Positions 1 through 64,000 of a stretch of 64,000 nucleotides of DNA are shown here, one piece after another. The stretch covers positions 2,526,152 through 2,590,151 of the forward strand of contig JADJBV010000002.1 of NCBI GenBank assembly GCA_016703535.1. Direction: 5' to 3'. The stretch is from Deltaproteobacteria bacterium. GTDB taxonomy: Bacteria; Myxococcota; Kuafuiibacteriia; Kuafuiibacteriales; Kuafuiibacteriaceae. How positions within the stretch are numbered: position 1 is the first letter of the stretch; the number at the start of each line of letters is the position of its first letter. The translations under genes and the position numbers were made by a program. The notes under the pieces were generated by a model. It searched no databases. It was not told where the DNA came from and saw nothing but the letters and a program-made list of their open reading frames with translations.

Positions 1-313
1 CCTTGGCGCCGGGCGTTTGATCGACGTCAGAGAAACCGACGAGCTGGTCTCGGAGCTCGGGCACATCGAAGGGATCGAACACGTACCTTTGGCGACCGTC
101 ACCTCTTCCGCCGCGTCTTGGGACCGTCAGCGCCCGATGATCGTGGTGTGCCGCTCCGGCGGCCGCTCCGGGAAGGCAGCCCTGCAGCTCGAGGCCTTGG
201 GCTTCACCAAGGTGGTCTCGATGCGGGGCGGGATGCTCGAGTGGAATCGGGTGCGCCTGCCGATCACGCGAGATCCGGTGACGGCGCCGGCGGCGGCCGC
301 GAGGGCCAGTTGA
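1..313 (+). CDS. Rhodanese-like domain protein (5' end probably outside window)
   Basis: The frame is open from base 2. It carries IDVRE..GHIEG..VVCRSGGRSGKAA (active-site Cys loop) and a GGMLEW tail. The stop overlaps the next start (TGATG at 311-315). Confidence 0.8.
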   Translation, partial: LGAGRLIDVRETDELVSELGHIEGIEHVPLATVTSSAASWDRQRPMIVVCRSGGRSGKAALQLEALGFTKVVSMRGGMLEWNRVRLPITRDPVTAPAAAARAS

Positions 314-1101
314 TGCGGACCATCGCCTTCACCACCAACCTCCACCCCGATGAGTCGGCCACCATCGCCGCCGCCGCCGCCTTGGCGATCGCCAGCAAGG
401 CCAAGTTGTACACGGTGCACGCGACCGCCGGTGGGCCCCCCGCCTCGGAGTTGCCTCACCCGGAGCTGCTGGCCCGGGGATGGGGCCACACCATCGAGGT
501 CGAGCAGCTGGTGCACACCTGTTGTGACGACGTGACCGACACCTTACTCGACGCGCTCCGCCGGATCGGGCCCCAGCTGGTGGTGGCCGGCACCCACCAG
601 CGGGGCAACCTCTCCCAACTCCTCTCCGGGAGCGTCGCCGAGTCGGTGGCCCGCAACGTCGCGGTGCCCACCTTGGTGATCCCGCTGGAAGGACGAAGTT
701 TGGTCGACCCCTCCACCGGGGCCCTGAACCTCCGCCGGATCTTGGTGCCCCAAGGGGATCTCGCCAGCACCCGGGCCGGCCTCTCGGCGGCCGATTGGCT
801 CTTGCGAGCGACCGGGGCGCCGGTGGCCGACACCCTGTTGCTCCACGTCGATGACGGGACGCCGATCACCGAACTCGAGGAGGCGCCGCCGACCCTTCGC
901 GTTTTGCGCCGGACGCTCCAAGGTGGTTTGGAGCACGAGATCACCAAAGCGGTCTCGGAGCTCGACGCCTGTTTGGTGGTCATGGCTACCCGGGGGCACA
1001 ACGGGGTGATCGACACCTTGCTTGGATCCCACACCGAACGGGTGTTGCGAGCGGTCCGTTGCCCGGTGCTGGTGGTCCCGGTCGGCGCCCAGCTGCATTG
1101 A
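313..1101 (+). CDS. Universal stress protein, tandem USP domains
   Basis: ATG at 313 inside ORF 118..1101. Two USP-like halves each end in G(T/A)xxRG...GS(V/H)(A/T)E..(V/L)R...PVLV(I/V)P motifs. Confidence 0.8.
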   Translation: MRTIAFTTNLHPDESATIAAAAALAIASKAKLYTVHATAGGPPASELPHPELLARGWGHTIEVEQLVHTCCDDVTDTLLDALRRIGPQLVVAGTHQRGNLSQLLSGSVAESVARNVAVPTLVIPLEGRSLVDPSTGALNLRRILVPQGDLASTRAGLSAADWLLRATGAPVADTLLLHVDDGTPITELEEAPPTLRVLRRTLQGGLEHEITKAVSELDACLVVMATRGHNGVIDTLLGSHTERVLRAVRCPVLVVPVGAQLH

Positions 1102-1113
1102 CGTCCCTTGGGC

Positions 1114-2109
1114 TCAGGCGCGCAACAGGGCGTGGAGATCGGCGATCAGCGCCGCCTCGGGGATCGGGGCCGGGGCCTCGTCGGCGGCCGTGCGACCTTT
1201 GCGTAGCCCGAGGACATCCCGGCTCAGCAGCGTCTGGGCCATCTGCATAAAACCACGGGAGCAGTCATCCAGCGGATCCAGCTGGATCAAGGGTCGCCGG
1301 GCGTTGATCGACTCTCCAAATCGCCGGTTGAAGCGGAGGTGCCCAAGTTGGTTGGCTTCGATTCCTAAGAAGTCCTGGAACATCTTGGCCACCGCCACCA
1401 AGGTGCCCCGCTCCTTCGGGGAGACGATCTGGTTGCCGATCAACTCGACGCCGAAGTGTTGTAGGCGAGCTTTGGCCATCCGCGCGTAGGTCGGGTCATG
1501 TTCCCTTAGCCGCGTCAGCAGCCCCGGGATCCGATCGGTTTCGCTGGGCGGAGAGGCGATCTGATAGAGCTCCCGCCGGGCTTGGGTGTCAGCCGCGCCT
1601 TCGATCGAGCGGTGGACCGCGGCCTTGAGAAAGGCATAGGCGTTCTGGAAGGAGGTGAGCTGGGGGAGCACCACGACCAACCGCAGGTCCGCCAGGTTAT
1701 AGAGGTCGATCACGTCGAAGGAGATGCCGGCGCCGACGTCGATCAACACCACGTCGGCCGACACGTTGATCACCGCCTCCATCAGCCGGGCTTTGGCGTT
1801 GCCTTCCAGGTTGGCGGCCCCCGGGATGGCGCCACAACCGGGGGCCAACAGCAGGCCCGGGGTCCCGGTCTCGACCAAGATCTCGCTGAGTTCTCGGTGT
1901 TGGCCTTGGATGATCCCGTGGAGCGTAGGCCCGGTACGGTCCAGCCCGAACATCGTGTGTTGGTTGGCGGCGCCCAGATCCGCGTCGACCAGGACCGTCC
2001 GTTTCCCCAAGCGGGCGAGGGCCACCGCCAGGTTGGAGGAGACGATGCTCTTGCCGACGCCACCCTTTCCGCCTCCGATCGCGATGAAGATCTTGTCCGG
2101 GTTGGGCAT
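1114..2109 (-). CDS. ParA/MinD-family P-loop ATPase (FlhG/FleN-like by context)
   Basis: Deviant Walker A at the N-terminus (IAIGGGKGGVGKS) followed by VLVDADLGAANQ. It lies 15 nt downstream of the HDOD gene and next to the flagellin locus. Confidence 0.85.
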   Translation of the reverse strand: MPNPDKIFIAIGGGKGGVGKSIVSSNLAVALARLGKRTVLVDADLGAANQHTMFGLDRTGPTLHGIIQGQHRELSEILVETGTPGLLLAPGCGAIPGAANLEGNAKARLMEAVINVSADVVLIDVGAGISFDVIDLYNLADLRLVVVLPQLTSFQNAYAFLKAAVHRSIEGAADTQARRELYQIASPPSETDRIPGLLTRLREHDPTYARMAKARLQHFGVELIGNQIVSPKERGTLVAVAKMFQDFLGIEANQLGHLRFNRRFGESINARRPLIQLDPLDDCSRGFMQMAQTLLSRDVLGLRKGRTAADEAPAPIPEAALIADLHALLRA

Positions 2110-2123
2110 GGCGCTCTTTCGGC

Positions 2124-3047
2124 TCAGACCATCGCTTGGTGTTGAGCTTCGTAGAGCTCCTTCACCTGTACGACCAAGTCCGCCATCGCCGTCGTATCGA
2201 GGTCAAAGTAGGAGGCGGACTCCTCTTCGGCCAGGTCGATCGGCTCGGGCTCGTCTTTGGGGGGCACCAAGGTCCCGATCTGTAAAGTATGGGCAATTTT
2301 GTCAGCCAGGTTGGTGGCGTAGACCAGGTCTTCGTTTCCTTCGGCCACCGTCGAGACCAACTCGAGGTCGTGGTGCAAAAAGACCGCTTGGCCCAGCCGG
2401 GGCGAAAGGGCCCACCGCTCGAGCAACAGCCCCCCCACGTCCACGTGGGAGAATCCAAACACCTGGTGTTCGGCCTCGATCGAGGTCAGGCCTTCTTCGG
2501 CGGCGAGCTGCACCGACTGAGCGAAGGCGTCCCGGGCACCGTTGTTCATCACCACCTTGCCGACGTCGTGCATCAGGCCGGCGACGAAGGACTCGTCTCG
2601 GTGGGGCAACTTCTTCTTCACGGCGATGGCGTGGGCGGCCACCGCCACCGCGACCGAATGTTCCCACATCGCGTGCTCCACCTTGCCGAAGCGTTTGTAG
2701 ATCATCCGGTTGGCGACTGAGACCACGATGCCTCTAAGAGTATTGAGGCCGACGATCATCGCCGCCTGCTGGAGGTTCTTCACCTCCCGGGCCTGGGCGT
2801 AGAGCGGGGAGTTGGCCACCTTGAGGACCCGGGCGGTCAGGCCCTGGTCTTCGGCCAGGATGCGGGTCAGGTGGGAGACGTTGACGTCCGGGTTGGCCAT
2901 CTCCTTGATGGCGCGCTGGGCCACGACTGGGATCGTGGGGATCTCCAGGTTCTTCTCGATCAGGATCGAGAGTTGGTTGGGGTCCTGGCGTTGTTGGGCG
3001 GCAAGCATAGAAGACACCCTCGGGGCGCTTCTCTGGTCATCGGCCAA
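2124..3047 (-). CDS. HDOD domain signalling protein
   Basis: HDOD hallmarks: IPTIPVVAQRAIKEM, LKVANSPLY, HS.AVA..A, GLMHDVGKVV. An alternative start at 3008 has a better GAGGG Shine-Dalgarno. Confidence 0.85.
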   Translation of the reverse strand: MADDQRSAPRVSSMLAAQQRQDPNQLSILIEKNLEIPTIPVVAQRAIKEMANPDVNVSHLTRILAEDQGLTARVLKVANSPLYAQAREVKNLQQAAMIVGLNTLRGIVVSVANRMIYKRFGKVEHAMWEHSVAVAVAAHAIAVKKKLPHRDESFVAGLMHDVGKVVMNNGARDAFAQSVQLAAEEGLTSIEAEHQVFGFSHVDVGGLLLERWALSPRLGQAVFLHHDLELVSTVAEGNEDLVYATNLADKIAHTLQIGTLVPPKDEPEPIDLAEEESASYFDLDTTAMADLVVQVKELYEAQHQAMV

Positions 3048-3161
3048 GCTGGGCCGGCCTCAAGTGCCGCTTCTAAAGGCTGTTTTGACTAGTGGTTCTG
3101 GCCATCTGCCGCCGCGGTGGATCCTTTTGAGCCGAAGTGAGGTGCCCCTTGCCGGTACGTC

Positions 3162-3188
3162 TCAAGAGGGCCCGATCCCCCCCGATAC
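3162..3188 (+). promoter_or_regulatory. Candidate sigma28 (FliA)-type promoter of flagellin 1
   Basis: TCAA-N15-CCCGATAC, compared with the consensus TAAA-N15-GCCGATAA. The same TCAA-N15-CCCGAT architecture occurs at the same distance (about 57 nt) upstream of flagellin 2. Confidence 0.55.
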
Positions 3189-3245
3189 ATGTTCCTCGAG
3201 AGGCCAAGACGGTCTCGACTAGGAATCCACGGAGGAAACGCAGTT

Positions 3246-4739
3246 ATGGCTATTGGAATCAATTCCAACATCATGTCGCTGAACGCCCAGCGCCAACTCG
3301 GACGGTCCGGGAACGACCTCGCCACTTCAATGGCGAGGCTCTCCAGCGGTCTGAGGATCAACAGCGCGAAGGATGACGCGGCTGGTTTGGCAATTTCTGA
3401 TCGGATGACGTCTCAGATCCGGGGCCTGAACCAGGCTTCTCGGAACGCGAACGACGCCATCTCCTTGGCCCAAACGGCGGAAGGCGCGCTTCAGGAGAGC
3501 ACCAAGTTGCTCCACCGGATGCGTGACCTCTCCGTGCAGTCTGCCAACGATTCGAACAGTGCCACCGACCGCGCGAACCTGCAAAAGGAGGTCACCCAGA
3601 TCAAGGCAGAGCTGGACCGGATCGCGACCTCGACTCAGTTCAACGGTAAGAGGCTCCTCGACGGGACCTTCACCGCTCAGAGCTTTCATATTGGCGCTTT
3701 TGCCAATGAAAACCTCTCGATCAGCCTTGGGAATGCTCGTTCCAACAACATCGGAGCGAACGAGCTCAACACCTCAGGCGACAACGCTCAGGCTGCTACG
3801 GCGGCCGCTGCCCTCCCGGCTGCCAACTCGGTTGCCGCCGGCGAGGATCTCACGGTCTCCGGATCCCTCGGATCCGCGACGATCGATGTAGCGGTCGGCG
3901 CTTCGGCTCGAGCGGTGGCGCTCCAGGTGAACGGGGCGACCGCTGGCACAGGAGTGACGGCGACGGCGGTGACTAGGGCCCGGATCGAGAACGTGTCCGC
4001 GGGCGGAACCATTGCGTTTTCGCTCTCGGGCTCGGGCACGGCGGCTGTGCAGGCTACCGTGGCTTCGGCTGGGGACCTGAGTGAGCTCGCAGATTCGATC
4101 AACGGCGTCGCTTCGACCACGGGAGTCACCGCACAACTCAGCACGGATCGAGCCAGCATCGAGCTGGTCTCTTCCGAGGGTTATGATATCGGCGTCGCCA
4201 ACAGCGGCGCTGGTAGCGGTGGTGACGCGATCGATATCGACGTGCAGGGCCTGGATCAGGATGGTGTGGCGGCTGGTGCGGCGGTGACGCTGGCCAGCGG
4301 TGGCAACGACAGCACGCGAGTGGGTGGGACGCTGACCTTCAGCTCTCCCACGAACTTCACGGTGACTTCTGCGGCAGCCGGTGCGCTGTTTGCGGCGACC
4401 ACCGCGAATGCTTCGGCCCTCAACGCGGTGTCGGCGGTCAACATCGGTACCCAAGCTGGAGCGAATAACTCCATCGCGGTGATCGACGCGGCCATCCAGT
4501 TCATCGATGATCAGCGTGGTGACCTCGGCGCGGTGCAGAACCGACTCGAAGCGACCATCGCCAACTTGGACAACGTCGCCGAAAATGTTACGGCGGCGCG
4601 GGCCCGGGTGGTGGATGCGGACTTCGCGGCCGAAACCGCCAAGCTGACTCGGAACCAGATCCTGCAGCAGGCCGGTGTGGCGATGCTCGCGCAAGCGAAC
4701 CAAGCCCCGCAGGTCGCGCTTTCGTTGCTCCAGCGTTGA
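3246..4739 (+). CDS. fliC: Flagellin (about 497 aa) with two flagellin-IN-like motifs in the central domain
   Basis: [19 protein letters not shown]-terminus and ...[32 protein letters not shown]-terminus. GGAGGA lies 9 nt upstream of the ATG at 3246. Confidence 0.95.
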   Translation: MAIGINSNIMSLNAQRQLGRSGNDLATSMARLSSGLRINSAKDDAAGLAISDRMTSQIRGLNQASRNANDAISLAQTAEGALQESTKLLHRMRDLSVQSANDSNSATDRANLQKEVTQIKAELDRIATSTQFNGKRLLDGTFTAQSFHIGAFANENLSISLGNARSNNIGANELNTSGDNAQAATAAAALPAANSVAAGEDLTVSGSLGSATIDVAVGASARAVALQVNGATAGTGVTATAVTRARIENVSAGGTIAFSLSGSGTAAVQATVASAGDLSELADSINGVASTTGVTAQLSTDRASIELVSSEGYDIGVANSGAGSGGDAIDIDVQGLDQDGVAAGAAVTLASGGNDSTRVGGTLTFSSPTNFTVTSAAAGALFAATTANASALNAVSAVNIGTQAGANNSIAVIDAAIQFIDDQRGDLGAVQNRLEATIANLDNVAENVTAARARVVDADFAAETAKLTRNQILQQAGVAMLAQANQAPQVALSLLQR

Positions 4740-4798
4740 TGTTCGTTCCCGATAGCGGTCCGGTTTAGCCACTGGATCGCGCTTCTGGATCGATCGTC

Positions 4799-4860
4799 GA
4801 CCTCTGCCCGCGCCACGCACCTGATGGGTCGTGACGGCGGGCAGAGGTCTGTCTTTTTTC
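4799..4860 (+). terminator. Rho-independent-type terminator after flagellin 1
   Basis: A 12-bp perfect stem (GACCTCTGCCCG at 4799-4810 pairs with CGGGCAGAGGTC at 4838-4849) is followed by TGTCTTTTTT. The loop is unusually long (27 nt). Confidence 0.6.
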
Positions 4861-4922
4861 GACGCACGTTTTTCGATACGCATCATAACGGACCGCGATC
4901 CTTCGCCAAGGGACCGATCCGC

Positions 4923-4949
4923 TCAACCGGGCCTGACGCTGCCCGATTG
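4923..4949 (+). promoter_or_regulatory. Candidate sigma28-type promoter of flagellin 2
   Basis: TCAA-N15-CCCGATTG, 57 nt upstream of the ATG at 5006, mirroring the element at 3162-3188. Confidence 0.55.
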
Positions 4950-5005
4950 CTGCCTTACGAACGGGGCCAAGAAGGTCCCGTGCACATCCAAGGAGGATGA
5001 ATCGT

Positions 5006-6496
5006 ATGGCTATTGGCATCAACACTAACGTCATGTCGCTGAATGCTCAGCGCCAACTCAGCCGCTCGGGCAGCGACCTTTCGGTTTCGATGGCTCGCCT
5101 CTCCAGTGGTATGCGGATCAACAGCGCGAAAGACGACGCCGCTGGTCTGGCGATCTCCAATCGCATGACCTCGCAGATCCGGGGCCTCAACCAGGCCTCG
5201 CGAAACGCGAACGACGCCATCTCACTCGCCCAGACGTCGGAAGGCGCGCTTCAGGAGAGCACCAAGTTGCTCCACCGGATGCGTGACCTCTCGGTTCAGT
5301 CGGCCAACGACTCGAACAGCGCGACCGACCGCGCCAACTTGCAGAAGGAGGTCACCCAGATCAAGGCGGAGCTGGACCGCATCGCGACCACCACTCAGTT
5401 CAACGGCAAGAAGTTGCTGGACGGGACCTTTACCGCCCAAAGCTTCCACATCGGTGCCTTCGCCAACGAGAACATCTCGCTGAGCCTCGGGAACGCCCGG
5501 AGCAGCAGCATCGGCGCCAACGTCCTGCAGCTGGACGGCGACAACGCTCAAGCGGCGGCTGCCGCTGCGGCTTTGCCGGCGGCCAACTCGGTGGCGGCGG
5601 GCGAAGACTTGACCATCTCCGGGACCTTGGGTTCGACCACGGTTGACGTGGCCGTGGGCGGCACCGCCAACGCGATCGCGGCTCAGGTCAACGCGGCCAG
5701 CGCCGGCACCGGCGTGACGGCTTCGGCGGTGACCAAGGCGCGGATCGAAGGCGTTTCGGCGACGGGCAACGTGGCGTTTTCGCTGTCGGGTTCGGGCACG
5801 GCCGCCGTCTCGGCGAACGTGGCCTCGGCCAGCGACCTCACCGACCTGGCTTCGGCCATCAACGGTGTGGCTTCGACCACGGGTGTGACCGCGGAGCTGA
5901 GCTCTGACCGGGCCAGCATCGTGCTGACCTCGTCCGAGGGCTACGACATCGGCATCGCCAACAACGGCGCCGGGTCGGGTGGTGACGCGATCGACATCGA
6001 TGTGCAGGGCCTCGACCAAGACGGCGCCGCGGCTGGCGCGGCTGTCACCTTGGCCTCGGGCGGCAACGATAGCACCCGGGTGGGTGGTTCCTTGAGCTTC
6101 TCTTCGGCGAGCAACTTTACGGTGACCTCCGCGGCGGCCGGTGCGCTGTTCGCGGCGACCACCGCCAACGCCTCGTCGTTGAGCGCGGTTTCGTCGATCG
6201 ACATCGGTACCCAGGCGGGCGCCAACAACTCGTTGGCGGTGATCGACTCGGCGATTCAGTTCATCGACGACCAGCGGGCCGACCTCGGCGCGGTTCAGAA
6301 CCGCCTCGAGTCGACCATCAGCAACCTCGACAACGTCGCCGAAAACGTCTCGGCCGCGCGGTCGCGGGTCGTCGACGCGGACTTCGCTTCGGAGACCGCA
6401 AAACTGACGCGGAACCAGATCCTGCAGCAGGCTGGCGTGGCGATGCTCGCCCAGGCCAACCAGGCTCCGCAGGTGGCTCTGTCGTTGCTCCGTTAG
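5006..6496 (+). CDS. fliC: Flagellin paralog (about 496 aa)
   Basis: Collinear with flagellin 1 along its whole length and highly similar by eye. AGGAGG lies 9 nt upstream of the ATG at 5006; the ATG at 4997 has no spacer. Confidence 0.95.
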
Positions 6497-6511
6497 TGCA
6501 TTGAGAGGGGT

Positions 6512-6536
6512 CCGGCGGGGTAGCGCGCCCCGCCGG
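6512..6536 (+). terminator. GC-rich hairpin after flagellin 2 (possible weak terminator or attenuator, no T-tract)
   Basis: CCGGCGGGG-tagcgcg-CCCCGCCGG, a 9-bp stem with a 7-nt loop, 16 nt after the TAG stop. Confidence 0.4.
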
Positions 6537-6553
6537 GCTCCGAGGTGCCGGGT

Positions 6554-6952
6554 ATGAAAACCGCGGATCTACCAACTGGCCTTCGCGCCCCTCGGCTCGA
6601 GGAGATCACCCGCCTTCAGCGGCTTCATCGAGACGAGGTCCGCCCTCATGGACTTGCTCCCCCGACCTCCGAGGTCGATCGGGAGGAGGTCGCAGTCAAA
6701 CCTACTTCGCCTCCTTCGGGCGCTGAGCTCGAGGAGGCCCTCACCACGGTCAATCAGCACCAACAGGTCGTTCAGCAGTCCCTCCAATTTGAGGTCGACG
6801 CCGATCTGGATCGAACCGTCGTCAAACTGGTCGATAGTAAGACAGGAGAAGTGGTCCGGCAGATCCCCTCCGAAGAGCTGGTGGCGATCGCCAAAAGGCT
6901 CAAGGACTCCGGGAAACCGCCGGCCGGGCTCTTGTTCGAGACGGAGGTCTGA
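6554..6952 (+). CDS. flaG: FlaG-family flagellar protein
   Basis: The C-terminal LQFEVDADLDRTVVKLVDSKTGEVVRQIPSEELVAIAKRL is typical FlaG. It sits between flagellin and fliD. The start is at 6554 (ATG) or 6545 (GTG). Confidence 0.8.
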   Translation: MKTADLPTGLRAPRLEEITRLQRLHRDEVRPHGLAPPTSEVDREEVAVKPTSPPSGAELEEALTTVNQHQQVVQQSLQFEVDADLDRTVVKLVDSKTGEVVRQIPSEELVAIAKRLKDSGKPPAGLLFETEV

Positions 6953-8355
6953 TGGTCCGCGCAACAGGATTGGGCTCTGGCTTGGACGTCGAGGGGCTGG
7001 TCACTCAGCTGATCGCCGCCGAAGCCAACCCGCAGACCGTTCGGCTGAACCGAAACGAGACGGCGTTTCAAGCCAAGATCTCGGCTTATGGCGCCCTCCG
7101 CGGGGCCTTGACCGAGTTTCAGAACGCCCTCTCCGGTTTGAAGGATCTCACCTCCCTTTCGGCCCGGAAGGTGGTGATGTCCGACGACACCCACTTCGCC
7201 GCCACCGCCGGGGAAGAGGCAGTGCCCGGCGTCTACGAGGTCGAGGTGGTGAGTTTGGCCGAACCCCATCGGCTGATGTCCACCGGCGTGGCCACTCCAG
7301 CGACGGCGGTCGGCACCGGTACTTTGACCATCACCTCGGGCGCCGAGTCTTTTGCGGTCACCGTCGGCGCCAGCAACCAGACCTTGGAGGGGATCCGGGA
7401 CGCGATCAACGCCGCCACCGACAATGACTCGGTGGACGCCACCATCATCACTGTCGACAACGGCAGCGGCGGCAGTGAGTCCCGCCTGATCTTGTCCGCT
7501 CGGGAGACTGGGACCGCAAATGCAATCCAGGTTGCGGTCACCGGCGACGGCGACGCCAACAACACCGACGCCCTGGGGCTCTCCCAGTTGTCGTACACCA
7601 CCGGCGCCCAGAACCTGACCGAACAGCAACCGGCCGTGGATGCGGTCATCGAGGTCTACGGCCAGACCGTCACCCGCAGCACCAACTCGATCGAAGACGC
7701 GATCACTGGCGTCACCTTAGATCTGAAGGAGGCCGAGGTCGGCGCAACCACCACGGTGACCATCAGCCTGGACACCGGGAAGCTCAAGGACTCGATCAAC
7801 GGCTTCGTGAAGTCGTACAACACCCTCACCGCCAACCTTCGGAACCTCTCGAAGTACGACGCGGCCACCGGCAGTAAGGGCGCCTTGTTGGGTGACAGCA
7901 CCCTGCGGGCGGTCGACTCGCGCTTGCGCCGGATGATCGGCGAGGCCGCCGACGTGGACGGGGCCTTCAAGACCCTGGCTTCGATCGGGGTGAAGGTCGA
8001 CGACAAGGGCGTCTTGTCGGTGGACGCCGACGACCTGGACGCCGCCTTGGCCTCGGACTTCGCCGACGTCGCCACCTTGTTCGGCGCCGAAGAGACCGGC
8101 CTGGGCGCACGCCTCGACGAGATGCTCGAAGGATATACTGAAGGGAAGGGCATCATCCAGGCCCGGGTGGACGGCCTGCAGGCCGGGCTCAAAGACGTGG
8201 CCGACCAACGGGTGGCCTTGGAGCGCCGCATCGAAGGATTGGAGAGCCGCTTTCGGGCCCAGTTCAACGCGATGGATCAGATCGTGTCCCAACTCAGCTC
8301 CACCTCCAGCTTCCTCGCCGGTCAGCTCGCCAGCCTGCCGGGATTCGTGCGGTAG
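6952..8355 (+). CDS. fliD: Flagellar filament cap protein FliD (HAP2)
   Basis: N-terminus GLGSGLDVEGLVTQLIAAE...AKISAYGAL and a C-terminal FliD_C-like region (RFRAQFNAMDQIVSQL). The ATG overlaps the flaG stop (TGATG). Confidence 0.92.
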   Translation: MVRATGLGSGLDVEGLVTQLIAAEANPQTVRLNRNETAFQAKISAYGALRGALTEFQNALSGLKDLTSLSARKVVMSDDTHFAATAGEEAVPGVYEVEVVSLAEPHRLMSTGVATPATAVGTGTLTITSGAESFAVTVGASNQTLEGIRDAINAATDNDSVDATIITVDNGSGGSESRLILSARETGTANAIQVAVTGDGDANNTDALGLSQLSYTTGAQNLTEQQPAVDAVIEVYGQTVTRSTNSIEDAITGVTLDLKEAEVGATTTVTISLDTGKLKDSINGFVKSYNTLTANLRNLSKYDAATGSKGALLGDSTLRAVDSRLRRMIGEAADVDGAFKTLASIGVKVDDKGVLSVDADDLDAALASDFADVATLFGAEETGLGARLDEMLEGYTEGKGIIQARVDGLQAGLKDVADQRVALERRIEGLESRFRAQFNAMDQIVSQLSSTSSFLAGQLASLPGFVR

Positions 8356-8361
8356 CCACCG

Positions 8362-8673
8362 ATGAGCGCCGAGTTGCCCCCGATCTTTCGAGAAGCCCTC
8401 TCCCTCAACGGCGTGATCCGGGAGGTCGCCAAAACCGGCGACTTCGATCAGGTGTTGCGCCTGCTGGAGGAGCGCCAAGCGATGTTGGAGGAGGCCTTCT
8501 CCTTCGGCGTCCCTCCCGAGGTGGTGCCGCTGTTGCGCGCCGAACTCGACCACCTGCGCCAAGCCGACCAAGAGCTCCTGACCCTTTTGGAAGAGGCGCG
8601 GCTGGCTCTCCGAGAGAACCAACGTTCGCTCGACTTGGAACGCCGAGCTCAAGTGGCGTACGGCCGCGTTTGA
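8362..8673 (+). CDS. Hypothetical 103-aa helical protein between fliD and fliS (possible FliT-like chaperone, by position only)
   Basis: The ORF starts 7 nt after the fliD stop. Leu/Glu-rich helical composition; no motif recognised. Confidence 0.55.
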   Translation: MSAELPPIFREALSLNGVIREVAKTGDFDQVLRLLEERQAMLEEAFSFGVPPEVVPLLRAELDHLRQADQELLTLLEEARLALRENQRSLDLERRAQVAYGRV

Positions 8674-8713
8674 ACCCGGCCCAGAACGGCCGAACTCGAT
8701 TGCTGAGCCACCC

Positions 8714-9130
8714 ATGACCAACGGTTACAAGCAGGCCTACCGCTCCAACCAATTTACGGGCATGCCCCCCGAGCGCATCACCCTGGCGCTCCTCGACGGC
8801 GCCCTCGCCGAACTCGAGCGGGCCCAAGACGCCTTCGACCACAAGGACGTCCCCCTCCGGGGTGAGTCCATCGGCCGGGCCCTGGCGATAATCTGCGAAC
8901 TCCAGAACACCCTCGACCTGGAGAAGGGCGGAGAACTCGGCCAGAACCTCCACGGGCTCTACGCCTTCATGATCCGAGAGCTCCTGCAAGCCAACTTGAA
9001 GGCCGACGCCAGCAAACTCCCGGCGGTGCAGGTGCCCCTGAGAGAGATCCGGGACGGCTGGGCCGAGATGATCGCCGCCTTGATAAGGCCGGCCTCGGTG
9101 GGCAACGCCCCGATCAAAGCCTACCTCTGA
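8714..9130 (+). CDS. fliS: Flagellin-specific chaperone FliS
   Basis: YRSNQ...TGMPPERITLALLDGAL...IGRALAIICELQNTLDLEKGGELGQNLHGLYAFM is canonical FliS. Confidence 0.9.
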   Translation: MTNGYKQAYRSNQFTGMPPERITLALLDGALAELERAQDAFDHKDVPLRGESIGRALAIICELQNTLDLEKGGELGQNLHGLYAFMIRELLQANLKADASKLPAVQVPLREIRDGWAEMIAALIRPASVGNAPIKAYL

Positions 9131-9131
9131 G

Positions 9132-9482
9132 TCAGTCGTTCCAGTAGTGCTCGAGGCGATAGGTTGCGGGGCCCGGCGCCCCATAGACCACCACGTTGAA
9201 GTTGCCGCTGAGACTCGCCTGGAAAGTGCAAGTACGGACGTTGCCGCTGGTCATGCACGAAAGGCCTGAAACTGGGCTTCCGTAGACGGTCAGAGATGCC
9301 GTGCCGCTCAGGATCGTCATCCTAATCTCGTGGGTATAGCCGGACTGAGCGCTCTGGGTATAGCTCGCCCACTGGCCATAGTGGACCGTGCAGGCGCTGC
9401 ACACGACCTTGCCACCCGCGAACACGGTCGGGCTAATGCTGAGAAGGGAGAGGAGGAGGAGTACGGGGATGAATCTCTTCAT
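9132..9482 (-). CDS. Small secreted protein (116 aa), PPC (pre-peptidase C-terminal)-like beta-sandwich
   Basis: Signal peptide MKRFIPVLLLLSLLSISPTVFA, then a TASLTVYG...GNFNVVVYGAPGPATYRLE pattern. GC and codon usage are atypical (AGA, GTA, ATT, CTT). Confidence 0.65.
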   Translation of the reverse strand: MKRFIPVLLLLSLLSISPTVFAGGKVVCSACTVHYGQWASYTQSAQSGYTHEIRMTILSGTASLTVYGSPVSGLSCMTSGNVRTCTFQASLSGNFNVVVYGAPGPATYRLEHYWND

Positions 9483-9495
9483 GCCTTCGGGATAT

Positions 9496-9505
9496 CCCCC
9501 CCCCC
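9496..9505. repeat. Homopolymeric C10/G10 tract
   Basis: Ten consecutive C on the + strand (G10 on the coding strand), 13 nt upstream of the ATG at 9482 and 8 nt downstream of the subtilase stop. It is the longest homopolymer I saw in the window. Confidence 0.95.
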
Positions 9506-9513
9506 ATTTCAGG

Positions 9514-11456
9514 TCAAGGGAGGTCCTTCACGATGATGAGGGGACTCGATGAAGAGTAAGCTCCTGAGTCGGCCTCCACCTCGAAGTCGACTGTCGCCCA
9601 TTCGGTGTCGGTGGAGCTGAAAGGAAGCTCCTCCACCTTAATCGGGTCGGCGTAGAAGAGAGCCTCTTCATTCACCACCAGGTCGATGATCTTCTTGTCC
9701 TGGTTGAACGGCTTGATCACGATGGTGGGTTTTCTCAGCTTGCCCGCGTAATCGCGGTTGAGGTTCAGGTACGCCGCGAACACCTCCATCGGGCAGGTCG
9801 GACAGGCGATGCCGTCGGGCTGGGGCGTCGAGAAGGGCCGGGCGTGGTGGTTTTCGAGTTGGCTGGCGGGGCAGTCGTGGGTGCTGAGAGGGTCCAGGGA
9901 GTAGTATTGCCCGACGCAGGGGGCGAGGGCGGCGACCGGCTGAACGACGGGCTGGGTGCACTCCAGCGGTTGAATGCTCTGGGTGGTGATGTCCGGTCGA
10001 GCGTCCCGGAAGGCGCTGGACTTGGTGCATTGGGGGTTCGTGCTGGCGCCGAGCTGCTGCAGCTTCTTGAGCGTCCCGCAGATCGAGACCCGGGCCACGT
10101 TATTGTTGCAGTCGGGGGCGACGCAGAGCTCCCGCGTCAGTTCGACGCTCCGCCCGGGGAGCAGCACCCCGGCCTCCCTCACCAGCTTCATGACGTCGTG
10201 GGCGCCTTGGTTCGGTTTGTAGCGCCAGGCGATGGCCGCAGCGGCCGAGGCTACCGCCGACGCGACCGAACTTCCGGTGAAGACATCGGTGATCTCAGCG
10301 GCGCCATTGGAGATGCTGATGTGGCTGGCGGGGGCCACCAAAGGGGGCCGGCTCAGGGGTCGACGGTTTGGCAGCTCGGTGTCGCGTCCGTCGACACCGC
10401 CAACGGCGTAGACGATCCGCTGGTATGAGGTCGTGGGGACCGGAAGGGTCACGCCCGGGGCCAACGCCGAGCACTGGGCGACGGTCGGTGCGGCCTTGGC
10501 CTCCCACGCGCCGGGGTGGGAGGGGCCCATCGATGGGTTCGGGCCGTCGACTGAGTTGCCCGAAGCAGCGACGACCAAGGCGCCCTGGCAAACGGCGAGG
10601 CTGATCGCGGTGTAAATCGCTCGAATCGGGGGGATAGTTGATGGAGATCGTCGGCAGGGAAGTTGCCTCCGTAACGGGCCCCGTCCCACCCGACGCTCAG
10701 GTTCAGGACGGTCTTCCCGGGTTGGGTGGCGGCCGTGGCCATGGCTTGGTGGATCGCCAGGGCGAGGTCTCCGAAGCTCCCAAAACGCCCGCCGGTTGGA
10801 TCCCGGACGAGGCCGGTGGCCGACCTAATCAAGGGCAGAGCGAGGGTGTTGGCCACCTCCGCCGCGCAGGTTGGGCTCCCCGGGGGGCACGCCAGCTGAC
10901 GGACGATCATGCCGACCATCTTGCCGTGTTCGATCAGACCCTCGGCGGGGAACGGAAAACCGGTCTGTTCGGAGGAGTCGACGACCACCACCTTGGTCGG
11001 GGGCTGGCCGAGTGAGTTCGGCGTGGGCGTGGGGAGCGGGGCGACCGAGTCGACTTGGGCGCGAAAGGCGGCCTCCAACGCCGCCTGGTTCTCCATCGTC
11101 AGCTCCGTGGCGTGTGGAGTCACCACTGCGCAGTCGAGCTTCGGGGAGTCCAGGCCGAATCCCCAAGTCGGGAGCTTGGCGATCGCTGGCGGTCCGGAGC
11201 CGTACCAGGTGAACACGCAGTAGTTGGCGAGGTCGCCAGAGATGTCGCCATTGAAGAGGGGTTCGACGTGCCAAGCGCTATTCGGGATGGGAACGCAGGA
11301 CGATCGCTGAGGGGCGAAGCCGATGTAGCGGTCACCTTCGCAGGTCGCTAGCGGTGGATCGGCCATGGCGGTTCTGGCGGCCAGGCTGAAGCAGCCGAGC
11401 CCGAACAACCACAGCGGGGAGCGGAGAGGTCGATTGAGGATCATCGTTGTGGACAT
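9514..11456 (-). pseudogene. Subtilisin-like (S8) serine protease, reading frame broken at a G6/C6 run near 10628-10633
   Basis: ORF 10449..11483 carries the signal peptide, Asp (VVVVDS), His (EHGKMVG) and NLSVGW. ORF 9514..10689 carries Asn (VVAASGNS) and Ser (FTGSSVASAVAS). One extra C in the run would join ...DLHQLSP to PIRAIYTAISLAV.... Confidence 0.8.
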
Positions 11457-11505
11457 ATGAGGTGAGGGCCTGGTCCCTGACATGGGTGGGTGAAGGTTTC
11501 GTGGG

Positions 11506-14184
11506 CTATGGTGTAACTATTCGAAAGGACTGCCAATCCTCCGTGGATGCTTCTTCGGCGAGGCTCGCCACTGCGGCTTGGTAGGCGCGATCGATCGGGG
11601 CCGTCGGGGTCCGGTAGAGCGCCTCCACGAACCGCCGGGCCAGGCGGTCGGGGACCGGTCGGCTCGGGCCTACGATCCAACTCGCGCCCGCCAAGGCGAA
11701 GGCCTCGGCCAGGGCCACTTGGGGCGCCGTGCCCTCTCCCGGACCGGTCCCTTCGCAGCTCGAGAGGACGACGGTGGCCGGCGCTCGCGGTAAGGTCAGC
11801 AACTCTCCAGCGGTGAGGGACTGCGCGCCGGCGAGGAGGAGGGCGCTCTCCAGGCCCCCAGTGCTGTCCGTGACGCTATGGCCGGCGTAGTGGAGGTGAG
11901 AAGTCTGGGAGAGGGCTGCGAGCAGAGCGCTGCGGGTGGCCGAGGCGCCCGAGAGGAGCAGCACGGGACCCGACGCCTTGAGCCGATCGTTGAGCCAACG
12001 GCCCTCGTCCCTGGCCTCTGGCAGGTCTTCCCGAGGATCGACCGCGATCAGCGCGTTGCCTGAAACCGCTGCGCCAGCCTCAAGGCCTCCATCGACCGCG
12101 TAGCTCACGAGGTGCGTTGCAATAAGGGCCTGGCCCCGCCAAGGGGCGGCGTGGAGGTCCTTGGCGGCGAGGGGGCCGTCGAGGAGCAACTCGACGTGTT
12201 GGGTTCCAGAGAGCTCCTCCGAAAATGGCTCCAACAAGGCTCGCCCCAGGCCTGGAGGCGTGAAGTCCTCCGGAGCCAGCTCGACCCACGAGCACCGGGC
12301 GGCAGAGCGGGTCTGTGCACACGCCAGGTACCGCCTCGCGCTCTCCGCCGAATAGAGGAGAACCAAGCGGTCCGGTGGGAGCACCCCTGAAGCTTTGGCC
12401 CTCCCAGGCCTCACGATGGTCAAGGCGTTCTCCAGGAGGCCTCGCCGGGTGCGCAGAGCCGTCGCCTGCGCTTCGGCGGTCCGGGGCAACCGCTCACTTG
12501 CCGCGCCCCAGGAGGCGTCGAGGGCGGACTCCATGTTCCGCGTCGCGAGTCGATACTCCTCGACGACCGCGGCCCACCGAGCCCGGTCTTCAGGCGGCAA
12601 CGCTTCCAGGCGCGCCGTGGTGACGAGGACATCGTGCCTCTGAGCTCGCGCTTCCCGCGCGACGTTCATCGCGTCTTGGGCCCGGCCCTCCGAAAAGAGC
12701 AGCCTGATCTCTGCCCACGTCGCGCGTCGCCGCGAGGAGAGAAAGGAGGCGCGGCCCCCATCAAGGGCAAGGGCCACCGACTCGTCGCGGAGCACGGCGG
12801 CTGCGCTTCGATAGGCGGCGCGGGCCTCCTCCTTCCGTCCCAGGGGCGTCAGGGCGCTGGCGCGTCCGACCAGGGTGCGCCACACGGCCGAGGGGCTCGT
12901 ACCTCCCGCCTCTTGAGCCATGGTGTCGTAGCGTTCCAGGGCCTGCCCGGGTTGGCCTCGGGCCAGGGCTAGGCCGGCTTCCAGTTCCCTTAGCCACAAG
13001 CGGCGCTCGAGGGTGGCCTCGGCACCCAGCTGGCGGGCCTCTCGCAGTTGGGTCTCTGCGGCCGGGAGGTCGCCGGCCAGCAGTAGGAGGAGACCAAGGT
13101 TGATCGCGCTGTTCCCGGCCTGGTCCCGATCTGGGCAGGAGCGCCTGAACAAATCCTGCGCGGCGCGACCGGTCTCGATGGCTCGAGCCAGGGCTGCTTC
13201 TGTCCGCTCGTCATCGACGATCGACAGCCAAGTCAAGCCGCGCAAAACAGTCGCCTCGTTACATGGGTGCCTGAGCGTCATGTCGTGGTTGCGAAGACCC
13301 TCTAGGATGCGGCGCTGCTCTTGGTACCTGCCCTGGTCACCGAGGATGCGTCCTTCAAGAAGGGCTGCAGCCCAGTCGGTCTTGGCGCGCTCGACCCGCG
13401 ACGTCACTGCGCGCACGGACCTTATCGCGGTTTGGGCGGAACGAAGGTCGCCAGTGCGCATCGCTAGTGCGGCACGGTAATAGCGGTGGTGGATCGCGCC
13501 GAGAGTATCCTCCGGTAGTTGCACCGCCTCGACCTCGTTGAGGATCCGATCGGCCATCTTTAGGTCCCGGTCTCCGTCCACTGCCGTCTGGGCAATCGAG
13601 AGCTGTTCATTCACAGCGCGGGCGACTAGCCCTGCGCCCTTGGCGACCTCAACCGCCCGACCCCACTTCTCTCGGGCCTCATCGATCTCGCCTCGTCTCC
13701 CGTGAGCCGCGCCCAACTGCTTGAGGGCCTCCGCTGCTTCTCTCGGCTCCTTCGACTCCTTCAGCACCTCCCACTTCTCTTTGGCCTCGGCCTCTTTGCC
13801 TTCGCTCTGGAGGCGTTCGGCCTCTTTCATCAGCTCGGACTTTTCGTGGAGCTCGAGGGGCCAGCGGCGGCTGTCGATGCCTTTTCGGCGGGCCTCGATG
13901 ATCACCGCGCCGGCGGTGGCGGTGGCGATGAAGCGGGTTCGGTAGCCGTCTTCGTAGGGGTGGAACTTGACCGGCGAGGGGCCGTGGTCGGTCTTGATCG
14001 AGAGCTGGGCGCCTTCTTTGACCTTCACCCAGATCACAAGTTTGGTGGGGCCGTCGATCTCGCAGATCGGGCCCTTTCGGAGGTCCCGGCAGCCGACGAG
14101 CTCCAGGGTCTCGATCAGGTCCTCGGGCTTGGGTTGGCAGGCCGAGGTCAGGAGGACGAGCAATGGCCAGGGGGAGCGGCGCAT
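11506..14184 (-). CDS. TPR-repeat CHAT-domain (caspase-like) lipoprotein, 892 aa
   Basis: Lipobox MRRSPWPLLVLLTSAC, a long Ala/Leu/Arg-rich TPR-like middle, and a C-terminal CHAT dyad (HLHYAGHS and VVLSSCEG, followed by AFALAGASWIVG). Confidence 0.85.
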   Translation of the reverse strand: MRRSPWPLLVLLTSACQPKPEDLIETLELVGCRDLRKGPICEIDGPTKLVIWVKVKEGAQLSIKTDHGPSPVKFHPYEDGYRTRFIATATAGAVIIEARRKGIDSRRWPLELHEKSELMKEAERLQSEGKEAEAKEKWEVLKESKEPREAAEALKQLGAAHGRRGEIDEAREKWGRAVEVAKGAGLVARAVNEQLSIAQTAVDGDRDLKMADRILNEVEAVQLPEDTLGAIHHRYYRAALAMRTGDLRSAQTAIRSVRAVTSRVERAKTDWAAALLEGRILGDQGRYQEQRRILEGLRNHDMTLRHPCNEATVLRGLTWLSIVDDERTEAALARAIETGRAAQDLFRRSCPDRDQAGNSAINLGLLLLLAGDLPAAETQLREARQLGAEATLERRLWLRELEAGLALARGQPGQALERYDTMAQEAGGTSPSAVWRTLVGRASALTPLGRKEEARAAYRSAAAVLRDESVALALDGGRASFLSSRRRATWAEIRLLFSEGRAQDAMNVAREARAQRHDVLVTTARLEALPPEDRARWAAVVEEYRLATRNMESALDASWGAASERLPRTAEAQATALRTRRGLLENALTIVRPGRAKASGVLPPDRLVLLYSAESARRYLACAQTRSAARCSWVELAPEDFTPPGLGRALLEPFSEELSGTQHVELLLDGPLAAKDLHAAPWRGQALIATHLVSYAVDGGLEAGAAVSGNALIAVDPREDLPEARDEGRWLNDRLKASGPVLLLSGASATRSALLAALSQTSHLHYAGHSVTDSTGGLESALLLAGAQSLTAGELLTLPRAPATVVLSSCEGTGPGEGTAPQVALAEAFALAGASWIVGPSRPVPDRLARRFVEALYRTPTAPIDRAYQAAVASLAEEASTEDWQSFRIVTP

Positions 14185-14229
14185 TCGGCCCCATAGAAGC
14201 GCGAACGCCCCCCGGAGCCAACCCGCCGT

Positions 14230-14940
14230 TCAGCGCGGGCGGACGATCAACTTCACGCTCTTCGACTGCTGGTCAGCGTGGAGCCCGTCGGGGGCCTCGG
14301 GCAGCTGGCCAGGGCGGCCAACGACCATCACCACGGTGACCGTCCCGGTCTCGACCCCCAACAGCTGGGCCGGGGTGCCACGCCAACGAAGGGCGCCGTC
14401 GGGGGAGATCTCGGGCGCGGCGGCGATCACCCTGACCGTTGTTCCCTCCTCGAGGAACAGCCGCCCGGCCAACGCACCTTCGGCCGGTTGATCCGGGACC
14501 AACACCAGCTCGATGCGTGAGTCGGAGCGCACCGTCGGGGCCCGGGGCAGGTCTTCACTCCGGTACAAGGCGTCTTGGACCTGGGCGTTGACGGCATAGC
14601 TCGGCAACGGCGCGTAACGATCGGTCATCGCAAAGATCCCGATCATGATCGCGGCGGCCAAGGCCAACAGGCTGCCGACGATCGGCGCCTTCCGGAAGGG
14701 GAGGGTCCGAACCTCGGCCAAACTCCGCTCTGCGATCCGATCTTGGGTGGCCTCGCTGAGGGGCGCGTAGAGCTCCAGCGCTTCGGCCAACTTTGGGTCG
14801 ACGGCCGATCGGGCCAACAGTGCTTGTCGGGCCTCAGGGGACAGGCGACCCGAGGCATAGGCCTCCAGCTCGGCGTCCAAGGCTTGATCTTGTTCCGCCA
14901 TCAGCTGTGCCACTTCTTTCGGCAGCAGGTCATCGGCCAT
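14230..14940 (-). CDS. Single-pass anti-sigma factor (putative)
   Basis: The start at 14940 overlaps the sigma stop by 11 nt. It has an N-terminal helical cytoplasmic part, one TM segment (IVGSLLALAAAIMIGIFAM) and a C-terminal exported domain of about 120 aa. There is no Zn-binding HxxxCxxC. Confidence 0.7.
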   Translation of the reverse strand: MADDLLPKEVAQLMAEQDQALDAELEAYASGRLSPEARQALLARSAVDPKLAEALELYAPLSEATQDRIAERSLAEVRTLPFRKAPIVGSLLALAAAIMIGIFAMTDRYAPLPSYAVNAQVQDALYRSEDLPRAPTVRSDSRIELVLVPDQPAEGALAGRLFLEEGTTVRVIAAAPEISPDGALRWRGTPAQLLGVETGTVTVVMVVGRPGQLPEAPDGLHADQQSKSVKLIVRPR

Positions 14941-15589
14941 GAGCGTCCTCCGTGGCCAGTTCGTCTCTGAGCTCTCGGACCAATCGGGAGAGGCGGCTCC
15001 GCCAGGCGTAAAGGGCGTCCGGTGAAGTCCCGGTACTTTGGGAGACCACATCAACTGATTGGTCCTCTATGTATAGAAGTTGAAAGAACTGACGTCCCTT
15101 CGGGCTGAGGCGCTCCCGGAGGCGGTCCGCCAGCTGCGCCAGAAGCTCTCGGGAGGCGACCAGCTCTTCGTGGCTGGCCGAGCTGCCCCCCAAACGAACG
15201 ATGGTGTCGGTGAGGGTGGGATCTTCGGTCCAGGGGTTGCGCTTGCCGGTGCGCATGATCATCCCTACCTCGCGCTCGGCCAAAAATCCGACAAAACGTT
15301 CGAAGGAGAGCCCCCGGGCCTGATCCCAGGCCAACAGCGCCCGTCCCTGGTGCGCCAGCAGCGCCGCGAAGACCTCCTGCATCAGGTCCTCCAGCTCTTG
15401 CCGGGTGTTCCGGCCCCGGGAAGAGCTGGCCCTCCGCAACAAGGTCCTCGCCACTCGCGTTTGAATGACGGGCGTCAGCGCCGCCACCAGCCCGCGCATC
15501 GCCGGTTCGTCGCCCGCCAAGGCCCGCTTCAAGTGGGCTTTGATCGTGTCCTCGGACGCAGACGACAACTCCAAGACCTCGGCGCGCAT
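14930..15589 (-). CDS. ECF-type RNA polymerase sigma-70 family factor
   Basis: 219 aa. Region 2-like LMQEVFAALLAH...FERFVGFLAERE and region 4 HTH LSPKGRQFFQLLYIEDQSVDVVSQSTGTSPDALYAWRSRL. The upstream part of ORF 14930..16387 is a GC artefact overlapping the astacin gene. Confidence 0.85.
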   Translation of the reverse strand: MRAEVLELSSASEDTIKAHLKRALAGDEPAMRGLVAALTPVIQTRVARTLLRRASSSRGRNTRQELEDLMQEVFAALLAHQGRALLAWDQARGLSFERFVGFLAEREVGMIMRTGKRNPWTEDPTLTDTIVRLGGSSASHEELVASRELLAQLADRLRERLSPKGRQFFQLLYIEDQSVDVVSQSTGTSPDALYAWRSRLSRLVRELRDELATEDAHGR

Positions 15590-15711
15590 CCACCGCTGAA
15601 CATAAGGGTGCCCGATCGACTCCGCAACTCGCGCGCCGAGGATTTCGCGTGTTGTCCGAGGGATGTCAGATCCTACCGATGGTCCGCATATCAGTGAAGA
15701 CCGAGCTCCAT

Positions 15712-17343
15712 TCAGTGGAGCAGTTGCGCCTCCAGGCTGCACCACGGGGCGTTGCTCTGCCAGTCGGTGCCCAAAAACTGCCCCGATTCGCTGGCCAGAT
15801 CGACCCACTTCAGGCCGCTCTCCACGTGGTGGCAGACCCAGTCGTCGCGCCCGTCGTTGTTGACATCCCCCACGAACAAGCGGGACCCGCCGCTGGTGCA
15901 CCAGTTGTTGGCGACGGCCCAGTTGGATCCGCCGAACTCGCCGTCCAGGTTGGCGTAGTCCAGGTGTTTGTCGCCGGTGCGCGGGTCGTAGCAAAACAGA
16001 TCGTCTCGTCCGTCGCCGTTGTAGTCGCCGACGATGATGGTCCGCGTTTCGGCGCCATTGCACCAGCCGCCGGCCCGGGTCCAGTCGTAGCCGCCGAACT
16101 CCCCGCTGGCGTCGGCGTAGTCGATGCCTTGGCTGCCGGTCGCGAAGTCGTGGCAGTAGAGGTCGGCCCGCTGGTCGCCATTGAAGTCGCCCACGAACAC
16201 CCGCTGGCGGTCTTCGTTGCAGAAGCTGGCGTTGGCGCGGCTCCAGTTGGTCCCGCTGAACTCTCCATTGGCGCCCGCGTAGTCGATGAACTGAGCGCCG
16301 CTGATGAAGTCGTAGCAGAGCAGGTCCTCTCGCCCATCGCCGTCGTAGTCGCCGATCAAAAGTTGCCGGGTGTCGCTGGCGGTGCACCAGGCCGCGCTGC
16401 TCGACCAGTCGGTGCCGCCGAAGGTGCCGCTGTTGTTGGCCCGGTCCACGAAGCGGGCGCCGCTCAGCTGATCAAAACACAGAAGATCGGTCCGATCGTC
16501 GCCGTTGAAGTCGCCGGTGAAGAGCAACCTCCCTTCGGTGGTGTTGCACCAGCCGCTGGGGCTGACCCAGTCGCTGCCGTTGAACTGTCCGCTCCCAAAA
16601 GCGCGATCCAAATACAAGGTGCCGCTCGAGGTGTGGTGACAGAGGAGGTCCACCTTGCCGTCCAAGTTGAAGTCCCGGAGGTGAGGATCGTCGGCGTTGG
16701 GCGGCCCATACAGCCGTTCGGTGCCGACCCGATCGGTGGCGCTGAGTTGGCTGGCGTTGGCGCAGTAGCCCATGATCGAGTCGAAGTCGTAGGGCCCAAA
16801 GACGTGGGTGCTGTCGGGGCCGAGAAGATCTCCCGGGCACACCTCGGGGCTGTCCCAACGTTGATGTTCATGCCCGTAGCCCAAGACGTGACCGAACTCG
16901 TGGAGGGTGGAGGCCACGATGCAGGCCCTCCGATCCAAATTGTTGGCCGTGCAGCGCGGCCGCCACTCGTGCACGTTGTCGTTGAAGTCTACGTACACTT
17001 CCGTCAGTGGCCCGCCGTCGTAAGCGGCGCTGTACGCTCCGCCGATCTCGATGACCACGCCCTGGGCGCCCGGAGCACATTCACCCCAGCCGACGAAGTT
17101 GAGGTTGGCGCTCCGCATCCAAGAGCGTTGACCTCGCAGCGCCTCTCGGACCCAGCCCTTTTCGGTCGCGTAACCTGCGGTCAACCAACACACCGGGATC
17201 TCGCGTTCCGTCCGGAGGATGGCCGCCTCGTAAAAGAGGTCCTGGGCCGAGGTCCCCAGGGGCTCGGGGCTGGGCGAGGCGTCGGGCCCGCAAGCCCAGA
17301 GCAGGGTCAGGGGCCAAAGGGCCCAGCGGGGGAGCAGCTTCAT
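15712..17343 (-). CDS. Astacin-like (M12A-type) zinc metalloprotease lipoprotein fused to a six-repeat FG-GAP/VCBS-like beta-propeller
   Basis: Lipobox LTLLWAC; HEFGHVLGYGHEHQR (HExxHxxGxxHE) plus a SIMGY Met-turn. Six repeats of about 49 aa follow, each with GD(F/Y)NGDGRxDL(L/F)C and a W..x..WC. Confidence 0.85.
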   Translation of the reverse strand: MKLLPRWALWPLTLLWACGPDASPSPEPLGTSAQDLFYEAAILRTEREIPVCWLTAGYATEKGWVREALRGQRSWMRSANLNFVGWGECAPGAQGVVIEIGGAYSAAYDGGPLTEVYVDFNDNVHEWRPRCTANNLDRRACIVASTLHEFGHVLGYGHEHQRWDSPEVCPGDLLGPDSTHVFGPYDFDSIMGYCANASQLSATDRVGTERLYGPPNADDPHLRDFNLDGKVDLLCHHTSSGTLYLDRAFGSGQFNGSDWVSPSGWCNTTEGRLLFTGDFNGDDRTDLLCFDQLSGARFVDRANNSGTFGGTDWSSSAAWCTASDTRQLLIGDYDGDGREDLLCYDFISGAQFIDYAGANGEFSGTNWSRANASFCNEDRQRVFVGDFNGDQRADLYCHDFATGSQGIDYADASGEFGGYDWTRAGGWCNGAETRTIIVGDYNGDGRDDLFCYDPRTGDKHLDYANLDGEFGGSNWAVANNWCTSGGSRLFVGDVNNDGRDDWVCHHVESGLKWVDLASESGQFLGTDWQSNAPWCSLEAQLLH

Positions 17344-17533
17344 GCCCCTCCTTCGCCGCGCGGGCGGGAGATCTGACCCGAGGGCCTGCGGTGTCCAGGT
17401 AGCACCAAGTGGGAGCGACCTTCCGCCCCGGTAACGCGGCGGCGCCAAAAGCCCCAACAATTCGTTGGAACCCGAGTTGCGACAGGAAACGCCCAACGGT
17501 GGGGCCCGCTTATCGGCCTCCCAGAGGATCTCC

Positions 17534-19582
17534 ATGACCCAAGCCCGCGCGTTTCGCCCCGAAGACATCCGCAACATCGTCCTGCTCGGCCACGGAGGTT
17601 CGGGCAAGACCACCCTCGCCGAGGCCATCCTGCACAAGACCCACACCATCACCCGCATGGGTTCGGTCGACGACGCCTCCTCGGTCAGCGACTTCGAACC
17701 CGAGGCCAAGGCCCGGCATCACTCCACCAGCTCGACCGTACTTTTTGCGCACCACGAAAAGCGCGAGATCAACATCATCGACACCCCGGGCCACCCCGAG
17801 TTCATCGGCGCGCCCCTTTCGGCCCTCACCGCCGTCGAGACCGCGGTGATCGTGGTCGGCGCCACCACCGGCATCGAGCTCAACACCCGCCGACTCTTTC
17901 ACGCGGCAGGTGAAGCGGGCTTGGCCCGGATGATCGTCATCAACAAGATCGACTTGGCCAAGACCTCCCTCGAGGCCCGAGTGGCCGAACTCAAGGAGGC
18001 CTTCGGCGATCGCCTGCACTGCATCAACCTCCCCAGCCAAGACGGCACCGACGTCATCGACTGTTTCGACAAAGAGGGTGGGCAGGCCGACTTCGGTTCG
18101 GTCGAAGCGATCCATCGGGAGATGGTCGAGGCCACGGTGGAGGTCGACGACGCGGCCCTCGAGAAGTACCTGAGCGAAGGGAAGATCGATCTCGCCGAGC
18201 TGAAGAAGACCTTCATCCGGGCCATGAGCCTTGGCCAGGTGGTGCCGGTCTTGTTCACCAACGCCAAGGCCGGCGTCGGCGTGGAAGATCTGCTGCACAT
18301 CTTGGTGGAGGAGGCCCCCAGCCCCGTCAGCGGTCGGCCGCGGCGGCTCAAGAAGGGCGACACCTTGGTCGAGCTCGCCTGTGATCCGGACCAGCCGTTT
18401 TTGGCGCAGGTCTTCAAGGTGGCCAACGATCCGCACCTGGGCGCCCTCGCGATGTTGCGAGTGCTGCAGGGCAAGATGGACGGCAGCACGCCGTTCATCG
18501 CGGGGGACGAGGGCAAGGCCAAAAAGGCCAACCACGTGCTCAAGGTCGAGGGTCGTGATCATCCCGAGCTGGAGGCGGTGGCCCAGGCCGGCGACATCGT
18601 GGCCATCGCCCGGGCCGAAGACGTCCACGTTGGGCAGCTGCTCCGAGATCCTTCGATCCCGCCGGGCTTCGCGGCCTTGCCGATGGCCGCGCCCGTCCCG
18701 ATGTTGTCGTTGGCCATCGCCGCCAAGAAGAAAAACGACGAGGTGAAGTTGGGCGCAGCGGTGCAGAAGATCCTGGAAGAGGATCCAACCCTGAAGGCGA
18801 CCCAAGATCCGGTCAGCCACGAGCTGGTGTTGAGCGGCATCGGCGACGTGCACCTGGCGGTGGCCCTGGAGCGCCTCAAGAACCGCTTCCACCTGGAGGT
18901 GGAGTCGAAGCGGCCCAAGGTCGCCTACAAAGAGACGGTGCTGGGCCGGGCCGAGGGCCACTACCGCCACAAGAAGCAGACCGGCGGCGCTGGACAGTTC
19001 GCCGAGGTCTACCTGCGGATCGAACCGCTCAAGCGCGGTGAGGGGCGGGTCTTCGCCAGCGAGGTCTTCGGCGGCGCCATCCCGACCCACTTCATCTCGG
19101 CGGTGGAGAAGGGTGTGGAGGATGGCCTCAACGAAGGCGCCTTGGCCGGCTTCCCGGTGCAGGACGTGAAGGTGGTGGTCTACGACGGCAAGTCCCACGC
19201 CGTCGACAGCAAGGACATCGCCTTTCGGACCGCCGGGAAGTTTGCGGTGCGGGACGCCTTGCAGAAGGCTCGGCCGGTGTTGCTCGAGCCGATCGTCTCC
19301 TTGGAGATCACCGTGCCCGAGCAGTTTTTGGGCGACGTCACCGCCGATCTCAAGCACGTGCGGGCCAGGCTTTTTGGCGTCGAGCCCGCCCAAGCGGGGC
19401 ACAGCCTGATCCACGCCGAAGCGCCGATGGCCGAGCTGGGCAACTACGCCAGCCAACTCCGGAGCCTCACCGGTGGCCAAGGCAACTTCACCATCGCGCC
19501 GGCCCACGAGGACTTCGTGCCCCTGCCGCTGCAGCAGAAGATCGTCGCCAGCCGACCCCAAAGTGGCGGGTCCGAGGTCTGA
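17534..19582 (+). CDS. Elongation factor G paralog (divergent G1 motif)
   Basis: NIVLLGHGGSGKTTLAEAIL, DTPGHPEF, NKID, and domains II-V recognisable to the end. ATG at 17534. Confidence 0.85.
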   Translation: MTQARAFRPEDIRNIVLLGHGGSGKTTLAEAILHKTHTITRMGSVDDASSVSDFEPEAKARHHSTSSTVLFAHHEKREINIIDTPGHPEFIGAPLSALTAVETAVIVVGATTGIELNTRRLFHAAGEAGLARMIVINKIDLAKTSLEARVAELKEAFGDRLHCINLPSQDGTDVIDCFDKEGGQADFGSVEAIHREMVEATVEVDDAALEKYLSEGKIDLAELKKTFIRAMSLGQVVPVLFTNAKAGVGVEDLLHILVEEAPSPVSGRPRRLKKGDTLVELACDPDQPFLAQVFKVANDPHLGALAMLRVLQGKMDGSTPFIAGDEGKAKKANHVLKVEGRDHPELEAVAQAGDIVAIARAEDVHVGQLLRDPSIPPGFAALPMAAPVPMLSLAIAAKKKNDEVKLGAAVQKILEEDPTLKATQDPVSHELVLSGIGDVHLAVALERLKNRFHLEVESKRPKVAYKETVLGRAEGHYRHKKQTGGAGQFAEVYLRIEPLKRGEGRVFASEVFGGAIPTHFISAVEKGVEDGLNEGALAGFPVQDVKVVVYDGKSHAVDSKDIAFRTAGKFAVRDALQKARPVLLEPIVSLEITVPEQFLGDVTADLKHVRARLFGVEPAQAGHSLIHAEAPMAELGNYASQLRSLTGGQGNFTIAPAHEDFVPLPLQQKIVASRPQSGGSEV

Positions 19583-19693
19583 GTCATAACGCCCACGCCC
19601 GGGCCTGGGGCGAGACCGAACAGCGGGTAAATACCGACGATTTTATCGGGTTTACGCCTATCGACGGCCCGCCCTCCAGGTGGCGGACGGCAG

Positions 19694-21310
19694 ATGGGAG
19701 GGTTCCCAAGGGCCCGAACCTCGGTCAACGTAGCGAACTTGGGCACTCAGCTGGGTCAAAAGGCGTCGGCCCCGTGGAGCCTCGTCGCGATCGCGATGTC
19801 GGCCGGGATCTTCGCCTGCGAGGGCAACATCCGGGATCGAAACCGCGGGGTGTCGGGGGGCCGGGACGCTGCGATCCTGGACATCAACCTCGACGCCTCA
19901 CTCCTCGATCAAGGGACGGTGCCGGCTGACGCGGGCGAAGGTCCACCGGACGCGGGCCCCTTCGATGACGCCTCGCTCCCCCCCGACGCTGGCCCCGGCG
20001 TGACCGGTGCTTGCCGCGACGGCCTCGACAACGATGGCGATGGCCTGATCGACCTGGACGACCTGGGCTGCACCTCGGCCCAAGATGGCACCGAAGGCGG
20101 CTTGCCGAACGGGACCATCGAAAACGAGTGGACCGTCTTCGAGCCGGCGGCCGACACCCGGATGATCTACGTCAGCCGTTCGGTCGGCAACGACAGCTAC
20201 GACGGCCTCGCGCCCGAACCCAGCGGCGGCAACCGGGGCCCGAAGGCCACCTTCGCCGCGGCCCGAGGGCTGGTACGCGCCGGCGGCGCCGACTGGTTGC
20301 GCCTGCGCCGGGGCGACAGCTGGAGTGAAGATCTTCGACCGGGCACCTTGTCGGGGCGTTCAGCCACTGAACCCACGGTGATCGCGCCCTACGGCGTCGG
20401 CGCGTTGCCACGGATCACCGCCGACGCTTACTTCTCGGAGAACAACGCGCGGTTCATCGCCTTGTTGGGCATCGACTTTGGCTCCGGCGCGGTGGTGGCC
20501 AACGGCAACGGCGTGAACCACATCCTCATCGAAGGTTGCCGCTTCGCTGGCACCCCTTTCAGCGCGATCGTCTTGTCCGGTCGCGCCAACTTGTCGATGA
20601 ACACGATGGCGGTCCGCAACAACGTCATCAACTCGACCGGCGACAACGCCACCTACTTCGTCAGCGTCACCGGCGCCTTGCTCGAGGGCAACCTGATCTA
20701 TCGGCCCGCCACCAACAACGGCTCCAACCACGCGATGTACATCACCCGCACCGGCAACTCGGGCTACGTCACCCGCAAAAACCTGATCTACATGGGCAAG
20801 CCGGGGGGCATGGGGATCATGCAGCGGGCCGGCGGGATCTCGGAGCTCAACGTGGTGGCCGACGTCGGTGGCATCGCCATCCCTATGGGCGAGTGCAACG
20901 ACGAAGGTGGCCCCGGCGCCGGCCCTTGTTTTGCGCCGGTCCAGGTCACCATCCGCAACAACTTGATCGCGGGGATCCGCAGCGACGCTTCGGCGGGCAT
21001 CGGCATCTTCCTCAAAGATCCCTACGTGGCCTCGGGCGTCGTCGAGCACAACCTGGTGGCCGACTCCCGCCGTGGTGACTTTCAGTTGGTGGACGAGGTG
21101 GTGACCAACAACAACCGCCGAGTTTCGGCGCCCTACGTCGGGGCACCCGCGGGCGCGACCATGCTCGAGGCCTACCACGCCAGCTTGGGCGGCTCGGGCA
21201 ACGCCCAGCAGTTTTTTATGGAGGCGATGGCCAACCTCCGCTTCCACGACGCCAACCCGGCCTACCAGGCCCAGGCGATCATCGACTTCGCCCAGAGCAA
21301 AGTTCAGTAG
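19694..21310 (+). CDS. Secreted right-handed beta-helix repeat protein with an N-terminal Asp-rich Ca-binding-like motif
   Basis: Hydrophobic WSLVAIAMSAGIFAC, CRDGLDNDGDGLIDLDDLGC, then repeated NxxIxG/NNxI beta-helix-like turns. The start is uncertain. Confidence 0.7.
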   Translation: MGGFPRARTSVNVANLGTQLGQKASAPWSLVAIAMSAGIFACEGNIRDRNRGVSGGRDAAILDINLDASLLDQGTVPADAGEGPPDAGPFDDASLPPDAGPGVTGACRDGLDNDGDGLIDLDDLGCTSAQDGTEGGLPNGTIENEWTVFEPAADTRMIYVSRSVGNDSYDGLAPEPSGGNRGPKATFAAARGLVRAGGADWLRLRRGDSWSEDLRPGTLSGRSATEPTVIAPYGVGALPRITADAYFSENNARFIALLGIDFGSGAVVANGNGVNHILIEGCRFAGTPFSAIVLSGRANLSMNTMAVRNNVINSTGDNATYFVSVTGALLEGNLIYRPATNNGSNHAMYITRTGNSGYVTRKNLIYMGKPGGMGIMQRAGGISELNVVADVGGIAIPMGECNDEGGPGAGPCFAPVQVTIRNNLIAGIRSDASAGIGIFLKDPYVASGVVEHNLVADSRRGDFQLVDEVVTNNNRRVSAPYVGAPAGATMLEAYHASLGGSGNAQQFFMEAMANLRFHDANPAYQAQAIIDFAQSKVQ

Positions 21311-21317
21311 CGGTCCT

Positions 21318-22940
21318 TCAGGGCCTGAGGCCGAGCCACTTTTGTTGGGCCCTCTGCTCGAGGTGGCGGGTCAACTCCATGATCCGCCGGTGGCCTGGAT
21401 TGGCCGCCATTTGGGCCTTGATCCGGGTGTAGTCCCGGGCCACCAAGCTGCTGCGGCCCACCCAACGATCCAAGGTCCGGAGGGCCAGATCTTGTTCGGC
21501 CGGGGACAGGTACAGGATCTCCGCCAGGTGGGTGAGGCCCGGCGCCGTCAGGTTGAAGGTGTCGTTGTTGGGGCCCAAGGTGATTCGGCCCCCGGTCCAA
21601 GGATCCCACTCGCCGTAGATCGCCAACACCCGCTCGGCCCGGGTCCGGAGGCGCTGGTCGACGTTGCGCATGGTCGTTGGATCCAAGGACGGCTCTTGGC
21701 CCCAAGGGTTGGGCGTGAGCGGCGCGGGCGGGAGGGCGTCGAAGTCGACGCCGATCAAGGCCTGTTGCAGCTCGGCCAGGAAGTCGACCGATGGTCCCCC
21801 CAGCTCCCGAGCGACTTGGTAGTAGTAGGGGTTGAGTTCGGGGTCATAGGCCCCCTGCTCGAAGTAGGCCTCGGGCGAAAACGGGAAGATGCTGGCCAGG
21901 TCCTCGATGCCCAGGCCCCGGGGCGGGAGTTGGGTGCACAACTCGGGGCTCGCCGAATACTGCCAAAAGCCCCAGCGCCAGCCGAGGGCGGGGTAGAAGC
22001 TGAGGATCTCCAGGGCCTCTAGGCTGTAGTTGTTGGCCCGAGGATCCGTGGCCAGGTGGTATTCGGCCAACTCCGCCCGTCGCTCCACGGTCTCCCGCTC
22101 CAGGTCGACGATCCGCTCCCGGCAGGCGCCGTCGCTGGGCCCGATCTGGGCCAAGAAGGCGGCGTAGCGGGTGTCGAGCCCGAAGCTGATCGGCGCCACG
22201 TAGGGCACGATCCCGGCGAGATCTTGCGGGTGGTAGTGGTGGTGGAAGATGGCGGTCATCCCGCCTTTGCTGTAGCCCGAGCCGATCCAAGGCCCGCCGT
22301 AGATCGCGCTCAACAGCGTGACGATCCGGTGCGAGTCGGCGGCCGATTGGACCACGGTCAGGAAGTCCCACCTCGGAGACGCAGCGATCGACTCGCCGAA
22401 GAAGCGGTGTTCGACGGTCAGTTGATTGGCCTGGAGCGCCACGGTCGGTTCGATCTCCGAGGACGTAAACTCCATCGGATTGCCGAAGAGGCCGTAGCCG
22501 GTGGTGTGGAGGACCATCGGCGCCGTTTCACTGCGGTGGATCAAGACCAACCGTTGATCGAAGGTCGGCCCTTGGGGATCGTTGTGGTCTTCGGGTTGGC
22601 GAAAACGGAGGAGGAAGGCCCGGGTGCCCGGCAAGCTAGCTTGCACTTCCTGGACCCTTAGCCCCGGGATCCCGCGCAGGGCCTGGAGGATGTCCCTCGG
22701 CGGTGGAGGTTCGGCGTCCAGGATCCCCATCTCCGGGACGCCTCGATCCCTGACCCCCCGATCACGGGCGGGACCGGCGTCCGGAATCAAGAACCCGTTG
22801 TCGGTGAACTCTTCGGGGCCTCCGTCGGTGGGGCCGAAGATCGGCGCCCACGGGCCCCCGAGGCCCAAGCCCCCGACCTCGGCCTCTCCACACGCGAGCA
22901 GGGACCCGGTCAAGAGGAGGGCCGACCACCGAGGGGACAT
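21318..22940 (-). CDS. Secreted alpha/beta-hydrolase serine peptidase, S37 (PS-10 tripeptidyl aminopeptidase)-like lipoprotein
   Basis: Lipobox LLLTGSLLAC and nucleophile elbow GSGYSKGGMTA. The family assignment is from memory only. Confidence 0.6.
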   Translation of the reverse strand: MSPRWSALLLTGSLLACGEAEVGGLGLGGPWAPIFGPTDGGPEEFTDNGFLIPDAGPARDRGVRDRGVPEMGILDAEPPPPRDILQALRGIPGLRVQEVQASLPGTRAFLLRFRQPEDHNDPQGPTFDQRLVLIHRSETAPMVLHTTGYGLFGNPMEFTSSEIEPTVALQANQLTVEHRFFGESIAASPRWDFLTVVQSAADSHRIVTLLSAIYGGPWIGSGYSKGGMTAIFHHHYHPQDLAGIVPYVAPISFGLDTRYAAFLAQIGPSDGACRERIVDLERETVERRAELAEYHLATDPRANNYSLEALEILSFYPALGWRWGFWQYSASPELCTQLPPRGLGIEDLASIFPFSPEAYFEQGAYDPELNPYYYQVARELGGPSVDFLAELQQALIGVDFDALPPAPLTPNPWGQEPSLDPTTMRNVDQRLRTRAERVLAIYGEWDPWTGGRITLGPNNDTFNLTAPGLTHLAEILYLSPAEQDLALRTLDRWVGRSSLVARDYTRIKAQMAANPGHRRIMELTRHLEQRAQQKWLGLRP

Positions 22941-23005
22941 CCCTCGAGTGTACCCAGAGCGGGTCGGCGCTGACCAGACCAAGCCCGGCCGGGTCAGCGG
23001 TCAGG

Positions 23006-25696
23006 TCAGCGGATCGACTGTGAGGAGAAGGCTCGCGTCAGCCGTTCGGTGCCTGTCGCCGGCAGGGCCGGGACGAAGAGATCACCGAGGCCTGCGCCCG
23101 CCTGGAGGTCGACGGCTTCGATGGTGATGGGGCCGGCGGTGGTGCGATCGGCGAAGCCGGTGGGCGGCGCCGGCAACACGAAGCTGTTGTTGGGCCCCGC
23201 CGAATACACGTACCAAGCGCCCTCGGCGCTGCGGAAGGTGGTGCGCCACAACTCGGCCCCGGTCTGGACCGACAAGGTGCGGTTGCCACCGTCGTAGGCG
23301 CCGACCGGCGGGTTGAGCCACGCCCCGGAGAAGTTGATGGTGCCCGGCAAGGTCGAGGTCACCGACAACTTGGCGCTAATGCCGTTGCCGTTGATCTGGG
23401 CCGCCGCCATCACCGCGTAGTCGCCGCCTTCGAGGCCGGCGTAGGGCGGGGCCAAGGCGGTGGTGAAGCTGCCGAGGGGCGCGGCCGGGGTGGCCAAGCC
23501 GTCGAGGCCAAGGGGCACCATGCCGAGCCGCGGCAAGACCACACCCGAGGCCACGAACAACGCGGCGGCGTTTTGGGGGCCGTCGGCGCCGAAGTCGAGC
23601 TGCACCCGCAAGGACTGGGGCGCGGCCGGGGCCATCGGGACGTCCACAAAACCCGCGTAGTCGGGGACCGTTTCGGTGACGTCGCCATCGCCGTCAAAGT
23701 CCAAGGCGTCGACGATCTGAGGGATGTCGGCGAGGGTCCGGTTCCGGGCTTCGGTGCCGTGATAGAAGGTCTGGAGCAGCGGCAACACGTTGGCCAACAG
23801 GTTGGGGGTGCCGCCGCCGCCGCCGCCGATGCCCAGGTCACCGATTTCGGCGGTGCCCGCGAAGGTCCAGGCCCGGCGCAGGCCAGCCTTGGCTTGGGCG
23901 TAGTAGGTGTCCTTCAAGGTGAACGGGAAGCCCATGAAGCTGGCGGCCGCGGTGGCGCCCGAGGGGATCTGAATGGCGCCGACCACCGGCACGTCGACGG
24001 AGAAGTTGTCGCCGCCCAAGAGATCCAGCGGCTGGAAGCTCCAGAGGGGCGTGGTGAAGGATCCACCTGAGAAGGAGAGGGTGACGGGCGAACCCGAGGG
24101 CACCTGGGAGAAGTCGACCTGACCTTGAAAGCCCGTGGCCCGGTTGCTGGCGCCGAGAGGCGGCAAGCGCAACACCGCCTCTACGCCGTCGAGGCCAATG
24201 ACCGTGACGTAGGCGTAGTTGGCGGCGTAGGCGGTGCAGGTCTTGGGCACCGTGGTGTCGAACAAGGCGACGCCGTTGGTGGTGGTGAGTTCGGTGCCGT
24301 TGCAGACCACCGTGGCCTGCACCGCTGAGCCGTCGATCGCCGACACGACGGTGACCCGGAAGGCGTTGGCCGGGGCGGCCTGCACCACTAGGTCCACCGG
24401 ATCCGAGGTGACGACTGCGCCGCCGGTGTCCACCGAAGCGGTGATCTGGGTGGTGCCGGCGACGTTGAGGGCCGTGGCGACCCCGTTGGCGTCGATGGTG
24501 GCGATGGTGGTGGCGCTGCTGGTCCATTCGAAGGCCACGCCGGGCACCTGGTTGCCGGCGGCGTCCAAGGCGATGGCGGTGAAGCCGTAGCTGTCGCCAA
24601 AGTCGATCAACCCGGCCGGGGTCAAGATCCGGACCTCGGTCACGCTGGTCGGGGTGGTGGCGGGTTGGCAGGCGCCGGCGACGCAGACCTCACCTGGGTT
24701 GGGGCAGGCGCCGCGGCAGCCGCTCGGCACACATCGGTCGCCCAAACACTCAAAGCCGCTGGGGCAGCTCATGCTGACGCAACTTTCGGCGACCTGGCAG
24801 TGTCGATCTTGGCAATACCGATCCGGAGCGCAGTCCCGATCGCCGCGGCAGGCCGGTGACTCGACGCAGGTCCCGTTGTCGCACTCGAAGTTCTGACCAC
24901 ACTCATTGCCGCCCGGGGTGCAGGCGATGACGTCCACGCAGCGGCCGTGGCCGGCTTCTTCCCCTTCGCAGGTTCGGCTGGCGCCAGGGCATTGGGCGTC
25001 GCCGGTGCACTCGGAGGGCAGGCAAAGGTTGCTTTCGCAGATCCCGCCGGTGCCGCAGTTGTCGTCGTTGAGGCACCGCTGCTGGCACTCGCCGCCGTTG
25101 CAGGCCCACTGGAGCGCTTGATCGCCACAGTCACCGGCTTGGGTACAGCCGTCGTCGCAGACTCCTCGGACGCAATAGAGGCCGGTGGGGCAATCGGCGG
25201 TGAAGGCGCAGGTCACTCGAGGCACACATTCGCCGCCGGCGCAGACCTGGTTGGTGTTGCAGCCGGTGTCGTCGGTGCAGGTCACGGCGACCGGCGCTTC
25301 GCAGATCATCGTCGCCGGGTTGCACACCAGATCGCCGGGACACGCCGCGTTCGCACAAGAAGGCGGTTCGGCGCAGGCCCCGTTGACGCACACCCAGTCG
25401 CCGCAGATCGAGTGACCGCTGCAGGCCAGCGGCACGCACAGGCCTTCCGAGCTGCAGGTCCGGCCATCGCCGCAGGGCATGGTGTCCGAACAGGCGGGCG
25501 TGTTGTCGGGGACGCAGGCCCCCGCCTCACACCGTTGCCCCGTCGGGCAGGGCCGGGCCGAGTCGCAAGCCGCCACGCCGGTGTCGGCGGTGGTTCCCGC
25601 GTCGGTCGGCAGCGGATCGGTGTCGTCGCTGCAGGCGGCGAGTCCCAGAAGGATGGCAAAGGGGAGGGCGAGGGCGGACTTCACGGCGCGGAACAT
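23006..25696 (-). CDS. Large lipoprotein with about 13 Cys-rich repeats (Myxococcus-type), a Big_2-like Ig domain and a C-terminal beta-rich region
   Basis: Lipobox ILLGLAAC, repeats of the form C..D.DC..G..C..G.C, then VTEVRILTP...AFEWTSSATTIATIDANGVATAL. Confidence 0.8.
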   Translation of the reverse strand: MFRAVKSALALPFAILLGLAACSDDTDPLPTDAGTTADTGVAACDSARPCPTGQRCEAGACVPDNTPACSDTMPCGDGRTCSSEGLCVPLACSGHSICGDWVCVNGACAEPPSCANAACPGDLVCNPATMICEAPVAVTCTDDTGCNTNQVCAGGECVPRVTCAFTADCPTGLYCVRGVCDDGCTQAGDCGDQALQWACNGGECQQRCLNDDNCGTGGICESNLCLPSECTGDAQCPGASRTCEGEEAGHGRCVDVIACTPGGNECGQNFECDNGTCVESPACRGDRDCAPDRYCQDRHCQVAESCVSMSCPSGFECLGDRCVPSGCRGACPNPGEVCVAGACQPATTPTSVTEVRILTPAGLIDFGDSYGFTAIALDAAGNQVPGVAFEWTSSATTIATIDANGVATALNVAGTTQITASVDTGGAVVTSDPVDLVVQAAPANAFRVTVVSAIDGSAVQATVVCNGTELTTTNGVALFDTTVPKTCTAYAANYAYVTVIGLDGVEAVLRLPPLGASNRATGFQGQVDFSQVPSGSPVTLSFSGGSFTTPLWSFQPLDLLGGDNFSVDVPVVGAIQIPSGATAAASFMGFPFTLKDTYYAQAKAGLRRAWTFAGTAEIGDLGIGGGGGGTPNLLANVLPLLQTFYHGTEARNRTLADIPQIVDALDFDGDGDVTETVPDYAGFVDVPMAPAAPQSLRVQLDFGADGPQNAAALFVASGVVLPRLGMVPLGLDGLATPAAPLGSFTTALAPPYAGLEGGDYAVMAAAQINGNGISAKLSVTSTLPGTINFSGAWLNPPVGAYDGGNRTLSVQTGAELWRTTFRSAEGAWYVYSAGPNNSFVLPAPPTGFADRTTAGPITIEAVDLQAGAGLGDLFVPALPATGTERLTRAFSSQSIR

Positions 25697-25871
25697 AACG
25701 CCTCGGCCCCGGGGATCAACCTCGGTCAACCGGCGCGTCCCAAACCACGACCATTCGGCCGAGCCCCGGCCGAGGAGCCCGCGGTTCGCCCAGGGAAATG
25801 CGGTGTAGGGTGTAGTGGGAGCTGGCCACGGACGGTCGAGTCCGCGCCCGAATACCAGGGCGGTCGCGCCG

Positions 25872-26279
25872 CTACTTCAAGCTGGCCAGGAACTCGGGTG
25901 AAGGGCTGCACTCGGAGGAGACGTCGACCAAGGTCCCGTCCGGGTCTCGCAGGAGCATTCGCCGTTGGCCGTAGAACAAGTCCCGGGGGGCTTCCACGAT
26001 CGGGAGTCCTTGGGCGGATGCGAGCTGGTGCACGACCTCCACGTCCGGCACGACGATCGTGATCATCGCGCCGGCCGGCGCCGCCCGGAACGCCTCGGGG
26101 ACGATCTCGTGGTCACGGCGCAAGATCCCAAGTTCGATGGAGGCGTCTTCGGGGGCCTGCAGATGCACGAACCAGTCGCTGTCGAAGTCGACGCGCCAGC
26201 CGAACAACTTCACGTAGAAGTCCCGCACGGACTCCAACTTGTCCGAGAAGATCGTCACGAAGGCGCGTCGGATCGTCAC
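25872..26279 (-). CDS. Glyoxalase/bleomycin-resistance (VOC) family protein
   Basis: 135 aa; VRDFYVKLFGW...FYGQRRMLLRDPDGTLVDV is a typical VOC pattern. Confidence 0.8.
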   Translation of the reverse strand: MTIRRAFVTIFSDKLESVRDFYVKLFGWRVDFDSDWFVHLQAPEDASIELGILRRDHEIVPEAFRAAPAGAMITIVVPDVEVVHQLASAQGLPIVEAPRDLFYGQRRMLLRDPDGTLVDVSSECSPSPEFLASLK

Positions 26280-26401
26280 CGCCCTTTGGCGTCACCCATC
26301 GTTCACCGGGGGGCAAGGGCGAGGCGTGAAGTCGACCGGAGAAATCGGTCTCGATGGCTTTGGGAGACTCCAGTGTTGCCCCCCCGTGCTTTCGGCGCTG
26401 A

Positions 26402-27367
26402 TCAGCGTTCGGGGCCGTCTGAGGAAGGCCGTCTCGCCCGGTCCGCCTCCTCTTCTTGGACCCGTCGGGCGTTGCGCTGGAGGGAGGCGGGATCTGAATA
26501 GAGCAGGGCGGTGCCGGCGAGCTGGTCTCTCAGCTCGGGGAGCCGCTCGGGGTTGGTGAAGAGGTCGAGGTCCGGCGCCACCAGCTCGGGCCGGGGGCGA
26601 AAGCGGGGCTCTTCGGTCGGGACCTTCCACTTGTTGTACGGGCAGACCTCTTGGCAGACGTCGCAGCCGGCGATCCAGCCGTGAAGCGGCGGGGTCTGCT
26701 CGGTGAAGGGGGCCCGGTGCTCCAAGGTCCAGTAGGTGATGCAGCGGGTGGCGTCGAGGACGTAGGGCTCCGGGAAGGCCTGGGTGGGGCAGGCGTCGAG
26801 GCAGGCGGTGCAGGAGCCGCAGCGATCGACGTGTGGCGTGTCGAAGTGGAGCTCGGCGGTGGTGATCAAGGTGGCGAAGAAGGTGTAGGTCCCGAGCTGC
26901 TCGGACACCCCCAAGGTCGACTTGCCGATCCAGGCGATGCCGGCCCGCTCGGCCCAGACCTTCTCCATCACTGGGGAGGTGTCGATGGTCGGGTGCACCT
27001 TCGCCTCGGGGAACAAGGTCAACACGAAGCGCCGCAGCCGCCGCACTCGCTTCCGGAGCACCCGGTGGTAGTCGTCGCCTTGGGCGTAGCGGGCGATCTT
27101 GAGGGGCGGCTTCGGCACGCCTTCCGGGTGATCGTAGGAGATGGCCAAGGCGATGACCGTTCGGGCGCCGGGCAACAACACCCGGGGATCCTGCCGCTCG
27201 GCCAGGGACTCGGAGAGGTACTGCATCTCGCCGCCGTAACCGCGCTCCAACCACTGGCGCAGCCGCTCCTGGGGATCCGCGGGTTCGGCCCGGGCGAAGC
27301 CGCAGGCCTGAAAGCCCAGGGCCCGGGCCTTGTCCCGGATCGCCTCGCTCTTTTCCCGGGCCTCCAC
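26402..27367 (-). CDS. queG: Epoxyqueuosine reductase
   Basis: WLERGYGGEMQYL, CGSCTACLDACPTQAF, ITYWTLEH, CDVCQEVCPYNKW. The start was chosen at the GTG at 27367 by alignment logic and is uncertain (the ORF is open to 27547). Confidence 0.85.
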   Translation of the reverse strand: MEAREKSEAIRDKARALGFQACGFARAEPADPQERLRQWLERGYGGEMQYLSESLAERQDPRVLLPGARTVIALAISYDHPEGVPKPPLKIARYAQGDDYHRVLRKRVRRLRRFVLTLFPEAKVHPTIDTSPVMEKVWAERAGIAWIGKSTLGVSEQLGTYTFFATLITTAELHFDTPHVDRCGSCTACLDACPTQAFPEPYVLDATRCITYWTLEHRAPFTEQTPPLHGWIAGCDVCQEVCPYNKWKVPTEEPRFRPRPELVAPDLDLFTNPERLPELRDQLAGTALLYSDPASLQRNARRVQEEEADRARRPSSDGPER

Positions 27368-27467
27368 GGGGCCGCAGCCTGCGCTGGCGATGCCATCCGA
27401 GGCAACGCCCCAACGTGACCGCCCACAAGCTCGCGGCCGGCCCACCCCTTTGCTACAACCGGCCAAG

Positions 27468-29021
27468 GTGGGCCGCTCCGTCCTTCGCGCCTTGATCCTG
27501 GTCGGCACCTTCACGGCCGGGACCCCGGCCTTGGCCCAGATCTCCACCGATCAGGCCCGGACCGAGGCCGATCAGACCTCCCCCCGGGATCGGGTCCGGG
27601 GCCTGCCCACCCTCAAGTTGCGCTTCGACTTCGGCACCATCGGCGAAGACTTCTTCGTCACCTTCACCTCCCGCTTCTTCTGGAACCAAGAGCTCTGGGG
27701 TTTTGGCCTGGCCTTGCCGCTCCGCTTCCGGGTCAAGGACTTCGACCCCGACGATCAAGACGACCACCTGGGCATCTTGAGGAAAGAAGACTGGGACGAA
27801 CCCACCGACTTCTTCCGGCTGCTCCGCTACGTCTACTTCGGCCAATCGGATCGCCAGGGCCCGTATTACGTGCGGCTCGGCGACATCGAAGAGCTGGAGT
27901 TGGGCCACGGGACCATCGTCTACCGCTACTACAACGGCTTCGATCTCGATCGCTGGCGGGCCGGCCTGTTGTTGACCGGGCGGACGCGGCTCTTCGGCGC
28001 CGAAGGCGTGTTTTCGGATCTGGGCCGGGTCAACAGCGACGTGGGCCTGGTGGGCTTACGGACCTATCTGCACCCCCAGGTCCTCTTCGAGGCGCCGATC
28101 GACAAAAACGGCGACGGCATCTACGGCGGCGAAGGCGACGAACCGAAGGGTGGGCAAGAGCTCCAGGTCGGCTTCTCCTTCTTCGCCGATCCGACGGCGC
28201 CCATTCGCCTCAACCGCACGCCGGGTGAAGATCTGAACGGCAACTTCATGCTCGACGACGGCGAAGACAGCAACGGCAACGGCGTCCTCGATCCGGTGCG
28301 GATCCTGCTCGACGACGAACGCCACGCCATCGTCGAAGATCGCCGCTTCGTGGGCGCCTTGGGCACCGACGTCCACTACCGCTTGTTCGAAGAAGAGTGG
28401 TTGACCATCACGCCCTACGCCGACTTCAACAAGTTGATCCACGGCGGCACCGGCCTGGGCCTCCACCTGGGCGTACGTTGGCAGTCCACCTTCCAAACCG
28501 GCTTGGCTCCGGTCAGCTTTGACGCCCGCACCGAATACCGGCGCACCAGCGGTGACTACGAGGCGCCGTACTTCGGCATGACCCACGAGATCGAGCGCTT
28601 CGACTCGCCCCCGGGCAGCGGCGTCACCAAACTCGAGGCCCTCCGGCGGGCCCGGGACCTGCCGTGGCGCAACGGCTACTTCATCAGCCTGGTCGGCGGC
28701 ATGGTCCCCCATGTGTATGGCGGGATCGAATACGTGGATCGGGGCCCCAACCTGAGCTCCCTCCGCCTCTCTTTGCAACTCAAGTTGCCCTACGACTTCG
28801 AAGTGGAGACCTTCTACTATCGCTTCAATATATTGGGGGCCTCGGACCTCTTTGGCCTGGACGACCGAACGGCGCTGCTCGCCCGGGTGCAGATCCCGAT
28901 CATCTCGGTGTTCGGGGTCAGCGGTGAGTGGGTCCGGGTCTTCCGGGCCGGGGCCGAAGGGGCGGGCTACGAGGCGGTCGACGCCTGGAACGTCGGCGTG
29001 GCCGTCTCCCTCACCCTCTGA
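27468..29021 (+). CDS. Secreted hypothetical protein with thrombospondin-type-3-like Asp/Asn/Gly Ca-binding loops
   Basis: A GTG start gives the signal peptide VGRSVLRALILVGTFTAGTPALAQ. DKNGDGIYGGEGDE and DLNGNFMLDDGEDSNGNGVLD are present. Confidence 0.7.
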   Translation: MGRSVLRALILVGTFTAGTPALAQISTDQARTEADQTSPRDRVRGLPTLKLRFDFGTIGEDFFVTFTSRFFWNQELWGFGLALPLRFRVKDFDPDDQDDHLGILRKEDWDEPTDFFRLLRYVYFGQSDRQGPYYVRLGDIEELELGHGTIVYRYYNGFDLDRWRAGLLLTGRTRLFGAEGVFSDLGRVNSDVGLVGLRTYLHPQVLFEAPIDKNGDGIYGGEGDEPKGGQELQVGFSFFADPTAPIRLNRTPGEDLNGNFMLDDGEDSNGNGVLDPVRILLDDERHAIVEDRRFVGALGTDVHYRLFEEEWLTITPYADFNKLIHGGTGLGLHLGVRWQSTFQTGLAPVSFDARTEYRRTSGDYEAPYFGMTHEIERFDSPPGSGVTKLEALRRARDLPWRNGYFISLVGGMVPHVYGGIEYVDRGPNLSSLRLSLQLKLPYDFEVETFYYRFNILGASDLFGLDDRTALLARVQIPIISVFGVSGEWVRVFRAGAEGAGYEAVDAWNVGVAVSLTL

Positions 29022-29090
29022 GCCCCCGATCCGGGCCGGGCCGGCGATTCCCATTTGACTGGCGGTCACCGGCTCATTAGGTGCCTTCCC

Positions 29091-29990
29091 ATGCGTGCCC
29101 TTACCCTTGCCTTTGGCGTTTCCCTGGTCGCTGCCGCGGCCTGTAGCTCTCCTGGTCGGGTCGCGACCTGGGAACAAGGCGCCGCCAAGGCCACCGCCGC
29201 CACCTCCAGCGCCGCCGCCTCCGCGGCCATGACCGAGGCCAAAGCCCTCTGGGACAAGCGGGACGACAAGGCCTCTTTGATGGCCGCCATCGCCGCCTAC
29301 GAGAAGATCGCCGAGACCGACACCAGCAACGCTCCGGCCCTGGTGATGTTGTCCCGGGCCCACTACTTCTTGGCCGACGGCTTCCTGGCGGTCGAAGGTG
29401 CGGAGCAGGAAGAGGAGTTCAAGGTCTACCAAAAGGGCGTCGACTACGGCGAGCGGGCCCTGGTGCTGCTCGAGCCGGCCTTCGGCGAGGCCATGGCGAA
29501 AGAGGGCGCCAAGTTTGAGGTCGAGATCGGCAAGATCGGCAAAAACGGCCTCGACGCCGCCTATTGGTACGCGGTCAACCTCGGCCGCTTCGCCGCCAGG
29601 AAGGGCCTCTCGGCGCGCTTGTTCTACAAGGACAAGCTGAAGGCGACCATGGAGCGCATCGCCGCTTTGGAGCCCAACTACTTCCACGGCGCGCCCGACC
29701 GCTACTTCGGCGCCTTCTACGCCATCCTCCCGTCGATCGCCGGCAAGGATCTGAAGAAGTCCGAGGCCCACTTCGAGGCCGCCGTGAAGCTCGGGCCCCA
29801 GTACCTGCCGAACAAGGTGGTCAAGGCCCAGTACCTGGCCACCGAACGGGATGACCAGGCCATGTACGAGGCTTTGCTCAAAGAGGTCTTGGCCGCCCCC
29901 GACACCGACGACGGCGACATCGCCCCCGAAAATCGGGCCGCCAAGCGCACCGCTCAGAAGATGCTCGCCAACGTCGGCGAGATCTTCTGA
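29091..29990 (+). CDS. TatT-family (TRAP-T-associated TPR-like) lipoprotein
   Basis: Lipobox SLVAAAAC; NYFHGAPDRYFGAFYAILPSIAGKDLKKSEAHFEAA is characteristic of TatT-like proteins. Confidence 0.75.
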   Translation: MRALTLAFGVSLVAAAACSSPGRVATWEQGAAKATAATSSAAASAAMTEAKALWDKRDDKASLMAAIAAYEKIAETDTSNAPALVMLSRAHYFLADGFLAVEGAEQEEEFKVYQKGVDYGERALVLLEPAFGEAMAKEGAKFEVEIGKIGKNGLDAAYWYAVNLGRFAARKGLSARLFYKDKLKATMERIAALEPNYFHGAPDRYFGAFYAILPSIAGKDLKKSEAHFEAAVKLGPQYLPNKVVKAQYLATERDDQAMYEALLKEVLAAPDTDDGDIAPENRAAKRTAQKMLANVGEIF

Positions 29991-30826
29991 TGAACACGCT
30001 GCGCACCGCCGATGGGCTGGACCTCCACCTGCACGCCTGGCCGGTCTCGGGCCCCCAGGCGGCGGTGGCTTTGCTCCACGGCTACGGCGAACACGCGGGG
30101 CGCTACGACCACGTGGCCCGGGCCTTCAACGAGCGGGGCATCGCGGTCTACGCGGTGGACCTCCGGGGCCACGGCCGTTCGCCGGGCAGCCGGGCTCACG
30201 TCGACGCCTTCACCGACTACCACCGGGACGCCGACGCCTTGGTGCTGCACGTGAAGGAGCGCCACCCGGGCGTGCCGCTCTTCGTTTTCGCCCACTCGAT
30301 GGGGGCCCTGGTGTATCTGCACTGGGCCTTGGCCGGCCGGGGCCAAGACCTGCGCGGCGTTTGTCTCAGCTCGCCGTTCCTCGGGATCCAGATCCCGGTT
30401 TCGGGGGCCAAGGCGGCGGCCGGGCGTCTGTTGTCCAAGGTGTTGCCCAAGATGGGGCTGCCCTCGGGCCTCAACGGCGCGGCGGTGACCCGGGATCCGG
30501 AGATGGCCAAGAAGTACGACTCGGATCCGCTGATGAACAAAAACGCGGGTGCCCGCTGGTTCACCGAGGCCATGGCCGCCATCGACAAGGTGCTCAGCCA
30601 AGCCCACCAGCTGGAGCGGCCCTTGCTCCTGCTGTACGGCGGGGATGATCGGGTGGCCAACGCCGATGCCACCGACAAGTTGGTGGCCAAGTTGACCATG
30701 AAGGATCGGACCGTCGAGCGCCTGCCCGGCCACTACCACGAGCTGGTCAACGAACCCCTCGAGGTCCGAAACGGCCTCATCCGTCGCTACGGCGATTGGA
30801 TCCTGGAAAAAGCCAAGAACCCGTGA
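29990..30826 (+). CDS. Alpha/beta hydrolase (lysophospholipase / monoacylglycerol lipase-like)
   Basis: LLHGYGEHAGRY, DLRGHGRS, FAHSMGA nucleophile elbow. The ATG overlaps the upstream stop. Confidence 0.85.
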   Translation: MNTLRTADGLDLHLHAWPVSGPQAAVALLHGYGEHAGRYDHVARAFNERGIAVYAVDLRGHGRSPGSRAHVDAFTDYHRDADALVLHVKERHPGVPLFVFAHSMGALVYLHWALAGRGQDLRGVCLSSPFLGIQIPVSGAKAAAGRLLSKVLPKMGLPSGLNGAAVTRDPEMAKKYDSDPLMNKNAGARWFTEAMAAIDKVLSQAHQLERPLLLLYGGDDRVANADATDKLVAKLTMKDRTVERLPGHYHELVNEPLEVRNGLIRRYGDWILEKAKNP

Positions 30827-30828
30827 CC

Positions 30829-33549
30829 ATGACCGACGTCGAGGAGCGGCTCGCTTCCGACAAGCTGACGCCGATGATGCGCCAATATCTCGGCACCAAG
30901 GCCGAGTATCCGGGCGCCGTCGTGCTCTACCGGATGGGCGACTTCTTCGAGACCTTCTACGAAGACGCCGAGACCTGCGCCCAGATCCTGGACCTGACCC
31001 TGACCGCGCGCAGCAAGGAGCGCGACATCCCGATGGCCGGGGTGCCCCACCACGCCATCGACGGTTACCTCACCAAGTTGATCGAGGCCGGTAAGACCGT
31101 GGTGATGGTCGACCAGATCGAAGATCCGAAGTTGGCCAAGGGTCTGGTCAAGCGGGCGGTCACTCGGGTCTTGTCGCCGGGCACCTACCTGGATCCCCAG
31201 GCGCCTGCCCGGGCCCTCCGTTATCTGGTGGCGGTGACCCTGGACGAGAAGAAGAAGGCCCTGCGGTTTGGCCTTTCGGCCCTGGATCTCTCCACCGGCG
31301 AGTTTCGGGCCACCGGCGGTGAGTCGGTGGAGTTGTTGACCGACGAGCTGAGCCGCCTGGGCATGAAGGAGATCGTGCTGCCGGAGGCTCTTAAGGCCTC
31401 GGAGGTGGTGGCCGGATTGCAAGTTAACTTGCATAAGGTGGTCTTCACCTTCCTCGAGGAGAAACGTTATCCGCCGGCCCGGGCCGCCGAAGCTTTGGGC
31501 AAGTTGTTTGGGGCCGAGGAGCAGCGGGCCTTGGCGCAGCACCTGGATCCTTTGGCCTTGACCGCCGCCGGCTTGGCGCTCCGCTACACCGAAGAGTCCC
31601 AGCTACGGCCCGAGGCTCCGGATCTGCACGGCCGGGCCAGCTTGGCCCATGTGCAAAAGCTGGTGCCCTACGTGCCGGGCGCGGGCCTGGTGCTGGACAC
31701 CGAATGCCGAGAGCACCTGGAGTTGTTTCAGAGCCAAGGGGAGGGCGGGCGCCGCGGTTCATTGATCGGGGCCATCGACGAGGCCAAGACCGGGATGGGC
31801 GGCCGCTTGCTGCAGCGGTGGTTGGCTTATCCGCTCGCGAGCTTGGGGCCGATCCGGGCCCGGCAGGACGCGATCGAGGCCTTGATCGCCGCGCCCTCGG
31901 AGTTGGATCGGCTGCGCAACACCTTCGCCGGTGTCGGGGACCTGGAGCGGTTGATCGGGCGGGTGATGTTGGCCCGGGCCACGCCCCGGGATCTGGTGGC
32001 CTTGGCGGTCACCTTGGTGAAGGCCCCCGAGGCCCTGGGCGCGGCGAAAGCGGCCCTCAAAGGCGAGTTGGCACCTTCGTCCGAAGAGCGGCTGGCGATC
32101 TTGGGGGCGGTTGATCCGCTGCCGGATCTGGCGGTCCGGATCACCTCTGCCCTCCTCGACGATCCGACCGTGGATCTGGAGAGTGGCCAAGTGTTTCGGC
32201 CCGGCTTCGACCCGGAGCTCGATCGGCTCCAAGGTTTGGCTCAAAACGGCAAACAGCTGATCGCCGAGCTGGAGGCCAAGGAGAAGGCCCGCACCGGCAT
32301 CAGCTCCCTGAAGATCCGCTACAACAAGGTCTTTGGTTATTACCTGGAGGTCACCCGGACCAACCTGAAGTTGGTGCCCAAGGACTACATCCGGAAGCAA
32401 ACCACGGTAAACGCCGAGCGTTATTACACCGAAGAGCTGAAGACCCTGGAGACCGAGGTCTTGACCGCCGACGAGCAGCGGATCGCCCGGACCGTGGCCC
32501 TCTATCAGGCCTTGTTGGCCGAGGTCGCCAAGGAGGCGGTGCGCCTGCACGCCCTGGCCGAGGCCTTGGCGGAGCTGGACGTCTTGTCGGCCTTGGCCGA
32601 GCTGGCCGAACGGCGGGCCTGGTGCCGGCCTTTGGTCGACGACGGCGGCACCATCGAGATCGTCGAGGGGCGGCACCCGGTCATCGAATTATATTCAAAA
32701 GAACTTGGAGAGCGGTTTGTCCCCAACGACCTGACGCTGACGCCCGATCAACGCCTGATGATCATCACCGGCCCCAACATGGCCGGCAAGTCGACCATCA
32801 TGCGGCAGACCGCGCTGATCGCCATCTTGGCCCACCTGGGCAGTTACGTGCCGGCCAAGTCGGCGCGGATCGGCTTGCTCGATCGGATCTACACCCGGGT
32901 CGGCGCCAGCGACGATCTCTCCCGGGGCCGCTCCACCTTCATGGTGGAGATGACCGAAACCGCGCGGATCTTGCGGGCCGCAACGCCGCGTTCTTTGGTG
33001 TTGCTCGACGAGATCGGCCGGGGGACCAGCACCTTCGACGGCCTGTCCATCGCCTGGGCGGTGGCCGAACACCTCCACGACGTGGCCCAGTCCAAGACCT
33101 TGTTCGCGACCCACTACCACGAGCTGACCGAGATCAGCCGGCTCAAGCCCCACGCCTTGAATCGGCACGTGGCGGTCCGGGAGTACAACGATCAGATCGT
33201 GTTCCTGAGGAAGTTGGCCGAAGGCGCCACCAACCGCAGCTACGGGGTCCAGGTGGCGCGGCTGGCGGGCTTGCCCAAAGGGGTGGTCGAGCGGGCTCGC
33301 CAGGTCCTCGACGGGCTCGAGGCCCAGGCCTTGCGGAGCGGCGGGCGCGGCAAACTCGACGTCACCGCCTCCCAACTTTCTTTGTTCGGGGGCGCGGCCC
33401 CGGCCCCGCCCGGCCTCACCTCGGCGGAGGCCCAGGTCCTGGAGCGCCTGCGGGCCTTGGAACTCGACGATCTTTCACCTCGGGCCGCCCACGGCCTTTT
33501 GGTCGAACTCCAGACCCAACTCGAGCAGGCTGAACCCGAAGAGCCCTGA
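30829..33549 (+). CDS. mutS: DNA mismatch repair protein MutS
   Basis: TPMMRQYLGTKAEYPGAVVLYRMGDFFETF, Walker A GPNMAGKST, DEIGRGTSTFDG, FATHYHEL. Confidence 0.97.
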   Translation: MTDVEERLASDKLTPMMRQYLGTKAEYPGAVVLYRMGDFFETFYEDAETCAQILDLTLTARSKERDIPMAGVPHHAIDGYLTKLIEAGKTVVMVDQIEDPKLAKGLVKRAVTRVLSPGTYLDPQAPARALRYLVAVTLDEKKKALRFGLSALDLSTGEFRATGGESVELLTDELSRLGMKEIVLPEALKASEVVAGLQVNLHKVVFTFLEEKRYPPARAAEALGKLFGAEEQRALAQHLDPLALTAAGLALRYTEESQLRPEAPDLHGRASLAHVQKLVPYVPGAGLVLDTECREHLELFQSQGEGGRRGSLIGAIDEAKTGMGGRLLQRWLAYPLASLGPIRARQDAIEALIAAPSELDRLRNTFAGVGDLERLIGRVMLARATPRDLVALAVTLVKAPEALGAAKAALKGELAPSSEERLAILGAVDPLPDLAVRITSALLDDPTVDLESGQVFRPGFDPELDRLQGLAQNGKQLIAELEAKEKARTGISSLKIRYNKVFGYYLEVTRTNLKLVPKDYIRKQTTVNAERYYTEELKTLETEVLTADEQRIARTVALYQALLAEVAKEAVRLHALAEALAELDVLSALAELAERRAWCRPLVDDGGTIEIVEGRHPVIELYSKELGERFVPNDLTLTPDQRLMIITGPNMAGKSTIMRQTALIAILAHLGSYVPAKSARIGLLDRIYTRVGASDDLSRGRSTFMVEMTETARILRAATPRSLVLLDEIGRGTSTFDGLSIAWAVAEHLHDVAQSKTLFATHYHELTEISRLKPHALNRHVAVREYNDQIVFLRKLAEGATNRSYGVQVARLAGLPKGVVERARQVLDGLEAQALRSGGRGKLDVTASQLSLFGGAAPAPPGLTSAEAQVLERLRALELDDLSPRAAHGLLVELQTQLEQAEPEEP

Positions 33550-33632
33550 ATCCACTCAATGGAACGCAAGTCCGCCTCCGAGACCCGGGTTCGGGGCTGG
33601 ATTCCTGGGCGGCGCCCCCGTAGGCTCCCGCC

Positions 33633-34100
33633 ATGCCCTGGTGCCCACAATGCCGATCCGAATATCGCCCTGGATATACTGAGTGTAAGAGCTGCGGCGG
33701 CGTGGCCCTGGTCGAGTCTCTCCTCGATGACGAGGACCTGAAGCCCGAAGAGCTGGAGGGCACCATCCCGGTGGGCACCTTCATCCCGACCGAGATCGGG
33801 CAGCCGGCCTTTATCCTGGCCCGCAGCGCGGTGTTGCTCCAGATCTTGCTCGACGCCGGCATCCCGGCGGTCCGGTCCCCCTTCGAAGACGGGCCTTCGC
33901 CGGACATGCAGCCCCGGTTTCAGGTGCGGGTGCGCCCCAAAGACGTGGCCCGGGCTGAAGAGGTGCTGAAGGCCGCCCTCGAGGCGCCCGCCGAAGCCAA
34001 CGCCGCCCCTTCCGACAGCTGCGAGGCCTGTGGCGCCAAGGTGCAGCCCGACGCGACCGAGTGCCCCGACTGTGGTCTTTCGTTTGTCGGAGGCGGTTGA
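33633..34100 (+). CDS. Zinc-ribbon protein (DUF2007-like), CxxC pairs at both ends
   Basis: MPWCPQCRSEY...CKSCGG at the N-terminus and CEACGAKV...CPDCG at the C-terminus. Confidence 0.65.
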   Translation: MPWCPQCRSEYRPGYTECKSCGGVALVESLLDDEDLKPEELEGTIPVGTFIPTEIGQPAFILARSAVLLQILLDAGIPAVRSPFEDGPSPDMQPRFQVRVRPKDVARAEEVLKAALEAPAEANAAPSDSCEACGAKVQPDATECPDCGLSFVGGG

Positions 34101-34811
34101 GTGGACTGGTACGGCTTGGTCCCGCCCGGGCCGGCCGCGAGCTCGACCGGCCGCGGCCTCAAGGTTGCGGTGGTCGACACCGGGGTGAACTTCGAGCACC
34201 CGCACCTCTCGATCCCCGGCGACGGCGTGGTGATCGAGTGGGATGATCTTGATGGTCTGGTGGTACGCCCCGGCCAACACCGGGATCGGATCGGGCACGG
34301 TACCTGTTGCGCCGCCATCGTCCACCTGTTGGCGCCGGATGCGACCCTCTACGGGATCCGAGTGACCGCCGATCGTCCCACCACCGACGTCGATCGGCTG
34401 GCCCGCGGGATCGATCAGGGGGTTGAGGTCCAGGCCCAGGTGATCCTGGTGGCCCTTGGGGCGCCCGCCGATCATGGGGGTCGGCTGGCCCGGGCGGTGA
34501 ACCGGGCCATGGAGCAGGGGGTGGTGGTGGTGGCTCCGGATCCCGGAACCCCTGTGTACCCCGCGGCTTGCCCGGGGGTGGTGTCGGTTCGAGCCGCCAC
34601 GGGCGTCGACGTCACGAAAGGGCCTCAGGGCTTTTTGGCCGATGGCCGGGCCCGGCCCATGGACACCCCGGGGCCCCCGCCCCCCAACTTCTCGGGGCCC
34701 AGCTTGAGCGCGGCCCGGGCGGCGGCGGCGGTGCTGCGTTTTGCGGAGAGCTCGGGCCTTCGAGGCCCCGAACTCGTCGAAGGGTTTTCAAAACTGCTGG
34801 AGGTGCGGTAG
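34101..34811 (+). CDS. Short cytoplasmic subtilase-like (S8) domain protein, possibly degenerate
   Basis: VAVVDTGV (Asp), HGTCCAA (His), SGPSLSAARAAA (Ser). No signal peptide, no obvious oxyanion Asn, only 236 aa. The GTG start abuts the upstream stop. Confidence 0.6.
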   Translation: MDWYGLVPPGPAASSTGRGLKVAVVDTGVNFEHPHLSIPGDGVVIEWDDLDGLVVRPGQHRDRIGHGTCCAAIVHLLAPDATLYGIRVTADRPTTDVDRLARGIDQGVEVQAQVILVALGAPADHGGRLARAVNRAMEQGVVVVAPDPGTPVYPAACPGVVSVRAATGVDVTKGPQGFLADGRARPMDTPGPPPPNFSGPSLSAARAAAAVLRFAESSGLRGPELVEGFSKLLEVR

Positions 34812-34821
34812 TAGCCGAGCC

Positions 34822-35646
34822 GTGGCGGTCAAAAAGACGCAGAGTTCGAAGAAGGCCTCGGCCAAGAAGCCCGGGGCCAAAAAGCCCCCGGCCCCAAAGG
34901 CGGCGGTGAAAGAGGCCCCGGCCAAGAAGGTGGTCCCCAAAAAGGCCGTGGTGAAGAAGGCCCCGGGCAAAAAGCCCGCCGCGTCGAAGCCGGTGGCGGC
35001 CAAATCCCCCGCTGCCAAGTCCCCCGCCAAGAAGTCGGCGCCCAAGGTCGCCGCGCCGGCGCCGAAAGCGAAGGCCACGCCCGCGCCGAAAGCGAAGGCC
35101 ACGCCCGCGCCGAAAGTGAAGGCTGCGCCCGCACCCGCGCCGAAAGTGAAGGCCGGGCCCAAAAAGGCCGCAAAAGCTGGCGAAAAGGCCAAGGCCTCCG
35201 AGCGCTCGGCGAAGACCGGCCCCGCCCGTTCGATGAGCGGCGCCGTGTTCGGTCAGGCGAAGGACGTCCGCATCTTGGTCGTCGACGACGAACCCGAAGT
35301 GCTCGAGCTCTTGGTGCCGTTCCTCCGCGGCAAAGGTTACACCGTGAGCGAAGCCCAAGACGGTGATCAAGCCCTGGAGAAGATCCTCACCGAACGCCCC
35401 AACATCGTGGTGCTCGACGTGATGATGCCCGGCCTCTCGGGTTGGGAGATCTCTCGGTACGTGCGGGAGCGGGCCGAGCTGGATCCGGTCCGGATCATCA
35501 TGGCCACCGGCATCGGCAAAGAAACCAACGCCGCCACCAGCCCCCTCTACGGTGCCGACGCCTACCTCGATAAGCCCTTTCGCCTCGATGCCCTCGATCG
35601 CACGGTCACCGAGGTGATCAAGCGGATCGAGAGCACCGCGTTCTGA
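34822..35646 (+). CDS. Single-domain response regulator with an N-terminal histone-H1-like Lys/Ala/Pro-rich tail of about 130 aa
   Basis: KKxxAKKPGAKKPPAPKAAVK... tail including PAPKAKAT repeats. The receiver domain has ILVVDDEPEV, VLDVMMPGLSG and YLDKPF. Confidence 0.85.
   Translation: MAVKKTQSSKKASAKKPGAKKPPAPKAAVKEAPAKKVVPKKAVVKKAPGKKPAASKPVAAKSPAAKSPAKKSAPKVAAPAPKAKATPAPKAKATPAPKVKAAPAPAPKVKAGPKKAAKAGEKAKASERSAKTGPARSMSGAVFGQAKDVRILVVDDEPEVLELLVPFLRGKGYTVSEAQDGDQALEKILTERPNIVVLDVMMPGLSGWEISRYVRERAELDPVRIIMATGIGKETNAATSPLYGADAYLDKPFRLDALDRTVTEVIKRIESTAF
35059..35160 (+). repeat. Coding tandem repeat, 24-nt unit x4 (PAPKAKAT / PAPKVKA)
   Basis: GCGCCGAAAGCGAAGGCCACGCCC occurs twice perfectly (35059-35106), then twice diverged (35107-35130 and 35137-35160, with a 6-nt insert). 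Confidence 0.9.
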
Positions 35647-35956
35647 TCGAGGGACCGGTCGGGATCCGACTCGACCGCGGGGCTGCGAGAAGGTGGTGCC
35701 CTCGGCGCCAGCCCTGATTCGCAAGCCCGCGCAGACTCGGCAGCGAGGCGGGATTGGAGACCGCTCAGGAATGCAGGAACCAAGGAGCCCGAAGAATTGG
35801 GCCCCCGAAAGCGAGTCTTGAAGCACAGTCCCGGTAGGCGTTCTGCCTTCCCCTCGAAAACCGGCTAACTGATCGGTATTGGGACCGGGACCCCAGGTTC
35901 CCGCCCCCCGGGATCAAAAATTTGCGGGGTTGATCTGGGGCTCCCATAGTGGGGTT

Positions 35957-37750
35957 GTGCGTTCGACTCCGACCTGCATCGCCCTCGTGACCCTGTGTGC
36001 GATCAGCACGGCCTCGTTTGCCGCCGCGCCGGGGAAGGCCCTCCTCGAGAAGGCTCAAAAAGAGGACCGGGCCCTCCGGGCCGACGACAAGCGCCTGCGG
36101 CTGAGGCACCACGGCGAAAAGTTGATCGCCGCCTGGGAGGCCGCCGAAAAGGCGTGCAATGGGGCCGATCGGGTCGCCGCCCTCAAGGGCCAAGCGGCCG
36201 CTTGGCGTTTGCTCGCCCACTGGTCGGGCCGCAGCGACGACCTGGCCAAGGCCAACGCCATCGAGGCCAAGCTGGAGGACGGGGACAGCAAAAAGAAGCG
36301 CCCGGTGATCGCTCAGGCCCAGAAGGAAACCAAGAAGGTGGCCACGTCGGAGCGGCCGGCTCAAGCGGGCCCCGTGTGGCTCAGCAAGGTTACGGTCGAA
36401 GCCGGTGAAGACGGCCTCAACCTCCAGCTTTCGGCCAACGGCGAGTTCAGCGGGCAACGAGAGAGCCTCCCCAAAAAGGCCGGCCAGAAGGCCCGGGTCT
36501 ACTTCGACCTTTCGCCGATGATCGCCGCGATGGAGGTCCTCGGGGCGATCAAGGTGGACCACCCGGCCTTGGCCAAAGTGCGGGTCGGGCAGTTCGACGC
36601 CGACACGGTGCGGGTGGTGATCGACTACCGCGGCGACGAAGCGCCGGTGATGCCTTCGCTCGAGGGGCGGACGATCGCCATGGGCCTCGGCGGCTCGGCG
36701 CCCAACCTGGCCAAGGTCGACGGGGCCCCCGAAAACAAGGCCGCGGCCCCGGTGGAGAAGCCGGCCGAGGAGGTCGGGGCCATCGCCACCGCCAGCGCCA
36801 CTCAGGTGCTCGAGGGGATCGTGGCCGAGATGAAAAACGCCTACCCCGAGCTGATGGAGGCCGAGGTGGAGATCGAGTCGGTGGCCGACGCCGCTTTGGA
36901 CACCGCGGGCCTCAAGCGCTCGACCAAAGAGGCCCTCGGGCCTCGGAGCGGCTCGATCCTGCAGATCCGCCGGGTGATGATCGACGCCGGCCACGGCGGC
37001 AAAGATCAAGGTGCGGTGGGGGTGGGGGGTGTCGAGGAGAAGGACGTCAACCTGGCCATCGCCAAAAAACTCGGCGAACAGCTGGAGCGAAAGGGCCTGA
37101 AGGTCAGCTACACCCGCACCACCGACAAGTTCCTTTCACTCCGCGATCGTTCCGTCATCGCCAACAAAAGCGGCGCTGATCTCTTCATCTCGGTCCACGC
37201 CAACGCCCACACCAAGAAGAAGATCCACGGCATCGAGACCTACTACTTGAACGTAACGGGCGATCGTTACGCGTCCCGCTTGGCCCGTCGCGAAAACGCG
37301 CTCGAGGAGGAGGAGGGCGAAAGCCCAGAACCCGGCGTGGGCGCCGCTGAAGACGCGGGGGAGTTGCCCACCGGCTCTTTGGGCCAAGACCTGCGCTTGA
37401 TCTTGGCCGACCTGGCGATGCGTTCGGCGACCTCCGAGTCCCGACGGTTGGCCGGCTTCGTCCAGGGTTCTTTGGTCGGCAACCTGAGGCGGCAACACGA
37501 TGACGTGAAGGATCTCGGCGTCAAACACGCCTTGTTCTACGTCTTGCTCGGCACCCGAATGCCATCGGTGTTGATCGAGACCGGCTTCGTCACCCACGCG
37601 ACTGAAGGCCGCCGTTTGGCCTCCGACAAATACCAGGACGAAGTGGCGCGCTCCATCGCGCAAGGTGTCCTGCGTTTCGTCGAAGAGCGGGAACGCCTCG
37701 CCTCCCGAGACGACGGTGGGATTGGCGTCATCGCCCGCGCCGCACCTTGA
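35957..37750 (+). CDS. amiC: N-acetylmuramoyl-L-alanine amidase (Amidase_3) with an N-terminal AMIN-like domain
   Basis: VMIDAGHGGKDQGAVG, DLFISVHANA, GIETYYLN, PSVLIETGFVTH. The GTG start at 35957 gives a signal peptide. Confidence 0.88.
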   Translation: MRSTPTCIALVTLCAISTASFAAAPGKALLEKAQKEDRALRADDKRLRLRHHGEKLIAAWEAAEKACNGADRVAALKGQAAAWRLLAHWSGRSDDLAKANAIEAKLEDGDSKKKRPVIAQAQKETKKVATSERPAQAGPVWLSKVTVEAGEDGLNLQLSANGEFSGQRESLPKKAGQKARVYFDLSPMIAAMEVLGAIKVDHPALAKVRVGQFDADTVRVVIDYRGDEAPVMPSLEGRTIAMGLGGSAPNLAKVDGAPENKAAAPVEKPAEEVGAIATASATQVLEGIVAEMKNAYPELMEAEVEIESVADAALDTAGLKRSTKEALGPRSGSILQIRRVMIDAGHGGKDQGAVGVGGVEEKDVNLAIAKKLGEQLERKGLKVSYTRTTDKFLSLRDRSVIANKSGADLFISVHANAHTKKKIHGIETYYLNVTGDRYASRLARRENALEEEEGESPEPGVGAAEDAGELPTGSLGQDLRLILADLAMRSATSESRRLAGFVQGSLVGNLRRQHDDVKDLGVKHALFYVLLGTRMPSVLIETGFVTHATEGRRLASDKYQDEVARSIAQGVLRFVEERERLASRDDGGIGVIARAAP

Positions 37751-37755
37751 TGCCC

Positions 37756-38550
37756 TTAGCGGGCCATCAAGCTGGCCAGCGCCTCTCTGACCGCCACGTG
37801 GGTCGCTTCTTTGGCGACTTTGGTCTCCAGATCCGTGAGGTGGCGCGGGCCCCGACCCCGGCTGGTGCCGCTGGCCCGGGCCTGGGCGGCGTGTCGCAGG
37901 TGAGCGTTGGGCAACTCGACCACCAGCACGCTCACCTCACAGCGGATCTCGACGCCCCGATCCCCGGCGATCCGATCGCGCCGCACCCGAACGTTGAGGC
38001 GGTAACCGGGATCTTCGCGCGGGAAGAGGGCCGGCAGGTGGGGCTCGAGTTGGGTCTCGACCAGGTCGCGCAAGCTAGCTTGCAAGGCCTGCGCTTCTTC
38101 GGCGGTTGTCCCTTCGGACAACTCGACCTGGCCGAGCTCCACCGTACGACGTCGTTCGAGTTGCACCGGCGCCGGAGCGCTTGGGACCAGTCGGGCGATG
38201 GCCCGGCTCACCTCGTCTTGCACCACTTCATCCGAGTCTCGAGCGGCCAGGTTCATCAGGGCCGGCCGCCCTCTTTGGGCGCTGCGTTCACCCAAGGCCC
38301 GGGCGGCCATCGCACGAACCAGCGGCGAGTGGTCGTTCAGGGCCTCGATCAGGGCGTCCTCCACGACCCGGTCCGGCCGCTCCGGGGACAACTCGCCCAG
38401 CCGCTTGGCGGCCAGCGCCCGCAGCTTGATCGAAGGATCTTGGGCGATGGCCTCCAACAATCGGGCCCGGATCGGCTCGGATCCCGCCGGGCTCCCGTAG
38501 GCCGACGTGGCGCTGATCACGAAGGCGACCAGGATCCACACCCGCGGCAC
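37756..38550 (-). CDS. Secreted HEAT-repeat protein
   Basis: Signal peptide MPRVWILVAFVISATSAYG; HEAT/PBS-lyase-like DPSIKLRALAAKRLGEL...DHSPLVRAMAARALGE. Confidence 0.7.
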   Translation of the reverse strand: MPRVWILVAFVISATSAYGSPAGSEPIRARLLEAIAQDPSIKLRALAAKRLGELSPERPDRVVEDALIEALNDHSPLVRAMAARALGERSAQRGRPALMNLAARDSDEVVQDEVSRAIARLVPSAPAPVQLERRRTVELGQVELSEGTTAEEAQALQASLRDLVETQLEPHLPALFPREDPGYRLNVRVRRDRIAGDRGVEIRCEVSVLVVELPNAHLRHAAQARASGTSRGRGPRHLTDLETKVAKEATHVAVREALASLMAR

Positions 38551-38719
38551 GGCCGGGATTGTACCGGTTCGTCAGGACTGGGCATAAGCCCCCCGATATT
38601 TCTCCCCTGATCCGATGTGGGTCATTTGCGGTGGGTCAGCGGGATGTCCTCACTTGCCCCCCCTGTCCCAAGGGACAGTGCGGCCAGGCCGTGACGTGGG
38701 TTATGCTCGCGCCCGTTCG

Positions 38720-39421
38720 ATGACCCTCCTGTCTCCAGAGATCGAGTCGGCCCTCAAGGCCCTCGGCATTGCGACCGGCGTGAAGGTGCTGGCGGTCGAT
38801 TGTGCCGCGGCTCACCCGATCCTCGAAGCCCTCGCCGGTGAAACGTCGGTGGTGGCGGCGACGACGGTCGTTGACGCAGTCAAGCAAGCTCGGAGTCTCA
38901 GGCTTGCCGCGGTGGTCTCCAATCCCGAGCTGGCGGCGGCCGTGGTCCGGGGCTTGGCCGCCGAAAACCTGACCATCGGCGTCTTGGCCTTGAGCGCGGC
39001 CGGGGACGGTTCGGCCTCGGCCATCTTGAGGGCCGGCGGCGTCATGGATGTCCTCCCGGATTTGAGCGAAATTGCGGTGGTCGCGCCCCTGCGCCGGGCC
39101 TTGGATTGCAGCGCCCTGTTGGCCCTCGAGTTGGCCCACCGCTGCGAGTCTCGCCGATTGCTCAACCGCGAGTTGGATCTGCTCGGTCAACCTCCCGAGA
39201 GCATGAGCGATGATCTCCTCGGGGTGCAGCCGCCGCCGCTGCCGGTGGGCCCACTTTCGGTCTACAACCTGGACGAGGCCAGCGAGTCCTTCGAGACCGC
39301 TTACATCGAGCGGGTGCAGCAGCTCTGCGCCAGCTCCCGGGAAGCCGCCCTCTACCTCGGCGTCTCTTCAGCGACCTTGTCGCGCCGCACTCGAAGGGAG
39401 TCCGCCCTCGATGATGCATAG
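38720..39421 (+). CDS. Pseudo-receiver domain protein with a C-terminal Fis-type HTH
   Basis: The C-terminus SREAALYLGVSSATLSRRTRR is Fis/NtrC-type HTH. The N-terminus is receiver-like, but I cannot find an acidic pocket or phospho-Asp by eye. Confidence 0.65.
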   Translation: MTLLSPEIESALKALGIATGVKVLAVDCAAAHPILEALAGETSVVAATTVVDAVKQARSLRLAAVVSNPELAAAVVRGLAAENLTIGVLALSAAGDGSASAILRAGGVMDVLPDLSEIAVVAPLRRALDCSALLALELAHRCESRRLLNRELDLLGQPPESMSDDLLGVQPPPLPVGPLSVYNLDEASESFETAYIERVQQLCASSREAALYLGVSSATLSRRTRRESALDDA

Positions 39422-40088
39422 GTCGGCGCAGCGCAAGCTGCGGGTGGTGGTGGTCGATCGTTCGGGGCTGGCGGGTGAGCTGGAGGTTCAGGCCCGCGAA
39501 AACAGCTGGACCGTCGAGGTGATCGCCTGCGCTTCGGTGCTCGAGGTGATCGGTGAAAGTGGACCGGGACACGTCGACGGCGTGGTGGCCAGCGTGGCCG
39601 CCGCCGGCCCCTTTTTGGCGGATCTCCTGCGTTGGACCGACACCTCCCCTCAGCGCATCCCGGTGTTGTTGGTCGGCACCGGTCGGCCCGAAGACGAAAG
39701 TGGCCGGCGGTTGATCTTGGGCCGTGAGCACATCCGCTGGCGAGGCCCGAACCCCGAGCCCACCCACTTGGCCGAGTGGCTCCTGATGGCCTTGGAGGTC
39801 CAAGCGGCCCGGGGTTATCGGGCCGAACACGACGGTTTGGCCCAGGCGCTGCGCGAAGCGCGCATGCAGCTCTTCCACGGCTTCATCACCCAATACGTCC
39901 CTTCGGAAGGACCGCCCTGTGGTCCACCCCTGCCGACCTGCATCGAGGAGATCCAGCCGCTCCGGGACGCTCGTGCCCAGTTCGAGCGCTCCCATATCCA
40001 AGCGGCGGTGAGGGAGTGCGGCAGCCTCAAGGACGCGTCGTTGGCCTTGGGGATCTCGTACACCAGCCTTTGGCGTCGGCTGCGCTGA
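39411..40088 (+). CDS. Second pseudo-receiver / Fis-type HTH protein
   Basis: KLRVVVVDRS..., C-terminus RSHIQAAVRECGSLKDASLALGISYTSLWRRLR. The start overlaps the previous gene by 11 nt. Confidence 0.7.
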   Translation: MMHRSAQRKLRVVVVDRSGLAGELEVQARENSWTVEVIACASVLEVIGESGPGHVDGVVASVAAAGPFLADLLRWTDTSPQRIPVLLVGTGRPEDESGRRLILGREHIRWRGPNPEPTHLAEWLLMALEVQAARGYRAEHDGLAQALREARMQLFHGFITQYVPSEGPPCGPPLPTCIEEIQPLRDARAQFERSHIQAAVRECGSLKDASLALGISYTSLWRRLR

Positions 40089-40098
40089 GCCTCGCGCT

Positions 40099-40671
40099 TC
40101 AGGCCTCGGGCGCGCGACCCACCAGGTGCATCGGGTTGATGCCCAAGGTGGCCAAGGCGCTGTCCCAACGTTGTTCGAAGGGCGTGTCGAACACCACCGA
40201 CTCCGCGAGATCAACGGGGATCCAGGCGCCCTGCTTGATCTCTTGATCGAGCTGACCGGCGCCCCACCCCGAATACCCGAGCACCAGCTGATGGCGGCGG
40301 CCGTGGTGGGCCCGGGCCAGGAGCCGCAACATCTCCCGGGAGGCCGAAACCCGCAGGTGATCCGTCACGTCGATGGCGCCGTCGGCGGGCAAAGGGCTGA
40401 TCGTGGGATCAAAGACGATCCACCCGGTGTGGGGGGCGACGGGGCCCCCTACCAGGACCGGGACCTCGGGGGGCGCCCGATTCGGATCCGTCATGCCGAG
40501 GTCTTCGACCACCCCTTTGAAGCTCAGGCGAGCCGGGCGGTTGACCACAAAACCCAGCGAACCTTCGGCGCGGTGGTCGATCAGCAACACCACCGTCCGC
40601 TTGAAGTTCGGATCCAATAGCGTCGGCGACGCGACCAAAAAGCCCGGCGCCAACTCAGAGGCCATACCCAA
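40099..40671 (-). CDS. algH: YqgE/AlgH family protein (UPF0301)
   Basis: GFLVASPTLLDPNFKRTVVLLIDHRAEGSLGFVVNRP is the family signature. Confidence 0.88.
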   Translation of the reverse strand: MGMASELAPGFLVASPTLLDPNFKRTVVLLIDHRAEGSLGFVVNRPARLSFKGVVEDLGMTDPNRAPPEVPVLVGGPVAPHTGWIVFDPTISPLPADGAIDVTDHLRVSASREMLRLLARAHHGRRHQLVLGYSGWGAGQLDQEIKQGAWIPVDLAESVVFDTPFEQRWDSALATLGINPMHLVGRAPEA

Positions 40672-40772
40672 AGAGTGGCACTAAGGGCGGCCCAGCGTCG
40701 AGCCCCTCCGGGCGGCTTCCGGACTGTCCGATTGCAGGGCTTCCTGCAGGCCACTATGCTCGTGCGCCGACG

Positions 40773-42281
40773 ATGGATAACTGGGACGTCACGACCAACC
40801 CCGATGGGGCGACCGGTGATCTCCCTTCGGTCCCTTCGTCGCCGAGCATCACCGTCCTGGCCGGCGAGGCCCAGAGGAGTTACCGGATCAGCGATCGGGC
40901 CCGGGTCGGGCGGGCTCAAGACGCCGAAGTTCGGCTCTCCAGCGACGAGGTCTCGCGCCACCACCTGTTGATCGAACGAAAAGGCCAACAGTTTTTGGTG
41001 GTCGATCTCAACAGCAAAAACGGGAGCCGCCTCAACGGGCACCTGCTGCTGCCTGGCGCTCCCCAACCCTTGAACTATGGAGATCGGCTCACCTTGGGGC
41101 GCAGCGTCTTGTTGTTGTTTACGCCCCACGACGACGTCGAAGAGCAGCTGATGATGGCCCAACGGCTGGAGTCCTTGGGGCGCTTGGCCGGCGGCGTGGC
41201 CCATGACTTCAACAACTTGCTCGGGACGGTGATCACCAACCTAAGTTACCTGCGTCGCCTCCAGCCCGAGACGCGCCTGGATCACCCGGACGTACGCACC
41301 ACCATCGACGACTCTCACGCCGCCCTGCGGCGGGCCAGCGAACTCACCCGACAGCTCCTGGGCTTCGCACGCCAGAGCCGCGAACACGATCGGCCGGTCA
41401 ATTTTTCGGAGTTGGTGGGTGAAGTGGTGCGCATGCTTCGTCGCACCATCGATCCGGCGGTGAGCATCACCGAGGAGATCGATCCCAAGATCGTGGTGAT
41501 CGCCGACTCCAACCAGCTGCAGCAGGTGTTGATGAACCTGGTGCTGAACGCGGCCGACGCCCTCCAGGGTGGTGGCCAGATCCAGATCCGCCTCAAGGAG
41601 GTGTTGGGCGGTGGGTTGGTCAGCTCCCAACGGCCGCATGCGCTGCTGGAGGTCGAGGACAACGGCCACGGGATGGACGAGCTCACTCGGGCCCGGGCCT
41701 TCGAGCCCTTCTTCACCACCAAGGAGGTCGGTCGGGGCACCGGCCTTGGCCTGTCTTTGGTTTATGGGGTGGCCAAAAGTTATGGCGGTGAGGCCCAGAT
41801 CGAGAGCGAAACCGGTCGCGGCACCAAGGTGCGCTTTTTGTTGCCGGTCGCCTCGGCGCCGGAGTTTCCGACGCCGGTTTCGGGCTCCCGTTCCTTGGCC
41901 GACTCGCCCACCGGCCTGGTGCTCCTGATCGACGACGAGGATCTCTTTCGGGCCAGCACCACCCGGATGTTGCGGCACCTGGGGTTTCAGGTAGCGCCCA
42001 CCCGCTCGGGGCGCGAGGCCCTGGAGTTGGTCCGGTCCCACCCCGGGGTCTACCGAGTGGTGATGTTGGACCTGGTGATGCCCGACCTCACCGGCGAGGC
42101 GACCTTCGAGGCCCTGCGCCGCTTGGAGCCCGACGTCCAGGTCATCGTCATCTCCGGCCAACACGACGGGGCGCGGGTGGAAGCCCTCCTGGCCGCGGGG
42201 GCCCGAGCCTTTGTCCCAAAGCCGTTCGATCTGGAGACGCTCCGAAAGGAGCTGAGGGAAGCAGTAGAAGCCTCAAGCTGA
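40773..42281 (+). CDS. Soluble hybrid sensor: FHA domain - histidine kinase (HisKA/HATPase) - receiver
   Basis: FHA (VGRAQDAEVRLSSDEVSRHHLLI...VVDLNSKNGSRLNG), H-box GGVAHDFNNLL, N/G boxes, C-terminal receiver (LLIDDED...VMLDLVMPDLTG). Confidence 0.88.
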   Translation: MDNWDVTTNPDGATGDLPSVPSSPSITVLAGEAQRSYRISDRARVGRAQDAEVRLSSDEVSRHHLLIERKGQQFLVVDLNSKNGSRLNGHLLLPGAPQPLNYGDRLTLGRSVLLLFTPHDDVEEQLMMAQRLESLGRLAGGVAHDFNNLLGTVITNLSYLRRLQPETRLDHPDVRTTIDDSHAALRRASELTRQLLGFARQSREHDRPVNFSELVGEVVRMLRRTIDPAVSITEEIDPKIVVIADSNQLQQVLMNLVLNAADALQGGGQIQIRLKEVLGGGLVSSQRPHALLEVEDNGHGMDELTRARAFEPFFTTKEVGRGTGLGLSLVYGVAKSYGGEAQIESETGRGTKVRFLLPVASAPEFPTPVSGSRSLADSPTGLVLLIDDEDLFRASTTRMLRHLGFQVAPTRSGREALELVRSHPGVYRVVMLDLVMPDLTGEATFEALRRLEPDVQVIVISGQHDGARVEALLAAGARAFVPKPFDLETLRKELREAVEASS

Positions 42282-42350
42282 GGGGTTCCGGGCCGACTCC
42301 ATTGATCGAGAGTCGTAGTCTTGGCTTCCGACGAAGAACATCCGGCCGAG

Positions 42351-43391
42351 ATGGCCACGGTCCTGGACGGGCCCGAGATCGACGACCGCACCGTGTTGGT
42401 GGTCGATGACGACGCGGTAACTCGGGCCCGGCTGGCCCACCTCCTGCGCTCCAATGGCTTTTTGGTGGTCACCGCCGAGTCGGGTGAAGAGGCCCTGGTC
42501 CTCTTCGAGCGGCTCCACTTTCCTTTGGTGATCACCGACTGGTCCATGCCCGGCATCAGCGGCCCCGAGTTGTGCGCCTTGTTGCGCGCGGTCCCTTCTC
42601 CTCTCTACACCTACATCCTCCTCCTCACCGCCCGCACCGACAAAGACGCGGCGGCCTTGGGGCTCGAGTCGGGTGCCGACGACTTCGCGACCAAACCCTT
42701 CGACTCCCGGGAGCTCTTGGCGCGCCTGCGGGTCGGTCAACGCCTCAACTCGATGCAGCGTCGGATGGTCGAGACTGAAAAACGTCTGCGAGAGATGGCC
42801 GAACGTGACGGCTTGACCGGCGTGCTGAACCGCCGAGCCCTCGATGGTCGCGTGCAAGCCGCCTACTCCTACTTCCTCCGGGGAGGGCCGCCGCTGTCGT
42901 TGGCGATCTTGGACATCGACCACTTCAAGTCGATCAACGATCAGTACGGCCATCAGGCCGGCGACAAGGTGTTGCGTGAAGTGGCCCTGCGCATCGAGCA
43001 GAACCTGCGAGCCTACGACACCGTCGGGCGATACGGCGGCGAAGAGTTCCTCTTGGTCTACCCCGATACCCCGATGGATCGGGGTCGGGCCGCCGCCGAG
43101 CGCATCCGCTCGATCATCACCGCGACGTCGATCCCCGCCGGCGACTCCCAGCTGAAGGTGACGGTCAGCATCGGGGTTGTGACCCTCCAGCCCACGTACC
43201 GGGGCCCCTTGAGTCAGGCGATCGAGACCGCCGACGAGGCGCTCTACATCGCCAAGAAGTTGGGACGTGATCGGGTGGTCGCCAGCATCTTGCCCACCAC
43301 CGAGCGGGTCGACACCGGATCGATCACCACCGAACTCCCCACCGAGATGATGAAGCCGGGCGCCGTCGTGCCGCTCACCATTCGGGAGTGA
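42351..43391 (+). CDS. Response regulator - diguanylate cyclase (REC-GGDEF)
   Basis: VLVVDDDAVTR...ITDWSMPGISG receiver. GGDEF domain with RYGGEEFLLV and an RxxD-like I-site region. Confidence 0.88.
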   Translation: MATVLDGPEIDDRTVLVVDDDAVTRARLAHLLRSNGFLVVTAESGEEALVLFERLHFPLVITDWSMPGISGPELCALLRAVPSPLYTYILLLTARTDKDAAALGLESGADDFATKPFDSRELLARLRVGQRLNSMQRRMVETEKRLREMAERDGLTGVLNRRALDGRVQAAYSYFLRGGPPLSLAILDIDHFKSINDQYGHQAGDKVLREVALRIEQNLRAYDTVGRYGGEEFLLVYPDTPMDRGRAAAERIRSIITATSIPAGDSQLKVTVSIGVVTLQPTYRGPLSQAIETADEALYIAKKLGRDRVVASILPTTERVDTGSITTELPTEMMKPGAVVPLTIRE

Positions 43392-44649
43392 GCCGAACCA
43401 CCAGCGCGTCCGTTAAACGAGCCGCCACTTTGGCGCTGGGCGTCAGCGGGTGGGCCAACACGGCCTGATACAGATCTCTGCGTCGGTGGCTCAACGCCGC
43501 CTGCACCGCCAACTCTTCATAGGCCTTCACGTGTTGGATCAGCCCGCGGATCACCGGCTCCAAGGGGCGTTGGGGGAGAGGTGTTGCGCCTTGGGCGTCG
43601 ATCCGACAGGGCACCTCGATCGAACAACCTTCGGGCAACTCAGGGACGATGCCCCGGTTGGCGACGTTGACCACCTGTTTTTCGCCGGTGTTGTGGTGGA
43701 TGCCGGTGATCAACTCGACGGCCGCCCGGGAGTAGAAGGCGCCCCCGCGCTTTTTCAGGGCTTCGGGCCGCTCCGACCTGCGGAGGTCGCCGTAGTAGGC
43801 CAACAGTTCGGCCTCCACCGCCATCACCTCCTCAGCGCGCAACTTGGGCTTCTGTTGTTGTTCGGCGATGGTGTCGGGCGCCAAGTAGAAGTAGCGCAGG
43901 TAGTCGGAGGGGATCATCCCGAGTTCGGTCAGCAGCTCCGGCGGGAAGTCGAGATCCGGCAAGTTGGCGGGCCGCTTGCCGCTGGCCAAGGCGCCGGCCA
44001 ACTCCTCGAGTAAACGGGGCAGCTGTTCTTGGCCCCGCACTTTGACTCCGCGGATGAAGGACAGGTGGTTGAGCCCCACCGAGTCGAGCTCGACCTCCTC
44101 GGACGCTACGCCCAGGTGGGCCGCCAGCTCTTCTCGCTGGGAGATGGGGATGTTGCAAAGGCCGATGGTCGGGACTCGCCCGTGTCGCAGCAGCGCCTCG
44201 GTGACGATCGAGACCGGGTTGGTGAAGTCCACCAAGGTGGCGCCCGGGGCGTAACGTTCGATGTCGGCGGCGATCTGTAGCAACACCGGGATGGTCCGCA
44301 GCGCCTTGGCCAGGCCGCCGATCCCGGTGGTCTCTTGGCCGATGACCCCGTGCGTTCGGCCGAGGCGTTCGTCCTCCAAGCGAGCCAGCTGGCCGCCCAC
44401 CCGGATCTGAACCAAAACGAAGTGGGCCCCGCCGATCGCGGTCTTCCGTTCCAGGTGGCGGGTGATCGACAGCTTTTTGCCTTGGGCTGCGACCATCCGC
44501 TCGAGGAAATCGCCGACGATCTCGAGGCGCGCCGGGTCGAGATCGTGCAGCGCTACCTCCAGCAGGCCCAAGCCCAGGGCAGCCTCGGCCAGGCCGTGGA
44601 TCAGCTCCGGTGAGTAGGTCGAGCCTCCCCCGATCACCGCGATCTTCAT
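43375..44649 (-). CDS. Glycoside hydrolase family 4 enzyme (6-phospho-glucosidase-like, NAD/Mn-dependent)
   Basis: [18 protein letters not shown]-terminus and overall GH4 layout ([15 protein letters not shown]). The 3' end overlaps the convergent GGDEF gene by 17 nt. Confidence 0.85.
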
Positions 44650-44692
44650 GGGCCGCCTTTACCACGGGCGGAGGGCTCGCTACACCGGCCGG

Positions 44693-46024
44693 GTGACCAC
44701 GCTGCCGCCGGGCCCACTGCCGACGCCACGGGTGATCGGTTTTGCGGCGGCGGCCTTCGCCCAGAGTGTCTTGCCTTTGGTGGTCTCGGCCTTCGTCCTC
44801 TACTACTACAGCCCCCCGCCGGAGGAGGGGCTGATCCTCCTGAGCCCGGCGATCATCGGCACCATCCGGATGTTGCTCGGCGTGCTCAACGCCGCGGTGG
44901 AGCCGGCGGTGGGGCATTGGAGTGATCGGACCCGCACCCGCTTCGGGCGACGACGGCCCTTTATGGTGTTGGGCCTGCCTCTTTTGCTCCTCGGCTTCGG
45001 CGCGGTGTGGTTCCCAGAGCGTGGGTTGCCCGTGGACGCCCTCGCTACTCAGCTCCACTTGGCCTTGTCGCTGGGACTCTTTTTTGGGGCCTATACTCTG
45101 GTCTTTGCGCCCTACAACGCGATGTTGCCCGAGTTGACCCCCGACGACGGCCAACGCCTGCGGGTCTCGTTGTGGATGTCGCTCTTCGAGGTGTTGGCCC
45201 AGATCTTTGGTTCGGTGGTGGCGGCCTTGTTGATCGGCGTCGGCGCGGTCCGTTTGGGCCTGATCTCCTTGGACAACGGTTATCAACTGCTCGCCTTGGT
45301 CTGCATCGTGATCTCGGTGTTGGCGGTCGTCACCGCGCTCTTTTCCTTCAAGGAGTCACCGCCAAATCAAACGGAGCAGGCTCCTGGTTTTTGGCGCTCC
45401 GCCAAGACCGCCCTGGCCAACCTCGGCTTTCGTCGCTACGGCGCTGCGGTCTTCGCCTTTCGCTTGGCCTCGGCCTCGGCGGTCATCGCCATCCCGTTTT
45501 TGGGGACCCAACTGATGGGGCTCGACGAGGCCCAAGCGCCGCTCCTCTTGGCGGTGATCATCGTGGTGGCGGTCTTGGGATTCCCGTTGGTGCAGCGCCT
45601 GGCGGGTCTACGGGGCCGGGCCAAGGTCTTTCGTTACGGCGGGTATGGCTTTTTGATCGTCTTGCCGCTGATGGGGGCCATCGGTTTGGTGCCGGGATTG
45701 CCGCCTTTGGCCCACGGGGTGTTGTTGTTCGTGGGGGCGGGCTTTTCGGTGGCCACCTTGTTGGTCCTGCCTCGCACTTTGTTGGCGGACATCATCGACG
45801 GCGACGCGGCCGCCACCGGCCAACGGAAGGAGGCCCTCTACACCGGCATGTCAGGGGTGGTCGAAAAGTTGGGCGAGGCCGGGGCAAGCGGTTTGGTGGG
45901 TTTTTTGTTCGGCGTTTTTGGCAACGATCGGGCCTCACCCTTGGGGCTCCGTTTGGTCGGCGTGGCGGCGGCGGTGGTGTTGGCGATGGGCCTGTGGGCC
46001 TTTCGGAGGCACCACGATCGATGA
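44693..46024 (+). CDS. MFS transporter, glycoside-pentoside-hexuronide (GPH/MelB-like) family
   Basis: GHWSDRTRTRFGRRRPFMVLG signature and about 12 hydrophobic segments. The start is ambiguous (ATG at 44648 or GTG at 44693). Confidence 0.8.
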   Translation: MTTLPPGPLPTPRVIGFAAAAFAQSVLPLVVSAFVLYYYSPPPEEGLILLSPAIIGTIRMLLGVLNAAVEPAVGHWSDRTRTRFGRRRPFMVLGLPLLLLGFGAVWFPERGLPVDALATQLHLALSLGLFFGAYTLVFAPYNAMLPELTPDDGQRLRVSLWMSLFEVLAQIFGSVVAALLIGVGAVRLGLISLDNGYQLLALVCIVISVLAVVTALFSFKESPPNQTEQAPGFWRSAKTALANLGFRRYGAAVFAFRLASASAVIAIPFLGTQLMGLDEAQAPLLLAVIIVVAVLGFPLVQRLAGLRGRAKVFRYGGYGFLIVLPLMGAIGLVPGLPPLAHGVLLFVGAGFSVATLLVLPRTLLADIIDGDAAATGQRKEALYTGMSGVVEKLGEAGASGLVGFLFGVFGNDRASPLGLRLVGVAAAVVLAMGLWAFRRHHDR

Positions 46025-47355
46025 AAGACCGGCGCGGATTTTTGTCGGCCTGTTTGGGCGGCCTGGGCCTCTCATTGGGCGCCTGCGTGATCCCCAGCCG
46101 CCCCGGCCCCCGATTTAGTCCCGCCAACCTTCGGGCCCGAGCGCCAAAGGCCTCCTGTCGCAGCCGGCTCTGCGCGGGGGCCGCGGCCATCGACCTCACC
46201 CCACCGGAAGGTGTTGCAACCTGGCTTGCAGGTTTTGGCTTTCAGCGATCTCGGAAGAGCGTCCGGGATCCGATCTCGGCTCGTTGCCTCTACCTGGATG
46301 ACGGCGAACATCGCTTGGCCTTGGTGGTCGCCGATCTGATCGGCCTGTTGCGGCCCACGGTGCAGCGGGTGCGGGCCTTGGTGGGGGAGGGCGTGGAGGT
46401 CGCGGTGGCCTGCACCCACAACCACCAGAGCCCGGACACGATGGGGTATTGGGGCCCGGCCTTGATGCACCTGGTCCCGGTCAAGACTGGCCTCGATCGC
46501 GGCTATCAGCGGGTCCTGGAGCAGCGCCTCGCGCAAGTTGTCTTGCAGGCCATCAAGCGTGCGGTGCCGGTGCAGCTGGCCTTCGCCCGGGCCGAGTTGC
46601 CGAAGGGCCTGGTCAAGAACCTGCGGCACCCCGGGATCTACGATCCAGCGATCGAGTTGTTAGAGGCGCGCCGCCGCGACGGTCAGGGGGTGGCGACCTT
46701 GGCCCACTTCGGTTGCCACGCCGAAACCTTGGGCGACCAAAACCGGGCCCTTTCGGCCGACTTCCCGGGCCCGCTCCGGGCTCGGCTCGAGGCTCAGCGA
46801 GGGGGCACCGCCCTCTACGCCAACGGGATCTTGGGCGGGATGATCACCCCCGACGTGCCCGACGACGCCGACGCCCAGGCCCGGGGCCAATTTTTGGAGC
46901 ACCTGGCCGAGCAGGTCGCTACGGTTTCCCTCGCGGCCTTGGCCCAGGCCCGTCCCCAGCCGATCGATCGGATCCGGTACCTGCGGGCCGAGGTGGAGTT
47001 GGCCAGCGACAACCCGCTCTACCACTACGTCGAGCGGGTGGGGCTGATCGAGTCCCGACAGCTGGGAGCCACCGGGCACTTCTCGACCGAGGTGGGCCGG
47101 ATCGATCTGGGGCCGGCCTCTTGGGCCTTGGTCCCCGGTGAACCCACACCGCAAGTTGGCTTGCGGATCAAAAACACCATGCTCAAAGCGGGGCGAACGC
47201 ACCCGGCGGTGATCAGCCTGGCCAACGACGAACTCGGTTACCTCTTGGATCCCAGCGAATACGACGACCCGCTCTTCTCCTACGAAGCGACGGTTTCACC
47301 GGGCCGGGACGCGGCGCTCCGCTTGGAGGCCGTCTTGGCTTCACTCCCCGTCTGA
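46021..47355 (+). CDS. Neutral/alkaline ceramidase-family protein with a Tat-type signal
   Basis: MKDRRGFLSACLGGLGLSLGAC, LAGFG...VRDPISARCLYLDDG...LVVADLIG, ACTHNHQSPD. The ATG overlaps the transporter stop (ATGA). Confidence 0.7.
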   Translation: MKDRRGFLSACLGGLGLSLGACVIPSRPGPRFSPANLRARAPKASCRSRLCAGAAAIDLTPPEGVATWLAGFGFQRSRKSVRDPISARCLYLDDGEHRLALVVADLIGLLRPTVQRVRALVGEGVEVAVACTHNHQSPDTMGYWGPALMHLVPVKTGLDRGYQRVLEQRLAQVVLQAIKRAVPVQLAFARAELPKGLVKNLRHPGIYDPAIELLEARRRDGQGVATLAHFGCHAETLGDQNRALSADFPGPLRARLEAQRGGTALYANGILGGMITPDVPDDADAQARGQFLEHLAEQVATVSLAALAQARPQPIDRIRYLRAEVELASDNPLYHYVERVGLIESRQLGATGHFSTEVGRIDLGPASWALVPGEPTPQVGLRIKNTMLKAGRTHPAVISLANDELGYLLDPSEYDDPLFSYEATVSPGRDAALRLEAVLASLPV

Positions 47356-48717
47356 GGGCGCGGGCGTCCGAGCTGCCGCGGCGGTCCGGGCCGCCAAACG
47401 CAGCCCGTAGTTGATCATCAGATCCCCGCCGTAGGGTCCGAAGAAGGTCATCACCTGGGTTTCGTAGCCGTGGAGTTCGGCCCGCTCGGCTTCGGGCAGA
47501 TCGTAGACCCGCCGCGGCACCACGTAGCCAACGTACGATCCATTGAATGGAGTGATCGCCAACTTCAGGCCGGCCCGCCGCGCCGAAGCTCGAGCCCCTC
47601 GGCTCAGGTTGCCGCTCAGCTCCGCCGGCAACTGCAGGATCACCGCCTGATCGATGGCCACCGCCCGCAGCGCCAGCGTTTTGGGCAATCGGGTCAAGGC
47701 CTGCACCAGCGGGCCAAACAAACCGAAGCCCTCGCCGATCCGGTAGTTCACCGTCGGCAGCGGCACGCGGCGGGACAAAAACGCAACCCGTCCTTCACTT
47801 TTGGCCACCGCCTGGGCCCGCTCCAACCCCCGCTCCAGCAACCTGCCGAGCGGCTCGATCAACCAACCTGTATCGTCTTGTTCTCGGGCCGGGTTGCTGC
47901 TGCCGACCCCACCCGCCGAAAAGGCCAAAAACTCCAGGCGTCGACCTTCGAATTGGGCCGCGATCTGGCCGGGGTAGTCGGCCGAGAGCAAGAGGTTGCT
48001 GGCCGGCAAGGTCACCGGGTGGCAGCCGTAACTCCACCACGCCGCTCGTCGACCGTCCTGCCGTTCGACGGACAAGACGTAGAGCACGCCGTCGACCGGC
48101 CCACCTCGTTCGACGCGGTTGGCGATCAAGGCGTCCGGACCCTCGATCTCGCTGACGCCGATCTTCGCGGGGCCTTGTTGGAGCAACGCTCCTTCGACCG
48201 CGGCCACGTGCGCCCTCACCACCGCCCGCCGGCTCTCTTCGGCGTAGGCTCCGAACACCAACTCCCAGATCAGACCTTCGGCGTAAGCACCCGGGCCCGA
48301 GTGGGTGTGGCTGGCGGTGAACAACAAGGCCTCATGGGGCACCAAGGGCGCCAGGGCCTCCCGGATCTCGGACGTCGTCTGCTCATCGAGCAGCAACAGA
48401 TCCGAGGCCAACAACACCACCCGGGCTCGGCCCGCGCCGATCGCCAAGGCCCGGGCGTAGATCGGATCCCGCACGCCTTGGTGGGGTGCGCCGTCTCGTT
48501 CGCCGTAACCCGCCAAGGGTGTGCCGGCCGGGACCTCGATCTCCACCTTGGCCCAACCCGCCTGGAAAGGACCCGCTCCGACCCGAGGCCCAGGGCCCGT
48601 CTGCAATCGATGGATGGCCTCCCCGTATTCGGGCGCGGCGAAGGGCGGCCGGCGATCGACCGCACACCCGAGCTGGGCCCAAACCAACAGCCCTCCCAGG
48701 GCGGCGCTTCGCCACAT
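47341..48717 (-). CDS. Neutral/alkaline ceramidase-family protein (second paralog)
   Basis: Signal peptide MWRSAALGGLLVWAQLGCA, LAGYGERDGAPHQGVRDPIYARAL, VLLASDLLLL, FTASHTHSGPGAY. The 3' end overlaps the first paralog by 15 nt. Confidence 0.72.
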   Translation of the reverse strand: MWRSAALGGLLVWAQLGCAVDRRPPFAAPEYGEAIHRLQTGPGPRVGAGPFQAGWAKVEIEVPAGTPLAGYGERDGAPHQGVRDPIYARALAIGAGRARVVLLASDLLLLDEQTTSEIREALAPLVPHEALLFTASHTHSGPGAYAEGLIWELVFGAYAEESRRAVVRAHVAAVEGALLQQGPAKIGVSEIEGPDALIANRVERGGPVDGVLYVLSVERQDGRRAAWWSYGCHPVTLPASNLLLSADYPGQIAAQFEGRRLEFLAFSAGGVGSSNPAREQDDTGWLIEPLGRLLERGLERAQAVAKSEGRVAFLSRRVPLPTVNYRIGEGFGLFGPLVQALTRLPKTLALRAVAIDQAVILQLPAELSGNLSRGARASARRAGLKLAITPFNGSYVGYVVPRRVYDLPEAERAELHGYETQVMTFFGPYGGDLMINYGLRLAARTAAAARTPAPSDGE

Positions 48718-48806
48718 CGACCCCTCGGCTCCTCGATCGGCTCGGGAACCGCAAGCGGAAACCGGATGGACCGAACCCGCGACCACCGCGGTATAGGGGA
48801 GCGATC

Positions 48807-49433
48807 ATGCGGCGTGGGTGTTGGTTGGTGTTGTTGGTGGCCTGCACCGAAGAGGCCGGCGCTTTGGATCCCCGATCTGGGCTGGACGCGGCCCCCGCCG
48901 AGGTCGGGCCGAGCGATCGAGGTCCGTCCTATGATTCAGCCTTCGACGCCGGCGCCGACGTGGGCTTCGACCAGGACGCGGCTTTCGTTTTGGACGCCCA
49001 AATTTTGGACGCCTTTATCGCCGACGCCAGCGGCCCCGTCGAGTGCACCACCGCCGCCGACTGCACCCAAGCGCCTTTTGGATCGATCGGGACCTGTCCC
49101 AACTCGGCCTGGAGTTGTATCCGGGGGGCCTGCGTCTGGGAGTGTATGGGCGGACGCACCTGCAGCCCGGCCACCCCCACCCCCGGCAGCAGCTGTTTGT
49201 CGTGCGACTTCGGGGTGCCTCAGTGTGCAGGCGACCGTTGCCGGCACGACCTCAGCTCACCCATCTTGGAGGACGCCACCTGCGCCCGGGATTTTTTGCG
49301 GACGCCCGGGACCTGCTTCGGCGACTTCTTGGAGCTGCAGGATGGGACCCTCTGCACCCTCTTGGAGCTGCCGACCGGCGCCCCTCGTTCGGTCTTGGCC
49401 TGCGGCCCCTGCCAGACCCAGTTCATCTGGTGA
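48807..49433 (+). CDS. Cys-rich lipoprotein, hypothetical
   Basis: GGGGAG Shine-Dalgarno, lipobox WLVLLVAC, 14+ Cys in the mature part. Confidence 0.65.
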   Translation: MRRGCWLVLLVACTEEAGALDPRSGLDAAPAEVGPSDRGPSYDSAFDAGADVGFDQDAAFVLDAQILDAFIADASGPVECTTAADCTQAPFGSIGTCPNSAWSCIRGACVWECMGGRTCSPATPTPGSSCLSCDFGVPQCAGDRCRHDLSSPILEDATCARDFLRTPGTCFGDFLELQDGTLCTLLELPTGAPRSVLACGPCQTQFIW

Positions 49434-49524
49434 GGGGTTGCTTGGGCTTCGCCGCAGTGCGGCATGATTCCTTACCCCTCCCTCCACCGTTGACCGATGT
49501 GGGCAAGGTCGGAAGGATGCGGGG

Positions 49525-50775
49525 GTGCTCGCACTCAAAGGTGGACCGAAGGTACGGGAGCGAGCCTGGCCAAAGTGGCCGGAGCACGGCCCCGAAGAGG
49601 TCGCCGCGGTCACCCGGGCCCTCGAAAGCGGGCGTTGGGGCGGGTTCCCGGCGCCCGGACCCGAGGCCTCGCGGTTCGCCCAAACCTTTGCCCAATACGT
49701 GGGCAGCCCCCACGCGGTTTTGGCCGCCAACGGCACCGTCACCCTCAAGGTCCTGCTGCGGGCCCTGAAGGTCGGCGCCGGCGACGAGGTGATCGTCCCG
49801 GCCCTGACCTGGACCGCCACCGCGGCCTGCGCGGTCTACGTCAACGCGGTCCCGGTCTTCGCCGACATCGATCCCGAGACCCTCTGTTTGGATCCGGCTT
49901 CGGTCGAGTCGCTGATCACCCCCAAAACCAAGGCGATCATCCCGGTGCACTTGGGTTCGGCGATGGCGGATCTCGACGCCTTGGTTCAGCTGGCCCAACG
50001 CCACGGCCTGGCCTTGATCGAAGACTGCGCCCACGCCCACGGCGCCCGCTGGAACGATCGGGGCGCGGGTTCGATCGGCGACGCGGGCAGCTTCTCCTTT
50101 CAGTCGAGCAAGCTGCTCACCGCCGGTGAAGGGGGCGCCATCACCACCCGCCACCAAGAGCTGAAGGAACGTTGCCAGGCCTTGATCAACTGCGGCCGCA
50201 AAGAGCCGGGCTACGATCAGTTCGCCGGGCCGGTGTTGGGGTGGAACGATCGGATCACCGAGCTGCAAGCTGCCTTGCTGAGCGCCCAACTGTTGCGCCT
50301 CGAAGATCAACACCAGCGCCGGGCCGCCAACGTGGCCCACTTCCAAAAGCGCCTGGCCGAGTTGGGGCCGGGCTTGGGCCTGCGGTTTCAGCGTCGAGAC
50401 CCGCGGATCACCCGTCAAACTTCGTACGAGACCATCCTCCTCTTCGAAAGTGCGGCCTGGAAGGGCTTGTCCCGGGATCGATTCGTCGACGCCCTGGAGG
50501 CCGAAGGGGTGCCGGCCGACGGCGGCTTTTACGTGCCGATCCCCGATCGGATCGACGAGATCTTCCCGCTCAACGCCCGCGAATATCCGGAGATCCGTGC
50601 TCGTTACGGCGACGCCTTGAGGCCCGCCCAGGTCCACTGCCCGGTCGCCAAGAAGGTCGCTTACGAACAGACCGTCTGGCTGCACCACCACCTGTTCCTC
50701 GGCACCACCGCCGACGTCGATGATGTCGTGGCGGCGATCGCCAAGATCCGGGAGGGGGTCGATGCCCTCCTCTGA
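49525..50775 (+). CDS. DegT/DnrJ/EryC1/StrS-family PLP aminotransferase (keto-sugar / inosose aminotransferase-like)
   Basis: WPKWPEHGPEE...ALESGRW, GDEVIVPALTW, FSFQSSKLLTAGEGGAI (PLP Lys). Confidence 0.88.
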   Translation: MLALKGGPKVRERAWPKWPEHGPEEVAAVTRALESGRWGGFPAPGPEASRFAQTFAQYVGSPHAVLAANGTVTLKVLLRALKVGAGDEVIVPALTWTATAACAVYVNAVPVFADIDPETLCLDPASVESLITPKTKAIIPVHLGSAMADLDALVQLAQRHGLALIEDCAHAHGARWNDRGAGSIGDAGSFSFQSSKLLTAGEGGAITTRHQELKERCQALINCGRKEPGYDQFAGPVLGWNDRITELQAALLSAQLLRLEDQHQRRAANVAHFQKRLAELGPGLGLRFQRRDPRITRQTSYETILLFESAAWKGLSRDRFVDALEAEGVPADGGFYVPIPDRIDEIFPLNAREYPEIRARYGDALRPAQVHCPVAKKVAYEQTVWLHHHLFLGTTADVDDVVAAIAKIREGVDALL

Positions 50776-51877
50776 TCCGGTGCGGATCGGGCTGGTGGGC
50801 TCGGGCATGATCGCTGGGACCCACCTGGCGGCGCTCCAACTTTGCCAACACGCGAAGGCGGTGGCCCTGGCCGACTACGGGCGGGATCGGGGCGGGCGAG
50901 TCCCTCGGGGTGCGGCCTTGGCCGCCGAACGCGGTGTCGTTCGTTATCACTCGGACTATCGCCCGCTGCTCCAAGATCCCGAGGTCGAGGTGGTGTTGGT
51001 CGCGTTGCCCAACGCCCTCCACGCCGAGGTCACCTTGGCCGCCCTCGAGGCCGGCAAACACGTGATCGTCGAGAAGCCCCTGTGTTTGAGCCTGGAGGAC
51101 GCGGATCGGATCGTGGATTTGGCCCAAAAACGAGGTCTGGTCGCGGCCTACGCGGAAGAGCTCTGCTACGTCCCCAAGTTCACTCGGGCCAAGTCGCTGA
51201 TCGAACAGGGGGCCATCGGCGCCTTGTTTTTGCTCAAGCAGCGGGAGATCCACGCCGGGCCCTACTCGGACTGGTTTTTTGATCCCCACTTGGGTGGCGG
51301 CGGCGCCTTGATGGACATGGGGTGCCACGCCATCGAATACGCCCGCTGGATGTTCGGCAAACGACCGGTCCGGAAGGTCACGGCCCAGCTGGAGACCTTC
51401 GTGCACCACCACCGTCGAACGCCGAGCGGTTTGGTCGACGATCACTGCCTGCTCCACTTGGTCTTCGAGGGGGGCGGCGTGGCGGTGTTGGAGGCCGGCT
51501 GGACCTTAAAGGGCGGCATGGACTCGACCGCTGAGCTCCAGGGCACCGAAGGGGTCCTCCACGTCGATCTCTTGAAGAACACCGGCCTGCGCCTCTATTC
51601 GGAGCGCGGCTTGGCCCCCCAGGACTTGTCGCCGGGTTGGAGCACCCCGGATCACGACTCCCTTTGGCAAAACGGTTATCCCCAGGAGCTGGACGACTTC
51701 GCCTTGGCGATCCGGAGCGGCGGGACCCCGCGGGAGAACGCCGCCGACGGGCGGGCGGTGTTGGAGATCATCTGGGCAGCCTACGCCTCGGCCCAACAAG
51801 GCCGGACGATCGAGTTGCCCTATCGACCCGAGGCCGGGGCCCAAAACCCGGTCCTGGCCTTCGCGGAGGGGAGATGA
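50762..51877 (+). CDS. Gfo/Idh/MocA-family NAD(P)-dependent oxidoreductase
   Basis: VRIGLVGSGMIAGTHLAAL Rossmann N-terminus and VIVEKPLCLS. The start overlaps the aminotransferase end by 14 nt. Confidence 0.88.
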   Translation: MPSSDPVRIGLVGSGMIAGTHLAALQLCQHAKAVALADYGRDRGGRVPRGAALAAERGVVRYHSDYRPLLQDPEVEVVLVALPNALHAEVTLAALEAGKHVIVEKPLCLSLEDADRIVDLAQKRGLVAAYAEELCYVPKFTRAKSLIEQGAIGALFLLKQREIHAGPYSDWFFDPHLGGGGALMDMGCHAIEYARWMFGKRPVRKVTAQLETFVHHHRRTPSGLVDDHCLLHLVFEGGGVAVLEAGWTLKGGMDSTAELQGTEGVLHVDLLKNTGLRLYSERGLAPQDLSPGWSTPDHDSLWQNGYPQELDDFALAIRSGGTPRENAADGRAVLEIIWAAYASAQQGRTIELPYRPEAGAQNPVLAFAEGR

Positions 51878-52899
51878 CCGAGCTGTTCCTCGGCGTCGAT
51901 GGCGGCGGGACCAAAACCGTGGCGGTGATCGCCGACGGCACTGGGCATATCGTGGCCGCGGGCCGGGCCGGCGGCTCCAACTACCAGTCGATCGGCGAAA
52001 CCGCGGCGGGGCGAGAGCTGCGGGCGGCCGTCGACGTGGCCTTGCGGGGCGCCGGGGCCCGCTTGGAAGATCTCACCGCCGGGGCCTTCGGGATCTCCGG
52101 CGCCGATCGGGCCCCCGAGATGGCGATCGTCGAGCGGATGGTGGCCCAGGTGTCCCCGGTGGCCCGGCGTTTTGTCGAGAACGACTCGTTGTTGGTCCTG
52201 CGGGCCGCCACCAAAGACGCGGTGGGTGTGGGTTTGGTGGCCGGCACCGGCACCAACTGCATCGGCCGGGATCGCTACGGACGCCGACACCAGGTCGGCG
52301 GTATGGGCGCACTTTCGGGCGACGTCGGCTACGCCGAAGATCTGACCATGCGGGCGATCGGCGGCGCCTGGATGGCCTCTGATGGTCGGGCCGCCCCTTC
52401 CGCCCTGACCGCCAGCGTGCCCAAAGCCTTGGGCGTGGAGTCGATCGAAGACGTGCCCCGGATCTTGGTGCGCGGTGAGTTCCCCGAGCCGATGATCAAG
52501 AAGGTCGTCACCTGCCTCTTCGAAGAGGCGCGCAGCGGCGACGGCATGGCCCAGCGGATCATCGAGGACACCGGGGCCCGCTTGGGCGCGGCGGCGGCGG
52601 CGGTCTTGCGGGCCTTGATGTTGCGTGGCCCCAACGCGGTGGTGGTCTTGGGCGGCGCGATGTTCCAGAGCCCGGGGCACGGCCTCTTGGTCGAAGCGAC
52701 TCAACGCCGGATCCGCCAAGCGATCGCCGAGGCCCACGTGATCCCCCTCGAGGTGCACCCGGTGTTGGGGGCGGTCTTGTTCGCCCGGGATCTGCTCGGC
52801 CACGCGCCGTTGGCCTTCGCCAACCAACTCCGGGCCGAAAACCAAGAGGTCGGCCGCATCTTGACCGAAGCGACCGGTCGGATTCACTCGCCGGCGTAG
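51874..52899 (+). CDS. BadF/BadG/BcrA/BcrD-type ATPase (N-acetylglucosamine-kinase-like sugar kinase)
   Basis: LGVDGGGTKTVAVIADG...AGGSNYQS...GLVAGTGTNCIG. ATGA overlap with the oxidoreductase stop. Confidence 0.8.
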   Translation: MTELFLGVDGGGTKTVAVIADGTGHIVAAGRAGGSNYQSIGETAAGRELRAAVDVALRGAGARLEDLTAGAFGISGADRAPEMAIVERMVAQVSPVARRFVENDSLLVLRAATKDAVGVGLVAGTGTNCIGRDRYGRRHQVGGMGALSGDVGYAEDLTMRAIGGAWMASDGRAAPSALTASVPKALGVESIEDVPRILVRGEFPEPMIKKVVTCLFEEARSGDGMAQRIIEDTGARLGAAAAAVLRALMLRGPNAVVVLGGAMFQSPGHGLLVEATQRRIRQAIAEAHVIPLEVHPVLGAVLFARDLLGHAPLAFANQLRAENQEVGRILTEATGRIHSPA

Positions 52900-53900
52900 G
52901 CTCGGGCGGAGCTCACCTGGAGTTCGATCAGCTCGCCCTCCCGGGGCGGCGGGCCCACCACGTCGACCCGCACGGTCCCCCGTTCGGTCTCGACCACCAC
53001 CTCGCTGCGTTCCCCCAAGAAGGTGGAGCGTTGTACGCGCCCGGGGAGGCCCGGCCCGAGGTGCACCTCTTCCGGGCGCACCGCCAACACCGGCTGGTTT
53101 TCCCAGCCCGGCGCGTAGCTCACCGGCACCTCTCTTGGGCCGATGGGGGTGGTGGTCCCCCCCAGGTTGGTGGCGGTCAAGACGCTGAGGCGGCCCACAA
53201 AACGGGCCACGTTCAGCGAGTTCGGCCGGGCGTAGATTTCGGTCGGCGTCGCCAGCTGAGCCAGTCGTCCGCTCAACATCACCGCCACCCGATCGGCCAC
53301 CGCAAAGGCCTCGGGTTGATCGTGGGTCACGTAGAGCGCGGTGATGCCGGCACCTTTCACCAAGCCCCGGATCTCGTGGCGCATCTCTTCGCGCAACTTT
53401 TGATCCAGGTTGGACAGGGGTTCGTCGCACAAGAGCAGCGCCGGCTGGGCCACCAGGGCCCGGGCCAAGGCCACCCTTTGTTGTTGGCCACCCGACAACG
53501 CCGAAGGCACCCGCTCGGACAGGCCATCCAGCCGCACCCTTTGCAAGGCAACTTGCGCTTTTTCTTTGGCCGCCGGATCCCGCAGCAGCTCCAAGGGATA
53601 AGCGACGTTGGCCAAGACGTTCTTGTGGGGCCAGACCGCGTAGGACTGAAAGACCATGCCCAGCCCCCGGGCTTCGGGGGGCAGGTCGAGGTGTTCATCC
53701 CGCACCACCTTGCCGCCGATCTTAATGGTGCCCGCGTCCGGGCGCTCCAGGCCGGCCACCAGGCGGAGCGCGGTGGTTTTGCCGCAGCCCGACGGCCCCA
53801 ACAAGGCCAAGATCTCGCCGGTGTCCAACCGTAGATCCAAGCCCGCGACCACCGGGTTGGCGCCGTAGCTTTTCTTCAGCCCTTCCAGGTCCAGGCTCAT
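52884..53900 (-). CDS. ABC transporter ATP-binding protein (FbpC/PotA-like, C-terminal TOBE-like domain)
   Basis: LLGPSGCGKTT, LSGGQQQRVALARAL, LLCDEPLSNLD. Confidence 0.9.
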   Translation of the reverse strand: MSLDLEGLKKSYGANPVVAGLDLRLDTGEILALLGPSGCGKTTALRLVAGLERPDAGTIKIGGKVVRDEHLDLPPEARGLGMVFQSYAVWPHKNVLANVAYPLELLRDPAAKEKAQVALQRVRLDGLSERVPSALSGGQQQRVALARALVAQPALLLCDEPLSNLDQKLREEMRHEIRGLVKGAGITALYVTHDQPEAFAVADRVAVMLSGRLAQLATPTEIYARPNSLNVARFVGRLSVLTATNLGGTTTPIGPREVPVSYAPGWENQPVLAVRPEEVHLGPGLPGRVQRSTFLGERSEVVVETERGTVRVDVVGPPPREGELIELQVSSARAYAGE

Positions 53901-55561
53901 GGGCGGGCCCCTTGGGCGCGGCGGGCCCAGGCCTTCAGGCCCAGGTCCCCGGCGATCGCGACCACCACCGTCATGGTCGCGATCACGCTGGCGGCGGGCG
54001 GGTTGGCGTAACTTTGCAGCTCGAACAACAAGGTGCCCGCGGTTTCGGTGCCGGCGCCGAACAACAACACGCTCATGGTCAACTCGGACAAGCAGGGCAA
54101 GGCCACGATCACGAAGGAGGCCACCACCGCCGGCCGCGCCAGGGGCAAGACCACGTCGGTCACCGCCCGCACCGGCCCAGCCCCGGCCACCCGGGCCGAC
54201 TCTTCCAAAGAAGGGTGGAGCTGGCGCAAGGCCGCTTGCGAAGTCCGGATCCCCAACGCCAGGTGTTTGACCCCGTAGGCCACCCACAAGAGGCCCAAGG
54301 TCCCGGGCAAGGCCAAGACGAAGGTGATCCGCTCGGCCAAGATCAGCCGCACCTCTTGGGAAAAGCTGAGGAGCAGGCCGATGGCCAAGACCGTACCCGG
54401 CACCGCGTAAGGCAACTCGGCGATCGCCGCCAGGGCCCGCCCCGGCTGGCTCCGTTGGGCGCTCCGGGCCAACAAAAAGCCCAGGGCCGCCACCAACGCG
54501 CCGGCGCTCACCGCCAAGAGGGTCGCGTTGCCGAAGGCCCGCCAGGTCTCTTCACGGGACAAGACCTCCCGCCATTGTTGAAACGTCAGCCGGTCGAGCT
54601 CGCCAAACGACGCCAAAAACGAGGTGTAGGTGATGGTCCCGATCGGCAACACCACCCCCAGGGCCAAGAAGGTGTAGACCAGGCCGCGCAAGGGACCCCG
54701 GGCCCGACCGGTGCGAAAGGGCGAGGGCCGACTGGCCTTGCCGCCCACTTGGATCACCGAATGACGCCGGGCCCAAAGACCGAGGCCCAGCTGGACCAAA
54801 CCCGCGACGCTCAACAACAACAACGAAGCGATCGCGGCCCGGCTTTTGGCCAACTCACCGCCCAAGCTGACCTCCCGAAAGATCCGGGTGGTCAACACCA
54901 ACACCGGCGGATCGGCCGGCGTGCCCAACAGATACGGCACCCCAAAGGCCGCCGCGGTGAAGACGAAGATCATCCCGGCCGAAGCGGCCAAGGCGGGGCG
55001 CAAGAGCGGCAAGGTCACGGTGCGCAACACCACCAAGGGCCGTCCCCCCGCGACTCGGGCCGCCTCCTCGAGCGAAGGATCGGCTCTTTGCAAGGCAGCT
55101 TGCACTGACAAAAACGCCAGCGGATAGGCCGCCGTGGTCAAGGTCAGGATCATCCCGTCTCGGCCGTACAGGTCGATGATCGGCGCTTCACTCAGGCGGT
55201 TCAGCACCCCGGACTTGCCGTTGCCCAGGAGGGCCCAGGCCATGCCCAGCAGGTAAGGTGGGATGGCCAGCGGCAAGGTCAAGAGGGTGGTGACGCCGAC
55301 GGATTCGCCCCCGACGAAGGTGTCGGTGCGTTCGACCACAAAAGCCAAAGCCGCACCCAAGGGGACGGCCAAGATCGTCACGCCGATCGCCAGGCCCAAG
55401 GTCTCGAGCAAGGCAACTTGCAATTCGGAGCGCAGCAGCTCTGCGGGCCCCGCTGAAAGCGCCGCCCCCAACACCGACACCAAGGGCCAGACGCCAAAAA
55501 ATCCGAGGAGCGCGGCCAAGAGCAAGAGCCCGAGCCACCCCCAACGAGTCCGACGGTTCAT
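53897..55561 (-). CDS. ABC transporter permease, fused double BPD-type domains (Fe3+/FbpB-like)
   Basis: 554 aa, about 12 TM segments, two EAA-like loops (EEAARVAGG, EESARVAGAG). ATGA overlaps on both sides. Confidence 0.85.
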   Translation of the reverse strand: MNRRTRWGWLGLLLLAALLGFFGVWPLVSVLGAALSAGPAELLRSELQVALLETLGLAIGVTILAVPLGAALAFVVERTDTFVGGESVGVTTLLTLPLAIPPYLLGMAWALLGNGKSGVLNRLSEAPIIDLYGRDGMILTLTTAAYPLAFLSVQAALQRADPSLEEAARVAGGRPLVVLRTVTLPLLRPALAASAGMIFVFTAAAFGVPYLLGTPADPPVLVLTTRIFREVSLGGELAKSRAAIASLLLLSVAGLVQLGLGLWARRHSVIQVGGKASRPSPFRTGRARGPLRGLVYTFLALGVVLPIGTITYTSFLASFGELDRLTFQQWREVLSREETWRAFGNATLLAVSAGALVAALGFLLARSAQRSQPGRALAAIAELPYAVPGTVLAIGLLLSFSQEVRLILAERITFVLALPGTLGLLWVAYGVKHLALGIRTSQAALRQLHPSLEESARVAGAGPVRAVTDVVLPLARPAVVASFVIVALPCLSELTMSVLLFGAGTETAGTLLFELQSYANPPAASVIATMTVVVAIAGDLGLKAWARRAQGARP

Positions 55562-56652
55562 GGCGTGGGCCTCAGGTGCGCCAACTCCTCCCGCAGCACC
55601 TCGTCCCGGCTCAGCGCCTGCTCCAAAAAGGCGGCGTCGACCTGGTAGGGCGAGGCCAACACCACTTGGATCGAGGGCGCCCCGGTCGGCGCCGGCAACT
55701 CCTCGAAAGGCGAGTGGAGCCGGCCTTTGATCAGCTCCCGCTGCACCGGCTCGGACAAGAGCAGGTCGTAGACCGCTCGGGCCCCGTGGGGGTTGGGCGA
55801 CAGGCGCAGGATCGCGATGGGCCCCGGCACCACCACCGGGCCGTCCTCGGGGACCACCAGGCCGATCGCGCCGCCCCGAGCTTGGGCCTCGAGCACGTTC
55901 TCTAGGAGCACCATGCCGACCTGCTGTTCGCCCGACTCGATGCGGGTCAAGGTGCTGCTGTTGCCGCCCGAGGCCACCACCTGGGCCCCCCGGATCCGAG
56001 CCAACATCGACGGATCACGGCCCAACAACACCGCCAAGCTGGTGAAGGTGGTCCCCGATCCCAGGGGATCGGGCAGGGTCACCCGCCCTCGCCACGGAGC
56101 TTCGAAGAGCGCGGCGAAGGTCCGGGGCGCCTGGTCCGCGGGCACCTTCTTCTGGTCGTAGGCGATGACCATCGTGGAGATCCGGCTGGTCACGTAGGCC
56201 CCGTCCCGCCGCACAAAACGTCGATCCAAAGCCAAGGCCCGCATGGAGGCGTAAGGCAAAAGGTGGCCGGCCCGGGCCTGTCGTTCGTACCAGAGCGGAT
56301 CCGAGGTCAACACCAGGTCGCAGGGCGTGGCGCCCGCCGAAAGTTCCGCGTCGAGCCGGGTCGCGATCTTTTCGCTGCCCGCTTGTAACCACTCGACCTC
56401 GACCTCGGGCAAGGCCGCCTCCAGCAGCGGATCCACCTGATCGATCACCTCTCGGTACATCGAGGTGTAGATCGTGACCTTGCCCCTGGGGGCACCGCTC
56501 GCCTCAGCGAGGGGGGTGTTTGCGGGCGCACCGAACTCGACCCGGCAGCCCGCGCCCCAACCGGACGCGGCCATCGCCAGCAGGAACCCGGCCCGTGACC
56601 AAGGCGTGCGCCCCACCTCGGCCGGTGTGGCGGGTTTTCTGCGGCGGCGCAA
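55558..56652 (-). CDS. ABC transporter periplasmic substrate-binding protein (Fe3+/thiamine-type family 1)
   Basis: Tat/lipobox-like N-terminus (RRRRK...GWGAGC), then VTIYTSMYREVID...WLQAGSEKI. Confidence 0.75.
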   Translation of the reverse strand: MRRRRKPATPAEVGRTPWSRAGFLLAMAASGWGAGCRVEFGAPANTPLAEASGAPRGKVTIYTSMYREVIDQVDPLLEAALPEVEVEWLQAGSEKIATRLDAELSAGATPCDLVLTSDPLWYERQARAGHLLPYASMRALALDRRFVRRDGAYVTSRISTMVIAYDQKKVPADQAPRTFAALFEAPWRGRVTLPDPLGSGTTFTSLAVLLGRDPSMLARIRGAQVVASGGNSSTLTRIESGEQQVGMVLLENVLEAQARGGAIGLVVPEDGPVVVPGPIAILRLSPNPHGARAVYDLLLSEPVQRELIKGRLHSPFEELPAPTGAPSIQVVLASPYQVDAAFLEQALSRDEVLREELAHLRPTP

Positions 56653-56743
56653 GGCCCGCCCGGGATGGTTCGGCCCGGGCCCGCTGTTGACGCCTCACGC
56701 AGGCGCTGTTACCCCGACCCGTGGGGCAATCGTTCTCCCGGCT

Positions 56744-58378
56744 ATGCGTGCGGATCGAATGACCACGCAGCAATTCCCTTGGCGGCTCGCCTGGGCCTGG
56801 TCGTTGAGCCTGGTGGCCTTCGGCGCGTGCAAAAACGGCGACCGGGCCCCGGGCAAAACCGTCGACGGCTACACCGGGACCCGGACCGCCGAGCTCTATT
56901 TGAGCACCGAGGTCGACGGCTACATCGAGCCGTGTGGCTGCACCACCAAACCGAAGGGCGGCATCTCCCGCTTGGCGTCGGTCCTGAAGTCCAGCACCCA
57001 CGAGCGGGGGTTGATCGACGCGGGCAACCTGCTTTTCCCCAAAGAGGGCCTCGACGAGGTCACCAAAAGCCAACACCTCCTCAAGGCCCGGCTTTTGGCC
57101 CGGGCCTACCGGCAGCTGGGTGCGGTGGCCCTCAACGTCGCCGAAGCCGATCTCCACGGCGGCGCCGCTTTGTTGCGAGAGTTGCAGCGTGAGGGCGCCT
57201 TGCCTTGGGTTTCGGCCAACGTGATCCCCGCCGAAGGGGGCCCGACGGTGGCGCGCTCCTTCGTCCGCAAGATCGGCGGCATCTCCTTTGGCATCACCGG
57301 CGTGGCGACCCCCGAGAAGTTGGCCCACGTCGAAGGCATCACGGTGCTCGAGTACGGCCCGGCCTTGAGCGCCGAGGTCAAGGCGCTCCGAAAGGCTGGC
57401 GCCGAGGTGGTGATCGTCTTGGCCCACGTCGGTGAGACCGGCGCCCGGGAGTTGGCCGCCGCTTTGCCCGAGATCGACGTCATCATCCGGGCCCCGGGCA
57501 CCCCCATCGAACGGGATCCGAGCAGCCCCGTGCGGTCGGGGCCGGTCTTGATCGTCGAAGCCGGCAGCCAAGGCCAACACATCGGCCGCCTCACCTTCCG
57601 CTTGGGCGATGAGTCTCCGGCCCGTCCCATCCCCTTCGACGACGCGGGCCTCGAGGACGAACGCCGTCGGCGCCTCACCGAGCGGAAGATCAAGGCCTAC
57701 GAGATGGAGCTGGCGGCCTGGAGCGTCGATCCCGACAAGGCCGAGGCGACCAAGGCCAAAGAAGGCCAGATCGCCGGGCTCAAGGCCGAACTTTCACGCC
57801 CTCCACCCGCTGTGGTCCGGCCCAACGGCCCCCACGTGGCCTTCGAGCTGGTGGCCCTGACCGACGAGCTCAAGGCCGAACCCCAGATGGCTCAAGTGAT
57901 GAGCACCTACTACCAAGAGCTCGCTGGCATGAACCTGGAGAAGGGCGATCTGTCGCTCTGCAAGAAGCCCGACGCCGAAGCGGCCACTTATGTCGGCACC
58001 GAAAGCTGTAAGGAGTGCCACGAAGAGGCCTACGCGTTCTGGAAGAAGACCAAACACGGCACGGCCTGGGCGACCCTCGAAGACCAGGGCAAGCACTTCG
58101 ACTTGACCTGCATCGGGTGTCACACGGTCGGTTACCAACAGCCCGGCGGCTTTTGTCGGCTGAAGGACGTGGGGGTCCTGAAGGACGTCGGATGCGAGAT
58201 GTGCCACGGCCCCGGCTCGATCCACGTCGACGACTCGGATCCCACCTCGATCGTGCTCGAGGCGCCCCCGGCCACCTGCACTCGCTATTGCCACGTGCCC
58301 GAGCACAGCGACGCCTTCGTCTACGAGGCGTACCTCAACCGCATCACCGGCGAGGGCCACGCGCTCAGCAAGAAGTGA
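56744..58378 (+). CDS. Multihaem c-type cytochrome lipoprotein with an N-terminal degenerate 5'-nucleotidase/metallophosphoesterase-like domain
   Basis: Lipobox LVAFGAC. N-terminal domain YIEPCGCTTKPKGGISRLA...VIVLAHVG. C-terminal CKECH, CIGCH, CEMCH plus CTRYCH (CX3CH). Confidence 0.75.
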   Translation: MRADRMTTQQFPWRLAWAWSLSLVAFGACKNGDRAPGKTVDGYTGTRTAELYLSTEVDGYIEPCGCTTKPKGGISRLASVLKSSTHERGLIDAGNLLFPKEGLDEVTKSQHLLKARLLARAYRQLGAVALNVAEADLHGGAALLRELQREGALPWVSANVIPAEGGPTVARSFVRKIGGISFGITGVATPEKLAHVEGITVLEYGPALSAEVKALRKAGAEVVIVLAHVGETGARELAAALPEIDVIIRAPGTPIERDPSSPVRSGPVLIVEAGSQGQHIGRLTFRLGDESPARPIPFDDAGLEDERRRRLTERKIKAYEMELAAWSVDPDKAEATKAKEGQIAGLKAELSRPPPAVVRPNGPHVAFELVALTDELKAEPQMAQVMSTYYQELAGMNLEKGDLSLCKKPDAEAATYVGTESCKECHEEAYAFWKKTKHGTAWATLEDQGKHFDLTCIGCHTVGYQQPGGFCRLKDVGVLKDVGCEMCHGPGSIHVDDSDPTSIVLEAPPATCTRYCHVPEHSDAFVYEAYLNRITGEGHALSKK

Positions 58379-59907
58379 TGCGTCGGATCTTCGTCGTCGC
58401 CGCTTTGCCCCTTTGGGCCGCTTGCTCCTGGGGCCGCTTGCCTCCGCCCGCTCCACCCCCATTTGCGCCGCCGACGCCGATCGCGATCCAACACGTGCCT
58501 GCTTGGGCCGAGTCCCGGGCCGATGTCTTCGGCGGCACGCCGTCGCTCTACACCCGGACGACCACCATCACTGAACTCGAGGAGATCGAGGCTCTGGCGG
58601 TGGAGGAGCTGCGGGAAGGTTCCCTCGAGCCCGATCCGGTGTTCCCGGAAGATCGGCAGGGGCGGGTGCCCCACTTGTTCGAAGGCCGAACCGGGCCCCC
58701 AGGGTTCGACATCCCGATGGCCGACGATCCCCGGGTCGAGGAGTGGATCCAATACCTGACCGGCCGAGGCCGGGAGTGGTCGGTGAAGTGGTTGGCCCGC
58801 TCCACCCGCTACGGCCCGCTCTTTTGGGAGATCTTGGCCCGTTACGATTTGCCGCGGGATCTGATCTTCCTCTCGATGATCGAAAGCGGCTTTTCGCCCA
58901 AGGCCTATTCCTGGGCCCACGCCGCCGGCGCCTGGCAGTTTATGCCCTTCACCGGCCGGGAATACGGCCTCGAGGTCGGCTTTTGGGTCGACGAACGCCG
59001 GGACTTCGAGCGCTCCACCGACGCCGCCGCTCGCCACCTCCGGGATCTCTACCGGACCTTCGACGACTGGTACCTGGCCTTCGCCGCCTACAACGCGGGC
59101 ACCGGCAAGGTTCGGCGGGCCATCCGAGGTTCGGGCACCAGCGACTTTTGGAAGTTGTCTCGCACCTGGTGGCTCCGCAAAGAGACGCGCCACTACGTGC
59201 CCAAACTGTTGGCCGCCGCCAAGATCACCAAAGAGCCTGAAAAATACGGCTTCACCGAGGTCGAATATCTGCCGCGCCTGACCTGGGACGTGTTGACCGT
59301 CACCGTCGCCGTCGATCTCAAGACCGTGGCCACGGCCTGCGGCGAGCCCGATGACGAACGCCTCAAGTTGTTGAACCCCGCCTTGCGCACCGGCGTGACG
59401 CCGCCCGGGCGCCACTACCCGCTGCGGGTGCCCGAGGGCCACTTCGCCACCTGTTTGACCGGCCTGCAGCTGACGCCACCCGCCGAACGCATGACCTTCC
59501 GTTATCACGAGGTCCAGCCCAAAGACTCGCTCCCGGCCTTGGCCAAAAAGTACCGCACCACGCCCGAGGCGATCTTGGCCTTCAATGAGATCGACGAAGC
59601 CCGGCTCCTGGAGTTCGGAGAGCTGGTGGTGCCGGTGCCGTTCCTCGAGGCCGACTCGATCCCCATCGTCGAACCGGTCGAGCGAAAGTTCCGGGCCTCG
59701 GCCTACGGGCCGGACGGCTTGGGTCTGGTGCTGCACACCGTCCAGCCCGGCGATTCGCTTTGGAAGATCGCCAAGCGGTACCACGTGCAGGTGAAGCGCC
59801 TCCGGTTGTGGAACGGACTGTGGCGAAACGGGGGCCTCAAGGTCGGGCAGCAGATCCGGGTTTATGTCGGCCAAGGCGGCGCCCCCAGTGGTCGTCGAAG
59901 TCGTTGA
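58378..59907 (+). CDS. mltD: Membrane-bound lytic murein transglycosylase with two C-terminal LysM domains (MltD-like)
   Basis: Lipobox ALPLWAAC, SLT motif LSMIESGFSPKAYSWAHAAGAWQFMP, AYNAG. LysM: HEVQPKDSLPALAKKY and HTVQPGDSLWKIAKRY. Confidence 0.88.
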   Translation: MRRIFVVAALPLWAACSWGRLPPPAPPPFAPPTPIAIQHVPAWAESRADVFGGTPSLYTRTTTITELEEIEALAVEELREGSLEPDPVFPEDRQGRVPHLFEGRTGPPGFDIPMADDPRVEEWIQYLTGRGREWSVKWLARSTRYGPLFWEILARYDLPRDLIFLSMIESGFSPKAYSWAHAAGAWQFMPFTGREYGLEVGFWVDERRDFERSTDAAARHLRDLYRTFDDWYLAFAAYNAGTGKVRRAIRGSGTSDFWKLSRTWWLRKETRHYVPKLLAAAKITKEPEKYGFTEVEYLPRLTWDVLTVTVAVDLKTVATACGEPDDERLKLLNPALRTGVTPPGRHYPLRVPEGHFATCLTGLQLTPPAERMTFRYHEVQPKDSLPALAKKYRTTPEAILAFNEIDEARLLEFGELVVPVPFLEADSIPIVEPVERKFRASAYGPDGLGLVLHTVQPGDSLWKIAKRYHVQVKRLRLWNGLWRNGGLKVGQQIRVYVGQGGAPSGRRSR

Positions 59908-60098
59908 ATTTACGACGGAATTAAGCATGGACTTCGGCCCAAGCCCGTCCTTCTGCGGTTTCACGCGATGCCCAATGGGTAGGGGGTCGGTGAAATGATC
60001 CCGACTATATGTTGTGGAGGCGCTTGACAGGACCGCCAGGGTTTTGCATGGTGCGCCCGTCGACCCGCGGTGATGCCCGCCGGCGCAGGAGGAATGCA

Positions 60099-60371
60099 AT
60101 GACCAAAGCTGAGCTTCTCGACGTGATCGCCAAGGCCAACTCGGAAATGACCAAGAAGCAGGTCGGAGAGGTCGTGGACGCGGTCTTCAACACCGTCGCC
60201 AAGGCCATCAAGAAGGACGGCGAGTTCTCGTACCCGGGCTTCGGCTCCTTCAAGGTGCGGCAGCGCAAGGCCCGCACTGGTCGCAACCCGCAGACCGGCG
60301 AGCAGATCAAGATCAAGGCTTCGAAGTCGGTTGGGTTCAAGGCCGCCAAGGCCTTCAAAGACAAGCTCTAG
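60099..60371 (+). CDS. hup: Nucleoid-associated DNA-binding protein HU
   Basis: MTKAELLDVIAKA...GFGSFKVRQRKARTGRNPQTGEQIKIKASKSVGFKAAKAFKD. AGGAGG lies 5-6 nt upstream. Confidence 0.95.
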   Translation: MTKAELLDVIAKANSEMTKKQVGEVVDAVFNTVAKAIKKDGEFSYPGFGSFKVRQRKARTGRNPQTGEQIKIKASKSVGFKAAKAFKDKL

Positions 60372-60428
60372 TCGGCGGGCCCGCTTCGGTGGGCTGACCG
60401 ATCGCAACAACTCTCTCGGATGGCTCGA

Positions 60429-60463
60429 AGGCCTCGGACGAAAGTCCGGGGCCTTTTCTTTTT
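60429..60463 (+). terminator. Rho-independent terminator downstream of HU
   Basis: AGGCCTCGGAC-gaaa-GTCCGGGGCCT (11-bp stem with one G-U, GAAA tetraloop) followed by TTTTCTTTTT. Confidence 0.85.
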
Positions 60464-60688
60464 GGTGGACCGTCCTTCGGTCGAGCGGCGCACCTACCGC
60501 CCCAACCTCACTACGCCAGTGAGGGTCCATAAAGTTGGGCCGTCGACGACAACCAATCCTCTAGAGCGGAGTAGACACCTCGCCCCCGCCGCCAAGGTCC
60601 GGCGGGTGCGCTTCCACAACCAGGTCGAGCGAGGCGCGGCAGAGAGCTGCGTCGACGCCGACGTCCGCGACCTTAGGGGAGACGAGAG

Positions 60689-62005
60689 ATGTTCGAAACA
60701 AGTTGGGCTCGGGGTTGGGTATTGGCCACGTTCGTGGGCCTCGGGGCCTGTGGGGGTGAGCTGGAGTTGGAGGAGGAGCTGGGGTCGGAGCTGGAGCTGG
60801 AGTTCCACACCAGCGAGTCCGGCCTGTGTTCGGCGGTTTCGCCGGCGAGGGAGCTGATGATCCGGCACCTCGCGGTGGTCAACGATCCGGTGCGGACCCG
60901 CTGGACCGGGAGCTTGGCCGACGCCAGCGACGGCGCGTGGCACTTCGGACGGCTCATGACCCAGATGGCGCCCCCGGGGGCCAACGCTTCGGACTTCGTG
61001 TTGGCTTGGCTGCGGCAGTTCGCGACCAACCGCACCATCAACGGCCAGACCGTACCGGCGCGGCCCGCGATCAACCAGCTGATCAGCGACTGGCCCAAGT
61101 TGGCCAACGGCAAACTCGACCTGACCCGGGCGCCGCTCCGTTTGTTGGCGATCGTCAATCGAATGGATCTCCGCAACCTGGCCCAAGGCCGGGCCGGTGA
61201 AGGTCGCTTCGTCTTTGGGGTCCTCGACGCTGCCGGCAACCCGCAGCAGTTTACGGTGATCCTGGAGTACAACTTGCCCGCCACCACCCAGGCTCAGCTC
61301 ACGGCCTGGGCCAACCGTTGGCACGATCTCGGGGCGCTCGGCGCCAGCACCGCAGCCTATCGGACGGCGCTCCAGGCCGTCACCGATCGCTTCGCGCGAC
61401 GGAACGCCCAGCCCACTCGCCCCAACGGCAGCGCCATCAGCCAGGTCCGCACCAACGAGATCGCCTTGGCCGCGCCGTGGGAGCTGCGGGAGTTTCGGCT
61501 CAACGCCAATGGGGCCTTGGTGGAGGTCACCACCGCCCTGACGCCTCGGGACGCCCTGAACGGCAGCGCGGTGTTGCGGGACTTCATCAACCAAAACGCC
61601 AACGCCATCGTGAACAACCGGCACGGGGTCCCCTTGAGCATCGGGGCCACACCCTTTCGGGCCGCTGCCAGCCAAAACAACATCGACTTCTGGAACGCCC
61701 CCGGCATCAGCAACGCCAACGCTCGTCACGTCTTTTCCCTCAACACCTGTGACGGTTGCCACGGGGCCGAGACCGCCACCGGCTTCCTGCAGATCCAGCC
61801 TCGGGTCGCCAATCAGGTCTCAGCCTTGGCCGGCTTCCTGACCGGGATCACCGTGGCCGATCCGGTGACCGGCACCAACCGGACCTTCAACGACCTGGGG
61901 CGTCGGGCCACCGATCTGCGGAGCCTGGTCTGCCCCACCGTCGCTCCCGCGACCTTGGGATCGGAGGCTGATTTGGAAGCGCCCTTAGGGACCCGAGTGC
62001 ACTGA
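60689..62005 (+). CDS. Hypothetical lipoprotein with an acidic linker and a single CxxCH motif
   Basis: Lipobox FVGLGAC, ELELEEELGSELELEF linker, FSLNTCDGCHGAETA near the C-terminus. Confidence 0.75.
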   Translation: MFETSWARGWVLATFVGLGACGGELELEEELGSELELEFHTSESGLCSAVSPARELMIRHLAVVNDPVRTRWTGSLADASDGAWHFGRLMTQMAPPGANASDFVLAWLRQFATNRTINGQTVPARPAINQLISDWPKLANGKLDLTRAPLRLLAIVNRMDLRNLAQGRAGEGRFVFGVLDAAGNPQQFTVILEYNLPATTQAQLTAWANRWHDLGALGASTAAYRTALQAVTDRFARRNAQPTRPNGSAISQVRTNEIALAAPWELREFRLNANGALVEVTTALTPRDALNGSAVLRDFINQNANAIVNNRHGVPLSIGATPFRAAASQNNIDFWNAPGISNANARHVFSLNTCDGCHGAETATGFLQIQPRVANQVSALAGFLTGITVADPVTGTNRTFNDLGRRATDLRSLVCPTVAPATLGSEADLEAPLGTRVH

Positions 62006-62016
62006 GCCTCCGCGAG

Positions 62017-62057
62017 GGCCCGGGCCGCCCCTCTCCTCCGGCGGTCCGGGCCGTTTT
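62017..62057 (+). terminator. Terminator-like hairpin
   Basis: GGCCCGGGCCGCC-N10-GGCGGTCCGGGCC (13-bp stem with one G-U) followed by GTTTT. Confidence 0.55.
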
Positions 62058-62160
62058 CCACCCCAAGCGACACCCTCCGAACAAAGCAGGTCAGATCGAC
62101 GGGCCTCACCTCGAAGCAGTGGGTGAGGCCGGCCTGGACCGCGCCCCCATCGGAGATCCA

Positions 62161-63255
62161 ATGAAGAAGAAGTTGATGATTGTGACCACCCTCGGGGTGA
62201 TCGGCGCCGGCGGCGTTTGGTCGAGCCCCGGTGACCACCCTGCCTCCAGGCCCTTGACCGCGGCCGAACTGGAGGCCACCCGCGGCGGCGTCGTGACCGC
62301 GGTGAGTTATCCGCCCGCCAACCTGGTCTCCTACACGCAAAACGTGGGGCTCGACGCCGACGTCGCCAACGGCCTGGGCCAGACCACCACCACCCTCTAC
62401 CTGCACCACGGCACCACCAAAACCGGCTACCGCACGGTGGCCACGCCGGCGCCGGGCTACGAAGGTTCAATCCAGACGCGCTTTTCGCTGCTCGGTGGCG
62501 CCGCCAAAGATCTGGTGATCAAGTACATCGATCCGAGCAATGGCCAGAGCTACGTCTCCCAGGTCGTCCCGGGCCAAGATCTCCACACCTCGGTGCGGCT
62601 ACGAAAGTTGGTCTTCCACAACGTCAAGACCAACTCCAACCAGACGACGGTCCCGGCCGCCACGATCAGCAACGTCGTCGAGAGTCGCTCCTGGAATTGG
62701 AACCTGTCGACGGTGGCCAGCATGGACGCGATCTTGGCGACCTGCCCGCAGAACAAGCGAACTCAGGTCGGGTTCTTGGGCAACGACTCGCCGAGCATTC
62801 TGCACACCGTCAACACCGGCACCAACAACTGCGCCAACCTCGACGACCACCTGGAATACGATGAAGAGACCGAAGATCTCGACCACGACGCCACCGCCTT
62901 GGCCTGTATGGAAGAGCTCAGCGATGCTCGGCTGGCCCTCGATCCCACCAACGAGGCGCTCCACTTCTTCTTCGTCAAGAACTTGCCCACGGGCCTCAAC
63001 GGCTTCCTGAGCGTAGAAGCTCAGGCCCTGGTCATCTCCGAAGCGGAGATGAGCGGTGATGCCTGGTGGGTTGCTTCCTTGCTGACGCACGAGATGGGGC
63101 ACGCCCTCGGGCTCTCTCACACGAACGTTACCTGCAACAACGTCACCCCTGATCTGCGGAACCTGATGTGCCCGGGCTCTGCAGCGGGCAAGCTGCTCAC
63201 CGCCACCCAGTGCGACATCATCTACGACCTCCCCGGATTGGTCGACCACAACTGA
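62161..63255 (+). CDS. Secreted metzincin-type zinc metalloprotease
   Basis: N-terminal hydrophobic signal MKKKLMIVTTLGVIGAGG, C-terminal HEMGHALGLSH (HExxHxxGxxH) and a downstream NLMCP Met-turn candidate. GC is lower than the surrounding sequence. Confidence 0.8.
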   Translation: MKKKLMIVTTLGVIGAGGVWSSPGDHPASRPLTAAELEATRGGVVTAVSYPPANLVSYTQNVGLDADVANGLGQTTTTLYLHHGTTKTGYRTVATPAPGYEGSIQTRFSLLGGAAKDLVIKYIDPSNGQSYVSQVVPGQDLHTSVRLRKLVFHNVKTNSNQTTVPAATISNVVESRSWNWNLSTVASMDAILATCPQNKRTQVGFLGNDSPSILHTVNTGTNNCANLDDHLEYDEETEDLDHDATALACMEELSDARLALDPTNEALHFFFVKNLPTGLNGFLSVEAQALVISEAEMSGDAWWVASLLTHEMGHALGLSHTNVTCNNVTPDLRNLMCPGSAAGKLLTATQCDIIYDLPGLVDHN

Positions 63256-63266
63256 GGAGGTGGGCC

Positions 63267-63788
63267 ATGGGTGAGCTTCGAAGTGGGCTGGCGGTGGCCC
63301 TGGTGTTTTTTGTGTCGGGGTGCGCCAAGGAACTCGACGTCTGCGCTGCTTCACTGTCGCCGTGGGAGGTGGTGTTTTTGGGTGAGGCGTACGGCCGAGG
63401 TGAGGTGGCGCTCGAGCGCCAGGCCGACGGCCACTTTCGGGGGCACCTGCGTTTGGCCCAGGCCGAAGGGCAAGCCGCCGACGCCGGGCTCCGGCTCGAG
63501 GGCCGCGGCGTCTGCCGAGACGGGGTGGTGCGCATCGACTTTGGCGGCGGCAGCACCCCGGACGGATCACTGCAGGTCTTGGGCGGCACCTTGACCGCCG
63601 TGTTGGCCCGACCCGGGATCGTCGATCAGCCCTTCGGCGTGTGGACCGCCGAACTCCGCTCCGCCGCCTGGAAGGCCCAGCGGCGGGTCGGCGGCCCTTG
63701 GATCTTGGCCGCGCCGAAGGCCGAAGCCCGGGACGACCTCGCCGAGGCACCCCGAGCCGATCTCGGGTCCCCAGGATCGACGCCGTGA
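63267..63788 (+). CDS. Hypothetical lipoprotein
   Basis: GAGGAGG Shine-Dalgarno 7 nt upstream; lipobox VALVFFVSGC. Confidence 0.6.
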   Translation: MGELRSGLAVALVFFVSGCAKELDVCAASLSPWEVVFLGEAYGRGEVALERQADGHFRGHLRLAQAEGQAADAGLRLEGRGVCRDGVVRIDFGGGSTPDGSLQVLGGTLTAVLARPGIVDQPFGVWTAELRSAAWKAQRRVGGPWILAAPKAEARDDLAEAPRADLGSPGSTP

Positions 63789-64000
63789 ACCGGCGGTGGC
63801 AGGCCCCGGGCCCCGGGGGACCGCTGCTGCGGGCGCTTTTGGCCTTGTTCGGTGGCGCGCTCCTCGCGGCGTCCTTTCCGCCCGAACCTCGTCCGTGGTC
63901 GGCGATCTTCGGCCTGGTGATCTTGGTGGCCATCACCACCGATCAGGGCCCGGCCGAGGGTGGAGCGTTGGGGCTGCTTTTTGGCGTGGCCTGGTATCAC
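63785..64000 (+). CDS. lnt: Apolipoprotein N-acyltransferase, N-terminal fragment (continues beyond window)
   Basis: The GTG at 63785 overlaps the upstream stop. The translation LLRALLALFGGALLAASFPPEPRPWSAIFGLVILVAI...GLLFGVAWY matches the typical Lnt N-terminal TM pattern. It is absent from the ORF track because there is no stop within the window. Confidence 0.6.
   Translation, partial: MNRRWQAPGPGGPLLRALLALFGGALLAASFPPEPRPWSAIFGLVILVAITTDQGPAEGGALGLLFGVAWYH

Follow-up and report, generated by a model that had tools for sequence, protein, structure and literature searches.

Four genes of the window (the whole 64,000-nucleotide stretch of DNA that was analysed) encode a divergent ECF-type sigma factor, a candidate anti-sigma factor, a TPR-CHAT lipoprotein, and an S8 subtilase. 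Together, they make up a conserved envelope-signalling cassette that has apparently been described nowhere so far. We lean, with modest assurance, towards reading this cassette as a split DdvA-like switch in which a protease gates the ECF sigma factor and secreted proteases are the output.

The region comprises six ORFs arranged head-to-tail on the minus strand (Table 1). From the end of the astacin gene to the 116-aa ORF, the intergenic spacing is 122, −11, 45, 22 (or 61), and 31 nt, in agreement with an earlier note on this DNA, which had listed six same-strand ORFs with gaps of −11 to 123 nt. Terminator and promoter predictions in the window gave nothing that joins or divides the six genes above chance.

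Table 1 Features of the six-gene region, with positions in the window
Feature	Position	Strand	Remarks
Astacin-like metzincin and FG-GAP repeat lipoprotein	15712..17343	−	Lineage-specific accessory gene
Divergent ECF-type sigma factor, 219 aa	14930..15589	−	
Single-pass membrane protein, candidate anti-sigma factor, 236 aa	14230..14940	−	11-nt overlap with sigma stop codon
TPR-CHAT lipoprotein, 892 aa	11506..14184	−	Pfam CHAT, lipobox
Predicted secreted S8 subtilase, frameshifted	9514..11444 (ORF extent to 11483)	−	
Predicted secreted Cys-containing protein, 116 aa	9132..9482	−	Signal peptide, sporadic
Bipartite motif copy GGTCAGA-N15-GCGAA	17349..17380	−	Ends 8 nt before astacin ATG
Bipartite motif copy TGTCAGA-N15-GCATA	15662..15693	+	Astacin-sigma gap, strongest copy
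Bipartite motif copy TGTCAGG-N15-TCATA	11453..11484	−	CHAT-S8 junction, off-consensus
Hypervariable cassette (TPR and CHAT domains, S8, small ORF)	9132..13842	−	

The sigma factor served as the anchor for a scan of 185,579 species genomes, which gave 199 loci in species-representative genomes; sigma relatives at E ≤ 1e-8 numbered 594. Neighbourhoods were scored in the best 80 of the 199 GTDB loci, and 63 of these 80 were informative. The anti-sigma gene adjoins the sigma gene in 58 of the 63, the CHAT gene comes next on the same strand in 46, and S8 is present in 37. The complete set was found in 34 of the 63. As the order sigma, anti-sigma, TPR-CHAT, S8 recurs across Myxococcota and Acidobacteriota, the earlier view that the neighbourhood is non-random is borne out. 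The synteny is kept in the close relatives L001–L005, and a Polyangiales MAG (L007) carries all four core genes in other genomic surroundings. In one locus (L009), CHAT and S8 are adjacent without sigma, and in a Haliangium locus (L060), the anti-sigma factor, the N-terminal beta domain, and TPR-CHAT are fused in a single 1189-aa ORF.

The conserved unit is thus four genes, not the six that had been proposed, and the astacin/FG-GAP gene is a lineage-specific accessory outside it. This gene was found in L001, L003, L004, and L005 but is missing from the close relative L002 and from all of the best 80 of the 199 GTDB loci. Its product has a strong Pfam FG-GAP_3 match (74 bits) and a marginal Astacin match (22.0 bits vs a cutoff of 22.5), with HEFGHVLGYGH at residue 148, a Met-turn SIMGY at 189, and the lipobox LLWAC. 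Among conspecific contigs, it shows mosaic polymorphism (78–93% aa identity). The 116-aa ORF is likewise outside the conserved module and sporadic: a homologue occurs in one of four close-relative loci (L001), and a single weak match lies downstream of S8 in L074. The ORF looks coding (GC3 78.6%) and has a signal peptide; its former label as PPC-like was not confirmed, the Pfam search giving no match. Since the astacin gene is not conserved and the small ORF is sporadic, the composition of three protease classes, on which the earlier note had built, is particular to this lineage.

The sigma factor is a divergent ECF-type factor. Its matches to Sigma70_r2, r4_2, and TIGR02937 are all under their cutoffs, and residues 13–205 match the solved ECF sigma factor 9isn_F (E = 1.5e-6). 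The 236-aa protein is a candidate anti-sigma factor by its gene context; it matched no family, nor did its sequence or fold match any anti-sigma domain known so far. A single strong TM segment (about residues 87–105) separates a cytoplasmic part of four N-terminal helices, free of Cys and His, from a C-terminal periplasmic beta sandwich modelled at pLDDT 85–91 (74 overall), whose fold matches are generic Ig-like only. The genes overlap by 11 nt, and the anti-sigma gene appears to be translationally coupled to the sigma gene.

The TPR-CHAT protein (Pfam CHAT 75 bits, lipobox LTSAC) consists of an N-terminal beta domain (residues 22–114, positions 13843–14121), a TPR solenoid (117–591), and a caspase-like CHAT domain (606–892). 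The His-Cys dyad, here H769/C810, is kept in 62/63 homologues and the Cys32/Cys41 pair in 59/63. The model (pLDDT 84.9) has its best fold match in DdvA (8rot_A, E = 5e-15); next come separase and Craspase Csx29, the chains of the latter at E values of about 1e-13 to 1e-10. DdvA (8rot_B) was also the sole CHAT match in a PDB sequence search, and the identity in the structural alignment with DdvA is only 16%. The lipobox and the Cys pair speak for export, and the protein is best explained as a lipoprotein of the periplasm with an intact dyad and with the architecture of separase, Craspase, and DdvA.

The subtilase was correctly recognized before as to its family, but its gene is broken in the window by a 1-nt frameshift. 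It consists of two overlapping ORFs in different frames (10449–11483 and 9514–10689), and one nucleotide is missing at 10628–10633, where the window has CCCCCC vs CCCCGCC in L001. Adding one base restores a protein of 643–656 aa (Peptidase_S8, 32.9 bits); all relatives have an intact S8 of 616–647 aa. Residues D169, H186, N310, and S406, with the Asp-His-Ser triad among them, are kept in 50–51 of 51 homologues. The motif copy at the CHAT-S8 junction implies a start at 11444, which is probably the true one. The secretion signal of S8, like its large C-terminal region, suggests release from the cell; judging from the sequence, the S8 protein of the cassette is best explained as a secreted and catalytically competent subtilase.

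A bipartite motif, TGTCAGA-N15-GC(A/G)(T/A)A, accompanies the cassette. Matches of at least 16 bits number 111 in the best 80 of the 199 loci vs 2.9 in shuffles, and 3 in the window vs 0.13 expected from shuffles. The gene most often preceded by the motif is S8, with a copy within 350 nt upstream in 22 of the 45 S8-bearing GTDB loci; the motif is upstream of anti-sigma in 22/58 loci and of sigma in 15/80. It also precedes genes for secreted tyrosinase-like, trypsin-like, and unknown proteins. In the window, the copy before the astacin gene (PWM 16.8 bits) has the same position in L001, L003, L004, and L005. The copy in the astacin-sigma gap (24.5 bits, kept in L001–L005) points away from sigma; it reads in antisense into the 3′ end of the astacin gene and has the same direction as an EF-G-like gene. 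In L002, which has no astacin gene, its counterpart faces a divergent EF-G-like gene. The junction copy, a probable S8 promoter, scores 12.3 bits here; its position is kept, with 24.5 bits in L003, 22.1 in L002, and 14.8 in L004. Upstream of sigma and anti-sigma, the window has no strong motif copy; before sigma, an alignment places only a weak sigma-70-like candidate, TTGCGG-N17-TATGTT, and a strict sigma-70 scan found none. We infer that the motif is the promoter of the cassette's own sigma factor. Because it stands before S8 in many loci and before the astacin gene in this lineage, the sigma-controlled expression of exported proteases suggested in the earlier note is plausible.

The observations on which we build are the order and conservation of the four genes, the catalytic residues, the fold, the fusion in L060, and the motif together with where it lies; docking, the cue, and which protease cuts which target are parts of the mechanism that we infer. 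The TPR-CHAT lipoprotein would dock via its invariant N-terminal beta domain onto the anti-sigma factor, at the Ig-like domain in the periplasm, and its TPR-CHAT part would sense a protein cue. A proteolytic event, in which CHAT would either be the site-1 protease or license such a protease, would begin the destruction of the anti-sigma factor, and intramembrane cleavage would follow the first cut. From the motif, the freed sigma factor would then transcribe the gene of the subtilase and those of lineage-specific secreted proteins, here including the astacin/FG-GAP lipoprotein, and in many genomes it would feed back on the anti-sigma-CHAT genes. Against this reading, the anti-sigma factor is assigned from its context and has none of the zinc ligands of DdvA, the strongest motif copy in the window faces away from the operon, no strong copy stands before sigma or anti-sigma, the S8 copy is off-consensus, and S8 itself is frameshifted; moreover, 17/63 informative loci have no CHAT directly downstream, and 9/46 CHAT-bearing loci are without S8.

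In Myxococcus xanthus, the ECF sigma factor DdvS is paired with DdvA, an anti-sigma factor with a fused periplasmic TPR-CHAT, which the authors propose to sense a phage-associated protein; autoproteolysis of DdvA is still a hypothesis in that work (PMC11506125). The window's cassette belongs to the same phylum and shares with it an ECF sigma factor with a single-pass anti-sigma factor and a periplasmic TPR-CHAT of the separase/Craspase type with a conserved dyad, and its relative L060 has the fused architecture. Here, however, anti-sigma and TPR-CHAT are separate genes, the CHAT protein is a lipoprotein with an additional N-terminal beta domain, and the unit includes a dedicated S8 subtilase. 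The anti-sigma factor carries an Ig-like periplasmic domain, and its cytoplasmic part, being free of Cys and His, lacks the CHCC zinc site of DdvA. The predicted promoter also differs from GTAA-N16-CGT of DdvS, and neither CBASS nor CRISPR genes are nearby. Craspase, a type III-E CRISPR system, combines Cas7-11/gRAMP with the TPR-CHAT protein Csx29, which cleaves Csx30, bound to the ECF sigma factor RpoE (PMC10028731). The fold matches, and in Craspase a TPR-CHAT protease gates an ECF sigma factor through inhibitor cleavage, as we propose for the cassette; but Craspase is cytoplasmic, RNA-guided, and CRISPR-linked, whereas the CHAT protein here is predicted to be exported and has no Cas7-11 or CRISPR among its neighbouring genes. 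The earlier note knew of no described system, which holds only in part. Sigma switches gated by CHAT have clear precedents in DdvS/DdvA and Craspase; for the split form that includes a dedicated subtilase, the literature searched had no example.

ECF anti-sigma factors are classically destroyed by regulated intramembrane proteolysis, as in RseA/DegS/RseP and relatives. The cassette resembles these in its single-pass anti-sigma factor, probably co-transcribed with sigma, in a trigger that is likely to be a periplasmic protease, and in predicted sigma-recognised promoters inside its own locus. It differs in that the operon itself encodes the candidate trigger, a cysteine protease of caspase-like type with a TPR scaffold, and in a second, secreted serine protease as the predicted conserved output. 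In ECF systems, site 1 is usually cut by serine proteases (DegS, Prc), which would fit reversed roles, with the subtilase as site-1 protease and CHAT as its regulator or maturase, or a quality-control loop for subtilase export and maturation, much as sigma-E monitors outer-membrane proteins. The rank of S8 among the motif-preceded genes and the CHAT-S8 pair of L009 agree with this, but the natural fusion links the anti-sigma factor with CHAT and not S8, some CHAT loci are without S8, and S8 seems to be released; we consider such roles quite unlikely. Very doubtful is a sensor of the DdvS/DdvA kind directed against phages or other invaders, in which TPR-CHAT would detect a phage protein, sigma would trigger defence, and the variability described below would reflect an arms race. 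DdvA is indeed the nearest structure, its proposed cue is phage-associated, and defence loci typically have hypervariable sensors. However, PADLOC gave no credible match for any of the six proteins; its sole match, that of sigma to a 1TM 'Effector' model, was marginal (E = 0.0038, 15 bits). The module has no defence genes beside it, CBASS and CRISPR included, either here or in the inspected relatives, the motif is unlike the DdvS promoter, and the genes predicted to be controlled encode exported proteins, secreted proteases among them. That independent exported proteases and a sigma/anti-sigma pair are neighbours by chance is exceedingly improbable. It would suit the accessory genes, which are not kept past the closest relatives, and the lack of terminator or promoter calls above chance, but for the four core genes it is already contradicted by their order in two phyla, the common motif, and the fusion.

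Within one species, represented by three or four contigs assembled from public reads, the sensor and protease genes are very old, very different alleles. DNA identity among the conspecific contigs L001, L003, and L004 drops with sharp borders from 98–100% in the flanks to 40–75% across the hypervariable cassette, and dS is 1.0–1.36 inside vs 0.014–0.03 in the flanks (mean dN/dS 0.23–0.55). For the TPR-CHAT and S8 genes, identity is only 47–69%; the N-beta domain is 100% identical in aa, whereas TPR/CHAT reaches 34–58%. Against the same partners, CHAT is 86/60/46%, S8 91/68/48%, and sigma 91–100% identical. Variation is confined to TPR-CHAT and S8, beside a constant sigma, anti-sigma, and N-beta domain, which also speaks for the split-switch reading. 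This pattern could come from protease signalling that is strain-specific and pherotype-like, or from recognition of non-self: the secreted S8 would be both output and cue, acting on the cognate TPR-CHAT of its own or neighbouring cells in a positive loop, and sensor and protease would co-evolve as matched alleles so that the circuit answers only kin or only foreign variants. This seems unlikely to us. Joint variation of TPR-CHAT and S8 as one cassette beside a stable sigma, the sharp borders with dS of about 1 inside vs 0.02 in the flanks, and the candidate sigma-type promoter of S8 speak for it; the co-variation may be mere linkage of neighbouring genes, the alleles come from few contigs of one species, mean dN/dS is below 1, and S8 is missing in 9 of the 46 CHAT loci. 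Bacillus comQXP and Staphylococcus agr are specificity-group ('pherotype') signalling loci, and the pattern recalls them. Their proteins and signalling chemistry are wholly unlike those of the cassette, where a role of S8 as signal is a proposal only; the likeness concerns the polymorphism, namely a hypervariable sensor and secreted/processing block with sharp borders, conserved transduction genes flanking it, and alleles older than the species. The window's own allele class is common to L001 across the species boundary.

The earlier note had described six head-to-tail genes on the minus strand at 9132-17343 with gaps of -11 to 123 nt, and ORF listing and translation confirmed both order and spacing. 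The window has a G+C content of about 66%. In the first gene product, the zinc site HEFGHVLGYGH at residue 148 and the Met-turn SIMGY at residue 189 are kept in all four homologues. Together with a lipobox, these motifs confirm at the sequence level that the product is an astacin-like metzincin. The subtilase keeps its family assignment, but it was not found as an intact gene, as two overlapping ORFs in different frames are separated by a 1-nt frameshift. At 10628-10633, the window lacks one base of the CCCCGCC seen in the close relative L001, and the frame-repaired protein passes the Pfam cutoff (32.9 vs 21.8). The frameshift may be a true mutation (pseudogene) or a sequencing error. Of 51 homologues, 50-51 keep the Asp-His-Ser triad and the oxyanion Asn, and the window encodes these residues too. 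The label "PPC-like" for the 116-aa ORF is not confirmed, since no Pfam family was found at E ≤ 0.01 and the resemblance by eye is just a loose pattern. Scans of the six-gene cluster for terminators and sigma-70 promoters gave nothing above chance. A flagellar gene set directly adjoins the cluster; FliS was called from Pfam on the window protein, while FlaG, FliD, and FliT were inferred from Pfam matches of their homologues on syntenic relative contigs. On the other side lies a divergently oriented EF-G paralogue, which scores about 740 bits to the NCBIfam "elongation factor G" models.

Coordinates of genes and motif copies in the window and on homologous loci (L numbers)
Feature	Locus	Coordinates	Strand	Matches and remarks
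Astacin/FG-GAP lipoprotein	window	15712-17343	-	Pfam: FG-GAP strong; Astacin 22.0 bits vs cutoff 22.5 (0.5 bit under)
Sigma factor	window	14930-15589	-	Sigma70_r2 18.4 bits, r4_2 20.9 bits, both under Pfam cutoffs
Anti-sigma candidate	window	14230-14940	-	No Pfam match
TPR-CHAT lipoprotein	window	11506-14184	-	Pfam: CHAT 75 bits, TPR
S8 subtilase	window	9514-11483	-	Pfam: Peptidase_S8; ORFs 10449-11483 and 9514-10689
116-aa ORF	window	9132-9482	-	No Pfam match
FlaG/FliD/FliT/FliS	window	6545-9130	+	
EF-G paralogue	window	17534-19582	+	
Motif copy, astacin	window	17349-17380		Immediately upstream of ATG
Motif copy, CHAT-S8 junction	window	11453-11484		Off-consensus
Motif copy, strongest	window	15662-15693		Antisense into astacin gene
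Motif copy	window	1537-1568	-	16.8 bits; inside ORF 1114-2109
Motif copy	window	62087-62118	+	14.4 bits
EF-G-like gene	L002	6197-8242		
Insertion between S8 and fliS	L002	14882-22639		About 8 kb
Anti-sigma/beta/TPR-CHAT ORF	L060	10573-14139		1189 aa; S8 next
Two sigma/anti-sigma pairs	L012	4788-11351		Flank one CHAT gene
CHAT and S8 fragments	L071	11431-16057		
Motif-preceded family, Acidobacteriota	L038	7911-10250		
Motif-preceded family, Acidobacteriota	L053	19360-20553		
Motif-preceded family, Acidobacteriota	L079	16561-17508		
Motif-preceded family, Acidobacteriota	L080	16338-16721		
Motif-preceded family, Acidobacteriota	L040	16787-17065		

Conservation singles out four of the six genes. 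Close-relative contigs were found by way of CHAT homologues. In L001, L003, and L004/L005, the interval between the EF-G-like gene and fliS holds the genes for astacin, sigma, anti-sigma, CHAT, and S8; L002 lacks the astacin gene, and among these relatives, only L001 has the 116-aa ORF. In the distant Polyangiales MAG L007, sigma, anti-sigma, CHAT, and S8 occur in an unrelated context. A scan with the sigma alignment over 185,579 species, one genome each, yielded 199 relatives, of which the best 80 belong to Myxococcota and Acidobacteriota. Genes at these loci were called with custom HMMs on six-frame ORFs, and 63 of the best 80 had enough downstream DNA. There, the anti-sigma gene is present in 58/63 loci, CHAT comes next on the same strand in 46/63, and S8 follows CHAT in 37/63; all four genes are found in 34/63. 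Cultured carriers of the module exist among Pyxidicoccus, Polyangium, Chondromyces, and Haliangium strains. The astacin/FG-GAP gene occurs in none of the best 80 of the 199 sigma loci, and the 116-aa ORF gave a single weak match among them. The unit therefore consists of four genes, to which astacin and the 116-aa ORF have been added locally. Of the six neighbors described in the earlier note, sigma/anti-sigma/CHAT/S8 recur together across two phyla, and the other two do not. In L002, the place of the small ORF is taken by an insertion encoding a 7TM-transglutaminase, an ATP-grasp protein, a TPR protein, and four unknown proteins.

The sigma protein (219 aa) is, judged by its sequence, probably a divergent ECF member. 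It scores 31.2 against the TIGR02937 cutoff of 42.9, and its residues 13-205 match the solved "ECF sigma factor" 9isn_F with E = 1.5e-6. Its closest relatives come from uncultured "delta proteobacterium"/Myxococcota MAGs. In the family alignment (A2), the sigma-2 and sigma-4 regions are joined by a near-invariant linker, [KR]R[NS]PW[TK]E[DE]P, which could serve as a signature of this sigma group. Neither CHAT nor S8 contexts come up in the main text of the ECF classification paper. The neighboring 236-aa membrane protein, whose gene overlaps the sigma stop by 11 nt, is probably the cognate anti-sigma factor. It has one strong TM segment, and its model (pLDDT 74, built on the five proteins returned by the homologue search) shows four helices at the N terminus, then a TM helix, and an Ig-like sandwich predicted with confidence. 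A fold search with this periplasmic domain matched generic Ig-like folds only; no known anti-sigma domain was matched by the candidate, and a single-sequence PDB search returned no matches.

The model of the TPR-CHAT protein (pLDDT 84.9) comprises a lipoprotein signal, a beta domain running from residue 22 or 24 to 114, an extended TPR solenoid, and the CHAT domain. The dyad H769/C810 is kept in 62/63 homologues, and the protein also carries a conserved Cys pair. The best structural match of the model is DdvA, the M. xanthus anti-sigma factor solved by cryo-EM, followed by separases and Csx29 of Craspase. Within the PDB, the sequence profile reaches a single CHAT protein, again DdvA, whereas a single-sequence search gave TPR designs only. 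Based on the model, the separase/Craspase-type TPR-CHAT fold and the His-Cys dyad are shared with DdvA. In DdvA, the TM helix and the periplasmic TPR-CHAT part form one polypeptide; in the window, two genes with a 45-nt gap encode them, and the TPR-CHAT protein has its own lipoprotein signal. The 1189-aa ORF of the Haliangium MAG L060 has the one-polypeptide architecture of DdvA and is a natural fusion linking the anti-sigma and CHAT proteins. The cytoplasmic anti-sigma domain of DdvA is a zinc-binding CHCC domain (PMC11506125). This zinc site is absent here, as the cytoplasmic part of the anti-sigma candidate contains neither Cys nor His, both in the window and in most homologues.

A common motif, TGTCAGA-N15-GC(A/G)(T/A)A, was found in the regions upstream of the sigma genes. 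With a weight matrix from 17 instances and a threshold of 16 bits, the best 80 sigma loci contain 111 sites, compared to 2.9 in shuffles. The orientation is fixed, and the sites lie 30-80 nt upstream of start codons. They occur in the 350 nt before S8 in 22/45 loci, upstream of the anti-sigma gene inside the last ~50 nt of the sigma gene in 22/58, and upstream of sigma in 15/80. Several of 50 further sites precede diverse exported-protein genes (tyrosinase-like, trypsin-like, unknown). The idea that the motif in the sigma 3' ends spells a rare AGA codon was rejected, as the motif lies in another frame in 29 of 30 cases. The motif is predicted from sequence to be the bipartite -35/-10 promoter recognized at the sigma factor's own locus, and it agrees with ECF promoters in general in its spacing and in the CGT/CAT-type -10 element. 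It differs from the DdvS promoter, GTAA-N16-CGT. In Acidobacteriota, a family without Pfam match, having the N-terminal signature ERAHFKALVLKNPNYFGN, lies downstream of S8 and is preceded by the motif.

The window contains three sites of at least 16 bits, with 0.13 expected. The copy before the astacin gene is conserved in relatives, and the sigma output in the window lineage would include the astacin lipoprotein. The position of the copy at the CHAT-S8 junction, where L002 and L003 have strong copies, implies an S8 start at 11444. The strongest copy points away from sigma. In L002, which lacks the astacin gene, the strongest copy faces the EF-G-like gene from ~250 nt upstream; the EF-G paralogue may therefore be, or may once have been, a sigma target. 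The two remote window copies could not be linked to a clear target gene. A search upstream of the window sigma gene for an autoregulatory promoter of the GGAAC/CGT type was negative; the motif copy in that region has the opposite orientation. A strict sigma-70 scan of the same region found none; the alignment offers a weak sigma-70-like candidate, TTGCGG-N17-TATGTT.

Comparison of close relatives revealed a sharp polymorphism. L001, L003, and L004 are conspecific, judged by their flanks: identity is 99-100% for EF-G, FliD, and sigma and 98-100% for the flanking DNA, with a flank dS of 0.014-0.03. Between the same contigs, CHAT proteins share only 47-61% identity and S8 proteins 48-69%. The divergent block extends from just behind the CHAT N-terminal beta domain, which is itself invariant (100%), to the S8 stop; within this block, dS is 1.0-1.36 and dN/dS 0.23-0.55. 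Thus, within one species, a constant transducer, comprising sigma, anti-sigma, and the CHAT N-beta domain in the sampled alleles, is joined to a TPR-CHAT and S8 cassette whose polymorphism is ancient. The window represents a different species (flank dS ~0.5-0.6) with the allele class of L001 (CHAT 86%, S8 91%, dS ~0.4). The astacin gene shows mosaic variation as well, though milder (78-93%). A metagenome scan for more conspecific alleles gave one short 100%-identical contig and no new alleles.

We lean slightly towards a protease-gated ECF switch of the DdvA kind in split form; its conserved output would be a secreted subtilase accompanied by lineage-specific exoproteins. If DdvA (PMC11506125) and the classical cases of regulated proteolysis serve as a guide, the CHAT N-terminal beta domain would dock on the anti-sigma factor and CHAT would be the trigger protease; the same analogy would indicate the nature of the cue. 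The allele pattern raises another reading, in which the TPR-CHAT sensor and the secreted subtilase are matched, anciently diverged specificity alleles of a loop on the constant sigma/anti-sigma transducer. We regard this as unlikely; if true, an extracellular protease would be read out by a periplasmic caspase-like receptor, and protease-based self/non-self or kin-specific communication would be widespread in Myxococcota and Acidobacteriota. Reversed roles for S8, whose gene follows CHAT at many loci and is often preceded by the motif, appear quite improbable to us.

A phage sensor has the least to recommend it among these readings. The DdvA-type system controls an adjacent CBASS/CRISPR-Cas defence island, whereas the neighbors here are flagellar genes and an EF-G paralogue. 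PADLOC gave no credible match for the six proteins, with the sigma factor only marginal (E = 0.0038, 15 bits, 1TM "Effector" model). Craspase, in which Csx29 cleaves Csx30 bound to an ECF sigma factor (PMC10028731), goes with Cas7-11/gRAMP and a CRISPR array, and neither is among the called neighbor genes. Craspase is also cytoplasmic, whereas the CHAT protein here carries a lipoprotein signal. Full-text literature searches, of incomplete coverage, returned DdvS/DdvA and Craspase and no description of the sigma/anti-sigma/CHAT/S8 unit.

With ~200 loci across species-representative genomes from two phyla, the CHAT-gated ECF switch would seem, in a split form, to be much more widespread. The conserved secreted subtilase and the predicted promoter would provide a direct readout by reporter fusions. 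The constant transducer with a variable sensor/protease cassette, whose alleles are far older than the species, suggests how specificity is organized, and natural allele swaps could be used to test what periplasmic CHAT proteases sense, a question left over from DdvA.

Several paralogous modules occur in single MAGs (L011/L012/L017 and L015/L067/L071). In L012, two sigma/anti-sigma pairs lie on either side of one CHAT gene, and the CHAT and S8 fragments of L071 look like decayed copies.

Follow-up and report, generated by a model that had tools for sequence, protein, structure and literature searches.

Gene organization of the locus

The window, that is, the whole 64,000-nt stretch of DNA analyzed here, carries on its minus strand what looks like a four-gene envelope cassette, encoding an ECF-type sigma factor, a zinc-free anti-sigma-like protein, a TPR-CHAT lipoprotein, and, in this subtype, an S8 subtilase (Table 1). 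The sigma stop and the anti-sigma start overlap by 11 nt (CATGGCCGATGA), the anti-sigma and CHAT genes are separated by 45 intergenic nucleotides with the CHAT ATG beginning at the 46th base, and the S8 gene begins 22 nt downstream of the CHAT gene. The neighborhood also encodes an M12-like/FG-GAP and a Peptidase_S37 protein, both exported proteases.

Table 1. Features of the sigma/anti-sigma/TPR-CHAT locus
Feature	Position in the window	Strand	Details
Presumed promoter region, intergenic, 5' of the sigma gene	15590..15711	-	122 nt
ECF-type sigma gene	14930..15589	-	ATG 15589, TGA 14932..14930, 219 aa
Anti-sigma candidate gene	14230..14940	-	ATG 14940, stop 14232..14230, 236 aa
TPR-CHAT lipoprotein gene	11506..14184	-	ATG 14184, stop 11508..11506, 892 aa
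S8 subtilase gene, frameshifted	9514..11483	-	Overlapping ORFs 11483..10449 and 10689..9514
Small exported Cys-containing protein	9132..9482	-	116 aa
Hypervariable replaceable segment	9131..13734	-	CHAT residues ~151-892, S8 gene, and small ORF

Sigma factor and anti-sigma-like protein

The sigma protein comprises sigma-2 and sigma-4 regions only. Its matches to Pfam Sigma70_r2 (residues 47-99) and r4_2 (residues 155-199) and to NCBIfam sigma70-ECF/ShbA (residues 50-209) were weak and fell below the curated cut-offs, and its family profile aligned over the full length with the solved ECF sigma factor 9isn_F (E = 2e-9). The protein is a divergent member of the ECF (group 4) sigma-70 family, and its gene is arranged for co-transcription with the overlapping gene of a cognate anti-sigma candidate directly downstream. 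A consensus scan of the presumed promoter region found no sigma-70 site, and no motif common to 80 non-redundant upstream regions of sigma relatives was found. By eye, a putative element, TTGCGG-N17-TATGTT, was kept upstream of the sigma gene in close relatives.

The product of the second gene contains no Cys and a single His near the C-terminus; assignment to the zinc-binding anti-sigma (ZAS) class was rejected because the HxxxCxxC ligands are absent. The AF2 model (pLDDT 88.4) showed helices at residues 5-29, 35-47, 49-57, and 63-77 followed by a transmembrane (TM) helix at residues 87-108, corresponding to the cytoplasmic three-to-four-helix bundle and subsequent TM segment of class I anti-sigma domains (ASDs). 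This single hydrophobic TM helix (about residues 85-108) is preceded by basic residues (RK) and followed by the juxtamembrane motif PLPSY (residues 111-115) and a C-terminal domain of ~128 aa, modeled as a periplasmic Ig-like beta-sandwich (residues 115-234). Foldseek searches with the model returned Ig-like folds only, and searches of Pfam, NCBIfam, and PDB with the window protein gave no significant anti-sigma hit. Its family is large (2515 representatives at 50% identity, E ≤ 1e-3). Among 82 family members, 18 matched the NCBIfam model NF052375 "anti-sigma factor" (best E = 1e-5), the window protein not being one of them, 6 matched PRK13920, and 7 matched zf-HC2 weakly. Because of the four N-terminal helices with a TM helix, the NCBIfam matches in 18 of the 82 relatives, and the overlap with the sigma stop, we regard the protein as anti-sigma-like, namely as a putative cognate, zinc-free, single-pass anti-sigma factor with an Ig-like ectodomain. 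These data agree with the initial annotation, which had described the gene overlap, a CHAT start 46 nt past the anti-sigma stop, the lack of HxxxCxxC, and an exported C-terminal domain of about 120 aa.

TPR-CHAT lipoprotein and S8 subtilase

The N-terminus of the CHAT protein (MRRSPWPLLVLLTSAC) contains the lipobox MRRSPWPLLVLLTSA immediately before Cys16 (codon 14139..14137), from which lipidation is predicted. Across 17 aligned sequences, the lipobox Cys shows a conservation of 90% or more, and the strict lipobox pattern occurs in 42 of 60 relatives, most of the others being lipobox-like. The lipobox, together with conserved Cys pairs, points to a periplasmic location. The AF2 model (pLDDT 86.4, pTM 0.78) comprised a beta-sandwich (residues 24-112), helical repeats (residues 117-591, ~475 aa), and a CHAT domain (residues 606-892) that matched Pfam CHAT (PF12770) with E = 7e-21 and 75 bits against a cut-off of 24 bits. 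The catalytic motifs are HYAGH(769)S and LSSC(810)EG (His769, 11880..11878; Cys810, 11757..11755), and His765, Gly768, His769, Cys810, and Asp846 were invariant in all 68 related CHAT proteins. Foldseek ranked Myxococcus xanthus DdvA first (8rw5/8rot_A; E = 3e-14), followed by the craspase protein Csx29 and separase (E = 1e-11 to 1e-13), and DdvA (8rot_B) was also the best non-TPR match of the CHAT profile (E = 1.7e-10). With the fold and the His/Cys dyad of clan CD caspase-like enzymes, these sequence features support an exported caspase-like lipoprotein whose catalytic dyad is strictly conserved and whose proteolytic activity is predicted; the lipobox, the scaffold (put at about 500 aa), and the intact dyad had all been recognized in the initial annotation.

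The S8 subtilase, a predicted exported protein, scored above the cut-off of Pfam Peptidase_S8, and its two ORFs aligned end to end with intact homologues of 616-647 aa. The frameshift, located between the Asn and Ser regions, reflects a 1-nt deletion in a homopolymer, which is G6 on the plus strand (10628..10633) where 7 are needed according to the homologues; it could be an assembly error or mark a pseudogene. The catalytic Asp, His, and Ser and the oxyanion Asn were conserved at 95% or more in 41 homologues. The small ORF beyond it had no Pfam match. A 57% identical homologue occupies the same position in locus L090, none is present in L002, L089, or L001, and the ORF is specific to this cassette allele type. 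The initial annotation mentioned neither the subtilase nor the hypervariable alleles of CHAT body and S8 gene described below.

Conservation of the gene cluster and natural fusions

The co-occurrence of this ECF subgroup with CHAT genes, a check proposed in the initial annotation, was surveyed in loci retrieved through the sigma factor alone from GTDB genomes at the species level, taking the best 80 of 99 relatives. Sigma was followed by an anti-sigma homologue in 71 of these 80 loci from Myxococcota and Acidobacteriota, and a CHAT gene of the same subfamily lay within 10 kb in 60 of the 80, including every one of the 25 acidobacterial loci. The CHAT gene was directly downstream on the same strand in 42 of the 80, and linkage was kept also where it was divergent or convergent. 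Of the 60 loci with CHAT, 39 had an S8 gene after it (39 of the 80 sigma-anchored loci), and S8 came directly after CHAT in 37/42 co-directional and 24/25 acidobacterial loci. No further conserved neighbor gene was found across the 80 loci. At least seven sigma/anti-sigma loci with 8.8-10 kb on each side had no CHAT gene nearby, so the pair can exist without one. Look-ups anchored on CHAT returned the same cassette in different flanks (L005 and L006). Carriers include Enhygromyxa salina DSM 15201 and Plesiocystis pacifica SIR-1. The linkage of sigma, anti-sigma, and CHAT is far beyond chance, and the three genes are supported as a conserved functional unit.

In two independent natural proteins (L042 and P0157), the anti-sigma factor is fused to TPR-CHAT. 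The anti-sigma helices come first, followed by TM, Ig-like domain, beta-sandwich, TPR, and CHAT, without a lipobox. Neither protein seems to have the zinc motif, and additional beta domains are present in both. These fused sequences support the suggestion of a joint periplasmic action of the anti-sigma and TPR-CHAT proteins.

Allelic replacement of the TPR-CHAT body and S8 gene

Strains with ~99% identical downstream flanks were 96-100% identical in sigma, anti-sigma, and CHAT residues 1-150, whereas their TPR-CHAT bodies were only 35-52% and their S8 genes only 47-66% identical. The boundary is sharp: between L090 and L002, nucleotides 1-450 of the CHAT gene were identical at 448 of 450 positions and the remainder at ~50%, and blastn of the window against L002 gave 86% DNA identity up to position 13711, no match from 13711 to 9131, and 87% thereafter. 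The replaced segment has a recombination boundary at CHAT codon ~150 and a 3' boundary at the FliS stop, with both flanks of the hypervariable segment conserved. The TPR-CHAT body and the S8 gene are swapped together as one cassette between near-identical strains.

This pattern resembles that of polymorphic C-terminal cassette systems such as CdiA-CT/CdiI, Rhs toxins, and the TraA recognition alleles of M. xanthus, in that a constant N-terminal part ends at a sharp in-gene recombination boundary in near-clonal strains and the variable C-terminal part is replaced together with the downstream gene. In contrast to those systems, all alleles of the window family keep the TPR-CHAT and S8 architecture with intact catalytic residues, and nothing points to toxin/immunity logic.

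Comparison with known systems

The closest described system is DdvS/DdvA of M. xanthus, in which the anti-sigma factor DdvA itself bears a periplasmic TPR-CHAT region (structures 8ROT/8RW5; PMC6061681, 2018; PMC11506125, 2024). A site-1 protease role for the DdvA CHAT domain has been proposed (PMC6061681, PMC11506125) and is still treated as a proposal in PMC11506125, where removal of TPR-CHAT exposed DdvA to RseP. Both systems combine an ECF sigma factor, a single-pass anti-sigma factor, and a periplasmic TPR-CHAT with a His/Cys dyad in a myxococcotal host, and both invite the same site-1 protease hypothesis. The window TPR-CHAT differs in being a separate lipoprotein, set apart by a stop codon, the 45-nt gap, and its own signal, and in carrying an N-terminal beta-sandwich instead of the helical stem, midrib, and tip scaffold of DdvA. 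Its anti-sigma partner lacks the CHCC/HxxxCxxC zinc site and has an Ig-like ectodomain that is unmentioned in the published description of DdvA. Furthermore, an S8 subtilase is usually attached, the family reaches Acidobacteriota, no CBASS or CRISPR genes adjoin the cassette in the window (with no PADLOC matches), and sequence identity with DdvA is only 17-18%. A DdvA-type anti-sigma factor (ZASD, TM, and TPR-CHAT in one polypeptide) was rejected for the window on account of the two genes and the missing zinc motif.

The ECF54 group likewise has a conserved context of subtilase and CHAT-domain genes, for which proteolytic control was proposed, and is described as actinobacterial and without an anti-sigma factor, with a carboxypeptidase and a 4Fe-4S protein in its context (PMC8999054, PMC7826278). 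The initial annotation had suggested a protease-gated anti-sigma factor and considered a dedicated caspase-like gate mechanistically new. The former gains from the conserved unit, the exported CHAT protein with its dyad, and the two fusions; the novelty does not stand, a caspase-like gate on an anti-sigma factor having already been proposed for DdvA (PMC6061681, PMC11506125) and a CHAT/subtilase context having been noted for ECF54 (PMC8999054), and the idea is not new in principle. No description of the in-trans form, a TPR-CHAT lipoprotein with a subtilase, was found in the literature accessible to our search. By published description, the membrane anti-sigma-like gene of the window family (71/80 loci) and its myxococcotal and acidobacterial hosts differ from ECF54, and the anti-sigma-like gene argues against the two being the same group.

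In craspase (Cas7-11 with the TPR-CHAT protein Csx29), the CHAT substrate Csx30 controls an ECF-type sigma factor. Craspase and separase share the TPR-CHAT architecture and caspase-like dyad of the window protein, but they are cytoplasmic (nuclear in eukaryotes) and RNA-activated or securin-controlled, whereas the window protein is exported and predicted to be lipid-anchored. With no Cas7-11 (gRAMP) or Csx30/Csx31 in the window neighborhood and no PADLOC matches, a type III-E CRISPR craspase was rejected. The canonical systems of regulated intramembrane proteolysis, RseA/DegS/RseP, RsiW/PrsW/RasP, and FpvR/Prc, also involve a single-pass anti-sigma factor whose ectodomain is removed before site-2 cleavage. 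Their site-1 enzymes are PDZ serine proteases or PrsW-type metalloproteases, unlike the window candidate, a clan CD cysteine protease of the same operon, with or without the subtilase.

Proposed mechanism and alternative explanations

We tentatively read the four genes as a signaling cassette forming the in-trans (split) counterpart of DdvS/DdvA, with a CHAT-gated anti-sigma factor, and give this reading slightly less than an even chance. We infer the following course of docking, cue, cleavage, and regulon control. The lipoprotein would dock onto the anti-sigma ectodomain through its constant N-terminal beta-sandwich, and its variable TPR superhelix would bind a protein cue, which could be external, the S8 protease with which it co-varies, or a product of that protease. 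Binding would activate His769/Cys810, so that the anti-sigma ectodomain or juxtamembrane segment would be clipped (site-1 cleavage). The sigma factor would then be released by cytoplasmic proteases and a site-2 protease of the RseP type. If the TPR-CHAT body itself recognized the anti-sigma factor, co-variation of the two would be expected; the anti-sigma factor shows none, a point against the proposed gating.

In many cases, a gene that follows an ECF pair is controlled by the pair and does not regulate it. CHAT and S8, lying downstream in the same apparent operon, may be outputs: the pair would respond to some other signal by way of its Ig-like domain and induce two exported proteases serving, for instance, predation, surface remodeling, or competition, with hypervariability reflecting an arms race with substrates. 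Extreme allelic divergence is typical of effector proteins, and the loci lacking CHAT and the other exported proteases nearby would also be in keeping with such outputs; as the ECF classification study cautions, context alone does not separate regulators from targets (PMC7826278). We nevertheless consider outputs rather unlikely: the natural fusions place TPR-CHAT on the anti-sigma polypeptide, as in DdvA, an envelope-anchored lipoprotein with a 475-aa TPR scaffold resembles a receptor more than a secreted degradative enzyme, and linkage is retained with CHAT divergent or convergent.

It is also conceivable, but improbable, that S8 is the true site-1 protease in a proteolytic cascade, in which TPR-CHAT would control S8, by maturing pro-S8 or by keeping it inactive as securin holds separase, or the activation would run from S8 to CHAT. 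In favor of a cascade, S8 is found immediately after CHAT in most co-directional and acidobacterial loci and keeps its catalytic residues, its replacement together with the TPR-CHAT body suggests that mutual matching is needed, and site-1 enzymes are usually serine proteases (DegS, Prc). Against this, an S8 gene is missing from 21 of the 60 loci with CHAT, among them 10/10 of the divergent type, the window S8 is frameshifted, so that the module, if the frameshift is real, persists without it, and the invariance of the CHAT dyad indicates that CHAT catalysis itself is under selection. The same invariance of His765, His769, Cys810, and Asp846 in 68/68 proteins from two phyla is hard to explain without catalysis and leaves only a slim chance that TPR-CHAT is non-proteolytic, acting as an RseB-like co-anti-sigma factor or shield that binds to the ectodomain of the anti-sigma factor and sterically excludes RseP or a different protease until it is dislodged by a ligand. 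A shield would have a precedent in the bulky TPR-CHAT of DdvA, which demonstrably protects against RseP and has an active site reported to be incomplete and in a resting state (PMC11506125), and the window CHAT domain is of about the same size (~287 vs. 290 aa).

For the proposed CHAT-gated signaling cassette, the constancy of sigma, anti-sigma, and CHAT residues 1-150 as against the replaced body fits a constant transducer combined with a variable sensor.

Organization of the cassette

Four genes on the minus strand form the cassette, which encodes an extracytoplasmic function (ECF)-type sigma factor, an anti-sigma candidate, a TPR-CHAT lipoprotein, and an S8 subtilase. Comparison with the window sequence showed that every sequence feature listed in the initial annotation for the sigma/anti-sigma/CHAT trio was correct; the trio stood as described, but the subtilase, one gene further, had been missed. 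No second copy of the module was found within the window, the G+C content of which was 62–69% per 2-kb window and mostly approximately 66%.

Genes and segments of the cassette region (window positions)
Feature	Position	Strand	Description
Flagellin, FliD, FliS	4937..9130	plus	flagellin of 519 aa with Flagellin_IN motif; downstream, adjoining the cassette
Small exported protein	9482..9132	minus	116 aa; Cys-containing, without Pfam match
S8 subtilase	11483..10449 and 10689..9514	minus	overlapping ORFs forming one gene; 22 nt past CHAT
Six-G run in S8	10628..10633	plus	one base short (seven implied)
CHAT protein	14184..11506	minus	892 aa; 45-nt gap after anti-sigma gene
Replaced segment	9131..13734		approximately 4.6 kb; CHAT codon ~151 to FliS stop; TPR-CHAT body, S8, small ORF
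Anti-sigma candidate	14940..14230	minus	236 aa; ATG 11 nt inside the sigma gene end
ECF-type sigma	15589..14930	minus	219 aa
M12-like/FG-GAP protein	17709..15712	minus	exported; directly upstream of sigma gene
Peptidase_S37 (PS-10) family protein	21318..23000	minus	a few kb from the cassette
956-aa ORF	23006..25876	minus	no Pfam match; adjoins Peptidase_S37 gene

Many genes in the cassette region encode exported proteases. The M12-like/FG-GAP protein carries an astacin/M12-like zinc-protease motif (a weak match) and many FG-GAP repeats; its gene contains internal repeats with 65–70% DNA identity and is restricted to close relatives, with 78–93% amino acid identity among the metagenomic contigs L090, L089, and L002. 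Flagellar genes border the cassette, although the cassette relatives are mostly labelled Myxococcota, which to our knowledge are usually regarded as non-flagellated.

Linkage of the cassette genes across genomes

We surveyed one genome per GTDB species using the sigma factor alone as a query and kept the best 80 of 99 relatives, which showed 40–58% identity. The other three proteins were located in these 80 loci by purpose-built HMMs. An anti-sigma ectodomain homologue directly followed the sigma gene in 71/80 loci, and a CHAT gene of the window CHAT subfamily was present in 60/80, with further CHAT genes interrupted by a contig end in two. The possibility that this sigma subgroup normally occurs without CHAT neighbours, raised in the initial annotation, is thus contradicted by its co-occurrence with CHAT in three quarters of the sigma loci. 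The CHAT gene was co-directional and just after the anti-sigma gene in 42 loci, divergent from sigma in 10, upstream of sigma in five, and convergent in three. An S8 gene accompanied CHAT in 39 of the 80 loci and followed it in 37/42 co-directional loci. In Acidobacteriota (Thermoanaerobaculia and Holophagales), CHAT was present in 25/25 loci and S8 in 24/25; CHAT was found in 35/55 of the other loci, mostly Myxococcota. Carriers with isolate records included Plesiocystis pacifica SIR-1, Enhygromyxa salina DSM 15201, and Nannocystaceae ST9. The CHAT gene was absent from at least seven loci having 8.8–10 kb on both sides, indicating that the sigma/anti-sigma pair can also occur with no CHAT gene nearby; inspection of the ORFs in CHAT-less loci showed no consistent alternative in its place.

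The reciprocal search anchored on CHAT placed the sigma pair adjacent or within approximately 3 kb in seven of nine distinct contexts, including contexts with unrelated flanks (L005, L006, and L008), and the Sorangium-type CHAT paralogues of the two remaining contexts stood alone, without a sigma pair. All-versus-all clustering of the remaining ORFs of the 80 loci revealed no fifth conserved gene, and the clusters comprised common paralogous families only, namely kinases (13 loci) and histidine-kinase-like proteins (11 loci).

Two variant layouts were observed. Loci of a divergent-CHAT subtype (L019, L020, L024, L026, L040, L044, L065, L081, and L082) had no S8 gene, and approximately six of them carried a putative lipoprotein gene between CHAT and sigma (a 339-aa stop-to-stop ORF in L026), the product of which may be an alternative accessory component. 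In the metagenome-assembled genome (MAG) locus L009 (4788..11351), two sigma/anti-sigma pairs of the window family surround a single CHAT gene, a layout that suggests a local duplication of the transducer.

Sequence and structural features of the encoded proteins

Pfam regions 2 and 4 and NCBIfam ECF models matched the sigma factor in the right order, below curated cut-offs, and a profile of six orthologues aligned over its full length to the solved ECF sigma 9isn_F (E = 2e-9); by sequence similarity, the protein belongs to the ECF type but is a divergent member. Gapped 5+4 and 4+4 k-mer enumeration of 80 non-redundant regions upstream of sigma genes, with shuffles as background, yielded no shared ECF-type promoter above background, and a scan for sigma-70 and terminator consensus sequences was uninformative.

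The anti-sigma candidate contains no cysteine and hence no zinc site. The AlphaFold2 (AF2) model, built from an 82-sequence alignment (pLDDT 88.4), consists of four N-terminal helices, a transmembrane helix (residues 87–108), and an Ig-like beta-sandwich (115–234). A PLPSY motif lies just beyond the membrane; Leu112, Pro113, and Tyr115 were invariant in six-sequence alignments, and in the 82-sequence alignment Pro113 and Tyr115 reached 90% conservation or more. The window protein itself had no match in Pfam, NCBIfam, or PDB, and a Foldseek search with its model returned generic Ig-like folds alone and no anti-sigma domain. Among its relatives, 18/82 matched the NCBIfam "anti-sigma factor" model NF052375 (best E = 1e-5) and 6/82 matched PRK13920. 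Word-indexed searches recovered only four or five homologues, so that an exhaustive profile search was required; it retrieved 2515 representatives (50% identity) at E ≤ 1e-3, of which 1281 reached E ≤ 1e-10. Of the 150 matches listed, nearly all were 218–300 aa long, and none of five non-fused representatives scanned contained a Pfam domain. The anti-sigma assignment rests on position, topology, predicted fold, and family-level similarity, and the protein is accordingly termed a candidate. The same search identified P0132 (5026 aa), which carries 20 tandem copies of the Ig-like ectodomain of this family, indicating that the ectodomain is a mobile, repeatable beta-sandwich module that is not specific to anti-sigma factors.

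The third protein matched Pfam CHAT (E = 7e-21). Its AF2 model (pLDDT 86.4, pTM 0.78) comprises a signal peptide to Cys16, a beta-sandwich (24–112), helical repeats (117–591), and the CHAT domain (606–892). The Cys16 lipobox was kept across relatives, and the conserved Cys32, Cys41, and Cys350 would fit an oxidising compartment. His765, Gly768, His769, Cys810, and Asp846, which include the His769/Cys810 dyad, did not vary among the 68 CHAT proteins collected. The S8 homologues are intact proteins of 616–647 aa, in which the Asp, His, Asn, and Ser residues were each at least 95% conserved (41 sequences). In the window S8 gene, a frameshift at the six-G run, relative to the homologous reading LSPPIRAIY, yields two ORFs (344 and 391 aa) that overlap; either the homopolymer was misassembled or the gene has recently become a pseudogene.

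Natural fusions of the anti-sigma candidate and CHAT

The entire anti-sigma and the entire CHAT protein were found fused in two unrelated natural proteins, a 1174-aa ORF of a Haliangium MAG (L042, positions 10618–14142) and the 1193-aa protein P0157. Both show the order helices, transmembrane segment, PLPTY Ig-like domain, beta-sandwich, TPR, and CHAT. A hydrophilic linker takes the place of the lipoprotein signal, as would be expected if the genes had truly fused and not merely lost a stop codon. The fusions imply that the anti-sigma and CHAT proteins are both located at the periplasmic face and act jointly.

Allelic replacement of the CHAT body and S8

The contigs L090, L089, and L002 are very close relatives of one another; the window is slightly more distant (flanks with approximately 85–87% DNA identity) and carries an L090-type cassette (84–89% protein identity). 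Among the three contigs, DNA identity was 99% in the downstream flank and 91–93% before the breakpoint (up to and including CHAT codon ~150), and amino acid identity was 99–100% for sigma, 96–97% for anti-sigma, and 99% for CHAT residues 1–155. Identity was 35–52% over the rest of CHAT and 47–66% for S8. Between L090 and L002, two positions differed in the CHAT gene up to nt 450, after which identity fell abruptly to approximately 50%; the 3' boundary of the replaced segment is the FliS stop codon. The gene for the small exported protein (9608..9898 in L090) is restricted to the window/L090 allele type, and its 57% identity between the window and L090 was far below that of the neighbouring genes. 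Catalytic residues were kept in all alleles. The difference in GC3 between the CHAT body (0.77) and its constant N-terminus (0.87), with S8 at 0.81–0.84, was too small to decide on a foreign origin of the variable segment by composition.

A constant N-terminus, a fixed crossover within the gene, and replacement of the C-terminal body together with the next gene are the signature of what is probably recombination-driven specificity switching under diversifying selection. From this pattern, we infer a constant transducer, consisting of the lipobox, beta-sandwich, and first helical hairpin of CHAT with the anti-sigma and sigma factors, and a variable, matched recognition unit consisting of the TPR-CHAT body and S8. 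The wholesale replacement of this unit despite downstream flanks of approximately 99% identity points to strong diversifying selection on recognition.

Comparison with DdvA and possible mechanisms

The feature is real and conserved. [quoted passage not shown] DdvA structures were the best PDB matches of the CHAT model (8rw5 and 8rot_A, E = 3e-14); craspase Csx29 and separase ranked below them, and the CHAT family profile matched DdvA with E = 1.7e-10. The CHAT and TPR modules of DdvA were suggested in 2018 to orchestrate proteolytic inactivation of the anti-sigma (PMC6061681). A 2024 cryo-EM study proposed that the site-1 step is autoproteolysis by CHAT and reported that DdvA without TPR-CHAT becomes exposed to RseP; according to its authors, the caspase-like site-1 hypothesis awaits discovery of the phage signal (PMC11506125). 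The proposal in the initial annotation that a CHAT protease gates the anti-sigma is reasonable, but the principle has been put forward before, for DdvA. The window module differs from the single-polypeptide DdvA in that it is divided between two polypeptides, lacks a zinc site in the anti-sigma, contains Ig-like and beta-sandwich domains instead of a helical scaffold, includes a subtilase, and, unlike DdvS/DdvA, is not adjacent to a defence island. It plausibly works like DdvA, although it is not a DdvA-type protein. Three aspects are new here: the distribution over two phyla, the exchange of alleles, and the split form, in which a lipoprotein is combined with a subtilase and of which we found no description in the literature searched. 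Subtilase and CHAT genes, together with carboxypeptidase genes, have been noted in the context of actinobacterial ECF54 sigmas, which have no anti-sigma (PMC8999054); CHAT does not appear in the main text of the article that sets out the ECF classification (PMC7826278).

No meaningful PADLOC matches were obtained at the locus, and no CBASS or CRISPR genes lie nearby; a DdvS-like defence-island regulon is thus unsupported there.

Our best explanation, a tentative one, is a DdvA-like switch operating in trans, in which the CHAT lipoprotein would gate the anti-sigma. The lipoprotein would dock on the anti-sigma ectodomain, a protein cue would be bound by the TPR region, the dyad would clip the ectodomain or the juxtamembrane segment, and sigma would be freed by site-2 proteolysis. 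That CHAT and S8 are instead the regulated output appears doubtful, since the anti-sigma::CHAT fusions and the DdvA precedent speak against a role as output only. That S8 is the site-1 enzyme, controlled or activated by CHAT, is quite improbable; the lack of S8 in one third of the CHAT-carrying loci speaks against an essential role of the subtilase. A CHAT protein acting as a non-catalytic shield is very improbable; if its role were purely steric, invariance of the dyad would not be expected.

The gating switch could also form part of a polymorphic envelope receptor, although we consider this extension unlikely. In this reading, interchangeable specificity alleles, each made up of a TPR-CHAT body, the S8 that matches it, and perhaps small accessory proteins, would be recombined at the fixed CHAT point onto a constant beta-sandwich/anti-sigma/sigma transducer, so that a strain-specific protein cue would lead to caspase-like cleavage and an ECF response. 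Candidate cues would then include phage components, proteins of competitors, and kin-specific signals derived from S8.

Biological significance

Because the parts are divided among different proteins, protease and substrate could each be purified and mutated without the other and then mixed. The cassette family is large, with thousands of anti-sigma representatives, for which there is no Pfam family, and linked CHAT genes in most of the species-level genomes surveyed in two phyla. If the receptor reading is true, the cassette would amount to a pattern-recognition system of bacteria, protease-based and diversified by alleles, in Myxococcota and Acidobacteriota. The allele replacement bears on how bacteria sense threats outside the cytoplasm.
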